A stretch of 64,000 nt of DNA from Macrostomum lignano (Eukaryota): positions 186,001 to 250,000 of the forward strand of contig NIVC01000558.1 in the NCBI GenBank assembly GCA_002269645.1, in the 5' to 3' direction. A program made the position numbers and the translations under genes. Below, one piece after another: positions 1 through 64,000 of the stretch. Position 1 is the first letter of the stretch; each line of letters opens with the position of its first letter. The notes beneath the pieces are model-generated. The model was not told the origin of the DNA. It did not search any database and saw only the letters and a program-made list of their open reading frames with translations.

Positions 1-2120
1 TGGGATGCTGGATTTGGCCAGTCGATGAGGCTGCAGCGGCCCGATTGGAGGATAGCAGCAGAGGCGACAGGCGCTCACGCGGTCCACAGCGGGTCGGAGA
101 GTCGAACCGTTCTCTGGCCGGGCTGGGCTGGAAGCTGATTGAGGTTGGTAAATTACTGAAGACTATTATAACTTCGAGCTTTAGAGTTTCGAGATTAGAG
201 AAATAAAAATATGCTTACCATATCCTTCACAGATTATATGACCGTTGTCATATTCCACAACTAGTTCAGAGTCAGGATCAGTGCACCTGCAGACATCTTT
301 CAGGTGATAAATCCTTCCTGGTATGAGCTGCATCACGTCTATGTCGGATTCTGGGTCCGTTCTGCCATCCAAATGGCTGAGGCTGTTTCCCCAGCCTTCC
401 GAGTAGCTGCCAACAACAAAAACTTCTTCATTGCGTAGGCGTTGTCTTAGTATGCGCTGCAGGACGTCTGCACACGAGCTCTGAAGGGCAGCTCGGGTCT
501 GCTCAAAGCCAGCCTGCTGGAGGGAACTGTGCAGTTGCTGACTGAATTCTTCTTCGCTGAAATACGTACGAGAAATTGAAAGTGAAACTTGATGTGAATT
601 TTCAGAGTAAAGGATATTTACTGTGCGGCTTTATTGAAGTTATATTACCTCAAGCTGGAACTGCTTTTATCAATTTGTGAAGGCATCGGCTCGTCTTGCA
701 CAGTCCCAACATCTTCTGAATTATCCCTGTCAGATAGGGCCTTCTCAAGAAGTTCAGCTACTATTTTGTGCTTAAATTTTCTAGCCAAGTCTAAAGGTGT
801 CTGGCCATCCCTGTCTGTTGCAGTGACATCAGCAAAGCATCGGAGCAGCGATTTAGTCGCTTCTGGATGTCCATTCTCAGCTGCGGCGTGCAGAGGTGTC
901 TGCCCTGTAGTCGCTCTTGTCGTGTTGACATCGGCACCAGCGTGAATAAGACGCTCAATGGCTTTCCAATAACCGAACTGCGCTGCCAGAAAAATCGGCG
1001 AGCAACCATCGTTCTGCTTCGAATTCACTGGACTGCCTTGAGCTGCTTGAAGAAGCTCGTATAGAGTCGCTTGGTCGCCTCGCTGAGCAGTAATGTGCAG
1101 TGGAGTCTCTCCTGTCCTTGTTTGTGCATCCACTTTTGCTGCTCCAGAGCGCACTAGCAGCCTGGCCACTTCGCTGTGACCCTCTTGAGCGGCAATGTAA
1201 ATCGTTGACACGCCGTCATTGCGCTGATGATCAATGTTAGCCTGCGCTTCAACCAGAGCTTTGATAACTCTTTGATGGCCATTCTGTGCGGCGATGTAAA
1301 CTGGAGACGCACCGTCCACCTCTACAGTGTTGACGTCCGCCTGGGCTGCGATCAGGGCTCGCACTATTGCCAGATTTCCGTTCTGAGCCGCGGTGTGAAT
1401 CGGTTCGCAGCCGTTGCTTGCTTTGACGTTGGCATTGGCGCGGCTCTTGAGAAGCAGCTGAGTAATCTTGAGTTGTCCATTTTGAGCAGCAAAGTGCAAC
1501 GCTGTTTCACCTTTTTTGTTAGTAAGATTCACGTTGGCTGCCGCTTGAATAAGGCTAGCAACAACGCGAGCGTGACCTTCCTGAGTGGCTGCGAGCAGAG
1601 CAGAATTCCCGTTGGTTAGACAACGCCAGTCAAGGTCGACTCCAGCTCTGAGCAGCCGAGCGACAATCTTGGAGTGGCCATTTTGCGCTGCCATGTAGAT
1701 GGGGGTGCAGCCTGCCTCCTGTACAGGATTGAGGTCGGCTCCAGCGGCAATGAGTCGATCTACTACCGCCGTGTGGCCCTTGTCGCATGCGATATGCAGC
1801 GGCGCGTCGCCTGAGTCCCAGCGCGGCAGGTCGGCATTTGCACCGTTTTGAAGCAGCAGCTTGGCGACGCCCGCGTGCCCAAACTCGGCGGCCAGGAACA
1901 GCGGCGTGGCGCCGGCTTCTTGACGTCTATTGACATCGGCTTGAGCTCTCAGCAGCCAGTCGACCACTGCAACTTGACCAGTTGACGAGGCCAAATGAAG
2001 GGCAGCTCCAGAGTTGTCGCCGATGTAGAACATTTTGTCCACGGGAACTCCAGCAGCTATAAAGGCATCGACAACTACTAGATTTCCTGATAGTAGGGCC
2101 TGGAGATACTCTATCTCCAT
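1..2120 (-). CDS. ANK(13)-Mab-21/cGAS-like NTase (cGLR) gene A, 3' end outside window; predicted exons 2120-649, 556-219, 134-<1
   Basis: The 491-aa ORF has 13 TPLH-type ANK repeats and ends at AG|GTAATA (phase 2). Acceptor TTTCAG| at 557 restores the frame to ...VVGSYSEGWGNSLSHLDGRTDPESDIDVMQL. Donor G|GTAAGC at 218 and acceptor AATCAG| at 135 lead into PAVDRVSACRLCCYPP. Intron positions and phases match gene B. Confidence 0.88.
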
Positions 2121-2545
2121 GTTGCTGACCTATTCTTAAAATTTACTCTTTAATTTCTGCACTTGATCTGTGCCAAGAGCCTATCGAAAAAAGTGGGCTT
2201 CAGAGCTACGCCTGAAATAATTGCACCATTAGTGCTTATTAATTGTAATGCCGCGAACAAGGTACTCCCGCCGTACATTTTTCTCTCTATCCTAGGTCGC
2301 GCACGTTTCTGCGTACAGAAGTGTACGCCAAAAAGACAGAAATGGCAGGGAGAAAGAAACTACGAGTACTGGCATTCATGTGCATTTACCCGAGCGCTTT
2401 TTTCAAATTCAACTAATCCAGTGCATTACTTGCAGCGATGCAGTACAAATAGACTATCATGGCTCGCTTACTGTCTACAGCTCTTTAGCCATCGCAATTC
2501 TCAAAGAGGGTCTTACTTTGCTAATAATTTGCAAAAAACGCTGAC
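2121..2545. promoter_or_regulatory. Putative bidirectional promoter between divergent ANK-cGLR genes A and B
   Basis: Only 425 bp separate the two opposite-facing ATGs (2120 minus, 2546 plus). Position is the only evidence; no motif was assigned. Confidence 0.45.
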
Positions 2546-5500
2546 ATGCAAGCTAAAAAAGAATTTCTGGACGCAATCAAGACGGAGAATTTGCAGATAG
2601 TTGATAAGCACCTTTCACAGAAGCTAATAGAGCTAAATGAGGAGATCAGATATTGCTCAGGCCGTACAACTCCACTGCACCTAGCCTGCTATCTCGGTCG
2701 CTACGCAGTCGTTGACAGGCTCATCAAAGCGCAGGCGGATGTCAACTTGTTGACAAGCAGGAACGAATCGCCGTTATTCTTTGCGGTGCAGAATGGCCAC
2801 CTCAAAGTGGTTGATCTGCTAATCAGGGCTCAGGCCGATTTGGATATCCAGCAGTTTCAAGGGGCGAGCCCGATGCACATTGCCGCTCAAGACAATTGGC
2901 CCGATGTTGTGTACCATCTGGCTCGGTCTCAAGCCGACTTGAATCTCAGACAAAGCAACGGTTGTTCGCCGCTGTACATCGCCTGCCAGGATGGCTCAGT
3001 CGAATTCGTTAGGAAATTAATCAAGGCCGGTGTCGATGTGAACCTGCAAACAGAGTCTGGTGAGACACCCCTGCTTGCTGCTGTACAGTTCAATCACCGT
3101 GGAATTGTCAGACAGCTGCTGGACGCACATGCAGATGTGAATTTGCCTGACGACGAGGGCTGGTCACCGATTTTCATGGCGTCACAAGAGGGTTATTTGA
3201 AAGTGCTTCAGATGCTGATTGCAGCTCAAGCTGATGTCGATCTTCTCTCTAAAGACGAGACAACAGCGCTCTTCATTGCGGCAAAAGCTGGTCAGTATCA
3301 CATAGCCAAAGCACTTGTACTAGCGCAAGCTGACGTCAATTTACAGACTCGAAATGGTAGGTCCGCGCTTTTCATTTCGGCAGAAAAGGGCAATCAAAAA
3401 CTTTTGACCTTTCTGCTCAACGCGCAAGCTGATCCGGACGCACAAACTTGTGACCAAAAATCACCTTTGCATGCAGCAACTGTGAATGGTCATAGACAGG
3501 TGGTACAGATATTAATTAAGGCAATGGCAAACTTGGATTGTCGGACTGAACAGTCAATGACACCTCTCATTCTTGCCACTCAAGCTGAAAGCCGTCACAT
3601 TATTGAGCTTCTTATCAATTCGCAAGCAGATCCGAATACTCCAGGATTATCAGGAGAAACTGCTCTTCATGCTGCGCTAAACAGAGCCTCTTGCGAATTG
3701 AGCAGCCTCCTAATTACAGCACGCTCAAATCTAGATATTCTGGACGATCAGGGGTTCGCTCCAATCCATTTAGTCTCTAAGCATGGTGATTGCAAGTTAT
3801 TGCAAGCATTGGTTTCAGCTAACGCCGATGTAAATTTTCGATCTCGGTCAGGAGCTACTGCCGCTTACATGGCAACGCAAGAAAATCATATCAACGTGCT
3901 TAATTTGCTTATTACGGCTCAATCTGACCTAAATCTCGGAGCTGTGGAGCAGGCAACACCACTCTACATTGCCTCGCAGGATGGTCTCCAAGAATCTGTT
4001 AAGACACTCATAAAAGCACAAGCAAACATTAATACACGAGTGCTTACCGGTCAGTCACCTTTATACATTGCCTGCCAAAAAGGACACGAAAAAGTTGTCA
4101 ATGAGTTATTGAAGGCACAAGCCGATGTTGAACTGCAAGACGAAAGAGGCTTCTCGCCTTTATACATGGCCGCACAGTTTGGCCATAGCGAAGTCGTCAA
4201 AGCTCTGATAAAGTCGCAAGCAGATGTGAATGTCCTCTGGAAATTTTCTCTAGCACCTTTGCACATTGCAGCGCAAGAGAATCACCAGGAAACTGTTGAC
4301 TTGCTTATCCGAGCCCAGGCCAATGTCGACGTCCAGAGGGATACTGGAGAGTCGCCGCTCCACTTGGCAGTGCACTGGGGTCACGTAGGAGTTGTGTCTT
4401 CCCTCCTGACGGGCCAAGCCGAAGTAGATCTTCAAGAAGTCGGAGAGGGATATTCGCCTCTTTTGATATCTAGCCAACAGGGTCACACTGACATTACCAA
4501 CTTGCTTCTGAGCTCTAAAGCAGATTCGGATATTCGAACCAAGAGTGGCAAGTCGCCGCTGCACATTGCCGCAAAGTCAGGTCATGATCGAGTAGTTGAG
4601 CTGCTGCTTGAAGCCAGATGCACGATCAGGCCACACGCACTTGATGGAAATACGCCTTTGGAGTTGTCCCTCGCTCAAAACCATCTGCCTGTAGCTAGAC
4701 GACTCAGAAGGGCTCAAGAAAATTTCGATTATTGCGCTGCAGACTCTGAAGTAATAAAAGACAGTACTGATATTCCACCTGTTCTTCAGCCAGAAGCGAA
4801 CTTATCTAGTAAACGTTTTGAACAGAATTCAAAACGTTTCAGAACTAAACCTTACTTAGTAAGGTTTGAAAACCTTACTAAGTATGGGTAAGTTTTGTTC
4901 CATTTTATGAAACAGGTATTTTAGCTGTAATTTTTATCACATGTACGAGAAGAATACTAAGGAGAAATGTCTAACTTGACTAAACTTCAGACCACAACCC
5001 GAAGACACAGAACTCAGTCTGCAGCTACACGCAGCACTAACCAAGTCGGGATTTTCCGAAACCAGAGCCGCAATGCAGAGTGCAATGGCCGACGTACTGG
5101 AAACAATTCTAAGAAACCGACTGAATGACAATGAGGTCTTCGTAGTGGGAAGCTACTCCGAGGGCTGGGGCAACAGTCTAACACGTATGGACGGTAGAAC
5201 TGATTTTGAATCCGACATTGACGTAGTTCAGCTAATGCCTGGCCGATTGTATAACGTGAGACGCTTCTGCCAATGCCCGAATGCTAACAGTCGACAAACA
5301 ACAAGTTACTACAACGGGCATATAGAATGTGAAGGATTTGGTGAGGGTTCAATGATTATGAGCTTAAATTTAGTATTTTGGTCATCTAGAAAGGACTTTA
5401 TATTATACTCGTAATTCTGCTTCCCAACTTTAGCGTCAAACCCAGCCCGGCCAGAGAACGGTTCGACTCTCCGACCCGCCGTGGACCGCGTGAGCGCCTG

Positions 5501-6761
5501 TCGCCTCTGCTGCTATCCTCCAATCGGGCCGCTGCAGCCTCATCGACTGGCCAAATCCAGCATCCCACAAACGGTGCTGCAGTCTCTCACAAGCGAGCTC
5601 GAAGCCTCGCCCTGTCACGTGGTTCACGCGGCACCTCCTGGACAAGCCGGCAAGCAGCTCCGAGTGAGCACCACCTTCTTAGAGAGACGCCTGCTACGGA
5701 GTCTCACGACTCTGCAGGGCCAGCTGTTCGTCACGCTCAAGTTTCTGGTCAAGAAGGTGATCGGTCGCAGAGTTCACGGTCTGAAGGCGTATCACGCGAA
5801 GACGGTCACGTTCCGAATGCTTGAAGAGACACCAGAAGAGCAGTGGAAGCCGGAGAACCTTATGACACTCATCCGTCGATCGGTGCAGATGCTGTTGGAC
5901 AGTGTCGAGACGAGTCGTTCCGCTGACAATACAGATGGCCGAATAATGGAGCATTTCTTCTTGAGCGATGCGGCTTTGTATCTGAAGGGTGCCGATCGCA
6001 GCAGTTTTGAAGAGATCGTGCAAGTTCTTCGAGACGTGATCGACCACTTGCCCCAGCTGCTGATGAGCTTCAATGAATATCTGAAACCCGTCAGTGCTGA
6101 AGGCATGTTTTACTTTCATCCGTTCTTCATACTACCTATTCTTTTGTGGAACCCGGATCAAAAGTCGAACGAGCCTGCGTATCATAAAGTGTATAATTTA
6201 GTAAGGGAATCTTTACTTAGTCTCTTTGAAGTTAACCATGAAGGTGGCGAGGCTCTTACTACTCTGTTTGAGCAGTTAGACAGGTTGCCATATTGCGCTC
6301 GATCAGCCCGGCAGAGTCTCAAAGCTTTGAGCTGCCTTATGTTTGACGACCTGAGCACCGCCGTGGAGTTTCTGACGGACTGCCGAGCTCACCAGGTTTG
6401 CCGTTGTCTTGCATGGCCCAGTGACAGGCCAGCTGCTGAGGCAACTGAAAGCATCGTGTGGAGGCATTTAGAAACCCAGGATTCGGCGTGGAAGTTTTGC
6501 TTCAAATTCGGACAGCGACATAAATTTCAGTTTCGAGTGAAAAGTGATTTTTACGACTTCATTTCTGAATGCTTCCCGTTGCCGATGGAAAACTTTGAGA
6601 ACTTTTACTATATGAACTTTGAGGCCCTGCTTCAGTGCCTGCGACTGGAACTGACACCCGGCGACTACCAAGCTGTCAACTGGCTCAAGGAAATCTCTCA
6701 ACGTGACGACGCTGATGAAGTGGAGCAGAGAATTCTTTCAAGGTATCAACATTTGATTTGA
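2546..6761 (+). CDS. ANK(21)-Mab-21/cGAS-like NTase (cGLR) gene B; predicted exons 2546-4887, 4991-5340, 5434-6761 (about 1339 aa)
   Basis: 21 ANK repeats. Intron 4888-4990 (GG|GTAAGT..TTCAG|A) and intron 5341-5433 (G|GTGAGG..TTTAG|CG) give one open frame. It carries the NTase motif GS-x20-DID, a third acidic residue in VDRV, and the Mab-21 C-terminal lobe signatures LRVSTTFLERRLL, LKAYHAKTVTF, W(KPE)NL and HFF. Confidence 0.9.
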
Positions 6762-7399
6762 GAAGATTTCAATGCTGCTAACAATCACTTGTTTTATGAT
6801 GATGATGATTAAACCTAAACCTACTACTGCAAGTAGGTAAATCAAGAAGGTCGACAATTTTCCACCACATTTTAGACATCATAGATTTCGTTGACGATTT
6901 CGAAGATGATGTAATAAAAGTGAACAAAAGAAACCCAAAAGTAGTGCGCTGACGGAATTCGTCACAATTCACAGAGCTCTACTAATTTATCTACTTAAAA
7001 AATTAGGAAGTTAAAATATGTTTTATTATTTTATAGACTTATTGTGTATACACACTTCTACGAGCTATTAACTATAATTTTATTAAACTCTGTGTATTTG
7101 TTTTAATGCACTTAAGAGTTAGCTAGATATTATACAACCTGTTTAAATGAATGCGATCAATGAAGATCCTTGTTCTCTTGTTTTCATTTTCCCTTTTGTC
7201 CTAATCTTGTAGCTTTAGATTTTTTGTACCTTCTTGATTAAGATTTTTAATCTCTTACCAAGAGCCCTAAGAGTCGCCGTAAGTATCCCACGCACTTATT
7301 GGTACTGAAAAGTCGACTTACAATAAATAATAAACGATTTATATCCAGTTGTTTTGTGACGTTGCTTTGACTTTTCTGAACTCTCCTCAAATGTCAAGA

Positions 7400-7680
7400 C
7401 CACTGCGTTATCAGTAGGAAACTAACATCACACACTACTGTCAGAGTATTTAAAGCAGAACGTTTTCGGGTGACTGTAAAGTAACATGTTTGCGATCATA
7501 AACGTGCGAGTGTAGCATAATGCCGTTATCTTACAGAAGCAGTGCCCGCTATTCAACAAGTAGCAATATTGTTGACTTAACGAAAGCATTACGATCGCTA
7601 CAAGTTCTCCTGGTAAGCGCGCCTGCAAGGCTGGATTCTTAATCTAGTTCGAAAGTTTCCGAGTTAAATAGTGGCACGTT
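7400..7680. repeat. Diverged ~300-bp element shared with 15840-16130 and 49240-49520
   Basis: Shared blocks CACACTACTG, GTGACTGTAAA..AACATGTTTGCGATCA, AAGCAGTGCCCGCTATTCAACAAGTAGCAAT, CATTACGATCGCT and TTTCCGAGTTAAATAGTG. It always lies downstream of the minus-strand ANK exons. Confidence 0.7.
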
Positions 7681-7726
7681 GTTTAATTAAAATTTTTTAT
7701 CGTTTTTTCAATAATTTTCGGCTTAC

Positions 7727-8579
7727 CTTAGATGTCAGGCCCAAGATTAGACCACCGATAGTCACCACCAAGCGCATCTTCCTACAATTTAAGACAATTT
7801 TAATGTAAACTTCTACTTTTCTGCATGATTCGGCAGGATCCGTAGGATGAAAACGTTTTTATTGGCTGCCATGCATTATGCAGCTCGATTTAAGTCAACA
7901 GAACTATATACCATTAATAGTACAGTTTCAAGAGCCAGCTACTCAAGCTACTCACCTCTCAATGTACCCAGCCAGCTCTTCATGCCCATTGCGCGTCGCA
8001 ATGTCTACAGCTGTCAGACCGTTGAGGTCCTTCAGGCCAAGCAGGCGTTTTCGTTCGTTCTTCGGCTTCTCGGGTCCTTTGCCGCCATTCTGCTTAGGCG
8101 AGTCCGAACTCTCAGCTTCCTTCTTGTCGGTCTCTGTCCACTCAATGTGACTCCACTGCCGCAGCAGATGCAGCAGGTGCTTGGCGCAGCTCCAGCTTCC
8201 GGTTTGAGCCGCCTTCATCAGCGGGGTCAGGCCTTGGCTGTTCTGCAGCCACTTAGCATTGAAAGGCATCAGCGCCAGAAGCCGCACGTTGTCCTGTCGG
8301 GCTGCCAAATGCGCAGCCGTGTTGCCCGACTCGTCAATCGCTTTGGTATCGGCGCCAAGTTTAATTAAGTACAAAATGCACTTTTCAGCCTGAGCTGGAA
8401 TTCTTGGCGAGTCGGCTGCTAGCATGAGAACGGTACGGTTGGCCTGATCGGTTGTCGTCACGAGCTGACTGGTTGCCAGCCGCTGCACCTGGTCAAAGTC
8501 ACCTTGAATGACCAGCTGTGCGACAGTCTGGAGCCGAGCAGTGGTTGCAGGTGCATGCATTACCAATTGTATCTGACAT
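7727..8579 (-). CDS. Ankyrin-repeat exon (8579-7956, symmetric phase 2-2, 624 nt) plus 55-nt exon (7781-7727); duplicated 3' part of a minus-strand gene
   Basis: Acceptor TTTTTGTTCGTCCTGCTGTAG|, donor AG|GTGAGT. ANK motifs RTVLMLAA, GNTAAHLAA, GLTPLMKAA and GLTAVDIA. The small exon is bounded by TTGTAG| and AAG|GTAAGC. Paralogues lie at 16.2-16.9 kb and 51.7-52.5 kb. Confidence 0.7.
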
Positions 8580-9528
8580 CTACAGCAGGACGAACAAAAA
8601 CAGTCGATATTAAATTATCAAATCTTAACCCAGGAAAGAGGTTTAACAAAACGGACCTACTAAACTAGACTAGGCTCTGATAAACTACATTAAACTGCAT
8701 ATTATACAGAAAATGTAGAAATATTTTAAAATGTGAGTCTTTTAAGGGACAATATATTATCTATACACATGCTGCTATTACTTATGTTTCATCTACCACT
8801 TCAATATTATCTACCAAATTTCATAGATTGACACATGATTTAAATATGATCATAACACATGTTCATGATTTACATTGCGACTCTGCATTGTCATCCATTA
8901 GTGATCTGACAGAAACATTGAAACAGCAATACTTTTATTTGAGCAATGCAGATGAAAAACTAGATTATTAATGCAGAACGGCTGAGTCAGTCTGTTGCAC
9001 CGGATAAATAATGTACATGTAACTGCACTGGCTGTGTGAGCAGTCAGCTACCTGAAGAAAGGCTGTGTGAGTCAGCACCAACCTCACGCGCCTGTGATGG
9101 ACTGTTTCTAATTTTCTAAGGGTAGTCCAACGTATTCGAAATAACAAATCAGTATTCAATTTTCACTTTCATCGCCGCTAAAAAGCTATGCATCGCAAAC
9201 AAAATCTGATTGCCTGTTGCTTCTAGACTTCTTGAAGACAAAAATACAAAAAGAAAGGTGGAGCATCTGGTCAGTGGGTCAAAGCGAGGGTGAATTTCTG
9301 AATTCTGTCAGTTGACATGCGCGCACATGCAGCTGGCTAAGAGAGGCCAGTGAGCAGGACTAAACGGAACCCGAGCTGAGCGAGCAGTTGCTACTCAATG
9401 CAACAGAATGCTTGAGAAGCCAGTTTTTTATAAGCCAAAGGCAGGACAGTGAAAGTGATGGAGAGGCTGACTCGAATGTGCAATAGAATTGAATTTTTAC
9501 AGATGCGCAACAAAACAACAAAAGCTGG

Positions 9529-9572
9529 GCAGAGAGAGAGAGAGAGGGAGAGAGAGAGAGGGAGAGAGAGGG
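9529..9572 (+). repeat. (GA)n microsatellite (duplicated at about 19224-19265)
   Basis: AGAGAGAGAG... with occasional GG interruptions. Confidence 0.9.
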
Positions 9573-9944
9573 AATGAGTGTTGCAAAGTGAAGTGCACCG
9601 AAGAGACACTGGAAAATTCCAAAACTGAGCGCCCACCCCCAAGAGCGCAAGGCGCATAGCGAATCTTCAGGTGCAAACGAATTTCTGGAAAATACAATGC
9701 AGCTCTTCTCTTTAATGGAAAATGATATTCTTTTGAGTACTATGAGTAGCGAATTGTAAGCGATATTGTTTTCGGAGATTTAAAAGTATTTTTGACCTGG
9801 ACGACTATATACCCAATAGGGCCAAGAAGTGATGAAAGTTATGAACTGATGAAGTGATTGGATTGATGACAGCTGTTTTATTCGCGATTTTGGGGGTATT
9901 TGGGTGTCCAATCAGTATAGATATTTGGCCCCTCCCATTCGCCA

Positions 9945-11115
9945 GCCCTGCCCCCCATCCTGCATCCCAGCCTGTCTCTCTCCCTGCCCCCCATCCTACA
10001 TCCCAGCCTGTCTCTCTCCCTGCCCTTCACCCTGCATCCCAGCCTGTCTCTCTCCCTGCCCCCCATCCTAAATCCCAGCCTGTCTCTCTCCCTGCCCCTC
10101 TCCCTGCCCCCAAGCCTGTCTCTCTCCCTGCCCCTCACCCTACATCCCAGCCTGTCTCTCTCCCTGCCCCTCACCCTACATCCCAGCCTGTCTCTCTCCC
10201 TGCCCCTCACCCTACATCCCAGCCTGTCTCTCTCCCTGCCCCCCATCCTACATCCCAGCCTGTCTCTCTCCCTGCCCCTCACCCTACATCCCAGCCTGTC
10301 TCTCTCCCTGCCCCTCACCCTGCATCCCAGCCTGTCTCTCTCCCTGCCCCCCATCCTACATCCCAGCCTGTCTCTCTCCCTGCCCCCCATCCTACATCCC
10401 AGCCTGTCTCTCTCCCTGCCCCTCACCCTGCATCCCAGCCTGTCTCTCTCCCTGCCCCTCACCCTACATCCCAGCCTGTCTCTCTCCCTGCCCCTCACCC
10501 TACATCCCAGCCTGTCTCTCTCCCTGCCCCTCACCCTACATCCCAGCCTGTCTCTCTCCCTGCCCCTCACCCTACATCCCAGCCTGTCTCTCTCCCTGCC
10601 CCTCACCCTGCATCCCAGCCTGTCTCTCTCCCTGCCCTCCATCCTACATCCCAGCCTGTCTCTCTCCCTGCCCCTCACCCTACATCCCAGCCTGTCTCTC
10701 TCCCTGCCCCTCACCCTGCATCCCAGCCTGTCTCTCTCCCTGCCCCCCATCCTACATCCCAGCCTGTCTCTCTCCCTGCCCTTCACCCTGCATCCCAGCC
10801 TGTCTCTCTCCCTGCCCCTCACCCTACATCCCAGCCTGTCTCTCTCCCTGCCCCTCACCCTACATCCCAGCCTGTCTCTCTCCCTGCCCCCATCCTACAT
10901 CCCAGCCTGTCTCTCTCCCTGCCCCTCACCCTGCATCCCAGCCTGTCTCTCTCCCTGCCCCCCATCCTACATCCCAGCCTGTCTCTCTCCCTGCCCCCCA
11001 TCCTACATCCCAGCCTGTCTCTCTCCCTGCCCCTCACCCTGCATCCCAGCCTGTCTCTCTCCCTGCCCCCCATCCTACATCCCAGCCTGTCTCTCTCCCT
11101 GCCCCTCACCCTACA
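9945..11115 (+). repeat. 36-bp minisatellite, about 32 units
   Basis: Unit CCTACATCCCAGCCTGTCTCTCTCCCTGCCCCTCAC. It explains the spurious PHPTSQPVSLPA and GCRVRGRERDRL ORFs. Confidence 0.95.
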
Positions 11116-11137
11116 TCAAAGCCTTTCATGACATGGA

Positions 11138-11399
11138 TGAGCAATGGCTGTGTGCATGAGATGTGGGTCATGGCACATGGGCAATGGCTGTGTGCATGAG
11201 ATGTGGGTCATGGCACATGAGCAATGGCTGTGTGCATGAGATATGGGTCATGGCACATGAGCAATGGCTGTGTGCATGAGATGTGGGTCATGGCACATGG
11301 GCAATGGCTGTGTGCATGAGATATGGGTCATGGCACATGAGCAATGGCTGCGTGCATGAGATATGGGTCATGGCACATGAGCAATGGCTGCGTGCACAT
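11138..11399 (+). repeat. 40-bp minisatellite, about 6.5 units
   Basis: Unit GAGCAATGGCTGTGTGCATGAGATGTGGGTCATGGCACAT. Confidence 0.93.
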
Positions 11400-11692
11400 A
11401 CTTTACATTGCTGCACTGCAGTGCCATCCAATATTGATGTGGCAGAGAAATTGAAACAGCAATGATTTCATCTGAGCAATGCAGGTGAATAAAAACGATT
11501 AATGCAGAACTGCTGTGTCAGTCTGTTGCACCAGATAAATAATTCCAAAGATTATCAAAGGTGGATTACAAAATGCACACCTGAACTGTGGATAAAGATT
11601 AGCAAAATAAGCCGTGAGTACAAATGCAAAATTATTAATAAATTTATAACTAAACTGCATTTGAGCACAAAGTGCCATTGATGAGGTGCCAC

Positions 11693-12220
11693 AGCAGGGT
11701 GAATTGAAGGCAGCAAAGTCAGACACAAATTCATGCAGATTGCAGTCAAGCGAGCCATATTCAGTACTTGCAGTAGCACAGCTGGGTGAATTGAAGGCAG
11801 CAAAGTCAGACACAAATTCATGCAGATTGCAGTCAAGCGAGCCATATTCAGTACTTGCAGTAGCACAGCTGGGTGAAGTGAAGGCAGCAAAGTCAGACAC
11901 AAATTCATGCAGAATGCAGTCAAGCGAGCCATATTCAGTACTTGCAGTAGCACAGCTGGGTGAAGTGAAGGCAGCAAAGTCAGACACAAATTCATGCAGA
12001 TTGCAGTCAATCGAGCCATATTCAGTACTTGCAGTAGCACAGCTGGGTGAAGTGAAGGCAGCAAAGTCAGACACAAATTCATGCAGATTGCAGTCAATCG
12101 AGCCATATTCAGTACTTGCAGTAGCACAGCTGGGTGAAGTGAAGGCAGCAAAGTCAGACACAAATTCATGCAGATTGCAGTCAAGCGAGCCATATTCAGT
12201 ACTTGCAGTGACACAGCTGG
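11693..12220 (+). repeat. 87-bp minisatellite, 6 units
   Basis: Units recur at about 11694, 11781, 11868, 11955, 12042 and 12129 (GCTGGGTGAAGTGAAGGCAGCAAAGTCAGACAC...). Confidence 0.93.
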
Positions 12221-12406
12221 CTGCACCGGATGCAGACTTGGTCAGTGAAATGCGGGATGCTCAGGCGGTGACCTCAGCGGCTCATTCGGAAAATCCCTGA
12301 CAGCTGCGGGATTAAAAATGTTGTTTAATCAGCTCAAGGGTGTCAAATGAATGTCTGCAAAGAATGGACTGCCTCATTGGAGCCTCTGAATTGACCTGAA
12401 CTACAA

Positions 12407-15203
12407 ATGACCACAAACTACAAACTACAGCAGGCAACACCACTCTACATTGCCTCGCAGGATGGTCTCCAAGAATCTGTTAAGACACTCATAAAAGCAC
12501 AAGCAAACATTAATACACGAGTGCTTACCGGTCAGTCACCTTTATACATTGCCTGCCAAAAAGGACACGAAAAAGTTGTCAATGAGTTATTGAAGGCACA
12601 AGCCGATGTTGAACTGCAAGACGAAAGAGGCTTCTCGCCTTTATACATGGCCGCACAGTTTGGCCATAGCGAAGTCGTCAAAGCTCTGATAAAGTCGCAA
12701 GCAGATGTGAATGTCCTCTGGAAATTTTCTCTAGCACCTTTGCACATTGCAGCGCAAGAGAACCACCAGGAAACTGTTGACTTGCTTATCGGAGCCCAGG
12801 CCAATGTCGACGTCCAGAGGGATACTGGAGAGTCGCCGCTCCACTTGGCAGTGCACTGGGGTCACGTAGGAGTTGTGTCTTCCCTCCTGACAGGCCAAGC
12901 CGAAGTAGATCTTCAAGAAGTCGGAGAGGGATATTCGCCTCTTTTGATATCTAGCCAACAGGGTCACACTGACATTACCAACTTGCTTCTGAGCTCTAAA
13001 GCAGATTCGGATATTCGAACCAAGAGTGGCAAGTCGCCGCTGCACATTGCCGCAAAGTCAGGTCATGATCGAGTAGTTGAGCTGCTGCTTGAAGCCAGAT
13101 GCACGATCAGGCCACACGCACTTGATGGAAATACGCCTTTGGAGTTGTCCCTCGCTCAAAACCATCTGCCTGTAGCTAGACGACTCAGAAGGGCTCAAGA
13201 AAATTTCGATTATTGCGCTGCAGACTCTGAAGTAATAAAAGACAGTACTGATATTCCACCTGTTCTTCAGCCAGAAGCGAACTTATCTAGTAAACGTTTT
13301 GAACAGTTTGAAAACCTTACTAAGTATGGGTAAGTTTTGTTCCATTTTATGAAACAGGTATTTTAGCTGTAATTTTTATCACATGTACGAGAAGAATACT
13401 AAGGAGAAATGTCTAACTTGACTAAACTTCAGACCACAACCCGAAGACACAGAACTCAGTCTGCAGCTACACGCAGCACTAACCAAGTCGGGATTTTCCG
13501 AAACCAGAGCCGCAATGCAGAGTGCAATGGCCGACGTACTGGAAACAATTCTAAGAAACCGACTGAATGACAATGAGGTCTTCGTAGTGGGAAGCTACTC
13601 CGAGGGCTGGGGCAACAGTCTAACACGTATGGACGGTAGAACTGATTTTGAATCCGACATTGACGTAGTTCAGCTAATGCCTGGCCGATTGTATCACGTG
13701 AGACGCTTCTGCCAATGCCCGAATGCTAACAGTCGACAAACAACAAGTTACTACAACGGGCATATAGAATGTGAAGGATTTGGTGAGGGTTCAATGATTA
13801 TGAGCTTAAATTTAGTATTTTGGTCATCTAGAAAGGACTTTATATTATACTCGTAATTCTGCTTCCCAACTTTAGCGTCAAACCCAGCCCGGCCAGAGAA
13901 CGGTTCGACTCTCCGACCCGCTGTGGACCGCGTGAGCGCCTGTCGCCTCTGCTGCTATCCTCCAATCGGGCCGCTGCAGCCTCATCGACTGGCCAAATCC
14001 AGCATCCCACAAACGGTGCTGCAGTCTCTCACAAGCGAGCTCGAAGCCTCGCCCTGTCACGTGGTTCACGCGGCACCTCCTGGACAAGCCGGCAAGCAGC
14101 TCCGAGTGAGCACCACCTTCTTAGAGAGACGCCTGCTACGGAGTCTCACGACTCTGCAGGGCCAGCTGTTCGTCACGCTCAAGTTTCTGGTCAAGAAGGT
14201 GATCGGTCGCAGAGTTCACGGTCTGAAGGCGTATCACGCGAAGACGGTCACGTTCCAAATGCTTGAAGAGACACCAGAAGAGCAGTGGAAGCCGGAGAAC
14301 CTTATGACACTCATCCGTCGATCGGTGCAGATGCTGTTGGACAGTGTCGAGACGAGTCGTTCCGCTGACAATACAGATGGCCGAATAATGGAGCATTTCT
14401 TCTTGAGCGATGCGGCTTTGTATCTGAAGGGCGCCGATCGCAGCAGTTTTGAAGAGATCGTGCAAGTTCTTCGAGACGTGATCGACCACTTGCCCCAGCT
14501 GCTGATGAGCTTCAATGAATATCTGAAACCCGTCAGTGCTGAAGGCATGTTTTACTTTCATCCGTTCCTCATACTACCTATTTTTTTGTGGAACCCGGAT
14601 CAAAAGTCGAACGAGCCTGCGTATCATAAAGTTTATAATTTAGTAAGGGAATCTTTACTTAGTCTCTTTGAAGTTAACCATGAAGGTGGCGAGGCTCTTA
14701 CTACTCTGTTTGAGCAGTTAGACAGGTTGCCATATTGCGCTCGATCAGCCCGGCAGAGTCTCAAAGCTTTGAGCTGCCTTATGTTTGACGACCTGAGCAC
14801 CGCCGTGGAGTTTCTGACGGACTGCCGAGCTCACCAGGTTTGCCGTTGTCTTGCATGGCCCAGTGACAGGCCAGCTGCTGAGGCAACTGAAAGCATCGTG
14901 TGGAGGCATTTAGAAACCCAGGATTCGGCGTGGAAGTTTTGCTTCAAATTCGGACAGCGACATAAATTTCAGTTTCGAGTGAAAAGTGATTTTTACGACT
15001 TCATTTCTGAATGCTTCCCGTTGCCGATGGAAAACTTTGAGAACTTTTACTATATGAACTTTGAGGCCCTGCTTCAGTGCCTGCGACTGGAACTGACACC
15101 CGGCGACTACCAAGCTGTCAACTGGCTCAAGGAAATCTCTCAACGTGACGACGCTGATGAAGTGGAGCAGAGAATTCTTTCAAGGTATCAACATTTGATT
15201 TGA
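12407..15203 (+). CDS. N-terminally truncated ANK(8)-cGLR gene C (duplicate of B); predicted exons 12407-13329, 13433-13782, 13876-15203
   Basis: Near-identical to 3948-6761 with splice sites and catalytic motifs intact. An in-frame ATG at 12407 lies just left of the duplication junction. Expression is not shown. Confidence 0.65.
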
Positions 15204-16180
15204 GAAGATTTCAATGCTGCTAACAATCACTTGTTTTATGATGATGATGATTAAACCTAAACCTACTACTGCAAGTAGGTAAATCAAGAAGGTCGACAAT
15301 TTTCCACCACATTTTAGACATCATAGATTTCGTTGACGATTTCGAAGATGATGTAATAAAAGTGAACAAAAGAAACCCAAAAGTAGTGCGCTGACGGAAT
15401 TCGTCACAATTCACAGAGCTCTACTAATTTATCTACTTAAAAAATTAGGAAGTTAAAATATGTTTTATTATTTTATAGACTTATTGTGTATACACACTTC
15501 TACGAGCTATTAACTATAATTTTATTAAACTCTGTGTATTTGTTTTAATGCACTTAAGAGTTAGCTAGATATTATACAACCTGTTTAAATGAATGCGATC
15601 AATGAAGATCCTTGTTCTCTTGTTTTCATTTTCCCTTTTGTCCTAATCTTGTAGCTTTAGATTTTTTGTACCTTCTTGATTAAGATTTTTAATCTCTTAC
15701 CAAGAGCCCTAAGAGTCGCCGTAAGTATCCCACGCACTTATTGGTACTGAAAAGTCGACTTACAATAAATAATAAACGATTTATATCCAGTTGTTTTGTG
15801 ACGTTGCTTTGACTTTTCTGAACTCTCCTCAAATGTCAAGACCACTGCGTTATCAGTAGGAAACTAACATCACACACTACTGTCAGAGTATTTAAAGCAG
15901 AACGTTTGCGGGTGACTGTAAAGTAACATGTTTGCGATCATAAACGTGCGTATCATAAACGTGATCATAATAATGCCGTTATCTTACAGAAGCAGTGCCC
16001 GCTATTCAACAAGTAGCAATATAGTTGATTTAACGAAAGCATTACGATCGCTACAAGTTCTCCTGGTAAGCGCGCCTGCAAGGCTGGATTCTTAATCTAG
16101 TTCGAAAGTTTCCGAGTTAAATAGTGGCACGTTGTTTATTTAAAAAAATTTATCGTTTTTTCAATAATTTTTCGGCTTAC

Positions 16181-16898
16181 CTTAGATGTCAGGCCCAAGA
16201 TTAGACCACCGATAGTCACCACCAAGCGCATCTCCCTACAATTTAAGACAATTTTAATGTAAACTTCTACTTTTCTGCATGATTCTGCAGGATCCGTAGG
16301 ATGAAAACGTTTTTATTGGCTGCCATGCATTATGCAGCTCGATTTAAGTCAACAGAACTATATACCATTAATAGTACAGTTTCAAGAGCCAGCTACTCAA
16401 GCTACTCACCTCTCAATGTACCCAGCCAGCTCTTCATGCCCATTGCGCGTCGCAATGTCTACAGCTGTCAGACCGTTGAGGTCCTTCAGGCCAAGCAGGC
16501 GTTTCCGTTCGTTCTTCGGCTTCTCGGGTCCTTTGCCGCCGCCGTTCTGCTTAGGCGAGTTCTGCAGCCACTTAGCATTGAAGGGCATCAGCGCCAGAAG
16601 CCGCACGTTGTCCTGTCGGGCTGCCAAATGCGCAGCCGTGTTGCCCGACTCGTCAATCGCTTTGGTATCGGCGCCAAGTTTAATTAAGTACAAAATGCAC
16701 TTTTCAGCCTGATCTGGAATTCTTGGCGAGTCGGCTGCTAGCATGAGAACGGTCCGGTTGGCTTGGTCGGTTGCCGTCACGAGCTGACTGGTTGCCAGCC
16801 GCTGCACCTGGTCAAAGTCACCTTGAATGACCAGCTGTGCGACAGTCTGGAGCGGAGCAGAGGTTGCAGGTGCACGCATTACAAATTGTATCTGACAT
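16181..16898 (-). CDS. Ankyrin-repeat exon (16898-16410, phase 2-2) with a 138-bp in-frame deletion, plus 55-nt exon (16235-16181)
   Basis: Same splice signals as 8579-7956. It lacks 46 codons (SQGLTPLMKAA...ESSD), so one ANK repeat is lost. Confidence 0.68.
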
Positions 16899-17348
16899 CT
16901 ACAGCAGGACGAACAAAAACAGTCGATATTAAATTATCAAATCTTAACCCAGGAAAGAGGTTTAACAAAACGGACCTACTAAACTAGACTAGGCTCTGAT
17001 AAACTACATTAAACTGCATATTATACAGAAAATGTAGAAATATTGTAAAATGTGAGTCTTTTAAGGGACAATATATTATCTATACACATGCTGCTATTAC
17101 TTATGTTTCATCTACCACTTCAATATTATCTACCAAATTTCATAGATTGACACATGATTTAAATATGATCATAACACATGTTCATGATTTACATTGCGAC
17201 TCTGCATTGTCATCCATTAGTGATCTGACAGAAACATTGAAACAGCAATACTTTCATTTGAGCAATGCAGATGAAAAACTAGATTATTAATGCAGAACGG
17301 CTGAGTCAGTCTGTTGCACCGGATAAATAATGTACATGTAACTGCACT

Positions 17349-18753
17349 GGCTGTGTGAGCAGTCAGCTACCTGAAGAAAGGCTGTGTAAGCAGTCAGCTA
17401 CCTGAAGAAAGGCTGTGTAAGCAGTCAGCTACCTGAAGAAAGGCTGTGTAAGCAGTCAGCTACCTGAAGAAAGGCTGTGTGAGCAGTCAGCTACCTGAAG
17501 AAAGGCTGTGTAAGCAGTCAGCTACTTGAAGAAAGGCTGTGTAAGCAGTCAGCTACCTGAAGAAAGGCTGTGTGAGCAGTCAGCTACCTGAAGAAAGGCT
17601 GTGTGAGCAGTCAGCTACCTGAAGAAAGGTTGTGTGAGCAGTCAGCTACCTGAAGAAAGGCTGTGTAAGCAGTCAGCTACTTGAAGAAAGGCTGTGTAAG
17701 CAGTCAGCTACTTGAAGAAAGGCTGTGTGAGCAGTCAGCTACCTGAAGAAAGGCTGTGTGAGCAGTCAGCTACCTGAAGAAAGGCTGTGTAAGCAGTCAG
17801 CTACTTGAAGAAAGGCTGTGTGAGCAGTCAGCTACCTGAAGAAAGGCTGTGTAAGCAGTCAGCTACCTGAAGAAAGGCTGTGTGAGCAGTCAGCTACCTG
17901 AAGAAAGGCTGTGTGAGCAGTCAGCTACCTGAAGAAAGGCTGTGTAAGCAGTCAGCTACCTGAAGAAAGGCTGTGTAAGCAGTCAGCTACCTGAAGAAAG
18001 GCTGTGTAAGCAGTCAGCTACCTGAAGAAAGGCTGTGTAAGCAGTCAGCTACCTGAAGAAAGGCTGTGTAAGCAGTCAGCTACCTGAAGAAAGGCTGTGT
18101 AAGCAGTCAGCTACCTGAAGAAAGGCTGTGTAAGCAGTCAGCTACCTGAAGAAAGGCTGTGTAAGCAGTCAGCTACCTGAAGAAAGGCTGTGTAAGCAGT
18201 CAGCTACCTGAAGAAAAGCTGTGTGAGCAGTCAGCTACCTGAAGAAAGGCTGTGTGAGCAGTCAGCTACCTGAAGAAAGGCTGTGTGAGCAGTCAGCTAC
18301 CTGAAGAAAGGCTGTGTAAGCAGTCAGCTACCTGAAGAAAGGCTGTGTAAGCAGTCAGCTACCTGAAGAAAGGCTGTGTGAGCAGTCAGCTACCTGAAGA
18401 AAGGCTGTGTAAGCAGTCAGCTACCTGAAGAAAGGCTGTGTGAGCAGTCAGCTACCTGAAGAAAGGCTGTGTAAGCAGTCAGCTACCTGAAGAAAGGCTG
18501 TGTAAGCAGTCAGCTACCTGAAGAAAGGCTGTGTGAGCAGTCAGCTACCTGAAGAAAGGCTGTGTGAGCAGTCAGCTACCTGAAGAAAGGCTGTGTGAGC
18601 AGTCAGCTACCTGAAGAAAGGCTGTGTGAGCAGTCAGCTACCTGAAGAAAGGCTGTGTGAGCAGTCAGCTACCTGAAGAAAGGCTGTGTGAGCAGTCAGC
18701 TACCTGAAGAAAGGCTGTGTGAGCAGTCAGCTACCTGAAGAAAGGCTGTGTGA
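17349..18753 (+). repeat. 31-bp minisatellite, 45 units
   Basis: Unit GGCTGTGTGAGCAGTCAGCTACCTGAAGAAA; 18744-17349 = 1395 = 45 x 31. Confidence 0.97.
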
Positions 18754-19619
18754 GTCAGCACCAACCTCACGCGCCTGTGATGGACTGTTTCTCATTTTCT
18801 AAGGTTAGTCCAACGTATTCGAAATAACAAATCGGTATTCAATTTTCACTTTCATCGCCGCTAAAAAGCTATGCATCGAAAGCAAAATCTGATTGGCTGT
18901 TGCTTCTGGACTTCTTGAAGACAAAAATACAAAAAGAAAGGTGGAGCATCTGGTCAGTGGGTCAAATCGAGGGTGAATTGCTGAATTCTGTCAGTTGACA
19001 TGCGCGCAGCTGGCTAAGAGAGGCCAGTGAGCAGGACTGCTCAATCTCGCAGCTAAACGAAACCCGAGCTGAGCGAGCAGTTGCTACTCAATGCAACAGA
19101 ATGCTTGAGAAGCCAGTTTTTTATAAGCCAAAGGCAGGACAGTGAAAGTGATGGTGAGGCTGACTCGAATGTGCAATAGAATTGAATTTTTACAGATGCG
19201 CAACAAAACAACAAAAGCTGGGCAGAGAGAGAGAGAGAGGGAGAGAGAGAGAGGGAGAGAGAGGGAATGAGTGTTGCAGAGTGAAGTGCACCGAAGAGAC
19301 ACTGGAAAATTCCAAAACTGAGCGCCCACCCCCAAGAGCGCAAGGCGCATAGCGAATCTTCAGGTGCAAACGAATTTCTGGAGAATACAATGCAGCTCTT
19401 CTCTTTAATGGAAAATGATATTCTTTTGAGTACTATGAGTAGCGTATTGTAAGCGATATTGTTTGCGGAGATTTAAAAGTATTTTTGACCTGGACGACTA
19501 TATACCCAAGAGGGCCAAGAAGTGATGAAAGTTATGAACTGATGAAGTGATTGGATTGATGACAGCTGTTTTATTCGCGATTTTGGGGGTATTTGGGTAT
19601 TTGGCCCCTCCCATTGGCC

Positions 19620-20770
19620 AGCCCTGCCCCCCATCCTACATCCCAGCCTGTCTCTCTCCCTGCCCCCCATCCTACATCCCAGCCTGTCTCTCGCCCTGCC
19701 CCTCACCCTGCATCCCAGCCTGTCTCTCTCCCTGCCCCCCAGCCTGTCTCTCTCCCTGCCCTCACCCTGCATCCCAGCCTGTCTCTCTCCCTGCCCCTCA
19801 CCCTACATCCCAGCCTGTCTCTCTCCCTGCCCTCACCCTGCATCCCAGCCTGTCTCTCTCCCTGCCCTCACCCTGCATCCCAGCCTGTCTCTCTCCCTGC
19901 CCCCCACCCTACATCCCAGCCTGTCTCTCTCCCTGCCCCTCACCCTACATCCCAGCCTGTCTCTCTCCCTGCCCCTCACCCTACATCCCAGCCTGTCTCT
20001 CTCCCTGCCCTCACCCTGCATCCCAGCCTGTCTCTCTCCCTGCCCCTCACCCTACATCCCAGCCTGTCTCTCTCCCTGCCCTCACCCTGCATCCCAGCCT
20101 GTCTCTCTCCCTGCCCCTCACCCTACATCCCAGCCTGTCTCTCTCCCTGCCCCTCACCCTACATCCCAGCCTGTCTCTCTCCCTGCCCCCCATCCTACAT
20201 CCCAGCCTGTCTCTCTCCCTGCCCCCCATCCTAAATCCCAGCCTGTCTCTCTCCCTGCCCCCATCCTACATCCCAGCCTGTCTCGCTCCCTGCCCCCCAT
20301 CCTACATCCCAGCCTGTCTCTCTCCCTGCCCCTCACCCTGCATCCCAGCCTGTCTCTCTCCCTGCCCCTCACCCTACATCCCAGCCTGTCTCTCTCCCTG
20401 CCCTCACCCTGCATCCCAGCCTGCCTCTCCCTGCCCCTCACCCTACATCCCAGCCTGTCTCTCTCCCTGCCCCTCACCCTACATCCCAGCCTGTCTCTCT
20501 CCCTGCCCCCCATCCTACATCTCAGCCTGTCTCTCTCCCTGCCCCTCACCCTGCATCCCAGCCTGTCTCTCTCCCTGCCCTCACCCTGCATCCCAGCCTG
20601 TCTCTCTCCCTGCCCCTCACCCTACATCCCAGCCTGTCTCTCTCCCTGCCCCTCACCCTACATCCCAGCCTGTCTCTCTCCCTGCCCCCCATCCTACATC
20701 CCAGCCTGTCTCTCTCCCTGCCCCTCACCCTACATCCCAGCCTGTCTCTCTCCCTGCCCCTCACCCTACA
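19620..20770 (+). repeat. 36-bp minisatellite (copy 2; many 35-bp variant units)
   Basis: Same unit as 9945-11115. Confidence 0.95.
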
Positions 20771-20793
20771 TCAAAGCCTTTCATGACATGGAT

Positions 20794-21133
20794 GAGCAAT
20801 GGCTGTGTGCATGAGATGTGGGTCATGGCACATGGGCAATGGCTGTGTGCATGAGATATGGGTCATAGCACATGAGCAATGGCTGTGTGCATGAGATATG
20901 GGTCATGGCACATGAGCAATGGCTGTGTGCATGAGATGTGGGTCATGGCACATGAGCAATGGCTGTGTGCATGAGATGTGGGTCATGGCACATGGGCAAT
21001 GGCTGTGTGCATGAGATATGGGTCATGGCACATGGGCAATGGCTGTGTGCATGAGATATGGGTCATGGCACATGAGCAATGGCTGCGTGCATGAGATATG
21101 GGTCATGGCACATGAGCAATGGCTGCGTGCACA
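20794..21133 (+). repeat. 40-bp minisatellite (copy 2, about 8.5 units)
   Basis: Same unit as 11138-11399. Confidence 0.93.
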
Positions 21134-21424
21134 TACTTTACATTGCTGCACTGCAGTGCCATCCAATATTGATGGCAGAGAAATTGAAACAGCAATGATT
21201 TTATCTGAGCAATGCAGGTGAATAAAAATGATTAATGCAGAACTGCTGTGTCAGTCTGTTGCACCAGATAAATAATTCCTAAGATTATCAAAGGTGGATT
21301 ACAAAATGCACACCTGAACTGTGGATAAAGATTAGCAAAATAAGCCGTGAGTACAAATGCAAAATTATTAATAAATTTATAACTAAACTGCATTTGAGCA
21401 CAAAGTGCCATTGATGAGGTGCCA

Positions 21425-21602
21425 CAGCAGGGTGAATTGAAGGCAGCAAAGTCAGACACAAATTCATGCAGACTGCAGTCAAGCGAGCCATATTCAGTAC
21501 TTGCAGTAGCACAGCTGGGTGAAGTGAAGGCAGCAAAGTCAGACACAAATTCATGCAGATTGCAGTCAAGCGAGCCATATTCAGTACTTGCAGTGGCACA
21601 GC
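21425..21602 (+). repeat. 87-bp minisatellite (copy 2, 2 units)
   Basis: Same unit as 11693-12220. Confidence 0.9.
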
Positions 21603-21794
21603 TGGCTGCACCGGATGCAGACTTGGTCAGTGAAATGCGGGATGCTCAGGCGGTGACCTCAGCGGCTCATTCGGAAAATCCCTGACAGCTGCGGGATTAA
21701 AAATGTTGTTTAATCAGCTCAGGGGTGTCAAATGAATGTCTGCAAAGAATGGACTGCCTCATTGGAGCCTCTGAATTGACCTGAACTACAAATG

Positions 21795-22270
21795 ACCTTA
21801 GATGAACCCACAGATCTAACCATGACCTTGCATGACCCCACAGACCTAAGCATTACCTTAGATGACCCAACAGACCTGACCTTAGACGACCCCACCAACT
21901 TAATCATGACCTTATATGACCTCATAGACCTTATCATGAAGCTAGATGACACCACAGATGTAAGCATGACCTTAGATGACCTCATAGACCTAATCATGAA
22001 GCTAGATGACACCACAAATGTAAGCATGACTTTAGATGACCTCATAGACCTAATCATGAAGCTAGATGACACCACAGATGTAAGCATGACCTTAGATGAC
22101 CTCATAGACCTAATCATGAAGCTAGATGACACCACAGATGTAAGCATGACTTTAGATGACCTCATAGACCTAATCATAAAGCTAGATGACACCACAGATG
22201 TAAGCATGACCTTAGATGACCTCATAGACCTAATCATGAAGCTAGATGACACCACAGATGTAAGCTACAG
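21795..22270 (+). repeat. 60-bp minisatellite (about 6 units) preceded by degenerate shorter units
   Basis: Unit GACCTTAGATGACCTCATAGACCTAATCATGAAGCTAGATGACACCACAGATGTAAGCAT. Confidence 0.9.
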
Positions 22271-22442
22271 CCTAACCTTATAACCTTATATGACCCCACA
22301 GCAATAAAACAGAAAAGGCTCTAGAGATTTTGAAAATATGCCTAAAACGAACCAATAATTATAACGTGACCCTAATTGACCCGGCTCCCTCACCCGCTCT
22401 TTAACCGTGACCTCAAATGACCCCGTCGGCCCCCGCCCTCAC

Positions 22443-22856
22443 CCGCTCGGCGCCGCCTCCGCAGGCGCTTCGACTTCGCCGCCGCCGCAGGCCGCCACGT
22501 CGCCGCCCTCCCGAGCCGCCCGAAGTCCCTGCCGGAAGTCGCCGACGCGCCTCAGCCTCAGCAGCTGCTCGGCTCTCAAAGCGTCATCAGCAAGCTGAGC
22601 ATCGGCCGGTCTGGCCTCCAGAGCCGCCAGCTGCAGCCGGGCTTCATCCCGCTCGGCTGTCAGGGCGGCGATGACGGCGTCCTGCTGGTCCAGCCTCGCC
22701 GTCGCCTCGCCCAGCCTCTCGTTCAGGCGGGCGACTCTCGCCTCGCCGCGGCGTTGGCACAGCTCGAGCTGGCGACTGGCGAGCTTGTCGGCTGTGCTCA
22801 GGTACTCAGTGAGGTGCTCTTCGTGCTGGTCCTGAGGGCATTGGGGCTGGGGTCTG
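22443..22856 (-). CDS. Internal coiled-coil exon not in the ORF track (414 nt, phase 2-2)
   Basis: Acceptor ATCTCAG|, donor GG|GTGAGG, 137 stop-free codons with strong G/C third positions: ...HEEHLTEYLSTADKLASRQLELCQRRGEARVARLNERLGEATARLDQQDAVIAALTAERDEARLQLAALE... Confidence 0.65.
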
Positions 22857-22860
22857 CTGA

Positions 22861-23005
22861 GATCTGGGTGTGCTCAGGTGTGATCTGGGTGTGCTCAGGT
22901 GGGATCTGGGTGTGCTCAAGTGGGATCTGGGTGGCATCTGAGTGTGCTCAAGTGGGATCTGGGTGTGCTCAAGTGGGATCTGGGTGTGCTTAGGTGGGAT
23001 CTGGT
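22861..23005 (+). repeat. 21-bp minisatellite, about 7 units
   Basis: Unit GATCTGGGTGTGCTCAGGTGG. Confidence 0.85.
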
Positions 23006-23018
23006 TGGGCTTCTTATT

Positions 23019-23518
23019 CACGAAGCATTAGCAGAGTTTAAGTGCCGTCTTGGCGACCCAGACATTTTTAACGGCTCACTCGTAAAACTCTTCCTACAGC
23101 GCTGCAGCTCCGCGTCCCCGCCCACGAGCTCGACAGAGCGTCCAGCCGCCTGGGCCGACTCCGGTCGGACTGCCTGAGGAGACTCGGTGAGAAATGATGA
23201 GGCGACAGTTGGTGAACTAGTCAAAACCTGCAGTCTGAGCGCAGGCAACCAGCCAAAAGGCACCTGGAACTTCATGGCGCCCGAGGATGCTCATGGCAGA
23301 GGGATGGTGACGCAGAAGGGTGGTGACGCAGAAGGGTGGTGACGCAGAAGGGTGGTGACGCAGAAGGGTGGTGACGCAGAAGGGTGGTGACGCAGAAGGT
23401 GGTGACGCAGAAGGGTGGTGACGCAGAAGGGTGGTGACGCAGAAGGGTGGTGACGCAGAAGGGTGGTGACGCAGAAGGGTGGTGACGCAGAAGGGTGGTG
23501 ACGCAGAAGGCTGGTGAC
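23019..23518 (+). repeat. ~500-bp direct repeat, copy 1 (includes 16-bp TGGTGACGCAGAAGGG x ~13)
   Basis: Matches 31801-32300 starting at CACGAAGCATTAGCAGAGTTTAAGTGCC. Confidence 0.92.
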
Positions 23519-23893
23519 ATCAAAGACAGACAGACAGGCACCCAGAATATATAGAAGACAGGGTAGATTTTACATCTTATCAGGGACGCGAGATAGACGC
23601 GGTTTCGGTCTTTGGAAGGCGCCGTGGACTGTTTCGAAGATTTATGCAATAAACTGACTCTGCGCAATAAGAGACTTTCTTTTAGACTACGAGCCAGAAC
23701 GAATTAAAAAACCAAGCACACTCTCCCTGGAGAGAGACTGTTGATAACTTTATACTTATTTTGCAAAAAAGTAACCTTTTTAAATAAATAGAGTCGATGC
23801 TGAAAAAATATCGGCATGGGGGCTGGTGCTGAAACATACGTATAACAAATAAATAAATATAAATAATATCTGTACACATTCAAGAAACGTACG

Positions 23894-24052
23894 TGTGACG
23901 GTGGACTTTTCTTTGTGCCACCCCATTTTTGATAAGTCTATAAATAGACCTGGTGCGCGCCAGAGGGCGATACTTGTTTTTCTCTTTGTTGCGGCTCCGT
24001 TAGGAGCCTTTGGACAATCATCTCATTCTTATTTTTTTACAAGAATGCAACA
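23894..24052 (+). repeat. 5' LTR (159 bp)
   Basis: TGTGACGGTGG...GAATGCAACA, contains TATAAATA. Confidence 0.95.
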
Positions 24053-25983
24053 TTGGTGACAGCGGTGCGGGCTCGAAGCACCCGTACAACCTGCGTTCCC
24101 AAGACGGGGCGCTCGGAGAAGGCTCCGAAGACAATGCTGAAGAAGCCAGCGGAATCCAAGATTCAGCTACGCTGGAGGGCGCGAATCTGATGAAGACAAT
24201 GAAGATGCTCCTGACGCACCAGAGTCAGCAGCTACAAGAAATGACTCGCGCGCAAGAAAGACAGTCAGCATTCTACCTGGAGCAACTGGCTCGTCAGCAA
24301 GCGGAGTTCACGAAGCTCCTGGCCGAGTCTAAGCCACGACCACAAGCAGCGGAGCCCAAGCTGTTTAAGCTGACGGACTCTGGTGACATCGAGGCATTCC
24401 TGATGACCTTCGAAAGGGCAGCGGCATCGTGTGGATGGCAAAAGTCAGAGTGGACGATTCGGCTGGCACCGCTACTGACGGGCGTTGCGCAGAGCGCATT
24501 CCACAGTCTGACGACAGCGGCGAGCGCGTACTACGACTTGGCAAAGGCGACCATCTTAGCGAGATACAACATCGGCGAGGAGACCTACCGACAGCGATTT
24601 CGGTCTTTGCGGAAGGCGCCTGAAGAGACCTTCCAGGTGTTCGCAACGAAGCTGGAAGACCTGTTTGTCCGATGGATGACAGCTGGGCTGGACGAGGATC
24701 AGAGAGAGGAACTGATAAGTGGCGACTCCATCGTCAGGCAGAAAGTGCTTCTGGAGCAGTTTACGGACTCTCTGACAAGAGGACTCCAGGTGTGGATGCG
24801 AGAGAGAAAACCGAAGGACATCAAAGAGGCTGCGAAACTGGCCGATGACTACGCAATGGCAAGAAACAGCGACAAGGGCGGCGGAACACCAGGACACCCG
24901 AGCCAAGAGACCGCTGAGGGGGCGACGGCGTCCAATGCTGTGGACAAACAAAGGACGATTCAGAGACCGCAAAGCCTAAAGCCTAAGATTAGCTGCTTCA
25001 ACTGCGGAGGCCCCCACAAGAAGTTTCAGTGTACCAACAAGCCCGCCAATGTCCACTTGGCCTCAGAGGAAAGAGCTATGGATGCTGCTTCGGGCAGGTT
25101 CATTACCGGACATGCGGATGGCAAAGAACTGCGGTTCCTGATGGATACTGGAGCTGATCGAACTACGATTCGGCGTAGCTGTCTGCCTGAAAACATTAAT
25201 TGGACAGGACATCATGCATTATTGCGTTGTTTTGGCGGCGACGTACACCGTCTTCCAATCGCTAAAGTGGAGCTGCACCTAAAGGGCTACAATAGAACCA
25301 CTGAGGTTTGTGTGGCTGACTCACTACCCGTAAGCGCGCTGGTTGGACTGGATTTGATTAGCCAGCTCAAGTTGGAGGGTGGAGACGCCCCGAGTACAGT
25401 GCTTGGAAGAGAGACGCGCGAGGGGGTTCACGGCCATAGATAAAGTATACATAGATTCCACCCCTGCCCCCGCGGAGTGTCTAAATTGTGACCATCACTT
25501 TATTCACTGCGCTCCTATTGGCTGGGCCACGCTATGCACATTGAGTCCACGTGTGTACATTCCCCCAACTCCGGAACACTTGCGTGTCGACTTCATTCTT
25601 GCTAAACTGTTGAAACTGGTAAGACATCCTTTCGTTCCGCGCATTAAAGTTATAAAGCTTTCTTGTGTGGAAGGGGTGAGGGAATGAAATCGAAGGGGTT
25701 GAAAGGAAGGCTTTCGCGCCAGCCAATGAGAGCACGGTGAGTTTTATGGTGGTCAAAGTTTGGACACGAGCGTGTGTACATTCTGGGCAGGGGTGGAATC
25801 TATGTATACTTTATCTATGTTCACGGCCAACCCCTCTCAGCCAATGAGAGAGAAGGGGTGGGTGCGCCGCACCGCCCAATGCCCCAGTCAGAGGGGGACG
25901 AGAGGCTTTTCGCGGAGGGCATCGTGGCTAGCGGCCTTAACCAGATCGATCCGGAGCCGGCTGGCAAAAAAAATCAAGAATAA
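24010..25983 (+). pseudogene. gag (SCAN-like region, CCHC knuckle) and aspartic protease, interrupted by a MITE
   Basis: ETYRQRFR..EQF..SL..LQVWMRERKP..EAAKLADDY; CFNCGGPHKKFQC; LMDTGADRT. Removing the 393-bp MITE+TSD restores the frame to a stop at 25983. The first ATG is at 24190. Confidence 0.85.
25435..25819. mobile_element. 385-bp MITE with 35-bp perfect TIRs and 8-bp TSD (P-superfamily-like)
   Basis: TIR CATAGATAAAGTATACATAGATTCCACCCCTGCCC at 25435-25469 and its reverse complement at 25785-25819. TTCACGGC is duplicated at 25427-25434 and 25820-25827. Confidence 0.92.
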
Positions 25984-28723
25984 CTAGAGCCCAAGCGCGT
26001 AAACAACGGCAAGAGTACAACAAAACGAGACAAGAAACTGCAATGCGCCCTATAACATTGGATTACGAGGCGGCCCTACAAGACGACAAGGAGTTGCAAG
26101 CAGCGGTACAAACCAACGACTTGGTGAAGGAAAGCCGCGGCAGACTGTTTCGGCATCAAGCAGCTGGAGAGGACCAACTGGTGCTTCCGAAGGCTCTGCG
26201 TGCTACGGCGCTGTCCCAGGCCCATGAGAGTGCATTCGCTGGCCACTTGGGAACAAGGAAGACTTGTCAACGACTGGAACAGCGATTCTGGTGGCCAACG
26301 ATGACAAAGGACGTGAAGGACTTCGTAGCAACGTGCGACAAGTGTCAGAAGACGGCTCGAGTCCCAGGCTATCACAAGGTACCACTAGTCCAAGTGCCTG
26401 GAGTGGAGGAGGCCTTCACCAAAGTTATCATCGATATCAGTGGACCGTATACGAGGACTGCGAGTGGTCACCAGTACATCCTGTCGATTATCGATGCGGC
26501 TACTCGATTCCCGAAGGAGTCCCGCTGCGAAAGATCGACGCTGAGTCTGTAGCGAAGGCATTGGTGGACTGCTTCGTGAGGACCGGATTCCCGAGGGAGA
26601 TCCAGAGCGATAAGGGTACTAACTTTTCATCAGCACTGCTGCAGGCCCTGTACCGGTGTACCGGGGTCGAGGGCATCCAGTCGACGCCGTACCATCCGCA
26701 AAGCCAGGCGTTGGTGGAGAGGTTCCACGGCACTCTCAAGAATATGTTGAGGAGACTACCAGCTCGCGAGAAAAATAAGTGGGACCAGTACCTACCGTTT
26801 CTGCTGTTCGCCATTCGGGAGGTGCCCAACGAAACAACTGGCTTCTCCCCATTCGAACTGCTGTACGGACGCACTGTGCGGGGACCGCTAGATCTACTGT
26901 GGCAGACCTGGGATGAGCAGCTCTCCGAAGAGAAGAAGGACATCATCTCGTTCGTGCTGGCCCAGAGAGACCGACTGCGGGCTGGCCAGGAAGCGGCACG
27001 GAACAGCGAAGAGCTAGCACGGAAGCGTCAGAAACTCTGGTACGACCGGCAGTCGCGGGAACGAGAGTTGCAGCCCGGAGATCAGGTGCTGCTGCTGCTG
27101 CCATCGTCATCCAAGAAGCTTCACGCTGAATGGCGCGGTCCCTATGAAGTACTGGAGAGGTGCAGCAATGTGAACTACCGGATCCGGATGGGCCCTGCGA
27201 CAAACACGTTTCATGTCAACCTGCTTAAGAAGTACAATTCACGGGAGACGGTTTTGATGCAGCTTCCAGCGGCAGCTACGAGTGCTCCTGAGTTGTCCGA
27301 ACATCTGACACCGGCCGAGAGAGATCGTCTCCTGCAGCTGGTGCAGGACTTCGCGGGCGTCTTCAGCGAGATCCCGGGCAGGACTGACCTAGTGGAGCAC
27401 CGTATCCGGACGACATCTGACCGCGTAGTGCGCATCCGGCCGCGACGGGAGCCGCAGGCGCATCAGCAGGTGCTCCAAGAGGAGATTCAACGCATGCTGG
27501 ACCTCGGGGTGATCGAACCATCTGACAGTGACTACTGCTCCCCGGTCTGTCTGGTGGCCAAGAAAGACAGCTCAGTCCGGTTCACTGTCAACTTCAAGGC
27601 GCTGAATGAGCTTGTGGCCTTCGACTCGTATCCGATGAAGAACATCGAGAACCTACTGGAGCGGGTCGCCAAGGCCAAGTTCATATCTAAGCTAGACTGC
27701 TGCAAGGGCTACTGGCAAATTCCACTGTACGAGGATTCAAAGCGATTGACGGCTTTCGCGGCCTGCGGCAAGCTGTATCAATTTACTGTGATGCCCATGG
27801 GCTTAAACTGCAGCAGCGCGACGTACCAAAGGCTCATGGACAAGCTGTTCCAAGGGCTGGACAACGCGGACTCCTACATCGATGACATCGCCGTGTTTAG
27901 CGCGACTTTCGAGCAGCACGTCGAGGACCTGAGAGAAGTGTTCGGTCGCCTTAAGGCTGCCGGTCTAACGGTGCAGCCCCGAAAGTGCTACCTGGGCGGC
28001 AACTCTGCTGACTACCTGGGTTTCAAGCTCGGCGGAGGCGAGATCGGTACAAGCGAGGACCGAGTGCCGACAATCACGGCGCTGGCTCAGCCCCGGACCA
28101 AGGCTCAGCTGCGATCTGTGCTCGGAGTGCTCAACCACTACCGTCGGTTCGTGCCCGATTACTCAGAAAAGGTGGCGGCCCTGACGGACCTCACGAAGAA
28201 GTCGGCACCCGATGACCTGACGGCGGCCTGGGGAGAGCAGCAGACACGAGCCTTCGAGGCAGTGAAATCTCTGCTGGCGAGCGAGCCGATGCTGCGCGCG
28301 CCGGACTACAGTCGGCAGTTTATCTTGGAGACTGACAGCTCGGAGACTGGGATCGGCGCGGTGCTAACGCAAGAACTCGAGGACGGCATCCATCCCGTGC
28401 TCTTCGTATCTCGGCGGTTGACTTCGGCGGAGTGGAGCTACGCGACGATCGAGAAGAAGTGCCTCGCCGTGCGCTGGGCGGTCAAGAAGCTGCGGCACTA
28501 CCTGCTAGGCCGCCGGTTCGTCATCAAGTCCGACCATAAGCCGCTGCAGTACCTGCAGATGGACCACGCCAACCCACGACTCCAGCGGTGGGCCTTCTAT
28601 CTGTCCGGCTATGACTACGAGATCCAGTACCAGCCAGGCGAAAGCAACACGGTGGCCGATGGTCTCAGCAGGATCTGGGCTAGTGACCGACCAAGTGATT
28701 TAGTGACCGACCAAGTGATTTAG
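25984..28723 (+). pseudogene. pol: integrase (HHCC, DDE, GPY), RT, RNase H; one frameshift in the integrase core near 26513
   Basis: AHESAFAGHLG..CDKC; IIDISGP; DAATRFP then a frame change to EGVPLRK..IQSDKGTNF..VERFHGTLK; WRGPYEV; SYIDDIAVFS; ETDSSETGIGAVL..SDHKPL..VADGLSR. Confidence 0.9.
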
Positions 28724-28760
28724 TGACTGACCAAGTGATTTAGAGACTGACTGAGCGATT
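28681..28760 (+). repeat. 20-bp tandem repeat x4 at the end of pol / 3' UTR
   Basis: Unit TAGTGACCGACCAAGTGATT. Confidence 0.85.
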
Positions 28761-28889
28761 TAACTTTTATTCAAGTCATTAGTGGCCAAGTTTGGATTGT
28801 TTTTTTTTGTAAGACTTATCCGAACTTTGCGTGACCCTGCGATTGATTTTGGCTTGCGATTTTTCCGGCTTCGATCTTTTAAAGGAGGG

Positions 28890-29048
28890 TGTGACGGTGG
28901 ACTTTTCTTTGTGCCACCCCATTTTTGATAAGTCTATAAATAGACCTGGTGCGCGCCAGAGGGCGATACTTGTTTTTCTCTTTGTTGCGGCTCAGTTAGG
29001 AGCCTTTAGACAATCATCTTATTCTTATTTATTTACAAGAATGCAACA
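28890..29048 (+). repeat. 3' LTR (159 bp)
   Basis: Matches the 5' LTR at 155/159 positions. Confidence 0.95.
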
Positions 29049-29532
29049 GTGCGATACGAAAAAACCATGCAGGCCATCTTTCGCCTAAACATGGACGACC
29101 TATTGATTGTCGCATGCAAATATAGGGGGCGGGTGGAATTTTTGAATAAAGCTACTCTCCCGCTATCTCATTTAGAACTCCGCTTATCGTACAGCGGTGC
29201 TGCTCCACATCGACACTGCCCTGTCATTTAACACTGCCCTTTCATTAAACGCTGCCCTCCGTCTCTATATTACAAGTGCGTCAAAGTTGAACTAACCCAT
29301 ACTGATCTTGAAGATAAAGAAAAGAATCGGCCTCAGTCCATTTAAACAAATTTCTCTGCACAGGGAGAGCTCAGAGATTTCAGTCCGTGACAGCGGCACT
29401 TTTGCTGCTGCTGCTGAGCTGGCAGGCAAATTCGCTTGAAGAAGAGCAAAGCACTCAGTTTGAAGCCGTGTGGAACAGCTGCGGCAGACAGCAGATCGGC
29501 AGAGAAGCGCTGCTAGGAGAAGCAGTGTAGCC

Positions 29533-31313
29533 ATGGCAACACAGATGGAGCGGAAGCTGAGAGCGGCGCTGGAGGCTGGAGACAGCGAGGAGCTGCAGCG
29601 ACTGTGCGGTGAGGTCGGCAGCAACATCGAGCTGGATGTGGGCGGGTTCGACAAGCAAGACTATCCCTTTGAAGAGGTTCGCCGAATGCCGCTGGCCCAT
29701 CACGTGGCCTGCAAGCCGGTGAGCTCGTCGTGCCTGGAGCTGCTGATTGACAGATTCGGAACCGGCTGTCTGACATATGGAAATGGTAGGCTTATTCGTG
29801 AGACTCCAGTGCACTTGGCTGCCCAGCATCAGGACGAATCTTGGATGAAGCTGGTTAAAGAGAAGGGAGGCAGAGGCTGCTTGAGAATTGCCAATGAAGA
29901 TGGAAAGACAGTCGCTCACTTTGCCGCTATGAACAGAAAAAGCAACTCTTGTCTGAAGTGGCTGGTGAAGGAGCTCGGCAGCGACTGTCTCACAGTTCCT
30001 GACAAATACGGTAACACGGCCGTCCATTTGTCCGCTGAGCATCAGGGCATCGAGTCGCTGGAGTGGATCAAGAGACAGATCGGAACTGACTGCTTTCGGC
30101 TAAACGGAGGGTTCTGGAAGAGAACGGCATTTCACTTTGCTGCTCAGAAGTCTGACAATTCAAATCTGAAGTGGCTGGTGAAGGAGGTCGGCAGCGACTG
30201 TCTCACAGTTCCTGACAAAGACGGTAACACGGCCGTCCATTTGGCTGCTTGGCATCAGGGCATCGAGTCGCTGGAGTGGATCAAGAGACAGATCGGAACT
30301 GACTGCTTTCGGCTGAAGACAAAGAGTAATAGAACAGCATTTCAATTTGCTGCTGAGAAGTCTGACAATTCAAAACTGAAGTGGCTGGTGAAGGAGCTCG
30401 GCAGCGACTGTCTCACAGTTCCTGACGAATACGGTAACACGGCCGTCCATTTGGCCGCTCAGCATCAGGGCATCGAGTCGCTGGAGTGGATCAAGAGACA
30501 GATCGGAGCTGACTGCTTTCGGCTGAAGGGATTGTTGGATAGAACAGCATTTCAATTTGCTGCTGAGAAGTCTGACAATTCAAATCTGAAGTGGCTGGTG
30601 AAGGAGCTCGGCAGCGACTGTCTCACAGTTCCTGACTCTAGAGGTGACACGGCCGTCCATTTGGCGGCTCAGCATCAGGGCATCGAGTCGCTGGAGTGGA
30701 TCAAGAGACAGATCGGAACTGACTGCTTTCGGCTGAAAGGAAGGCTCGATAGAACAGCATTTCACTTTGCTGCTAAAAAGTCTGACAATTCAAATCTGAA
30801 GTGGCTGGTGAAGGAGCTCGGCAACGACTGTCTCACAGTTCCTGACAGTTACGGTAACACGGCCGTCCATTTGGCCGCTAAGCATCAGGGCATCGAGTCG
30901 CTGGAGTGGATCAAGAGACAGATCGGAGCTGACTGCTTTCGGCTGAAGGGATGGTTGGATAAAACGGCATTTCACTTTGCTGCTGAGAAGTCTGACAATT
31001 CAAATCTGAAGTGGCTGGTGAAGGAGCTCGGCAGCCACTGTCTCACAGTTCCTGACGAATACGGTAACACGGCCGTCCATTTGGCCGCTCGGCATCAGCC
31101 AGTCGACTCTCTGCAGTTCATTTTTGACCAAATCGGAGCCGAAATGTTCAGCTTGAAGAACAACAGGGGCGAAACACCGGCTGATGTTGTTGCGAGTCGG
31201 TGGTGCTACGCAGACCAGTCAGAAAAGCGGGACTGGATTTCTTCCACGCAGCGGCGGCTCGAAGCCTCTCGGCCTCCCGCTGGCAGCTCAGCGCCGACTG
31301 CCGCCTCAGCTGG
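29533..31313 (+). CDS. Ankyrin-repeat exon built from ~210-bp two-repeat (70-aa) units; spliced at its 3' end
   Basis: GCCATGG start. About 5.5 units of LKWLVKELGSDCLTVPDxxGNTAVHLAAxHQGIES / LEWIKRQIGxDCFRLKxxxxRTAFxFAAxKSDNSN. Ends GG|GTGAGT (phase 2). Confidence 0.88.
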
Positions 31314-31800
31314 GTGAGTCCTGACTGAGAGCTGCTGCCTGACACTGAAAATACTGAAAATATTGTTTGGCGAAAATTCATTGCGCTTTGATGATCGGCG
31401 CCCTGAAATTCTCAGCAGCGCCGCAGTCAAGCGAGGGCGTCATGAATCTGTCAGTGCAGCTCCTCATGGCGCCTCCAATCTCCCCATGGCGCCCCCAACC
31501 TCCCCAAGGCCACCCCAACTTCCCCATGGCGCCTCTAATCTCCACAAAGCGCCCCCAAACTTCCCACAGCTCGATTCCAGGAGTTTTTTAACACAAAGCA
31601 TCAGCGAGTTCAAGTGCCATCAAAGTCTCCGAAGTTTCAAACTCTCCGATTTTAGTCTGAATGTACTTGGTGTGATGTTCAAAATATTGGCACTTGAATG
31701 ATTTGAGAGCCTCCAATCTCTTCGTGGCGCCGCAATCTCCCGATCGCGCCCCAATGTCCACATAGCGCCACCCAAAGCTCAATCTGCAAGGCTTTTTATA

Positions 31801-32300
31801 CACGAAGCATTAGCAGAGTTTAAGTGCCGCCTTGGCGACCCAGACATGTTTAACGGGCTCACTCGTAAAACTCTTCCTACAGCGCTGCAGCTCCGCGTCC
31901 CCGCCCACGAGCTCGACAGAGCCTCCAGCCGCCTGGGCCGACTCCGGTCGGACTGCCTGAGGAGACTCGGTGAGAAATGATGAGGCGACAGTTGGTGATG
32001 GTGAACTCGTCAAAACCTGCAGTCTGAGCGCAGGCAACCAGCCAAAAGGAACCTGGCACTTCATGGCGCCCGAGGATGCTCATGGCAGAGGGATGGTGAC
32101 GCAGAAGGGTGGTGACGCAGAAGGGTGGTGACGCAGAAGGGTGGTGACGCAGAAGGGTGGTGACGCAGAAGGGTGGTGACGCAGAAGGGTGGTGACGCAG
32201 AAGGGTGGTGACGCAGAAGGGTGGTGACGCAGAAGGGTGGTGACGCAGAAGGGTGGTGACGCAGAAGGGTGGTGACGCAGAAGGGTGGTGACGCACAAGG
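31801..32300 (+). repeat. ~500-bp direct repeat, copy 2 (16-bp minisatellite x ~12)
   Basis: Matches 23019-23518. Confidence 0.92.
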
Positions 32301-32411
32301 GTGAGTGACTCTAAAGTACTCAGAAAGCCCCAAGCAATATACCAATATATAGCGTAGCGTCGAGGAGTGTTAGCTCGTTTCTGCCCTCTGCAGCCCATCA
32401 ATATTAGTGTT

Positions 32412-35400
32412 ATACGAGTGGAACTCCTCCTCTGGAGGAGAAAGGGGAAGAACTCCCAACACCGGAATTCTGAAGGGGAAGAACTCCTATCAGCTGAAAT
32501 TCCATGAATTGAATCCCATCTTCCAAATCATCTCCAAATCCTCTACAATCTATCAACTCCCATCTCTCATCTCTTGCGCCCTGCGCTCTGATTTTTATTT
32601 TTACTCTATTCTTTCTCCTCACTAATTACTCCTCTCTACACTTTCATCTCTCTCATCTCTGATCTTTCATCTCTCTTCTCCCTCCTCTCTCCCTTCTCTC
32701 GCTTCTCTCTCTCCTCTATTCCTGATCTTCTCGCTTATCTCTTCTCTCTCATTTCTCATCTCTACTCCCTTATTTTTCTCTTCTCCCTCGTCTTTCGTCT
32801 GTACCCTCTCCTGTCTACTCTCCTATCTTCTCTCTTATCTCTCCACTTTTCTCTCCTCTCTCATATCTCATCTCTACTCACTTATCTATTGTATCCGCTC
32901 TACTTTCTCTCTTCCCTTTTTTCTCTTCTCTCTTGTCTCCTCTCCTCTCTTTTCTCTCCTCTCCATTCTCTCTTCTCTCCTCTCATCTCCCCTCATCTCT
33001 TCTCTAATCTCGAATCTCTCCTCTCTGATATCTCTTCTCTACTCACTTATCTATTCTCTCTCCTCTGCTCCCCTTTTACACTTTCCTATATGCTCTCACT
33101 CCCATCCTCTCCTTTCTTATCTCCTGTTTTTTACACTCCGTTCTACCACCTGTCTCCTCTCGTTTCTCTCCTCTCTGCACTCACATCTTTACTCTCTTCT
33201 TTCTCCTCACTACTTTCTTCTCTTAAATCTCTGATCTTTGATCTTTCATCTCTCTCCTCTCACTTCTCACCTCTCTCCTCTCTTTCCTCTCTTTTATTTC
33301 CTCTGTAAGCTCTTATCCCTCATCTATTCTCTCTCCTATCATCTCTCTTGTCTCCCTTTGCTATCGAGTGGAACTCCTCCTCTGGAGGAGAAAGGGGAAG
33401 AACTCCCAACACCGGAATTCTGAAGCAATATAAGTTTCTCCTCTCAAAGTTTAAAACTCGAGGAACAGTTAGCGTTTGAAACTGTCTGATTTATAGCATT
33501 GAAGTATCGAGTGTACGTTCACTGCCTGCTTGCAAGTTGATGCATTGAATTTCAATGTCCAACAAATACACAGGGCTGCCCATTGAGAGGCAGGAAAACT
33601 TATCAGTAGCCATATCATTGCGCAATTATCTATACAGTCAGCCAGTAAGCCAGGGTCCAAGTGTACACACGCAGCCACTGAGAACGCTCCCACCCCCCAC
33701 TGGAAAAAAAATACACTACAGAGATAGGGAAAAGTTGTGGCGCAATCACTAAAAATTCGTGCATTTTTCAGCTCCAAGCAGAAAGAGGGGACAATTAAGA
33801 TTATCAAAGGTCAAGATTCAAGTTTTCTGCTTTTTTAGGGATCTTAACAATCGAAAATAAAATATTAAAATAGCCTATAGCCGACCTCGGATAATTTCCA
33901 ATCTTCCCATATAAGTTTCAACGCTGAGTTGCCACTATTCAAGGAGGAGTTGTCGAAATGACAGACACACAGACAGACATACAGACAAACAACACGTCAA
34001 CTTTAGTATATAAGTGGAACTCCTCCTTCAGAGGAGAAAGGGGAAGAACTCCCATCACCGGAATTCCATTCCCTGAAATCCATCAGCTGAAACTCCATGA
34101 CTTGAATCCCATCTTCCAAATCGTCTCCAAATTCTTTACAAAACCTTTGAAAGACCATAGCTCAAAGACTCTTACGTCTCTCATATCTCCTCTCTCCTCT
34201 CTTCGCTATTATCGTGACTCTCTTCTCTCTCCTCTCTCTCATCTCATCTCTACCCCTACTCCCTTATTTATATCTTCTCCCTGGTCTTTCGTCTCTACTC
34301 TCTCCTGTCTCATTTCTCCCCTCTTTTCTCCTCTCTTCTCTCTCCCCTCTCCTCCCTCATCTCTCATCCTTCATCTCACTCTTTCTTTCTTCTCTACTCT
34401 CCCCTCTCTTCTATTTCCCCTGTACGCTCTTATCCCTCATCTCTATTCTCTCTCCTATCATCTCTCCAAATTCTTTACAAAACCTTTCAAAGACCATAGC
34501 TCAAAGACTCTCACGTCTCTCATATCTCCTCTCTCATATCTCTTCCCTCATCTCACTCTTTCTTTCTCCTCTACTCTCCCCTCTCTTCTATTTCCTCTGT
34601 ACGCTCTTATCCGTCATCTATTCTCTTTCCTATTATCTCTCTTGTCTCCCTCTGCTATCTCATATCTCCCCTCTCATCTCCTCTCTCCTCTTCTCTTCTC
34701 TCTCCCTCTTCGTTTCCGCCTTACTCCCCTCTTCTCTTCCATCGGTCATGTCTAATCTATCCACTCATTTCTACTCTGTTTTATACCATCTCATGTCTCT
34801 TCTCTTTTTGATCTTCTCTTTACTCTCTTTTATGACTGATTGAAGATGCCAAATCTATCAAGATCCTCTCCGCGAAGCAGAAATCCTCTCCGTGAAACTG
34901 AAAACCATTGAAATCCTCTCCGCGAAACAGAAATCCTCTCCGTGAAACTGAAAACCATCGAAATTATCTCTTTAAAACTGGACTCAATCGAAATTTTCTC
35001 CGTCAAAAAGAATAAAATATTAGGATTCATTGGTTAGGGTTATTGTTAGGGTTAGGGTTAGGGTTAGAGGTACACACAGCTGCGTGTTTAAATAAAAAAT
35101 TGAGCCAATTGAATCAATTGATTGCGCAACCGATTTCAAAGTCAGTCAGTATCAGTCTCAGGTAAAGTAAACCAAAAGATTGCGCAATTTAAATCAACCC
35201 TCCAGTACACAGAGACCGGCCCCTTTTCAATACGCAGTGGCAGTTAGAAATTGAACCCGGGTGTTGGGGGCATTGAACTAAAAATGAGTACAATCTTTGC
35301 AGAAAGCTAAAAGTATGGAAATAGTTTTTGTATGCTGTGCTTTTAGTCTTTATATTTAAAGCAAACAATTTATATCCTCGAACTCAGCGTTGCAAGATCT

Positions 35401-38400
35401 TTTCAGCAGTATAAGTCTCTTCTCTTAAAGTTTAGAACTCGAAGAGCAGTTAGCGTTTGAAAGTTCCCGTTTTAAAGCATTGAAATATCGAGTGTACGTT
35501 CACTGCCTGCCAAAGAGGCTCGCAAGTTTATTCATTCATTACACAGGCCGGCTATTACACGGGGCAGCCTATTAAAAGGCACAGATAATGAAACAAATTG
35601 ATGTCGCAACCGATTTCACAGTCAGTCATTATCAGTCTCAGTTAAAGTTAACAAAAACATTGCGCAATATAAATCAACCCTCCAATCCACAGCAGTAGTG
35701 AGAAGTTGAACCCTCCCCCCAACTTTATCTATTTCGTCTCGCAAAACTGAGTACAATATTTGCAAAAAGTTAAAAGTATGGAAATAGTTTTTCAAATGCT
35801 GTGCTTTTTCTTTTCATATTTAAAGCAAACAATTTATATCCCCGAACTCAGCGTTCCAAGATCTTTCCAGCAATATAAGTCTCTTCTTTCAAAGTTTAAA
35901 ACTCGAGGAACAGTTAGCGTTTGAAACTGTCTGATTTATAGCATTGAAGTATCGATTGTACGTTCACTGCCTGCTAAAGAGGCCCGCAAGTTTATGCATT
36001 GAATTTCAAGGTTCAACAAAATCACAGGGCTGCCTATTGAAAATTAGAACACAAATATTTGCGCAATTGTCTATACAGTCAGCCAGTGAGCCAGGGTCCG
36101 ATTGTACACAGGCAGCCATTTAGAACGCCCCATCCCCCCCACTGGAGAGAAACTACACTGCAGAGATAGTGAAAAGTTGTGGCGCAATCACTTGAAATTC
36201 ATGCAAATTTTCAGCTCCAAGCAGAAAGAGGGGACAATTAAGATTATCAAAGGTCAAGACCGCCGTTTTCTGCTTTTTTGAGGATCTTAGAAATTAAAAT
36301 TTCAGAATTAAAATAGCCTATAGCCGACCTCGGATAATTTCCAATCTTCCCATATAAGTTTCAACGCTGAGTTGCCACTATTCAAGGAGGAGTTGTCGAA
36401 ATGACACACACACACACAGACAGACAAACAACACGTCAACTTTAGTATATACGAGTGGAACTCCTCCTTCGGAGGAGAAAGGGGAAGAACTCCCATCACC
36501 GGAATTCTATTCCCTGAAATATCCATCAACTGAAATTCCATGTCTTTAACCCTATCTTCCAAATCGTCTCCAAATTCTTTACAAAATCTTTCAAAGACCA
36601 TAGCTCAAAGACTCTCAAGTCTCTCATATCTCCTCTCTCCTCTCTCTCATCTCATCTCTACCCCTGCTCCCTTATTTATCTCTTCTCCCTCGTCTTTCGT
36701 CTGTACCTTCTCCTGTCTTCTGTCTCCTCTCTTCACTCTTATCTCTCCCTCTTCTCTCCTCTCTCATATGTCATCTCTACTCACTTATCTATCGTCTCTC
36801 TTAACCCTCTCTCTCTCTTCTCTTTTCTCTTCTCTCTGCTCTCATTTCTCATATTTCATATACGCTCTGACACTACTTTCTTGTCTCCCATCTTTCTTCC
36901 TCCTTTTCACTATCCCCTGTCTCTTCTCTTCTCTCTTTTCTATTCTCTCCATTCTCTCTTTTCTCATTTCCTTGCTCCTTTCATCTCTCTCCTCTCTCCT
37001 CACTCTCTTCTCCTTTCGCTTCTCTCTCCTCTCTCTCCTCTCATCTTTACTACCTTATTTATATCTTCTCCTTAGTCTTTCGTCTGTACTCTCTCCTGTC
37101 TCCTCTCTCCCCTGCTCTCTCATCCCTCATCTCCTCATCTCACTCTTTCTTTCTCCTCTACTCTCCCCTCTCTTATATTGCCTCTGTACGCTCTTATCCC
37201 TCATCTATTCTCTCTCCTATCATCTCCAATCTGTCATGTCTAATCTCTCCACTCAATTATACTCTGTTTTCTATCATCTCTTCTCTCTTCTCTTTTCAGT
37301 CTTCTCTTTACTCTCTTCTCTGACTGATTGAAGATGCCAAATCCATCAAGATCCTCTCCGCGAAGCAAAAATCCTGTCTGTGCAACTAAAAACCATCGAA
37401 ATCCTCTCAGTGAAACTGGACTCCTTCGAAATCCTCTCCTTGAAACTTAAATCCATCAAAATTGTTTCCATAAAACAGAAATCAATCATAAATTATCTCC
37501 GCGAAACAGAAAGCCTCTCCGTGAAGCTGAACATGATCGAAATCCTCTCCGTGAAACTGAACACCATGGAAATCCTTTCGTGAAACTGAACATCATCGAA
37601 ATCCTCTCCACGAAACAGAAATCTTCTCCGTCAGAATTTAAACATTGAAATCGTCTCCGTTAAACTTGACTTAATCGAATTTTTTCCGTCAAACAACTTA
37701 ACTCGCCAGATTCATTAGGGTTAGGGTTAGGGTTAGGGTTAGGGTTAGAACTACGCACAGCTTCGTGTTAAAAGGCACAGATAAAAATATTGAACTAATT
37801 GAATCAATTCATTGCGCAACCGATTTCACAGTCAGTATCAGTCTCAGTTAAATTTAACCAAAAGATTGCGCAATTTAAATCAACCCTCCAGTACACAGAG
37901 ACCGACCCCTTTTCAATACGCTGTGGCAGTTAGAAATTGAACCCCCATCTGTTGGGGGCATTGAACCAAAAAATGAGTACAATCTTTGCAGAAAGCTAAA
38001 AGTATGGAAATAGTTTTTTTGATGCTGCTCTTTCAGTCTTTATATTGAAAGCTAACAATTTATATCCTCGAACTCAGCGTTGCAAGATCTTTTCAGCAGT
38101 ATAAGTCTCTTCTCTTAAAGTTTAGAACTCGAAGAGCAGTTAGCGTTTGAAAGTTTCCGTTTTAAAGCATTAAAATATCGAGTGTACGTTCACTGCCTGC
38201 CAAAGAGGCTCGCAAGTTGATTCATTCACTACACAGGCCGGCTATTACACAGGGCAGCGTATTGAAAGGCACAGATAATAAAACAAATTGATGGTGCAAC
38301 CGATTTCACAGTCAGTCAGTATCAGTCTCAGTTAAAGTTAACAAAAACATTGCGCAATCTAAATCAACCCTCCAATACACAGCAGCAGTGAGAAGTTGAA

Positions 38401-41400
38401 CCCTCCCCCAACTTTATCTATTACGTCTCGCAAAACTGAGCACAATTTTTGCAGAAAGTTAAAAGCATGGAAATAGTTTTTTCAATGCTGTGCTTTTTCT
38501 TTTTATATTTAAAGCAAACAACTTATATCCCCGAACTCAGCGTTGCAAGATCTTTCCAGCAATATAAGTTTCTCCTCTGAAAGTTTAAAACTCGAGGAAC
38601 AGTTAGCGTTTGAATTTACCAATTTCCCGACTACTTGCTAGAGAAGCTCGCAAGTTTATTCATTGAATTTCACTGCCAAACTAATACACAGGGCCGATAA
38701 TAAAAAATGAACCAATTGAATCAATTGATTGTGCAATATATTTCTGTGTTAGTCAGTATCAGTCTCAGTTAAAGTTAACAAACAGATTGCGCAATCTAAA
38801 TCAACCCTCAAATACACACCGACCGACCTCCTAACTGTTGGGGGGTCGGTCGAACGCCATTGAAATCCTAAAATGAGTACAATCTTTGCAGAAAGTTTAA
38901 AGTATGGAAATAGTTTTTTCAATGCTGTGCTTTTTCTTTTCATATTTAAAGCAAACAATTTATATCCCTGAAATCAGCTTTGCAAGTTCTTTCCAGCAAT
39001 ATTAATTTTTTCTCTCAAAGTTAAAAACTCGAGCAACAGTTTGCGTTTGAAACTTTCTGATTTAAAGCATTGAAATATCAATTGTACGTTCACTGCCTGC
39101 TAAAGAGGCCCGCAAGTTTATGCATTGAATTTCAAGGTTCAACAAAACACAGGGCTGCCTATTGAAAATTAGAACACAAATCTTTGCGCAATTGTCTATA
39201 AAGTCAGCCGGTGAGCCAGGGTCCGATTGTACACATGCAGCCATTTAGAACGCCCCATCCCCCACTGGAGAGAAAATACACTGCAGAGATAGGGAAAAGT
39301 TGTGGCGCAATCACTTGAAATTCATGCAAATTTTCAGCTCCAAGCAGAAAGAGGGGACAATTAAGATTATCAAAGGTCAAGACCGCCGTTTTCTGCTTTT
39401 TTGAGGATCTTAGAAATTAAAATTTCAGAATTAAAATAGCCTATAGCCGACCTCGGATAATTTCCAATCTTCCCATATAAGTTTCAACGCTGAGTTGGCA
39501 CTATTCAAGGAGGAGTTGTCGAAATGACAGACAGACAGACAGACAAACAACACGTCAACTTTAGTATATATAGACGAGTGGAACTCCTCCTTCGGAGGAG
39601 AAAGGGGAAGAACTCCCATCACCGGAATTCCATTCCCTGAAATATCCACCAACTGAAATTGCATTTCTTGAACCCTATTTTCCCAATCGTCTCCAAATTC
39701 TTTACAAAACCTTTCAAAGACCATGGCTCAAAGACTCTCACGTCTCTGATATCTCCTCTCTCCTCTCTTTGCTATTATCGTGACTCTCTTCTCTCTCCTC
39801 TCTCTCATCTCATCTCCACCCCTACTCCTTATTTATCTCTTCTCCCTTGTCTTTCGTCTGTACCTTCTCCTGTCTCTTGTCTCCTCTCTTCTCTCATATC
39901 TCTCCTCTTCACTTCTGTCTCCTGTATCCTCTCTTCGCTCTTATCTCTTCCTCTTCTCTTCTCTCTCATGTCATCTCTACTCACTTGTCTATCGTCTCTC
40001 TTAACCCTCTCTTTCTTCTCTTTTCTCTCCTCTCAGCTCTCATTTATCATATCTCATATACGCTCTCACACTCTACTTTCTTGTCTCCCATCTTTCTTTC
40101 CTTCTTTCCACTATCCCCTGTCTCTTCTCTTCTCTCTTTTATATCCTCTCCATTCTCTCTTTTCTCCTCTCCTTGCTCCTTTAATCTTCTCCCCTCTCTT
40201 CTCTAATCTCTAATCTCTTCTCTCTTATGTTCTCACGCATCTCTTCTCATCGCATCTCTTATCTCTCCTCTCCTCACTACTTTCCTCTCTTAACTCTCTC
40301 ATCTCTGATCTTTCATCTCTCTCCTCTCTCCTCACTCTCTTCTCCTTTCGCTTCTCTCTCCTCTCTCTCCTCTCATCTCTACTACCTTATTTATATCTTC
40401 TCCCTGGTCTTTCGTCTGCTCTCTCTCCTGTCTCCTTTCTCCCCTCTTTTCTCTTCTCTTCTCTCTCCTTTCCTCTCTCATCTCTCATCCCTCATCTCAC
40501 TCTTTCTTTCTCCTCTACTCTCCCCTCTCTTCTATTTCCTCTGTACGCTCTTATCCCTCATCTATTCTCTCTCCTATTATCTCTCTTGTCTCCCTTTGCT
40601 ATCTCATATCTCCCCTCTCATCTCCTCTCTCCTCTTCTCTTCTCTCTCCCTCTTCGTTCCCGCCTTACTCCCCTCTTCTCTCCCATCTGTCATGTCTAAT
40701 CTCTCCATTCATTTCTACTCTGTTTTCTATCATGTCATCGCTCTTCTCTTTTCATTCTTCTCTTTACTCTCTTCTCTGACTGATTGAAGATGCCAAATCC
40801 ATCAAGATCCTCTCTGCGAAGCAGAAATCTTGTCTGTGCAACTGAAAACCATCGAAATCCTCTCCGTAAAACTGGACTCCTTCGAAATCCTCTCATTAAA
40901 ACTTAAATCCATCAAAATCGTCTCCATAAAACAGAAATCAATTATAAATTATCTCCGCGAAACAGAAATCCTCTCCGTGAAGCTGAACATCATCGAAATC
41001 CTCTCTTCGTGAAACTGAACATCATCGAAATCCTCTCTTCGTGAAACTGAACATCATCGAAATCCTCTCCACGAAACAGAAATCCTCTCCGTCAAAATTA
41101 AAACATTGAAATCGTCTCCGCTAAACTGGACTCAATCAGTTTTTTTCCGTCAAACAACTTAACTTTCCAGATTCATTGGTTAGGGTTAGGGTTAGGGTTA
41201 AAACTACGCACAGCTTCGTGTTAAAAGGCGCTGATAAAAATATTGAACTAATTGAATCAATTCATTGCGCAACCGATTTCACAGTCAGTCAGTATCAGTC
41301 TAAGTTAAAGTTAACAAAAACATTGCGCAATCTAAATCAACCCTCCAATACACAGCAGCAGTGAGAAGTTGAACTCTCCCCCAACTTTATCTATTACGTC

Positions 41401-42063
41401 TCGCAAAACTGAGTACAATTTTTGCAGAAAGTTAAAAGTATGGAAATAGTTTTTTCAATGCTGTGCTTTTTCTTTTCATATTTAAAGCAAACAATTTATA
41501 TCCCTGAAATCAGCTTTGCAAGTTATTTCCAGCAATATTAATTTTTTCTCTCAAAGTTAAAAACTCGAGCAACAGTTTGCGTTTGAAACTTTCTGATTTA
41601 AAGCATTGAAATATCAATTGTACGTTCACTGCCTGCTACAGAGGCCCGCAAGTTTATGCATTGAATTTCAAGGTTCAACAAAATCACAGGGCTGCCTATT
41701 GAAAATTAGAACACAAATCTTTGCGCAATTGTCTATACAGTCAGCCAGTGAGCCAGGGTCCGATTGTACACAGGCAGCCATTTAGAACGCCCCATCCCCC
41801 CACTGGAGAGAAAATACACTGCAGAGATAGGGAAAAGTTGTGGCGCAATCACTTGAAATTCATGCAAATTTTCAGCTCCAAGCAGAAAGAGGGGACAATT
41901 AAGATTATCAAAGGTCAAGACCGCCGTTTTCTGCTTTTTTGAGGATCTTAGAAATTAAAATTTCAGAATTAAAATAGCCTATAGCCGACCTCGGATAATT
42001 TCCAATCTTCCCATATAAGTTTCAACGCTGAGTTGCCACTATTCAAGGAGGAGTTGTCGAAAT

Positions 42064-42095
<32 letters not shown>

Positions 42096-45000
42096 ACGCG
42101 TCAACTTTAGTATATATAGATAGAAACTCCTCCTCCGAAGGAGAAAGGGGAAGAACTCCCATCACCGGAATTCTATTCCCTGAAATATCCATCAACTGAA
42201 ATTCCATGTCTTTAACCCTATCTTCCAAATCGTCTCCAAATTCTTTACAAAATCTTTCAAAGACCATAGCTCAAAGACTCTCAAGTCTCTCATATCTCCT
42301 CTCTCCTCTCTCTCATCTCATCTCTACCCCTGCTCCCTTATTTATCTCTTCTCCCTCGTCTTTCGTCTGTACCTTCTCCTGTCTTCTGTCTCCTCTCTTC
42401 ACTCTTATCTCTCCCTCTTCTCTCCTCTCTCATATGTCATCTCTACTCACTTATCTATCGTCTCTCTTAACCCTCTCTCTCTCTTCTCTTTTCTCTTCTC
42501 TCTGCTCTCATTTCTCATATTTCATATACGCTCTGACACTACTTTCTTGTCTCCCATCTTTCTTCCTCCTTTTCACTATCCCCTGTCTCTTCTCTTCTCT
42601 CTTTTCTATTCTCTCTATTCTCTCTTTTCTCCTTTCCTTGCTCCTTTCATCTCTCTCCTCTCTCCTCACTCTCTTCTCCTTTCGCTTCTCTCTCCTCTCT
42701 CTCCTCTCATCTTTACTACCTTATTTATATCTTTCGTCTGTACTCTCTCCTGTCTCCTCTCTCCCCTGCTCTCTCATCCCTCATCTCCTCATCTCACTCT
42801 TTCTTTCTCCTCTACTCTCCCCTCTCTTCTATTGCCTCTGTACGCTCTTATCCCTCATCTATTCTCTCTCCTATCATCTCCAATCTGTCATGTCTAATCT
42901 CTCCACTCAATTATACTCTGTTTTCTATCATCTCTTCTCTCTTCTCTTTTCAGTCTTCTCTTTACTCTCTTCTCTGACTGATTGAAGATGCCAAATCCAT
43001 CAAGATCCTCTCCGCGAAGCAAAAATCCTGTCTGTGCAACTAAAAACCATTGAAATCCTCTCCGTGAAACTGAACACCATGGAAATCCTTTCGTGAAACT
43101 GAACATCATCGAAATCCTCTCCACGAAACAGAAATCTTCTCCGTCAGAATTTAAACATTGAAATCGTCTCCGCTAAACTTGACTTAATCGAATTTTTTTC
43201 GTCAAACAACTCAACTCGCCAGATTCATTAGGGTTAGGGTTAGGGTTAGGGTTAGGGTTAGAACTACGCACAGCTTCGTGTTAAAAGGCACTGATAAAAA
43301 TATTGAATTAATTGAATCAAATCATTGCGCAACCGATTTCACAGTCAGTCAGTATCAGTCTCAGTTAAAGTTAACAAAAACATTGCGCAATCTAAATCAA
43401 CCCTCCAATACACAGCAGCAGTGAGAAGTTGAACCCTCCCCCAACTTTATCTATTACGTCTCGCAAAACTGAGTACAATTTTTGCAGAAAGTTAAAAGTA
43501 TGGAAATAGTTTTTTAAATGCGGTGCTTTTTCTTTTCATATTTAAAGCAAACAACTTATATCCCTAAACTCAGCGTTGCAAGATCTTTCCAGCAATATAA
43601 GTCTCTCCTCTCAAAGTTTAAAACTCAAGGAGCAGTTAGCGTTTGAAATTTACCGATTTCCTGACTGCTTGCCTGAGAGGCTCGCAATTTTGTACATTGA
43701 ATTTCACTGCCAAGCTAATACACAGGGCCGATAATAAAAAAGCTAACCAATTGAATCAATTGATTGCGCAATATATTTCTGTGTTAGTCAGTATAAGTCT
43801 CAGTTAAAGTTAACACAAAGTTTGCGCAATCTAATCAACCCTCCAATACAAAGCAACTGACCCCCTTCCTATACACAGCGCCAGTTAGAAGTCGAAACCC
43901 CCAACTTTATCTCTCACCTCTCGCCAAAATGAGTACAATCTTTGCAGAAAGTTTAAAGTATGGAAATAGTTTTTGCAATGCAGAGCTTTTAGTTTTCATA
44001 TTTGAAGCAAACAATTTATATCCCTGAAATCAGCTTTGCAAGTTCTTTCCAGCAATATAAATTTTTTCTCTCAAAGTTAAAAACTCGAGCAACAGTTTGC
44101 GTTTGAAACTTTCTGATTTAAAGCATTGAAATATCGATTGTACGTTCACTGCCTGCTAAAGAGGCCCGCAAGTTTATGCATTGAATTTCAAGGTTCAACA
44201 AAATCACAGGGCTGCCTATTGAAAATTAGAACACAAATCTTTGCGCAATTGTCTATACAGTCAGCCAGTGAGCCAGGGTCCGATTGTACACAGGCAGCCA
44301 TTTAGAACGCCCATCCCCCCACTGGAGAGAAAATACACTGCAGAGATAGGGAAAAGTTGTGGCGCAATCACTTGAAATTCATGCAAATTTTCAGCTCCAA
44401 GCAGAAAGAGGGGACAATTAAGATTATCAAAGGTCAAGACCGCCGTTTTCTGCTTTTTTGAGGATCTTAGAAATTAAAATTTCAGAATTAAAATAGCCTA
44501 TAGCCGACCTCGGATAATTTCCAATCTTCCCATATAAGTTTCAACGCTGAGTTGCCACTATTCAAGGAGGAGTTGTCGAAATGACAGACACACAGACAGA
44601 CAGACAAACAACACGTCAACTTTAGTATATACGAGGCCAACTCCTCCTTCGGAGAAGAAAGGGGAAGAACTCCAATCAGCGGAATTCCATTCCCTGAACT
44701 CCATCAGCGGAATCCCATTTTCCAACACCTCTCCGCGCAACAGAAATCGTCTCCGTGAAACTGAACACTATCGAAATCCTCTCCGTGAAACTGAACACCA
44801 TCGAAATATTCTCCGCGAAATAGAAATCCTCTCCGTGAAACTGGACTAAATCGAAATTTCTACGTCAAATAGCCCAGCTCTCAGAATTCATTGGTTAGGG
44901 TTAGGGTTAGGGTTGACAGCTGCGTGTTGAAAGGCGCCGTAAAAACATTGAACCAATTAAATTGCGCAACTTATTTCTCAGGCAGTCAGTATCAGCCTCA

Positions 45001-45920
45001 GTTAAAGTTAACAAAAAGATTGCGCAATCTAAATCAACCCTCAAATACACAGCAACCGACCCCCCTTCCAATACGCAGTGCAGCTAGAAATTGAACTCCC
45101 CCCACCAACTATTGGGGGTCGGTCGAACCCCCATTGAACTCCAAAATGAGCACAATCTTTGCAGAAAGCTAAAAGTATGAAAATCTTTTCTTGAATGCTG
45201 TGAATTTAATTTTCATATTTAAAGCAAAAAACTTATATCCCCGAACTCATTGCAGCAAGATCTTTCCAGCAATATAAGTCTCTCCTCTCTAAGTTCAAAA
45301 CTCGAGCAACAGTTAGTGTTTGAAACTTTCTGATTTTAAGCATTGAAATATCGAGTGTACGTTCACTGCCTGCTAAAGATGCTCGCAAGTTTATGCATTA
45401 AAATGCACTGAATTTCACTGTGCAAAAAATACACAGGGCTTCCTGTTAAAAAACAGAACACAAATAGTTGCGCAATTGTCTATAAAGTCAGTCAGTGAGC
45501 CAGGGTTCAAGTGTACACACGCAGCCACTGAGAACGCGACCATCCCCCACTTGAGAGAAAATACACTGCCAAGATAGAAAAATTTTATGGCGCAATCACT
45601 AAAATTGATGCAAATTTTCAGCTCCAAGCAGAAAGAGGGGACAATTAAGATTATCAAAGGTCAAGACCGCCATTTTCTGCTTTTTTAGGGATCTTAAAAA
45701 TTGAAAATGAAAGATTAAAATAGCCTAAAGCCATCCTCGGAAAATTTGCAGTTTTCCCATATAAGTTTCAACGCTGACTTGCAAGTATTCTAGGAGGAGT
45801 TATCCAACAAACACACACACACACAGACAAACAACGCACCAACTTTAGTATTAAGATATCCAACAAACACACACACACACAGACAAACAACGCACCAACT
45901 TTAGTATTAAGATAGATAGA
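32412..45920 (-). mobile_element. Head-to-tail array of about 6 non-autonomous Helitron/Helentron-like units (1.3-3.1 kb each)
   Basis: Unit junctions near 32414, 34013, 36452, 39575, 42122, 44632 and 45915. On the minus strand each unit starts TC/TATA(T)ACTAAAGTTG followed by a (GTCT/GT)n microsatellite. Each ends with a CTCCTCC-nnn-GGAGGAG hairpin a few nt before CTCG. Internal ~480-bp AT-rich subrepeats, a (TTAGGG)n tract and a CT-rich tract are present. The repeat structure is certain; the Helitron assignment is inference. Confidence 0.6.
35033..35067 (+). repeat. Interstitial (TTAGGG)n; further tracts at 37715-37748, 41180-41200, 43228-43261 and 44895-44914
   Basis: 3-6 telomeric hexamers, each preceded by GATTCATT/GAATTCATT. 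Confidence 0.92.
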
Positions 45921-46431
45921 AGATAGATAGATAGAGAGTTAGCGGGCGTGAAATCGCGTTTCACGGCCCGCTGAGACTGTCTATGGTAAATCCCATCGAC
46001 TCCAATGCATTCAGTCGGTTTCACGGCCCGCTAAAAGTGTCTATGACAAAGCCAGAATAAAGCGGGGTCAAGGGGGCGCTGAGCACACCAGCACTCTAGA
46101 CAAGGTAAGAAAGAATAAAATCAAAAAAATTGTCTATGGCCAAAACTCTTTTTTGCGAATTTAAAAATAAGCACTATTTTGCAGTACTAAGCCTAACTTT
46201 TAATATAGACAAGATGTGAAAATATTGACTAGATATTGGTTTTTGCGAGCTATCTCAGGCAAGGAGCAAGCAAACTCATCCATCCCATAGATTTCAATAC
46301 GACGAAGGAGGTGGTTTGAACCATAGACTATCACGTTTTTTCAACCAAACTCATCCAACGGGCGAGCAATCTCAGCCATAGCTTGTCTGCCCATTCATTT
46401 CCTCTTCCCTTCTTTCTTTCCTCCTCCTCCG

Positions 46432-46677
46432 ATGGCTCAGTTGCGACAAACATCCAACTCCGACAGAGAGAAGCTAATCAACGCATGGAATGACGGACAA
46501 AATTTGAGCACTGCTTCACGCATTCTCGGGATAAAGCTGAAGACGTCCAGACATATAATCCGGACTTACGTAGCTACTGGAAGAATTGCTGCTCTCCAAC
46601 GTGGCGGAATAAGGGAGGAATCAAGCAAGATTGACGTGCTGCTCTATCATAAAGTCTCTTATATACGAACCAATTAA
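46432..46677 (+). mobile_element. N-terminal HTH fragment of an IS630/Tc1/mariner-like transposase
   Basis: SDREKLINAWNDG..STASRILGIKLKTSRHIIRTYVATGRIAALQRGG fits the HTH...RGG pattern. No DDE domain is present. Confidence 0.5.
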
Positions 46678-46783
46678 ATTTTTCGCTTAATAAACAAGCT
46701 ATCCCATGCCTTTCACACCGTTTAAGTACACTTAGTCTAACTATAACACAAAGTTCATCGTGTTCCTTCATTTCATGATTCAG

Positions 46784-47788
46784 CGCCAAGAAGCAGCTGG
46801 ACCCCAGCTTCACCGACTGGGACTTCATCCTGCAGGACGACAAGAAGCAGCTCATCGGTCGTGGCGGATTCGGTGAGGTGTACAAGGCCCTCACAGACCG
46901 CAACCAGACGGTGGCTGTCAAGGTGCTGCCCCTGAGCGGCACCGGCCAATCGAGGAAGCTGCAGAAAGCCGTCGAGATGGAGAAGCGGGGAGTTGAGATC
47001 ATCAAGCGACTCTCGCATCCCAACATTCTGCAGTTCCTCAAGTGCGAGCAGAAGTCGGACGGGCTGTACATCTTCACCGAGCTGGTCTCGGGTCACAGCC
47101 TCTTTGAGCTGATGCAGCGTCAGAACAAGCCGTTCAAGGAGTCCGGGGTCAGGGACTTCTCCAGACAGGTGCGTCTCTGAGTTCTCTGGCATTTTCTGGT
47201 AAGGGTGGGATCAGGGTGGAATCAGTGTGGGATCAGGGTGGGATCAGTGTGGAATCAGTGTGGGATGCACTTTTTGACTACTCAAAACTGCTCCACCTGC
47301 AGATCTGCTCAGGCCTAAACTTCCTGCACTGCCAGCCGGAGGGCGCCATCTTGCACCGTGATATCAAGAGCTCTAATATTATGCTCACCAACGAGGGCGT
47401 CATCAAGCTGATCGACTTCGGCCTCGCTAAGGAGATCATCGGCACCTGTGGCCTGAGCACAGGCGTCGATCCCAAAGGCACCCCCTACTTCATGGCGCCC
47501 GAGCTGTTCATGGGCGAGGGCGATTCGATTCCGTATTCAGCCAAGACCGACGTGTGGGCCTTTGGCTGCACCGTGTATGAGCTGACGGCCATGGAGCCTC
47601 CTGACGCGAACGTTCCGCAAATCAGGATCGGCATCGTGAGGTGCGGAGGGCGGGCGATGCCTCGGATTGCGGACGGGTTCTCAGCCGGCATGAAGGACTT
47701 CTACCTCAGGTGCGTAGACTATGACCCGAGGAAGCGAGCGGACACCACGGAGCTGCTGCGGCACAGCTTCCTGAGTGCCTCATCGTGA
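46784..47788 (+). CDS. Ser/Thr protein kinase domain (STE/MAP3K-like); exons 46784-47168 and 47303-47788; 5' exon upstream
   Basis: [38 protein letters not shown] and DVWAFGC are all present. Intron CAG|GTGCGT..CTGCAG| is phase 0. The first exon begins after ATTCAG| in phase 2 with no ATG. Confidence 0.9.
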
Positions 47789-47864
47789 CTGCGAGAGCGA
47801 TGGGCTGTGAGGGAGCGGAGCGGCTCTTGGAGCGGGCGGTTTTGATTGCTGACGTTGTCTGCTT

Positions 47865-48045
47865 TTGTTTATCCGATTGACCTTTTTGTTTATCCGATTC
47901 CTCTTTTTGTTTATTCGATTTCCCTTTTTGTTTATCCGATTGACCTTTTTGTTTATTCGATTGCCCTTTTTGTTTATCTGATTGCCCTTTTTGTTTATCC
48001 GATTGACCTTTTTGTTTATCCGATTGCCCTTTATGTTTATCCGGC
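47865..48045 (+). repeat. 21-bp minisatellite, about 8-9 units
   Basis: Unit TTTGTTTATCCGATTGACCTT. Confidence 0.9.
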
Positions 48046-48544
48046 TGCTTTGTTTGTTCGAACTGCTCATTCTGCTCATTCAGATTTTGAATTTTGAATT
48101 ATCGTTTTGTCTATCGATCACCCTGCTGCTTCCCGATGCCCGGATCAGTTATCCAATCACAGTTTCGCTTATTCGTCTGCGATTCGGAATTCAAATTTCA
48201 TTTATTTGACTGCCGGGTTTGTTTTACCGGTTGCTCCTTTCCATTAATGAGACATTTTTGAGCTGACTCGAGTGCCATTCCAGTTTCAAGCTGATCAATG
48301 TTGATTTTGAAACTCTGGCACAAAGCCAATCACAATTTCCCCAATCTGCTCAGACTGCTCAATACCTACTCCAGATTTTGTGTTGCCGAGAATTTTTCAC
48401 ATTTTTCAGCCACCGGTTTGGCGCTTTTTCCGGCACTGATTTTTTTTTGATTTTTGGACTGACTTTTTATTAGCAACTGTTGAAGCAGGAAGTCCAGCGC
48501 TTACTCAAGACTTCTCAGTTAAATATACAGCCACCGCTTGGCTT

Positions 48545-48820
48545 GCCGTGACCCGCTGTGCCCTGACTTGGCGTGACCCGCTGCGTCCTGACTTGCCGTG
48601 ACCCGCTGTGTCCTGACTTGCGGTGACCCGCTGTGTCCTGACTTGGCGTGACCCGCTGTGTCCTGACTTGCTGTGACCCGCTGTGTCCTGACTTGGCGTG
48701 ACCCGCTGTGTCCTGACTTGCCGTGACCCGCTGTGTCCTGACTTGGCGTGACCCGCTGTGTCCTGACTTGCCGTGACCCGCTGTGTCCTGACTTGCCGTG
48801 ACCCGCTGTGTCCTGACTTG
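48545..48820 (+). repeat. 25-bp minisatellite, about 11 units
   Basis: Unit GACCCGCTGTGTCCTGACTTGCCGT. Confidence 0.92.
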
Positions 48821-50700
48821 CCAAGTCAGGGCCTTGGATGGGATGTCTCGGCGATTCTAGTCGTCTGGGCCGACAAGTTATCGATTGCAGTCGGTTTGGT
48901 CCTGAGCTGAACTTCGGGCTCCATTCTGGTGCTTAAGTTGACATCTCCTTTCTCATCAACTCGATTTTTATTTCACAGTATACTCATCAAAATCGAAAGG
49001 TCGCCATCACAGAAGATTCCGTCTGTGCATGGTCGCCACTTTGGAGAGTGCAGGGTAAAGTCTCTCAATCTTGCGAGTGACGCAACGTAGCTACGCCACG
49101 GTCGGCAGACTTGAGTTGAGGAATGAAGTGGGGGGAGAGGTGTGCGAGGGTTGGACGGATTAAAGCTACCCCGATCAGTTTTCTCGCATCTTTTATTTCA
49201 GAATAGTCCAAGAGAAATTGCTCACTGGCGCATAGAGTGGAGACTTTTCAATGTTGCTGAGTATATATTACCAATAGTAAACTATCATTACACACTACTG
49301 TTCAGAGTAGTTAAACCAGCCAAGTTAATGTTTTACAGTGACTGTAAAATCAACATGTTTGCGATCAAAACTTAGTGCCATTATCTTGCAAAGCAGTGCC
49401 CGCTATTCAACAAGTAGCAATAAAGTTAGCTTAAAGAAAACATTACGATCGCTTCAATTTCTTTTGATAAGCCCTCCTGCAAGGCTGGTTCGTAGGTTTC
49501 CGAGTTAAATAGTGACAACGTTTTTATTATTTAAAAATGTATAAATTTCTTCTCGTGAAATTTCTGCCGACATTGTGAGTTATTGATAGGATAAATGGGG
49601 CTCTGGGAGGACGTCAGGTCAAAGCAATGGAGGAACAAGCGAAAAAGTTACAATTTAAAAATTGCTAAACAAGAGTTATTCAAACATCCGGGAGGTACCA
49701 AGGAGGTATATAGTTATATTGTTTTGATATTGTTTCTGGGTTTGCAAAAGTAATAATGAAGCAATTCACTCATGGACTACTAAAGTAGAAGGATGCGACA
49801 CTCAAAATCGATGTAGAATGTTTTGATGACCACTTCTGCCGAAAAATACACTGACGAGATAGGAAGTTTTCATTTTTTAGCACAAAAATTGTTATTGCTT
49901 TCGATAGGAGGCAGACCCAGAGTTCATCTTTTGATATGTTGTGCCTTTCTTACAGCTCTATCGATATTCATAAAGCTTTTCGTTCAGAAAATAAGAATTA
50001 TATGTTAAGTTTTAATTCTACGTACACTTCCTGTACCTAAAAATCATTAAAGTGGATGGCACAGCTCCAATCTTTGATTTTATGAATCTATTTCATCATC
50101 TCTGTTACACATTTTGCTACACAGTCGGCTAAGAATGACAATAGACTCATAAAACCAATGAGCTGAGCTGTGCCATTTTAATGGTTTTTAGGCACAAAAA
50201 ATATACAATTTTACGTAGAATAAAAAAGTATGAAAATTTATGAATACCAATAGAGCCACAAGAAAGGCACAGCACATCAAAAAGATGAACATTAGGTCTG
50301 CCTCCTATCGATAAAGAAATCAATAACAATTTGTGTGCTGCAAAAATGAAAACTTCCTATCTCCGTAGTAGTGTATTTTTCGGCTAAAAGTGGCCTTCAA
50401 AACATTTTCCATAGATTTCGGGTGTCGCGTCCTGTATATACGTTGCTTTAGTTGTCCTTGCAATTCACTATGCTAGCAAAGGTGAAAAAAAGTTATTCAA
50501 AGCAAAGATAATTAAGTGTCGATTCTTGCACAGGAAGCTGAGGCACTCTGCAGCACGCGGCAGATTTGATCAGTTTGTGTACCTTTGCAGCTGCTTTGAA
50601 CCTTCAAAAATAGCTGCGGCCTTCGTACCTGAAATCCATCAAGTGCTCAATGATTTTTGTGCAGAAGAACTGGACTCATCAATTTTCAATGTTAACTCAC

Positions 50701-51255
50701 CGCCGTAGCAGCTCAGCCAGTTCGCTTTTTCCCTTCTCAACAGCCAGCTCAAGTGCGGTTTTGCCGTCTCTGTCTTTCAGACTCCAGTCCGAACCCGCGT
50801 CCAGCAGAACCCGACCGACCGAGGCAGCGGTGGCAGCTGGAGCGTACTTTGCCGCCAGCATGAGCGGCGTGTAAGACGAATGATCCCTGGCATTCGCCAG
50901 GGCCCCGGCGTCCAGCAGAGCGGAGGCTGCGACCGAGTTGCCACCACGGGCAGCGTAGTGCAGGCTGTTGTCAGCTCCGACGTAAGCGCAGGTGGGGTCA
51001 GCCAGCTGCAGCAGCTGCTTCCACAGTTCCTCATTGTTGCACTTGCTATTGCCAGCTGCCCACATCGCGGCGGTCCGACCCCATTTGTCAGGCAGGTCGC
51101 AGTTGTCGCGTGTCGCCATTCGCTGCAGTCGCCTGAAGTCGCCCGATTCGGCAAATCGCTGCAGCTCCTCTCGAACGGATAACTCCTGCAAGTGGGGAAG
51201 ACTACTACTACTACTGCTACTACTACTATTACTACTACTACTACTACTGCTACTA

Positions 51256-51294
<39 letters not shown>

Positions 51295-51341
51295 GTACTA
51301 CTACTACCACTACTACTACTACTACCACTACTACTACTACT

Positions 51342-51405
<64 letters not shown>

Positions 51406-51521
51406 GGTACTACTACCACTACTACTGGTACTACTACCACTACTACTACTACTTACTACTACTACTACTACTATTATTACTACTACTGCTACTACTACTA
51501 CTACTACTACTACTGCTACTA

Positions 51522-51558
<37 letters not shown>

Positions 51559-51572
51559 TACTACTACTACTA

Positions 51573-51667
<95 letters not shown>

Positions 51668-52539
51668 GCTACTACTACCGTGAGCTTGTACTATAGCTAA
51701 TTACCTTAGGTGTCAGGCCCGAGATTAGACCACCGATAGTAACCACCAAGCGCATTTCCCTAAAAATCAAAACAATGTTTTGACGCTATAAGTTAAATAA
51801 TGTAGGCTTCTACGTTTCTGTATGATTCTGCAGGATCTGTAGGATAAAAGTCAATCATTTTTCAACGTTTTTATTGACTACCATTCATTTCAAAGCTCTC
51901 AACCCACCTCTCAATGTACCCAGCCAGCTCTTCATGCCCATTGCGCGTCGCAATGTCTACAGCTGTCAGACCGTTGAGGTCCTTCAGGCCAAGCAAGCGT
52001 TTTCGTTCGTTCTTCGGCTTCTCGGGTCCTTTGCCGCCGCCGTTCTGCTTAGGCGAGTCCGAACTCTCAGCTTCCTTCTTGTCGGTCTCTGTCCACTCAA
52101 TGTGACTCCACTGCCGCAGCAGATGCAGCAGGTGCTTGGCGCAGCTCCAGCTTCCGGTTTGAGCCGCCTCCATCAGCGGGGTCAGGCCTTGGCTGTTCTG
52201 CAGCCACTTAGCATTGAAAGGCATCAGCGCCAGAAGCCGCACGTTGTCCTGTCGGGCTGCCAAATGCGCAGCCGTGTTGCCCGACTCGTCAATCGCTTTG
52301 GTATCGGCGCCAAGTTTAATTAAGTACAAAATGCACTTTTCAGCCTGAGCTGGAATTCTTGGCGAGTCGGCTGCTAGCATGAGAACGGTACGGTTGGCTT
52401 GGTCGGTTGTCGTCACAAGCTGACTGGTTGCCAGCCGCTGCACCTGGTCAAAGTCACCTTGAATGACCAGCTGTGCGACAGTCTGGAGCGGAGCAGTGAT
52501 TGCAGGTGCACGCATTACCAATAGCATTTGACATCTCAC
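50701..52539 (-). CDS. Multi-exon ankyrin-repeat gene; exons ~52539-51908, 51759-51705, 51185-50701; ends not resolved
   Basis: Phases are consistent: AG|GTGGGT (2), 55-nt exon (2 to 0), CTTGCAG|GAG (0) and CG|GTGAGT (2). The third exon has ANK motifs WGRTAAMWAA, NSLHYAA, YTPLMLAA and GKTALELA. Confidence 0.75.
51201..51678 (+). repeat. (CTA)n microsatellite, about 160 units, intronic
   Basis: Direct reading; source of the poly-T/Y/L/V/S ORFs. Confidence 0.98.
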
Positions 52540-53446
52540 TCGCTTACAGAATAATAAATCTTACCTGAACATCAGTTGTCATGCTTTATGATTTATGATA
52601 CTTCTCAGTTTGTGTCTGTCGAACGAATGCTCCAAATAACTCTCTAGAACTGCGCCAATTTGGTTCTCTTGTCTTGACAAAACAGCAATTTTAGCACACA
52701 TATAGCTAGTACGTAGCCTGTCTTGCAAAGGTTTATGAAGTCGTCATTTTACAGGGCCTTCCAATACCCTTCTTGTCTCTGCCTGTCTCTCTGTCTCACC
52801 CTCCTGTCTGTGTGAGGCCGTGCGGTGTGCCTGTCTGGAGGCTAAAACTGTGTTTTCGTAAATAGATTCGTGGCCGCACAAGTGCTTGCTCTGTGTGCAG
52901 ATAAGATTATTATTGTACGATGCAAATGAATCTTTAACCGAAAGGAGTCGGCAGTATGTGTAAATGACAGACCCCGCGGCTTTTCTATTCATTACTACTT
53001 GGCTACACAGAGATCCATATTAACTTTCTACGCACTTTCATGCAAAGCAGTCCTACTAGAATGCATGATTATTTGGACGCGTTGTAAAATTAGAAAACTC
53101 ATGGGAAGTATATATCAGAATTAACATCTACACTACAGAGGGGGTAAACAAGCCGATATTCGTGTGCATCTGTCGCCAAAATTTGCTTTGCTGGAACTAT
53201 ATGAGTTTACTTTAGTAGTTTAATTTGGAATCATATGGCCGCAAAACTTGCTGGCAGGCAACTAAATTATATTTGGGTAGAGCCGTAACTCGACAGAATT
53301 TACTTCAAAAACAGCCTGAAAAATTTTCTTTACCCCTAAACTTGGACCTTCCGAGCATTCTAATCTCCATCATGCACCACAATGAGTCTTGCTACCGGCG
53401 CCCCCACAGCGGTGCACCGACAGAGCCGAGGCCAGTGGGTCTGGAC

Positions 53447-53740
53447 TCTGGATGAAGCTGCGAGGCTGAGTAGGTCTGGATGAAGCGGTGTGGCCAAGTG
53501 AGTCTGGATGAAGCTGTGAGGCTGAGTGGGTCTGGATGAGGATGTGAGGCTGAGTGGGTCTAGATGAAGCTGTGAGGCTGAGTGGGTCTGGATGAAGCTG
53601 CGAGGCTGAGTGGGTCTGGATGAAGCTGTGAGACTGAGTGAGTCTGAATGAAGCTGCGAGGCTGAGTGAGTCTGGATGAAGCTGCGAGGCTGAGTAGGTC
53701 TGGATGAAGCTGCGAGGCTGAGTGTGTCTGGATGAAGCTA
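53447..53740 (+). repeat. 28-bp minisatellite, about 10 units
   Basis: Unit TCTGGATGAAGCTGCGAGGCTGAGTGGG. Confidence 0.92.
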
Positions 53741-54190
53741 CAGTGTATGTGGCTGAGTGAAACTCCTTGAAGCTGAACTCCATGTCTGAAGTCCTCTGAG
53801 TTCTAGAGGCCCCCTCAACAAGCACCTGAGAATGTTGGGACCTCTTTCGAACGACTCAAAAAGTTGACGAACGAACGGAAACACTTGTTTGGCTTTGAAG
53901 GAGGTTTAGGATAGGTCTTCACGAGAAACGTTTCTAAGGTCTGAGCCATAGATTTTTTGCTTATTCTGTTAGGATAGTTACTTTTCTAATTAATAATATG
54001 TATATTAAAAATCAGCACAGCATTAATATAATTTAGAATTGCAAATTCAACATGAATCTTTTTATTCAGATCAACAATGATCACTGCAATCAGTTCAGCA
54101 TAAAGTTCAATGTCGCATTCTTCTTAAAACCAAAGTCGAGGACTTGATTAAAGCTTGCTTCGAGCTGTCTGGCAGGCCATGGCTATAACC

Positions 54191-57100
54191 TCAGTTCGAA
54201 TTCTTCCAATAGGTACATTTGTTTTTGCGATTCAAAGTACTCGATTCACTGCAGCCGAATGCTCTGGCGAACTCCTTGTTGTTGGACATAGCGCTGTCAA
54301 ACTTGACTTGGAAGGCGTTGTGCGGTTTGAAGGGCCGGCTAATCTGGTTTGTGATCATGGTGCTGTAAAAGAGTTGAGCAATCAGTGTAAAAAACACCTG
54401 ATTGAGTTGATTTTGGTCGGCGGATTCAGCTGTACAGAGTTCATCTGCGGCTTGGCTGGAGTTAATCAGCTCAATGAATGCTTTTGTAGCCAGCTCGATG
54501 ATTTGCAGATCCATAGTGGCGTGCTCAGATGATGGCAGCGCTGACTCAGTATCTGCAAGTTGCTGATCCGTTGCGTTGTCTACCGAACGGTTGGTTCGAA
54601 TATTCGCTACATTATTCCTAGCTTTACCGTCCATAGCACGACGGTCTTCTGCGTGTTGACAACCAGGCCGACGCTCACCGCAACGGCAACCAGCCTATCC
54701 AGCTGTCGTTGGGCGCCCTCGACGGTCGAGGACAGCAGGGCGAGGTCATCGGCGTAGCCAAGCACGCTGAGCCGTCTCTCCGGTTGGCGTCGACCCACGC
54801 GTCGCCGCAGCAGGAAGCCGTCGTCGTTGGAAGGCAGAGCAGTCCGTAGCACCCAGTCAAGCACCACCTCATTTGGCGCCACCTCACCGGAAAGCACGCG
54901 GTTCATCAATCTGGCGACCTCAGTGGCCACGCAGCGGATCCGCAGCGCCTCGGTGGGCACCTCGTCCGGATCAAGCGCTTTGCCACCCGGCGACTGCCGA
55001 GCGAACTTCACAACGTCGGCTGTGCTGACTGGGGCAACGTTGAAGCTCTTATGTTTACACGCAGAAGACCGTCGTGCTATGCGTGCCGGACGACACCGAG
55101 GCTGCAATCTTCTGCCGAGGCGCTGACGGACAGGCGAGTGAGCTTCCAAGATGTCAGCAGTTCGTCCACCTCGGCGGTCTGGTTCCCGACGTCCGCGAGG
55201 ATCTGCGGCGTCGCCGAGGACTTGCCTGGGCTGCCTTTCGTTCTATAAGGTCAGTCCTGCAGTCCGAGGCCCTACCGGACCGCCAGAGGGCGGCGCTGTT
55301 CCAGGCGGTGATCGAGACCGTCCTGTTATACAACGCCGAGACCTGGACGCTGACAGACTCGCTCGAGGCTCAAGTCGATGCGGCGCATGCTGGGCTGCTG
55401 CGCGCCGCCTTCAAGATTGGCAACGAGCGAGTCACCAACACGGCGCTCTATCATCGCGCCGGCCTGGCCCGTCCTAGCGATCTGCTGCGCCGTCGGCGAC
55501 TCCAGCTGGCAGGCCACGTCATCCGCGCCGAGGCCTACTGTCCGGAGCCGGTGCAGGAGGTGCTGCTACTTACGTTGCAGGCACCCTACCGGCGGGGACA
55601 GGTGAGGACTCGGCGCTATGTCGACTGTCTGCTGGCTGACGCCGGCGCCCCGGACTCTGCCGGCGGTGCGGCCTTTGTTCGCGCCCAAGCTTCGAAGCGC
55701 GCCATCTGACGCTGCTTTTGCGAACTGGCAGCGTACTCTGTTGTTGTTGTTGTTTACTGTCCATTCCTACATTGCTATGAGTAGTGGTATTTGAAAAAAT
55801 GGAATCCAGCCTGCTGATGAACCGAAACCAAACATTATCATTTCTCCTAGCAAGAGCATCAGCAGCAGAAAAAATGTCTGAGCTGTTCAGCACACATTTA
55901 ACAATTTGTTTCTGCTGCTCTGCAATAGATGATCTGTTTTCACTTATTTGGGTGATTTCTTCCACAACTCTTTCAGCGTAGGTTTGAACAAGAGGTGCGT
56001 AGATATTCTTTAAAGCTGGAAGAAAAACCGAGCTTCCTTGATACGAAAGTTCGAAAAAGTCGCTAGTGTACCCCAGCTGTCTAAGTTGATCAATATCGCT
56101 ATCAGCCCACCAATTCTGAGACTCAAAACTCTGGATAGCAACTTTTTTGACAATTTCAAACACAGCCTCTGCATTGGCTGCATCAGTTAAGTTATAGTAT
56201 GCCGCAGTGTACATGGTGGATACCACTGGTTGGAGCAGTGATTTTGTAGTGTCAAGACAATAATGATTATTAGTCTCCCTTAACAAGCTCGGAATCATTT
56301 TTGAGAGTTCGAAAAGCCAGTCAAACAAAATTATCTGAGTGCTTGATTTGTCCAGTATTGATTTAAAGTTCCCATCAAGTGGCATACTATCGGATGTTAA
56401 ATTAATGAATGCACCTAAATAGGCAAACTGATCATGGTGCGCAAGTAACAAACGGCCGCCGTCAAAATTCGATTCCACTTCTTCAAAAAATTTAGTCCAT
56501 GAAAATGAAACTTGAGTACCAGCTGAAACACAATATGTAAAGTTTTCAAGCTGCTTTAGATCCAGGGCCTTGAAGCCTCGTGTAGCTCTCTGCAAGCAAA
56601 GCTGCAAGGAATCCAACTTTGATAGCTCATCCAGAGAGGCCAGCTTTTGCACAATATTCGTCGCCTTCATCTCAATAGAATTCTTTACGTTCCATTTCCT
56701 TAGGAATTGCAGAAATTTATTCATCTCCAACGACTTGACTTGGCTGCGAAATGAAGCATTTGGCGTGATTGAACCTTTGGGTCTCGGATCCGCTGTCTCG
56801 TACAGGTGCGTGCGTGACTCCATTAATAAAAGGAAATATTGGCGAACTGGCGTAAAAGTACTCTGATGGAAGCAGATGGAAACAGATGGAAGCAGGCTCC
56901 ATAAAATAGGACGTTGGTACACCGGTCATGGCAAGACTCGCTAGCAGAGACTCGAGCTTAAGAACTCCGCCTCGAAGCCTGAACTCGGTCTCCAGATTGT
57001 TGAGCAGCTGGCTAAAAAGGCGGATCTGAGAAACGCGCCGAGCCTCGTCTCTGCATCAGCTGAGCCGTTCTGCCAGCTAAGGCAGTCGCCGTACAGTCTA

Positions 57101-57334
57101 CTAGCGATTCTGGTCAGATTAGAGACCATATCGTCCTGCTGCTGTGCAAGAACAGGTCTTTGTGGGGCAGATTTCCGGCGGCGAATTGGTACATGGACTC
57201 GCACGGATTGGCTGACTGATTCATCCAGCTCGTAGTTGCCGGTTCGTATTGCTCCATATTGCAGACCGTTTTAGTAGCTGCACTTTGCTGTTCCTTCGAG
57301 GCTAGAGGAACGGAGTTTACCGGCTGAGTCGACT

Positions 57335-57368
<34 letters not shown>

Positions 57369-57422
57369 TAGCAGGGGCAGAATTGCAAGTTCAGTTGCCG
57401 CGTGACGCATTGTTTTGTCCAT
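54191..57422 (-). pseudogene. Secreted M13 (neprilysin-like) peptidase homologue, zinc motif degenerate, with frameshifts and an exonic LINE insertion
   Basis: Leu-rich signal peptide; MNQSANPCESMYQFAAG; HQSTFTPVRQYFL; VVEEITQI in place of HExxH; QQLAD; QVFFTLIAQ; C-terminal MSNNKEFARAFGC..LNRKNKCTYW. At least 3 frame changes occur between 57180 and 56870. Confidence 0.8.
54635..55752 (+). mobile_element. 5'-truncated, 5'-inverted RTE-like non-LTR retrotransposon
   Basis: Minus segment (~55050-54633) encodes RT with YADD. Plus segment (~55057-55709) encodes the RTE-type C-terminus (VLLYNAETWTL..RRRRLQLAGHV). (TTG)n tail. Flanks TTTACCGTCCAT (54623-54634) and TTTACTGTCCAT (55753-55764). Confidence 0.88.
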
Positions 57423-58204
57423 CGGATTTTCTATTTCCTATATAGCGAATTAGGCAATTGTAAATCTTATTTAATGCACCAATTAATAAATTTAGCAATA
57501 TACTAAACCATTGATGAACTACTTCTAATAGTAAATTTAGCCACTGCTGTAGAAGTTCTGTAAAAGCGGCTTTCAAATAAAGAGACGACAACGAGATTTA
57601 CCGCGGTTGTCTGGCAACGTGAGAGAATTCAAATCTACGATACGTAGCTATTCTAAGAAGTAGATGTGTCTAATATAGTCGAAACCACACCTGTTAGTTA
57701 TGCATACAGTAGGCAAGCAAGAACTGTTTTTGTATTCTGCTGATAAAATAATTGGACGCTAAGTCGCTTCGCTTACCAGAAACTTTCCGAAAACAAGTCA
57801 GACCAATTTTGTTTTTTTTCGCAAAAAAACGATTGAATAGAATATTTATAGGCAACAAGCAGTTGTCGCTAAAATAATATTGTAGCAAAATATGTTTTTC
57901 TAAAGTTTCAATTTTGCAAAAACAACCAATTAATTGAATTTTCAAAAGCTAGCTAAATTGTAGGCAATTCATTTTTTCAGATTTTTGCAGAAACATTGTT
58001 CTAATCGATTGAAGATTTTCATTATTTTTTTTCCTTTATTATTCATGTTTACGAAATAAGTTCTCAATCTTCTCATTCATTGACACCTTCTGTTTGCTAC
58101 TTTTACCGACGCAAAACCAACTGCTCACAGCAAGAGATCGAGTATATGCATTTTTCATGGTTTTTAAGAGACAGAGAAAGAAAATGGGGCAAGTTACAAA
58201 GGGG

Positions 58205-59960
58205 GTGCCAGCTACAGAGGGGGGCGCCAGCTACAGAGGGGGGCGCCAGCTACAGAGGGGGGCGCCAGCTACAGAGGGGCGCCAGCTACAGAGGAGGCAC
58301 CAGCTACAGAAGGGGGTGCCAGCTGCAGAAGGGGGGCGCCAGTTACAAAGGGGTCGCCAGCTACAGAGGGGGGCGCCAGCTACAGAGGGGGGCGCCAGCT
58401 ACAGAAGGGGAGCGCCAGCTACAGAAGGGCGCCAGCTACAGAGGGGCGCCAGCTACAGAAGGGGAGCGCCAGCTACAGAAGAGCGCCAGCTATAGAGAGG
58501 AGGCACCAGCTACAGAAGGGAGCGCCAGCTGCAGAAGGGGGGCGCCAGTTACAAAGGGGGCGCCAGCTACAGAGGGGGGCGCCAGCTACAGAGGGGCGCC
58601 AGCTAAAGAGGAGGCACCAGCTACAGAAGGGGGCGCCAGCTGCAGAAGGGGGGCGCCAGTTACAAAGGGGGCGCCAGCTACAGAGGGGGGCGCCAGCTAC
58701 AGAGGGGCGCCAGCTAAAGAGGAGGCACCAGCTACAGAAGGGGGTGCCAGCTGCAGAAGGGGGGCGCCAGTTACAAAGGGGGCGCCAGTTACAGAGGGGG
58801 CGCCAGCTACAGAGGGGGGCGCCAGCTACAGAGGGGGCGCCAGATACAGAAGGGCGCCAGCTATAGAGAGGAGGCACCAGCTACAGAAGGGGGCGCCAGC
58901 TGCAGAAGGGGGCGCCAGTTACAGAGGGGGCGCCAGCTACAGAGGGGGCGCCAGCTAAAGAAGGGGGCGCCAGCTGCAGAAGGGGGCGCCAGCTACAGAA
59001 GGGGAGCGCCAGCTACAGAGGGGCGCCAGCTAAAGAGGAGGCACCAGCTACAGAAGGGGGTGCCAGCTGCAGAAGGGGGGCGCCAGTTACAAAGGGGGCG
59101 CCAGCTACAGAGGGGGCGCCAGCTACAGAGGGGGGCGCCAGCTACAGAGGGGGCGCCAGATACAGAAGGGCGCCAGCTAAAGAGGAGGCACCAGCTACAG
59201 AAGGGGGTGCCAGCTGCAGAAGGGGGGCGCCAGTTACAAAGGGGGCGTTAGCTACAGAGGGGGCGCCAGCTACAGAGGGGGGCGCCAGCTACAGAGGGGG
59301 CGCCAGATACAGAAGGGCGCCAGCTAAAGAGGAGGCACCAGCTACAGAAGGGGGTGCCAGCTGCAGAAGGGGGGCGCCAGTTACAAAGGGGGTGCCAGCT
59401 ACAGAGGGGGCGCCAGCTCGGATGGGCGCCAGCTACGGATGGGCGCCAGCTACAGAAGGGCGCCAGCTGCAGAAGAGCGCCAGCTATAGAGAGGAGGCAC
59501 CAGCTACAGAAGGGGGCGCCAGCTGCAGAAGGGGGCGCCAGTTACAGAGGGGGCGCCAGCTACAGAGGGGGCGCCAGCTAAAGAAGGGGGCGCCAGCTGC
59601 AGAAGGGGGCGCCAGCTACAGAAGGGGAGCGCCAGCTACAGAGGGACGCCAGCTACAGAAGGGCGCCAGCTATAGAGAGGAGGCTCCAGCTACAGAAGGG
59701 GGCGCCAGCTGCAGAAGGGGGGCGCCAGTTACAAAGGGGGCGCCAGCTACAGAGGGGGGCGCCAGCTACTGAGGTGCGCCAGCTATCGAAGGGTGCCAGC
59801 TATAGAGAGGGGGCACCAGCTAAAGAAGGGGGCGCCAGCTGCAGAAGGGGGCGCCAGTTACAGAGGGTCGCCAGCTACAGAGGGGGCGCCAGCTATAGAG
59901 AGGAGGCACCAGCTACAGAAGGGGGTGCCAGCTACAGAATGGGGCGCGAGCTACAGAGGG
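58205..59960 (+). repeat. GC-rich variable-length (17-21 bp) minisatellite
   Basis: Core GGGGCGCCAGCTACAGA with recurring variants GAGGAGGCACCAGCTACAGA and GGCGCCAGTTACAAA. Confidence 0.93.
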
Positions 59961-61330
59961 GCTACAGAGGGGCTACAGAGGGCTAGTTTTTGTGGTGGTG
60001 CCAAAAATACTTCGTATAAAGGGAAATACCATGCATGAAGAAATGTTTCTGCATAACGGATAATTAGATGAGCTTGTATAGATATTTATTTTTTTTGTTC
60101 TGCGAAATTGCTAGAAACTGGTTTTGAGAAATTATTTATTATTCTGAAATACGGTAGACTCAAATCGAAATTCGAAAAGTAACTATAAATATGTATTGTT
60201 AGAGGTTTTTGTTAGTTTTTTTAAGCTACAGATAAACTGTTTTAAACCTTTTAAAACACAAAAGAATAAAAAACTGTTATCAGGAAAAATTGGGAAAAGC
60301 AACTCAAGGTTATTATATCTACGAAAAAAAGTAAACTGGCATGAAGGTATCGTATGAGTGTGGCGGATGCGCGTGAACTTTTTATAGGGACAAAGAAAAA
60401 TCAAATAATTTCACTGCAAACAAAAAGGTCTGCATAACTCAAATGTTGGTTTGAAAAATCGTACAATACAGCACAAAGGAGCTTATAAAAGATAACATTT
60501 GTGAAAATAGGGTTTATTTTTGACAAACAATTACAGGAAGCTTAAAACGAGACCTGTAGCTTAAATTAACTGGGTATTAGAATCTTGCGTGACGGACAGG
60601 AAAGATGAGGACCTTATTATAATTTAGATCAGATATTTCTTTCGTTTCAAAGTCATATTAGCTTGCGTATCGTCTTTTCTATTTCATGCGCCCTCCGTCA
60701 TTGTTTAGCAATTTGACGATCATTATTCACATTTTTAATGCAGAACAATCCATTACTACAAACAATGCATTGTCTGTAGGATCGTCAAACAGAAAAACAA
60801 TGCAAAGAATCAGCGGTCGCAGCACGTGACAACGATTTGTCTATGGCTCGCGCCTACCGGCGCTCGCCAGACAATCGTTGTCACGCACTGGGACCGCTGA
60901 TTATTTATCCATTGTTCACTTTCTGATTGGCTTCCAGCCCCCAGAATTCTGCTCTTTCCCATGATCATATACTGCACAAAAAAGCTCGTATTGAAATATT
61001 AAGTTGCGATTTTTTCCCGATTTTCGGGGCAGAGATTTCTCCTAGCTAATTGTTTGCTCTTCTCAGAGTAAAATGGCGCCTGATGGCACGCCAAAGACCT
61101 GCATTTCACCACTAATTTAAGAAAAACTGCTTTTCTTTAGGTAAATCTTTGACAGGGGATCAAGCGTTTGCTAATAAACTACTGGGAGAAAACTTAGTCT
61201 TCCCCAAACTTAAACTTAGAGATCTCGCGAGAATTGAGCCTTTCCTCGCGAACCCAACTGTAGTTAGTAAAAAATATATACTTTGCTTGAATAGGTGCAG
61301 TTCGATTATAATATGAGCTAATTTCAAATA

Positions 61331-64000
61331 TCAATCGCGGCTGCTATTCTGATTGGGCGCCAGCTGCTCTAACTTGCTAATAATTTTGCTCAAATCCTTT
61401 TTTCTCTGCTTATGACGCTCGGACCGCTGCTTTTTTCGATTGGCGCGGTTTTCCTCGATGGCTTCAACTTTGGTCTCCAGCCGCTGCAGGCATTCCTGCA
61501 ATTCGCGAACTGTCGCAGCCGAAACATTCTCCGTGTGAGCCATGAGGATGTCCGTGTCGCTTTTGTTTCGCGTCACCTCCAGCGACAGTCTTGGCCGAAT
61601 GCTGCGCAGTTGAGTGGCTTGGAACTTCAGAAACTCCCTATACTCATCCGGATACTCTGATGGAAACCAGTAGAAACAGGTCTGAAAAAATGAGTTAAGC
61701 ATATGGAATTAGAGATTGAGTTAGATTGCAAAGAATAGTAGTTTACTTGTGCTACGTTAACAGACCTTGCCTGAAGCAACCTTGTTCTTTTTCTGCGCAA
61801 TTCGCTTGCAGCACCAGAGGCAAATTCTGATTGGATACTCCAAAAATGAAAACGGCGGAGGCAGGAAGCTGATGTTTTTGTACTCTTGCAGCATCTCATA
61901 GTAAGTAGTTCGCCAAATTCCGAGAGCTTTACTGTGCATCTTGATCACAGTTAGGTTGAATCGAGCGATCAGCAAGTTCAACATGACAATATTTGAAAGA
62001 ATCAAAAATATGAACAGCATCAGATTGTTAAACCAGCGATTGCCGACTGCGTGAGCGACACTTCCAACGGTCTGGCTTTTTTCGGCATCAGCAGATTCGA
62101 AGCCAGTTCTGTCGAAGTTTGTGAACATCAAGTTCAACGGCATTGTGATGATCTGCAACGCAGCGTTCAGCTGATACTCTGTTGTGTTCGTCGAGGATGG
62201 CGTTGCCGTGACAGCTGGGAACAGCAAGTTGAAGAAGAACACTCCAAATGAGTAGAAAATCACCAAGATAATCAAAAGGAAAGGAAACAGATCCTGGATG
62301 ATAAGACTTCTCAGCATCGAGATCACCGGTCCGATACGCTGGAAGCGGTTGAAGAAGGAAACTGATCGGAATCCCCAGAGCAGGAACGATGAGCTCAGAA
62401 TCATCTGACACGTGTATTGTACTTGTATCGGAACCAAGGGCTCGTTAGTCAGCCCCCGTGCCGCATTTGCTTGAATGAATTTGCCGCTAGAGATAACGCA
62501 AAGGCCTGGAGCACGCGGATTACCGGGAAGGCAGCCCCACATAAGCAATTTCAGCACCAGGCCTGCCCACATGAACAGCAAAGCAAGACAATCGAAGAAG
62601 TTGAACGTGTCTCTTACGTACACCGGACAGTGCCTGATACCGCAAGCCGTGTAAACGTTAACAACTTTGCTACGTCGAAGAAACTCGGTGAACTCCTGCA
62701 TAGTGAGAGAGGCGGCATACGCTACTAGGACGAGGTCAGGCGGCCAGTATTGAAACGTCTTAGGAAAATCTGTGACGTACCAAGCGAAGTAAATCATGAA
62801 GGCAATGAAAGAGGCAAAGTGAAAGCCGAAGCGCAAGTTCGCAGTAAAATTGGTGCCTCGACACCTGCGGCCACCTTTGTCCCCTCTTAGCTTACTGCTC
62901 CAGTTCTTCTGAACCAGGTCGTACACGCAGTCAGTAGCGAACAGGTCGTTAATGGCAGCGTCCTCAATCATCTCCATCACGGTGCAATATTTCACTTTGC
63001 CTTCTTTAGCGGCTGGTCGGCAAGGAAATTTTGGTCCCTGCTTTTCGCGCGGCGCATCTTCACTTGGAAGTTTCCCTCTCATGTATTTCATTAGGAGGCG
63101 TTTTCCGTTCCTGTCAGCATTGTTGTAAAGGCCGTCTAGCGCGTTCACTGTGATACCCTTGACTTTGTTGTACATGTACAGCCCCAACAGTTTCTCCTGT
63201 CCAACCTTACCCTTCGATCGATACACCATTGTCTTAAGGCGAATGAGCAGACTGACGCAAGCTGGGATCAACTCAAACTGCCTGGTTAGAAGAAGGTCAG
63301 GCAATATTTCTTCTTTTATTTTGCGCTTCTCAAACTCAAAGACGGCCGCATCAATTATCGATAGCTCACAGTGGGCATCGCTTAGTTCCTCGCCACTGAA
63401 CAGTCCTTCGTACCCTGTAGAGTTCTCGAGGTGCTTCAACAGAAGCCGTTCTTCTTTGTCAGTTATTTTATTCAAACAAAACGCACTGCGAAGTACATTC
63501 GAATTGTCCATTTCAAACGCTTCAATCAGGAGCGCCAAACTTGATCCATGCCCGGCTAGCTTTGATTTTTCAGTAGTGTCCTTGCAAACCTGCCGGGCCG
63601 TGGAACGGTCAGGAAGCGCGAGTGCCCTCTTCGCCGGGTCAATGAGTCTCCAGAGTTCCGCGCCTTCAATTTTAATCTTCAAAGTACTTAGGTTTCGCTC
63701 GATTTGATCGAGACTGTAATTTTCTAACGCAAACCCAATGCAGGACCAGCCACTGTCAGTTTCGGCTGAGAGCTGCAGCCGTTCGTCAATGAGGTACTTG
63801 ATGTTGGCTTTGTGCTCCGCCTTGCAAGCAAAGTGCAGGCAGGTGGCACCTTTGTGCATGCCGCCAGGCACCGTGAGATGCAGCAGGTCGCGGCCCGGCA
63901 TTCTCAACAGCTTTTGGAGCGGGCCAATTAAGTTTTTCAGCTCGAGTTTTGCAGAAAAAATATGAATCGCGTGCAGGCCATTTGAGTTTGACAGAAGTTG
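61331..64000 (-). CDS. Ankyrin + TRP-family cation channel (TRPM/TRPC-like C-terminus), 5' end outside window; exons >64000-61766 and 61681-61331
   Basis: The frame is open from 64000. ANK motifs GLHAIHIF and GATCLHFAC; six hydrophobic segments with a pore loop; SNIVMLNLLIARFN; W-RTTYYEMLQEY..LPPPF; C-terminal coiled coil after an 84-bp phase-0 intron (AAG|GTCTGT..TTTCAG|ACC). Confidence 0.85.

Follow-up and report, generated by a model that had tools for sequence, protein, structure and literature searches.

A near-identical ankyrin repeat array with hypervariable outward-facing positions, joined to a predicted kinase domain in Macrostomum lignano

Near-identical repeats that carry hypervariable residues on their binding surface mark genes in which new specificities are needed quickly, and such repeats have so far been documented mainly in fungal NOD-like receptors (NLRs). 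Bacterial NOD-like receptors also contain them. Highly internally conserved (HiC) repeats of the ankyrin (ANK), TPR and WD types are defined by an identity of 85 % or more across a minimum of 100 amino acids (Dyrka 2014), and occur in only 0.8 % of metazoan ANK/TPR/WD proteins (Dyrka et al., PMC4986451). Positions 2, 3, 5, 10, 13 and 14 of the repeat were the ones randomised in an ankyrin library, since all of them face outward on a single surface (PMC3308923). Platyhelminth ANK-caspases have been described (Lee 2014; Horkan 2024), and a Macrostomum lignano caspase with a kinase-like pro-domain adjoins the ANK-caspase clade (PMC11463336); internal repeat conservation and hypervariable sites are unmentioned in the available part of that account. 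A search of the literature found nothing on an ANK-kinase family in Macrostomum beyond these ANK-caspases.

The gene described here (assembly GCA_002269645.1, contig NIVC01000558.1) lies within the window, which is the whole stretch of 64,000 nucleotides that was analysed (contig positions 186,001 to 250,000, forward strand), and all coordinates below are those of the window. It shows the evolutionary regime of the fungal repeats in an animal and in another architecture, in which the ankyrin array is attached directly to a kinase or a caspase.

Gene structure and predicted kinase domain

The features of the gene, with the evidence for each in brackets or the variable residues of each unit after the colon, are:

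29533..31313, + strand, exon 1 of the ANK-kinase gene, locus BOX15_Mlig020446g2, Macrostomum lignano (open reading frame and translation)
29533..29955, + strand, N-terminal cap and approximately 2.5 degenerate ankyrin repeats, residues 1-141, non-homogenised (translation, AlphaFold2 helix pattern)
29956..30168, + strand, unit 1, 213 bp, 71 codons: repeat A KY-G-N...E-H; repeat B loop NGGFWK...Q
30169..30378, + strand, unit 2, 210 bp: KD-G-N...W-H; loop KTKSN...E
30379..30588, + strand, unit 3, 210 bp: EY-G-N...Q-H; loop KGLLD...E
30589..30798, + strand, unit 4, 210 bp: SR-G-D...Q-H; loop KGRLD...K
30799..31008, + strand, unit 5, 210 bp: SY-G-N...K-H; loop KGWLDK...E
31009..31098, + strand, half unit 6, repeat A only: EY-G-N...R-H; homology stops after codon 30
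31099..31313, + strand, C-terminal capping repeat and ANK tail (PVDSLQFIFDQIG...TAASAG), not homogenised (translation, AlphaFold2)
31883..31969, + strand, exon 2, 29-residue Pro/Arg-rich linker (AAAPRPRPRARQ...EETR) (exact match to the annotated protein tail, AG/GT boundaries)
31970..46783, + strand, intron 2, 14.8 kb, with satellites and CT-rich low-complexity repeats throughout
46784..47168, + strand, exon 3, kinase N-lobe (G-loop GRGGFG, VAVK) (tblastn 99 % to P0002, Pfam Pkinase)
47303..47788, + strand, exon 4, kinase C-lobe and stop codon (tblastn against the annotated protein, Pfam, exon boundaries)

Exon 1 encodes 594 amino acids that are ankyrin throughout, as judged from the translation and the Pfam Ank families, and its 3' end is a splice donor (GCTGG/GTGAGT), the TGA at 31315-31317 being intronic. 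A common donor, GG/GTGAGTCCTG, is found in nine of nine paralogous ANK exons. The kinase escaped the initial annotation because the apparent stop codon belongs to the splice donor, and the ANK reading frame was rejected as a whole gene, with its stop inside GTGAGT and the kinase exons 15 kb downstream. The spliced product, from exons with GT/AG boundaries, is 912 amino acids long and consists of an N-terminal solenoid of approximately 16 ankyrin repeats, a short linker and a C-terminal domain predicted to be an STE-group Ser/Thr kinase; inspection of the product by eye revealed neither a signal peptide nor a membrane segment. Exon 2 is a same-phase cassette exon which some paralogue models lack (e.g. 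P0001). The kinase domain was identified with Pfam (Pkinase, 5.7e-57) and its catalytic motifs are complete, including APE. Its best solved relatives are SLK, STK25, MST4 and MAP3K5 (E approximately 1e-35) and the nearest named kinases outside Macrostomum are MEKK/NPK1/ANP1 (STE11, MAP3K; 34-36 % identity), and on this similarity it is assigned, at group level, as a predicted STE-group (MAP3K/STE20-like) kinase.

The gene models now available for these loci skip repeat units and are therefore wrong, which is a practical problem: the annotated protein has 840 amino acids as against the 912 found here, and at the paralogous locus L003 the model has 5 units as against 13 in the genome. Protein P0002, with four units, was considered as a copy-number variant and rejected, as it models this same locus and no GT..AG boundaries flank its 216-nt gap (30532-30747). 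The DNA surrounding the gene is transposon-rich, with a Ty3/gypsy element located approximately 480 bp upstream. The reverse transcriptase upstream belongs to this element, an ordinary Ty3/gypsy that has gag, protease, RNase H and integrase and is flanked by direct repeats, and the enzyme was rejected as a source of the variation described below. No further unit copies or donor cassettes were found in the 64-kb window by tblastn, and the other ankyrin reading frames in the window, considered as unit copies, are unrelated canonical ANK genes.

The repeat array and its variation across paralogous loci

The array (29956-31098) contains five full units and one half unit with a unit length of 210 bp (213 bp in unit 1), starting in the frame of the ORF at 29956, 30169, 30379, 30589, 30799 and 31009, and was reported by Tandem Repeats Finder as 29952-31098, with a period of 210, 5.4 copies and 91 % matches. 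Each unit of 70 codons comprises two 35-residue ankyrin repeats, A and B. The variable patches of unit 1 are at 30004-30015 (A positions 2-5), 30037-30042 (A13-14), 30103-30123 (B loop) and 30145-30147 (B13), and those of units 2-5 at +48 to +59, +81 to +86, +147 to +164 and +186 to +188 from the unit start; the extra codon of unit 1 is in its loop (NGGFWK as against KTKSN and the other loops). The initial annotation described 210-bp units with a near-invariant scaffold and with changes in the beta-turn and after the AA of helix 1, and this was borne out by nucleotide identities among units 1-5 of 98.9 % outside the variable patches and 65.1 % inside them. All of the residues it quoted are present in the array, for repeat A (KY, KD, EY, SR, SY and EY; E, W, Q, Q, K and R) and for repeat B (NGGFWK, KTKSN, KGLLD, KGRLD and KGWLD; Q, E, E, K and E), as are the quoted codons (AAA TAC, TCT AGA, AGT TAC; GAG, TGG, CAG, AAG and CGG). 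With ankyrin numbering anchored on the T-x-x-H-x-A-A motif, the variable codons in the window array are positions 2, 3, 5 and 13 of repeat A and 1-5, 9 and 13 of repeat B. Twelve codons taken a priori as library-equivalent (designed-ankyrin positions 2, 3, 5, 13 and 14 and the last residue, in each repeat) hold 64 % of the pairwise nucleotide differences among units 1-5 (permutation p approximately 5e-6).

The likeness to designed ankyrin repeat proteins (DARPins) claimed in that annotation held for the fold, and failed for repeat length, which is 35 residues rather than the canonical 33. Pfam matches of the ANK exon were Ank_2 (1.5e-46) and Ank_4 (1.9e-44). The AlphaFold2 model of the array (pLDDT 92.8, pTM 0.82) has paired helices in each repeat, and its best Foldseek matches are NOMPC, ankyrin-1/B, TRPA1 and DARPins (E 1e-21 to 1e-10). 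In the AlphaFold2 secondary structure the hypervariable codons fall in the loop before helix 1 and in its last one or two residues; clustering on one surface is predicted from motif-anchored position equivalence and secondary structure, not from measured distances.

Nine paralogous loci, with 37 full units and 9 half units between them, were used to examine the site pattern. Eight codons (17, 18, 20, 28, 29, 53, 54 and 64) have an amino-acid entropy of 1.1-2.9 bits, and no other codon exceeds 0.9 bits. These eight codons correspond to ankyrin positions A2, 3, 5, 13 and 14 and B2, 3 and 13, all eight of which are within the set randomised in designed binders, as had been proposed from the window array. 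The twelve library-equivalent codons hold 67 % of the nonsynonymous pairwise differences among the 37 units (permutation p 5e-6), and none of the 341 hypervariable residues is Pro, Ala, Met or a stop. All close homologues are M. lignano ANK plus protein-kinase proteins. The number of units per locus ranges from 2 to 13. Intact open ANK exons of up to 1153 codons are present in nine close paralogues and a sister kinase gene, and the L011 region has frameshifts and a gap. NACHT and NB-ARC domains are absent from the ANK exon and kinase part, where Pfam matched Ank and Pkinase families alone, and from the domain lists of all paralogues.

Concerted evolution has kept the 70-codon units near-identical, through unequal crossing-over and gene conversion that operate both inside and among clustered paralogues. 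Scaffold distance is 2.1 % within loci as against 3.6 % between them (p 2e-4), and dS is lower in the scaffold (0.03-0.07) than in the flanks (0.11-0.13). Outward positions in the beta-turn and at the end of helix 1 are approximately ten-fold more divergent, with a reversed codon-position pattern, and the patch distance is 26 % within loci and 28 % between. The variable patches behave as cassettes that have been re-assorted among units and loci. There are 24 A cassettes and 28 B cassettes, which form 35 combinations in 37 units; the SRGD cassette (TCT AGA GGT GAC), identical in six loci including unit 4, stands beside at least seven different B-loop cassettes, and the unit 5 cassette A44 with KGWLDK and E also occurs at L003 on the same contig. 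Protein P0012 of an older assembly differs from the window protein only in lacking exactly three units, with the join in register, a difference that could equally reflect assembly collapse. The mosaic cassettes and the difference in unit number from locus to locus thus give good support to germline recombination or gene conversion as the means of reshuffling. The initial annotation had proposed assembly from shuffled cassettes, which agrees with the different partners of SRGD in its six loci, with no sign among these genes that assembly is somatic.

The sister subfamily (13 units) is hypervariable at A3, 5, 13 and 14 and at B2, 3, 5, 10 and 13, so that position 10 joins 2, 3, 5, 13 and 14 as variable outward-facing sites. 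The effector joined to this type of array is either a kinase or a caspase: the sister kinase gene and a caspase gene are 99.2 % identical in scaffold DNA and 35 % divergent at the hypervariable codons, and the sister-subfamily ANK-caspase genes are those encoding P0022, P0024 and P0026 (Peptidase_C14, 1.6e-42).

Substitution rates were estimated from pairwise comparisons and minimal steps; tree-based tests are invalid under recombination. The dN of the 15 patch codons is 0.39, above every synonymous yardstick (0.03-0.20), which are the dS of the same codons (0.20), of the two flanks between paralogues (N-terminal 0.129, C-terminal 0.112) and of the scaffold between loci (0.067) and within a locus (0.029). 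Pairwise dN/dS of the patches is 2.0-2.4 relative to their own dS, 3 relative to flank dS and 6-13 relative to scaffold dS. Counted as minimal steps per site, nonsynonymous change in the eight hypervariable codons amounts to 3.2-fold the overall synonymous rate (p 5e-8); within these codons the nonsynonymous and synonymous densities are 2.55 and 2.52 per site, a ratio of approximately 1.0, with the synonymous value resting on nine steps over 3.6 sites, two of the nine being Ser TCT/AGT changes. Because these densities are equal, omega above 1 depends on the synonymous reference chosen. In a per-site Poisson test of minimal steps, which is very conservative, two of the eight codons (18 and 53) pass Bonferroni correction. 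Of the dN/dS values at variable sites, which the initial annotation suggested as a check, the pairwise estimates (2.0-13) exceed 1 and the conservative minimal-step count (approximately 1.0) does not.

Nucleotide diversity at the three codon positions is 0.56, 0.45 and 0.28 in hypervariable codons and 0.023, 0.020 and 0.052 in the scaffold, and the third position does not vary at all at codons 20 and 28 and hardly varies at 64. Synonymous differences are likewise concentrated in and beside the patches, which fits long-retained cassettes and also a local mutational effect. The flanks have dN/dS between paralogues of 0.67 (N-terminal part) and 1.14 (C-terminal cap and tail) and the whole family is fast-evolving, so relaxed constraint contributes.

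Candidate function and alternative explanations

We consider it reasonably likely that the array is the putative ligand-binding part of a germline-encoded, probably cytosolic protein, that it has been under selection for binding diversity, and that binding of a target controls the effector. The role of the array as a receptor is what we infer from this pattern. Selection for new binding specificities would maintain or promote the diversity of the concave surface, and a variable target, non-self or otherwise fast-evolving, may bind the array and control the attached effector, which could proceed by clustering or by relief of autoinhibition. The ANK-kinase family might then work as a NOD-less analogue of repeat-based innate receptors. 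A wider proposal, which we regard as speculative, is that these genes form an undescribed class of animal intracellular recognition proteins, in which hypervariable, quickly reshuffled ankyrin arrays are wired directly, without a NOD, to a MAP3K-like kinase or a caspase and make up a germline-diversified repertoire against non-self (pathogen, virus or allo-), possibly with high-frequency rearrangement of repeats from one individual to another or even inside one individual. Should the arrays bind non-self ligands, they would amount to a variable repertoire of intracellular receptors that arose independently and, if so, to a natural experiment on the limits of ankyrin scaffold diversification, of interest for binder engineering. 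RNAi and transgenesis are established in M. lignano, which is a laboratory model, and the idea is therefore testable.

A sensor diversifying in the same way may be directed at something other than a pathogen, such as reproductive or sexual-conflict partners, transposon or viral proteins of the germ line, or variable endogenous substrates of the kinase. Nothing in the sequence names the ligand, the surroundings are rich in transposons with gypsy close upstream, and M. lignano is a known sexual-conflict model in which reproductive genes evolve fast; an array of this type joined to a caspase is what one would sooner expect of death or defence signalling, which argues against substrate recruitment, and overall we hold a non-pathogen target to be unlikely. 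Neutral relaxation combined with concerted evolution, in which unconstrained exposed positions drift and partly escape homogenisation while conversion and purifying selection keep the scaffold uniform and no selection for binding diversity takes part, is less probable again. It would account for the ratio near 1.0 within hypervariable codons, the clustering of synonymous variants in and near the patches and the high dN/dS of the flanks. However, neutral sites on shared conversion tracts are expected to diverge no more than scaffold dS (0.03-0.07) or flank dS (0.11-0.13), well short of the patch dN. Codon positions 1 and 2 are more diverse than position 3, which is fixed at codons 20 and 28 and almost so at 64, and hypervariable residues lack Pro, Ala, Met and stop codons. 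The patches, at 1-6 codons, are also too short to block conversion tracts and have visibly moved as cassettes, and an independent subfamily shows hypervariability at the same positions.

Somatic or programmed diversification, either a rearrangement in somatic cells like that of lamprey variable lymphocyte receptors (VLRs) or hypermutation through a specialised enzyme or a diversity-generating retroelement (DGR), would be in keeping with the re-assorted cassettes, the in-register loss of three units in P0012 and the reverse transcriptase gene upstream. We judge it very improbable: the germline genes are complete and open at all loci, the window holds no bank of incomplete donor cassettes (tblastn), assembly collapse can explain P0012, and the reverse transcriptase, contained in an ordinary Ty3/gypsy gag-pol, and substitutions that involve all bases rather than adenine specifically, with third codon positions spared, are unlike the features of a DGR. 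It is equally hard to credit that the array is a mis-assembled or chimeric repeat with variation due to sequencing error, although the assembly is based on long reads, annotation and genome disagree on protein length and on the units of L003, and the L011 region is damaged. The variation consists of in-frame whole-codon substitutions rather than indels and is limited to the same codons everywhere, identical cassettes occur at different loci, and ten ANK exons are intact. Diversification of a binding surface encoded in the germline remains our preferred reading.

Comparison with known systems

The variable lymphocyte receptors of jawless vertebrates (VLRs) resemble the M. lignano array in being a repeat-protein recognition module with diversity on the concave surface and copying of cassettes, but they are built of leucine-rich repeats, secreted or membrane-anchored, and assembled somatically from flanking donors into an incomplete germline gene, whereas the M. 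lignano genes are complete, ankyrin-based and apparently cytosolic. RIPK4/ANKK1, ILK and TNNI3K likewise have both an ankyrin array and a protein kinase domain, and RIPK4 is the best named non-flatworm match to the array (E approximately 1e-19, 29 % identity). The kinase is N-terminal in RIPK4/ANKK1 and C-terminal in the M. lignano gene; ILK and TNNI3K have the same ANK-then-kinase order as the latter. The kinases of RIPK4, ILK and TNNI3K belong to the TKL group, while that of M. lignano is nearest to the STE20/STE11 type, and none of RIPK4/ANKK1, ILK and TNNI3K is known to have near-identical repeats with hypervariable sites. Platyhelminth ANK-caspases share with the M. lignano sister subfamily an N-terminal ankyrin array and a caspase p20 domain, but the window gene ends in a kinase. 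Unlike DARPins and ankyrin libraries, the array is natural, has 35- rather than 33-residue repeats of two alternating types with different loop lengths, does not vary at position 33, and has a B loop in which length and positions 1 and 4 vary too.

Among known systems, the HiC ANK/TPR/WD repeats of fungal NLRs come nearest to the array. Both have more than 85 % identity over far more than 100 amino acids (here five 70-residue units with 91 % DNA identity), evolve in concert with exchange within and between loci, vary in repeat number (here 2-13 units between paralogues), confine hypervariability to a few sites in the beta-hairpin or loop and inner helix on the concave ankyrin face (by prediction here), combine one type of repeat with different effector domains, and are intracellular, the M. 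lignano protein being so judged by eye. The M. lignano array differs in its animal host, in lacking NACHT or NB-ARC and being fused directly to the effector, in being N-terminal where the fungal repeats are C-terminal, in having an STE-group kinase or a caspase as effector, and in the homogenised unit, which is a pair of 35-residue repeats (70 codons) rather than a single repeat of 33-34 residues. By analogy, the fusion of such an array to a MAP3K-like kinase would make this gene a candidate animal counterpart of the fast-diversifying, immune-type repeat sensors of fungi.

Repeat array and gene structure

The window DNA is identical to contig NIVC01000558.1 of assembly GCA_002269645.1, and the gene is annotated there as BOX15_Mlig020446g2. 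Tandem Repeats Finder returned a single array (period 210, 5.4 copies, 91 % matches), without indels at the resolution of the tool. Unit 1 has 71 codons, units 2 to 5 have 70, and unit 6 is alike to the others over its first 30 codons only. Every unit codes for a pair of 35-residue ankyrin repeats, type A with the consensus D-x-x-G-x-TAVHLAA-x-H-QGIESLEWIKRQIGTDCFRL and type B with the consensus K-G-x-x-D-R-TAFHFAA-x-KSDNSNLKWLVKELGSDCLTVP, and the array was identified as ankyrin by Pfam (Ank_2, 1.5e-46).

Features of the ANK-kinase gene (window positions)
29533, first ATG of the translated open reading frame (ORF) holding the array
29952-31098, tandem array
29956, 30169, 30379, 30589, 30799 and 31009, unit starts, in frame
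31315-31317, TGA of the ORF holding the array
31883-31969, exon 2, a Pro/Arg-rich cassette exon of 29 codons
14.8 kb following the cassette exon, repeat-filled intron
46784-47168 and 47303-47788, two kinase exons

The TGA was ruled out as the true stop of the gene; it falls in the splice donor GCTGG/GTGAGT, which is kept to the base in 9/9 paralogues examined. All exon boundaries are AG/GT and the conceptual product is 912 aa. The annotated 840-aa model omits 216 nt of the array (30532-30747) with no GT..AG at the edges of the gap, which is therefore most likely a collapsed-transcript artefact. The N-terminus is hydrophilic and predicted to be helical, and no signal peptide or membrane segment was seen in the product on inspection by eye. 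The kinase domain carries the full set of catalytic motifs, is nearest to the STE group (solved structures SLK, STK25, MST4 and MAP3K5 at ~1e-35) and is 34-36 % identical to MEKK/NPK1-type MAP3Ks outside the genus.

Hypervariable codons and cassettes

The residue strings and codons quoted in the initial annotation were all found in the array, and its description of a near-invariant scaffold varying at designed-binder positions was confirmed. In DNA, the five complete units are 98.9 % identical outside the variable patches and 65 % within them, with zero synonymous differences across ~50 scaffold codons. Of all differences, 64 % fall in 12 codons whose equivalents in designed ankyrin binders are randomised, a set fixed a priori (permutation p ~5e-6). 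The array pattern is real and far beyond chance.

The ANK exon (594 aa) was modelled confidently with AlphaFold2 (pLDDT 92.8, pTM 0.82); the model has the expected two helices per repeat from end to end, with capping and degenerate, non-identical repeats in the first ~140 and last ~70 residues, and its Foldseek matches are ankyrin solenoids and DARPins. In repeat A of the model, variable codons 17-20 fall in the loop preceding helix 1 and codons 28-29 are the final two residues of that helix; in repeat B, codons 53-56 fall in the hairpin preceding helix 1, whose final residue is codon 64. Numbering anchored on T6-x-x-H9-x-A11-A12 places them at ankyrin positions 2, 3, 5, 13 and 14 (A) and 2, 3, (4, 5) and 13 (B); the original DARPin design reportedly used positions 2, 3, 5, 13, 14 and 33. 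Position equivalence suggests that the variable residues cluster on the surface.

The DNA of eight further family members was compared with the window locus; the ANK domain is one open exon in each, and the nine loci hold 5 (window), 4, 13, 3, 3, 2, 2, 3 and 2 full units. The 13-unit locus, L003, lies on the window's contig (L003 3001-6462, one open 1153-codon exon), and the protein annotated there has only 5 units; public gene models of the family, including the 840-aa model, drop repeat units. With the 37 full and the 9 half units taken together, codons 17, 18, 20, 28, 29, 53, 54 and 64 have an amino-acid entropy of 1.1-2.9 bits, against at most 0.9 bits at all remaining codons. All eight hypervariable codons are among the 12 a-priori codons (chance ~5e-8, hypergeometric, C(12,8)/C(70,8)), which carry 67 % of nonsynonymous pairwise differences (p 5e-6).

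Scaffold DNA distance is 2.1 % within loci vs 3.6 % between them (permutation p 2e-4), and patch distance is about the same within (26 %) and between (28 %). Some scaffold variants are specific to one locus and shared among its units (for example M70 in L002; G40 and I61 in L003; L37 and N5 in L005). The 37 units comprise 24 different A and 28 different B cassettes in 35 combinations, and the SRGD cassette, with identical DNA (TCT AGA GGT GAC), occurs 11 times in six loci beside no fewer than seven different B loops. Block duplications are indicated in the 13-unit locus, where unit 3 matches unit 7 exactly and the pairs 5/12, 2/11 and 4/9 are 4-8 nt apart. An older-assembly protein, P0012, equals the window protein with three units (exactly 210 residues) missing and the junction in register at codons 18/19; it reflects either a genuine variant produced by unequal exchange or a collapse during assembly. 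Judged from these comparisons, the ankyrin solenoid is homogenised by recombination, yet diverse at its predicted canonical binding surface.

A sister subfamily repeats this pattern with a different unit of 70/71 codons (CLKWLVNECGTDCLSVRDQQGNTPVHLAAWKQGADSMQFFKSVLGSDCFHQPGxxQRTAIHxAAxNEATNS), its 13 units varying at A3, A5, A13, A14, B2, B3, B5, B10 and B13. One sister gene ends in a kinase (L010) and another in a caspase (L011; Pfam Peptidase_C14, 1.6e-42); their scaffold DNA differs by 0.75 % and their hypervariable codons by 35 %, and the same sensor-type array has thus been joined to two different effector domains. Upstream of the ANK-caspase gene (L011 3696-6085), the assembly has a gap (a run of N), and frame-shifted pieces of this repeat type also occur there.

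Selection and alternative explanations

Pairwise Nei-Gojobori estimates
15 patch codons, dN 0.39, dS 0.20
N-terminal flank between paralogues, dN 0.087, dS 0.129
C-terminal flank between paralogues, dN 0.128, dS 0.112
Scaffold between loci, dN 0.029, dS 0.067
Scaffold within a locus, dN 0.019, dS 0.029

Patch dN is thus larger than all of these synonymous values, by a factor of 2 to 13, and scaffold dN/dS is ~0.6. Nucleotide diversity at codon positions 1/2/3 is 0.56/0.45/0.28 in hypervariable codons, against 0.023/0.020/0.052 in the scaffold, the normal third-position excess being inverted in the former. At codons 20 and 28 the third base is fixed, and at codon 64 almost so, whereas the first base of these codons varies strongly. 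Pro, Ala, Met and stop are absent from all 341 hypervariable residues, where D, Q, H, K, E, L and R are commonest and W and Y come next. Neutral relaxation together with concerted evolution was considered as an explanation of the patches. The site-wise dN/dS check proposed initially held for the pairwise estimates but not for a conservative step count, made with a minimum spanning tree over the distinct codons of each column, which gave nearly equal nonsynonymous and synonymous steps per site in the eight codons (2.55 vs 2.52), the latter figure representing just 9 steps on 3.6 sites, 2 of them the Ser TCT/AGT pair. The nonsynonymous step rate there still exceeds the synonymous rate of the whole unit 3.2-fold (p 5e-8), codons 18 and 53 only are individually Bonferroni-significant, and synonymous variants are likewise concentrated inside or beside the patches. 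In our reading, variant cassettes would persist for longer than the scaffold may diverge, with replacement changes favoured in the cassettes.

The genes form a germline multigene family, apparently cytosolic, in which an N-terminal ankyrin solenoid is joined to an STE-group kinase predicted to be active, or in relatives to a caspase. The concave surface of the array may bind a variable ligand, and binding would control the effector via clustering or relief of autoinhibition, leading to MAPK-type signalling or cell death. Candidate ligands are a pathogen, a virus or transposon product, or an allogeneic or reproductive partner; a non-immune target for the ankyrin sensor was also considered, as was artefact. 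The initial proposal of a diversifying receptor built from shuffled cassettes stood as to binding-surface diversity and germline reshuffling of cassettes, but the term receptor is unproven and a somatic process is unsupported. Somatic or programmed diversification was weighed as a rival; VLR-type assembly and diversity-generating retroelements fail on their own defining features.

Genomic surroundings and known systems

Mobile and repetitive elements in the window
23893-29048, Ty3/gypsy LTR retrotransposon, ~480 bp upstream of the ANK-kinase ATG
24010-25443, its gag/SCAN-like and protease ORF
26264-28723, its integrase-RT-RNase H ORF
9942-11124 and 19622-20779, 36-bp satellite found twice, ~33 copies
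17349-18751, 31-bp satellite, 45 copies
51201-51678, ACT trinucleotide run, 159 copies
58195-59961, 19-bp GC-rich satellite, 96 copies

The retrotransposon is flanked by a 160-bp direct repeat (23893-24052, 28889-29048; 97.5 % identity), likely its LTRs. A 528-bp segment with exon 2 and 14 copies of a 16-bp satellite unit, GCAGAAGGGTGGTGAC, is duplicated at 23008-23525 and 31790-32316 (96 % identity); the former copy sits upstream of the retrotransposon with no ANK exon beside it and may be the remnant of a rearranged or lost paralogue. The second intron (33-46 kb) has a strong CT bias, its GC skew falling to -0.45, and contains recurrent Ser/Leu-rich pseudo-ORFs.

The contig is unusually rich in ankyrin genes. 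Long intron-free ORFs of canonical 33-residue repeats lie at 645-2120 (-), 2546-4891 (+) and 50697-51440 (-); their repeats are mutually diverged (Pfam Ank_2 up to 6e-170) and, at just 20-30 % identity, unrelated to the homogenised array. The second of these (781 aa) has a partial copy at 12407-13333, a ~200-aa ankyrin ORF occurs at 7952-8566 and 51871-52539, and a nearly identical pair of 426-aa ORFs at 5481-6761 and 13923-15203 has a weak Mab-21 C-terminal domain match (E 2.4e-5); these paired ORFs are segmental duplications within the window. A 716-aa ORF at 61757-63907 (-) may be an exon of a TRP-type channel; it matches Pfam Ion_trans (1.4e-5), and its N-terminal end is weakly similar to ankyrin.

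A literature search of incomplete coverage found no description of the M. lignano ANK-kinase family, and a prior description elsewhere is possible. RIPK4 and ANKK1 have the opposite domain order, and belong to a different kinase group from the window kinase. Platyhelminth ANK-caspases are already known (PMC11463336), from passages that make no mention of repeat hypervariability; the window gene is a kinase. The closest described phenomenon is that of fungal NOD-like receptors, whose highly internally conserved WD, ANK and TPR repeats undergo concerted evolution, are polymorphic in number and carry sites under positive selection on the hairpin and the concave face of ankyrin; that study reported such repeats in only 0.8 % of metazoan repeat proteins (PMC4986451). 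The flatworm family works alike, but falls outside the fungal class in having no NACHT or NB-ARC, an N-terminal array and other effectors. It is an animal version of highly conserved repeat sensors, coupled to a kinase or a caspase and lacking the NOD module.
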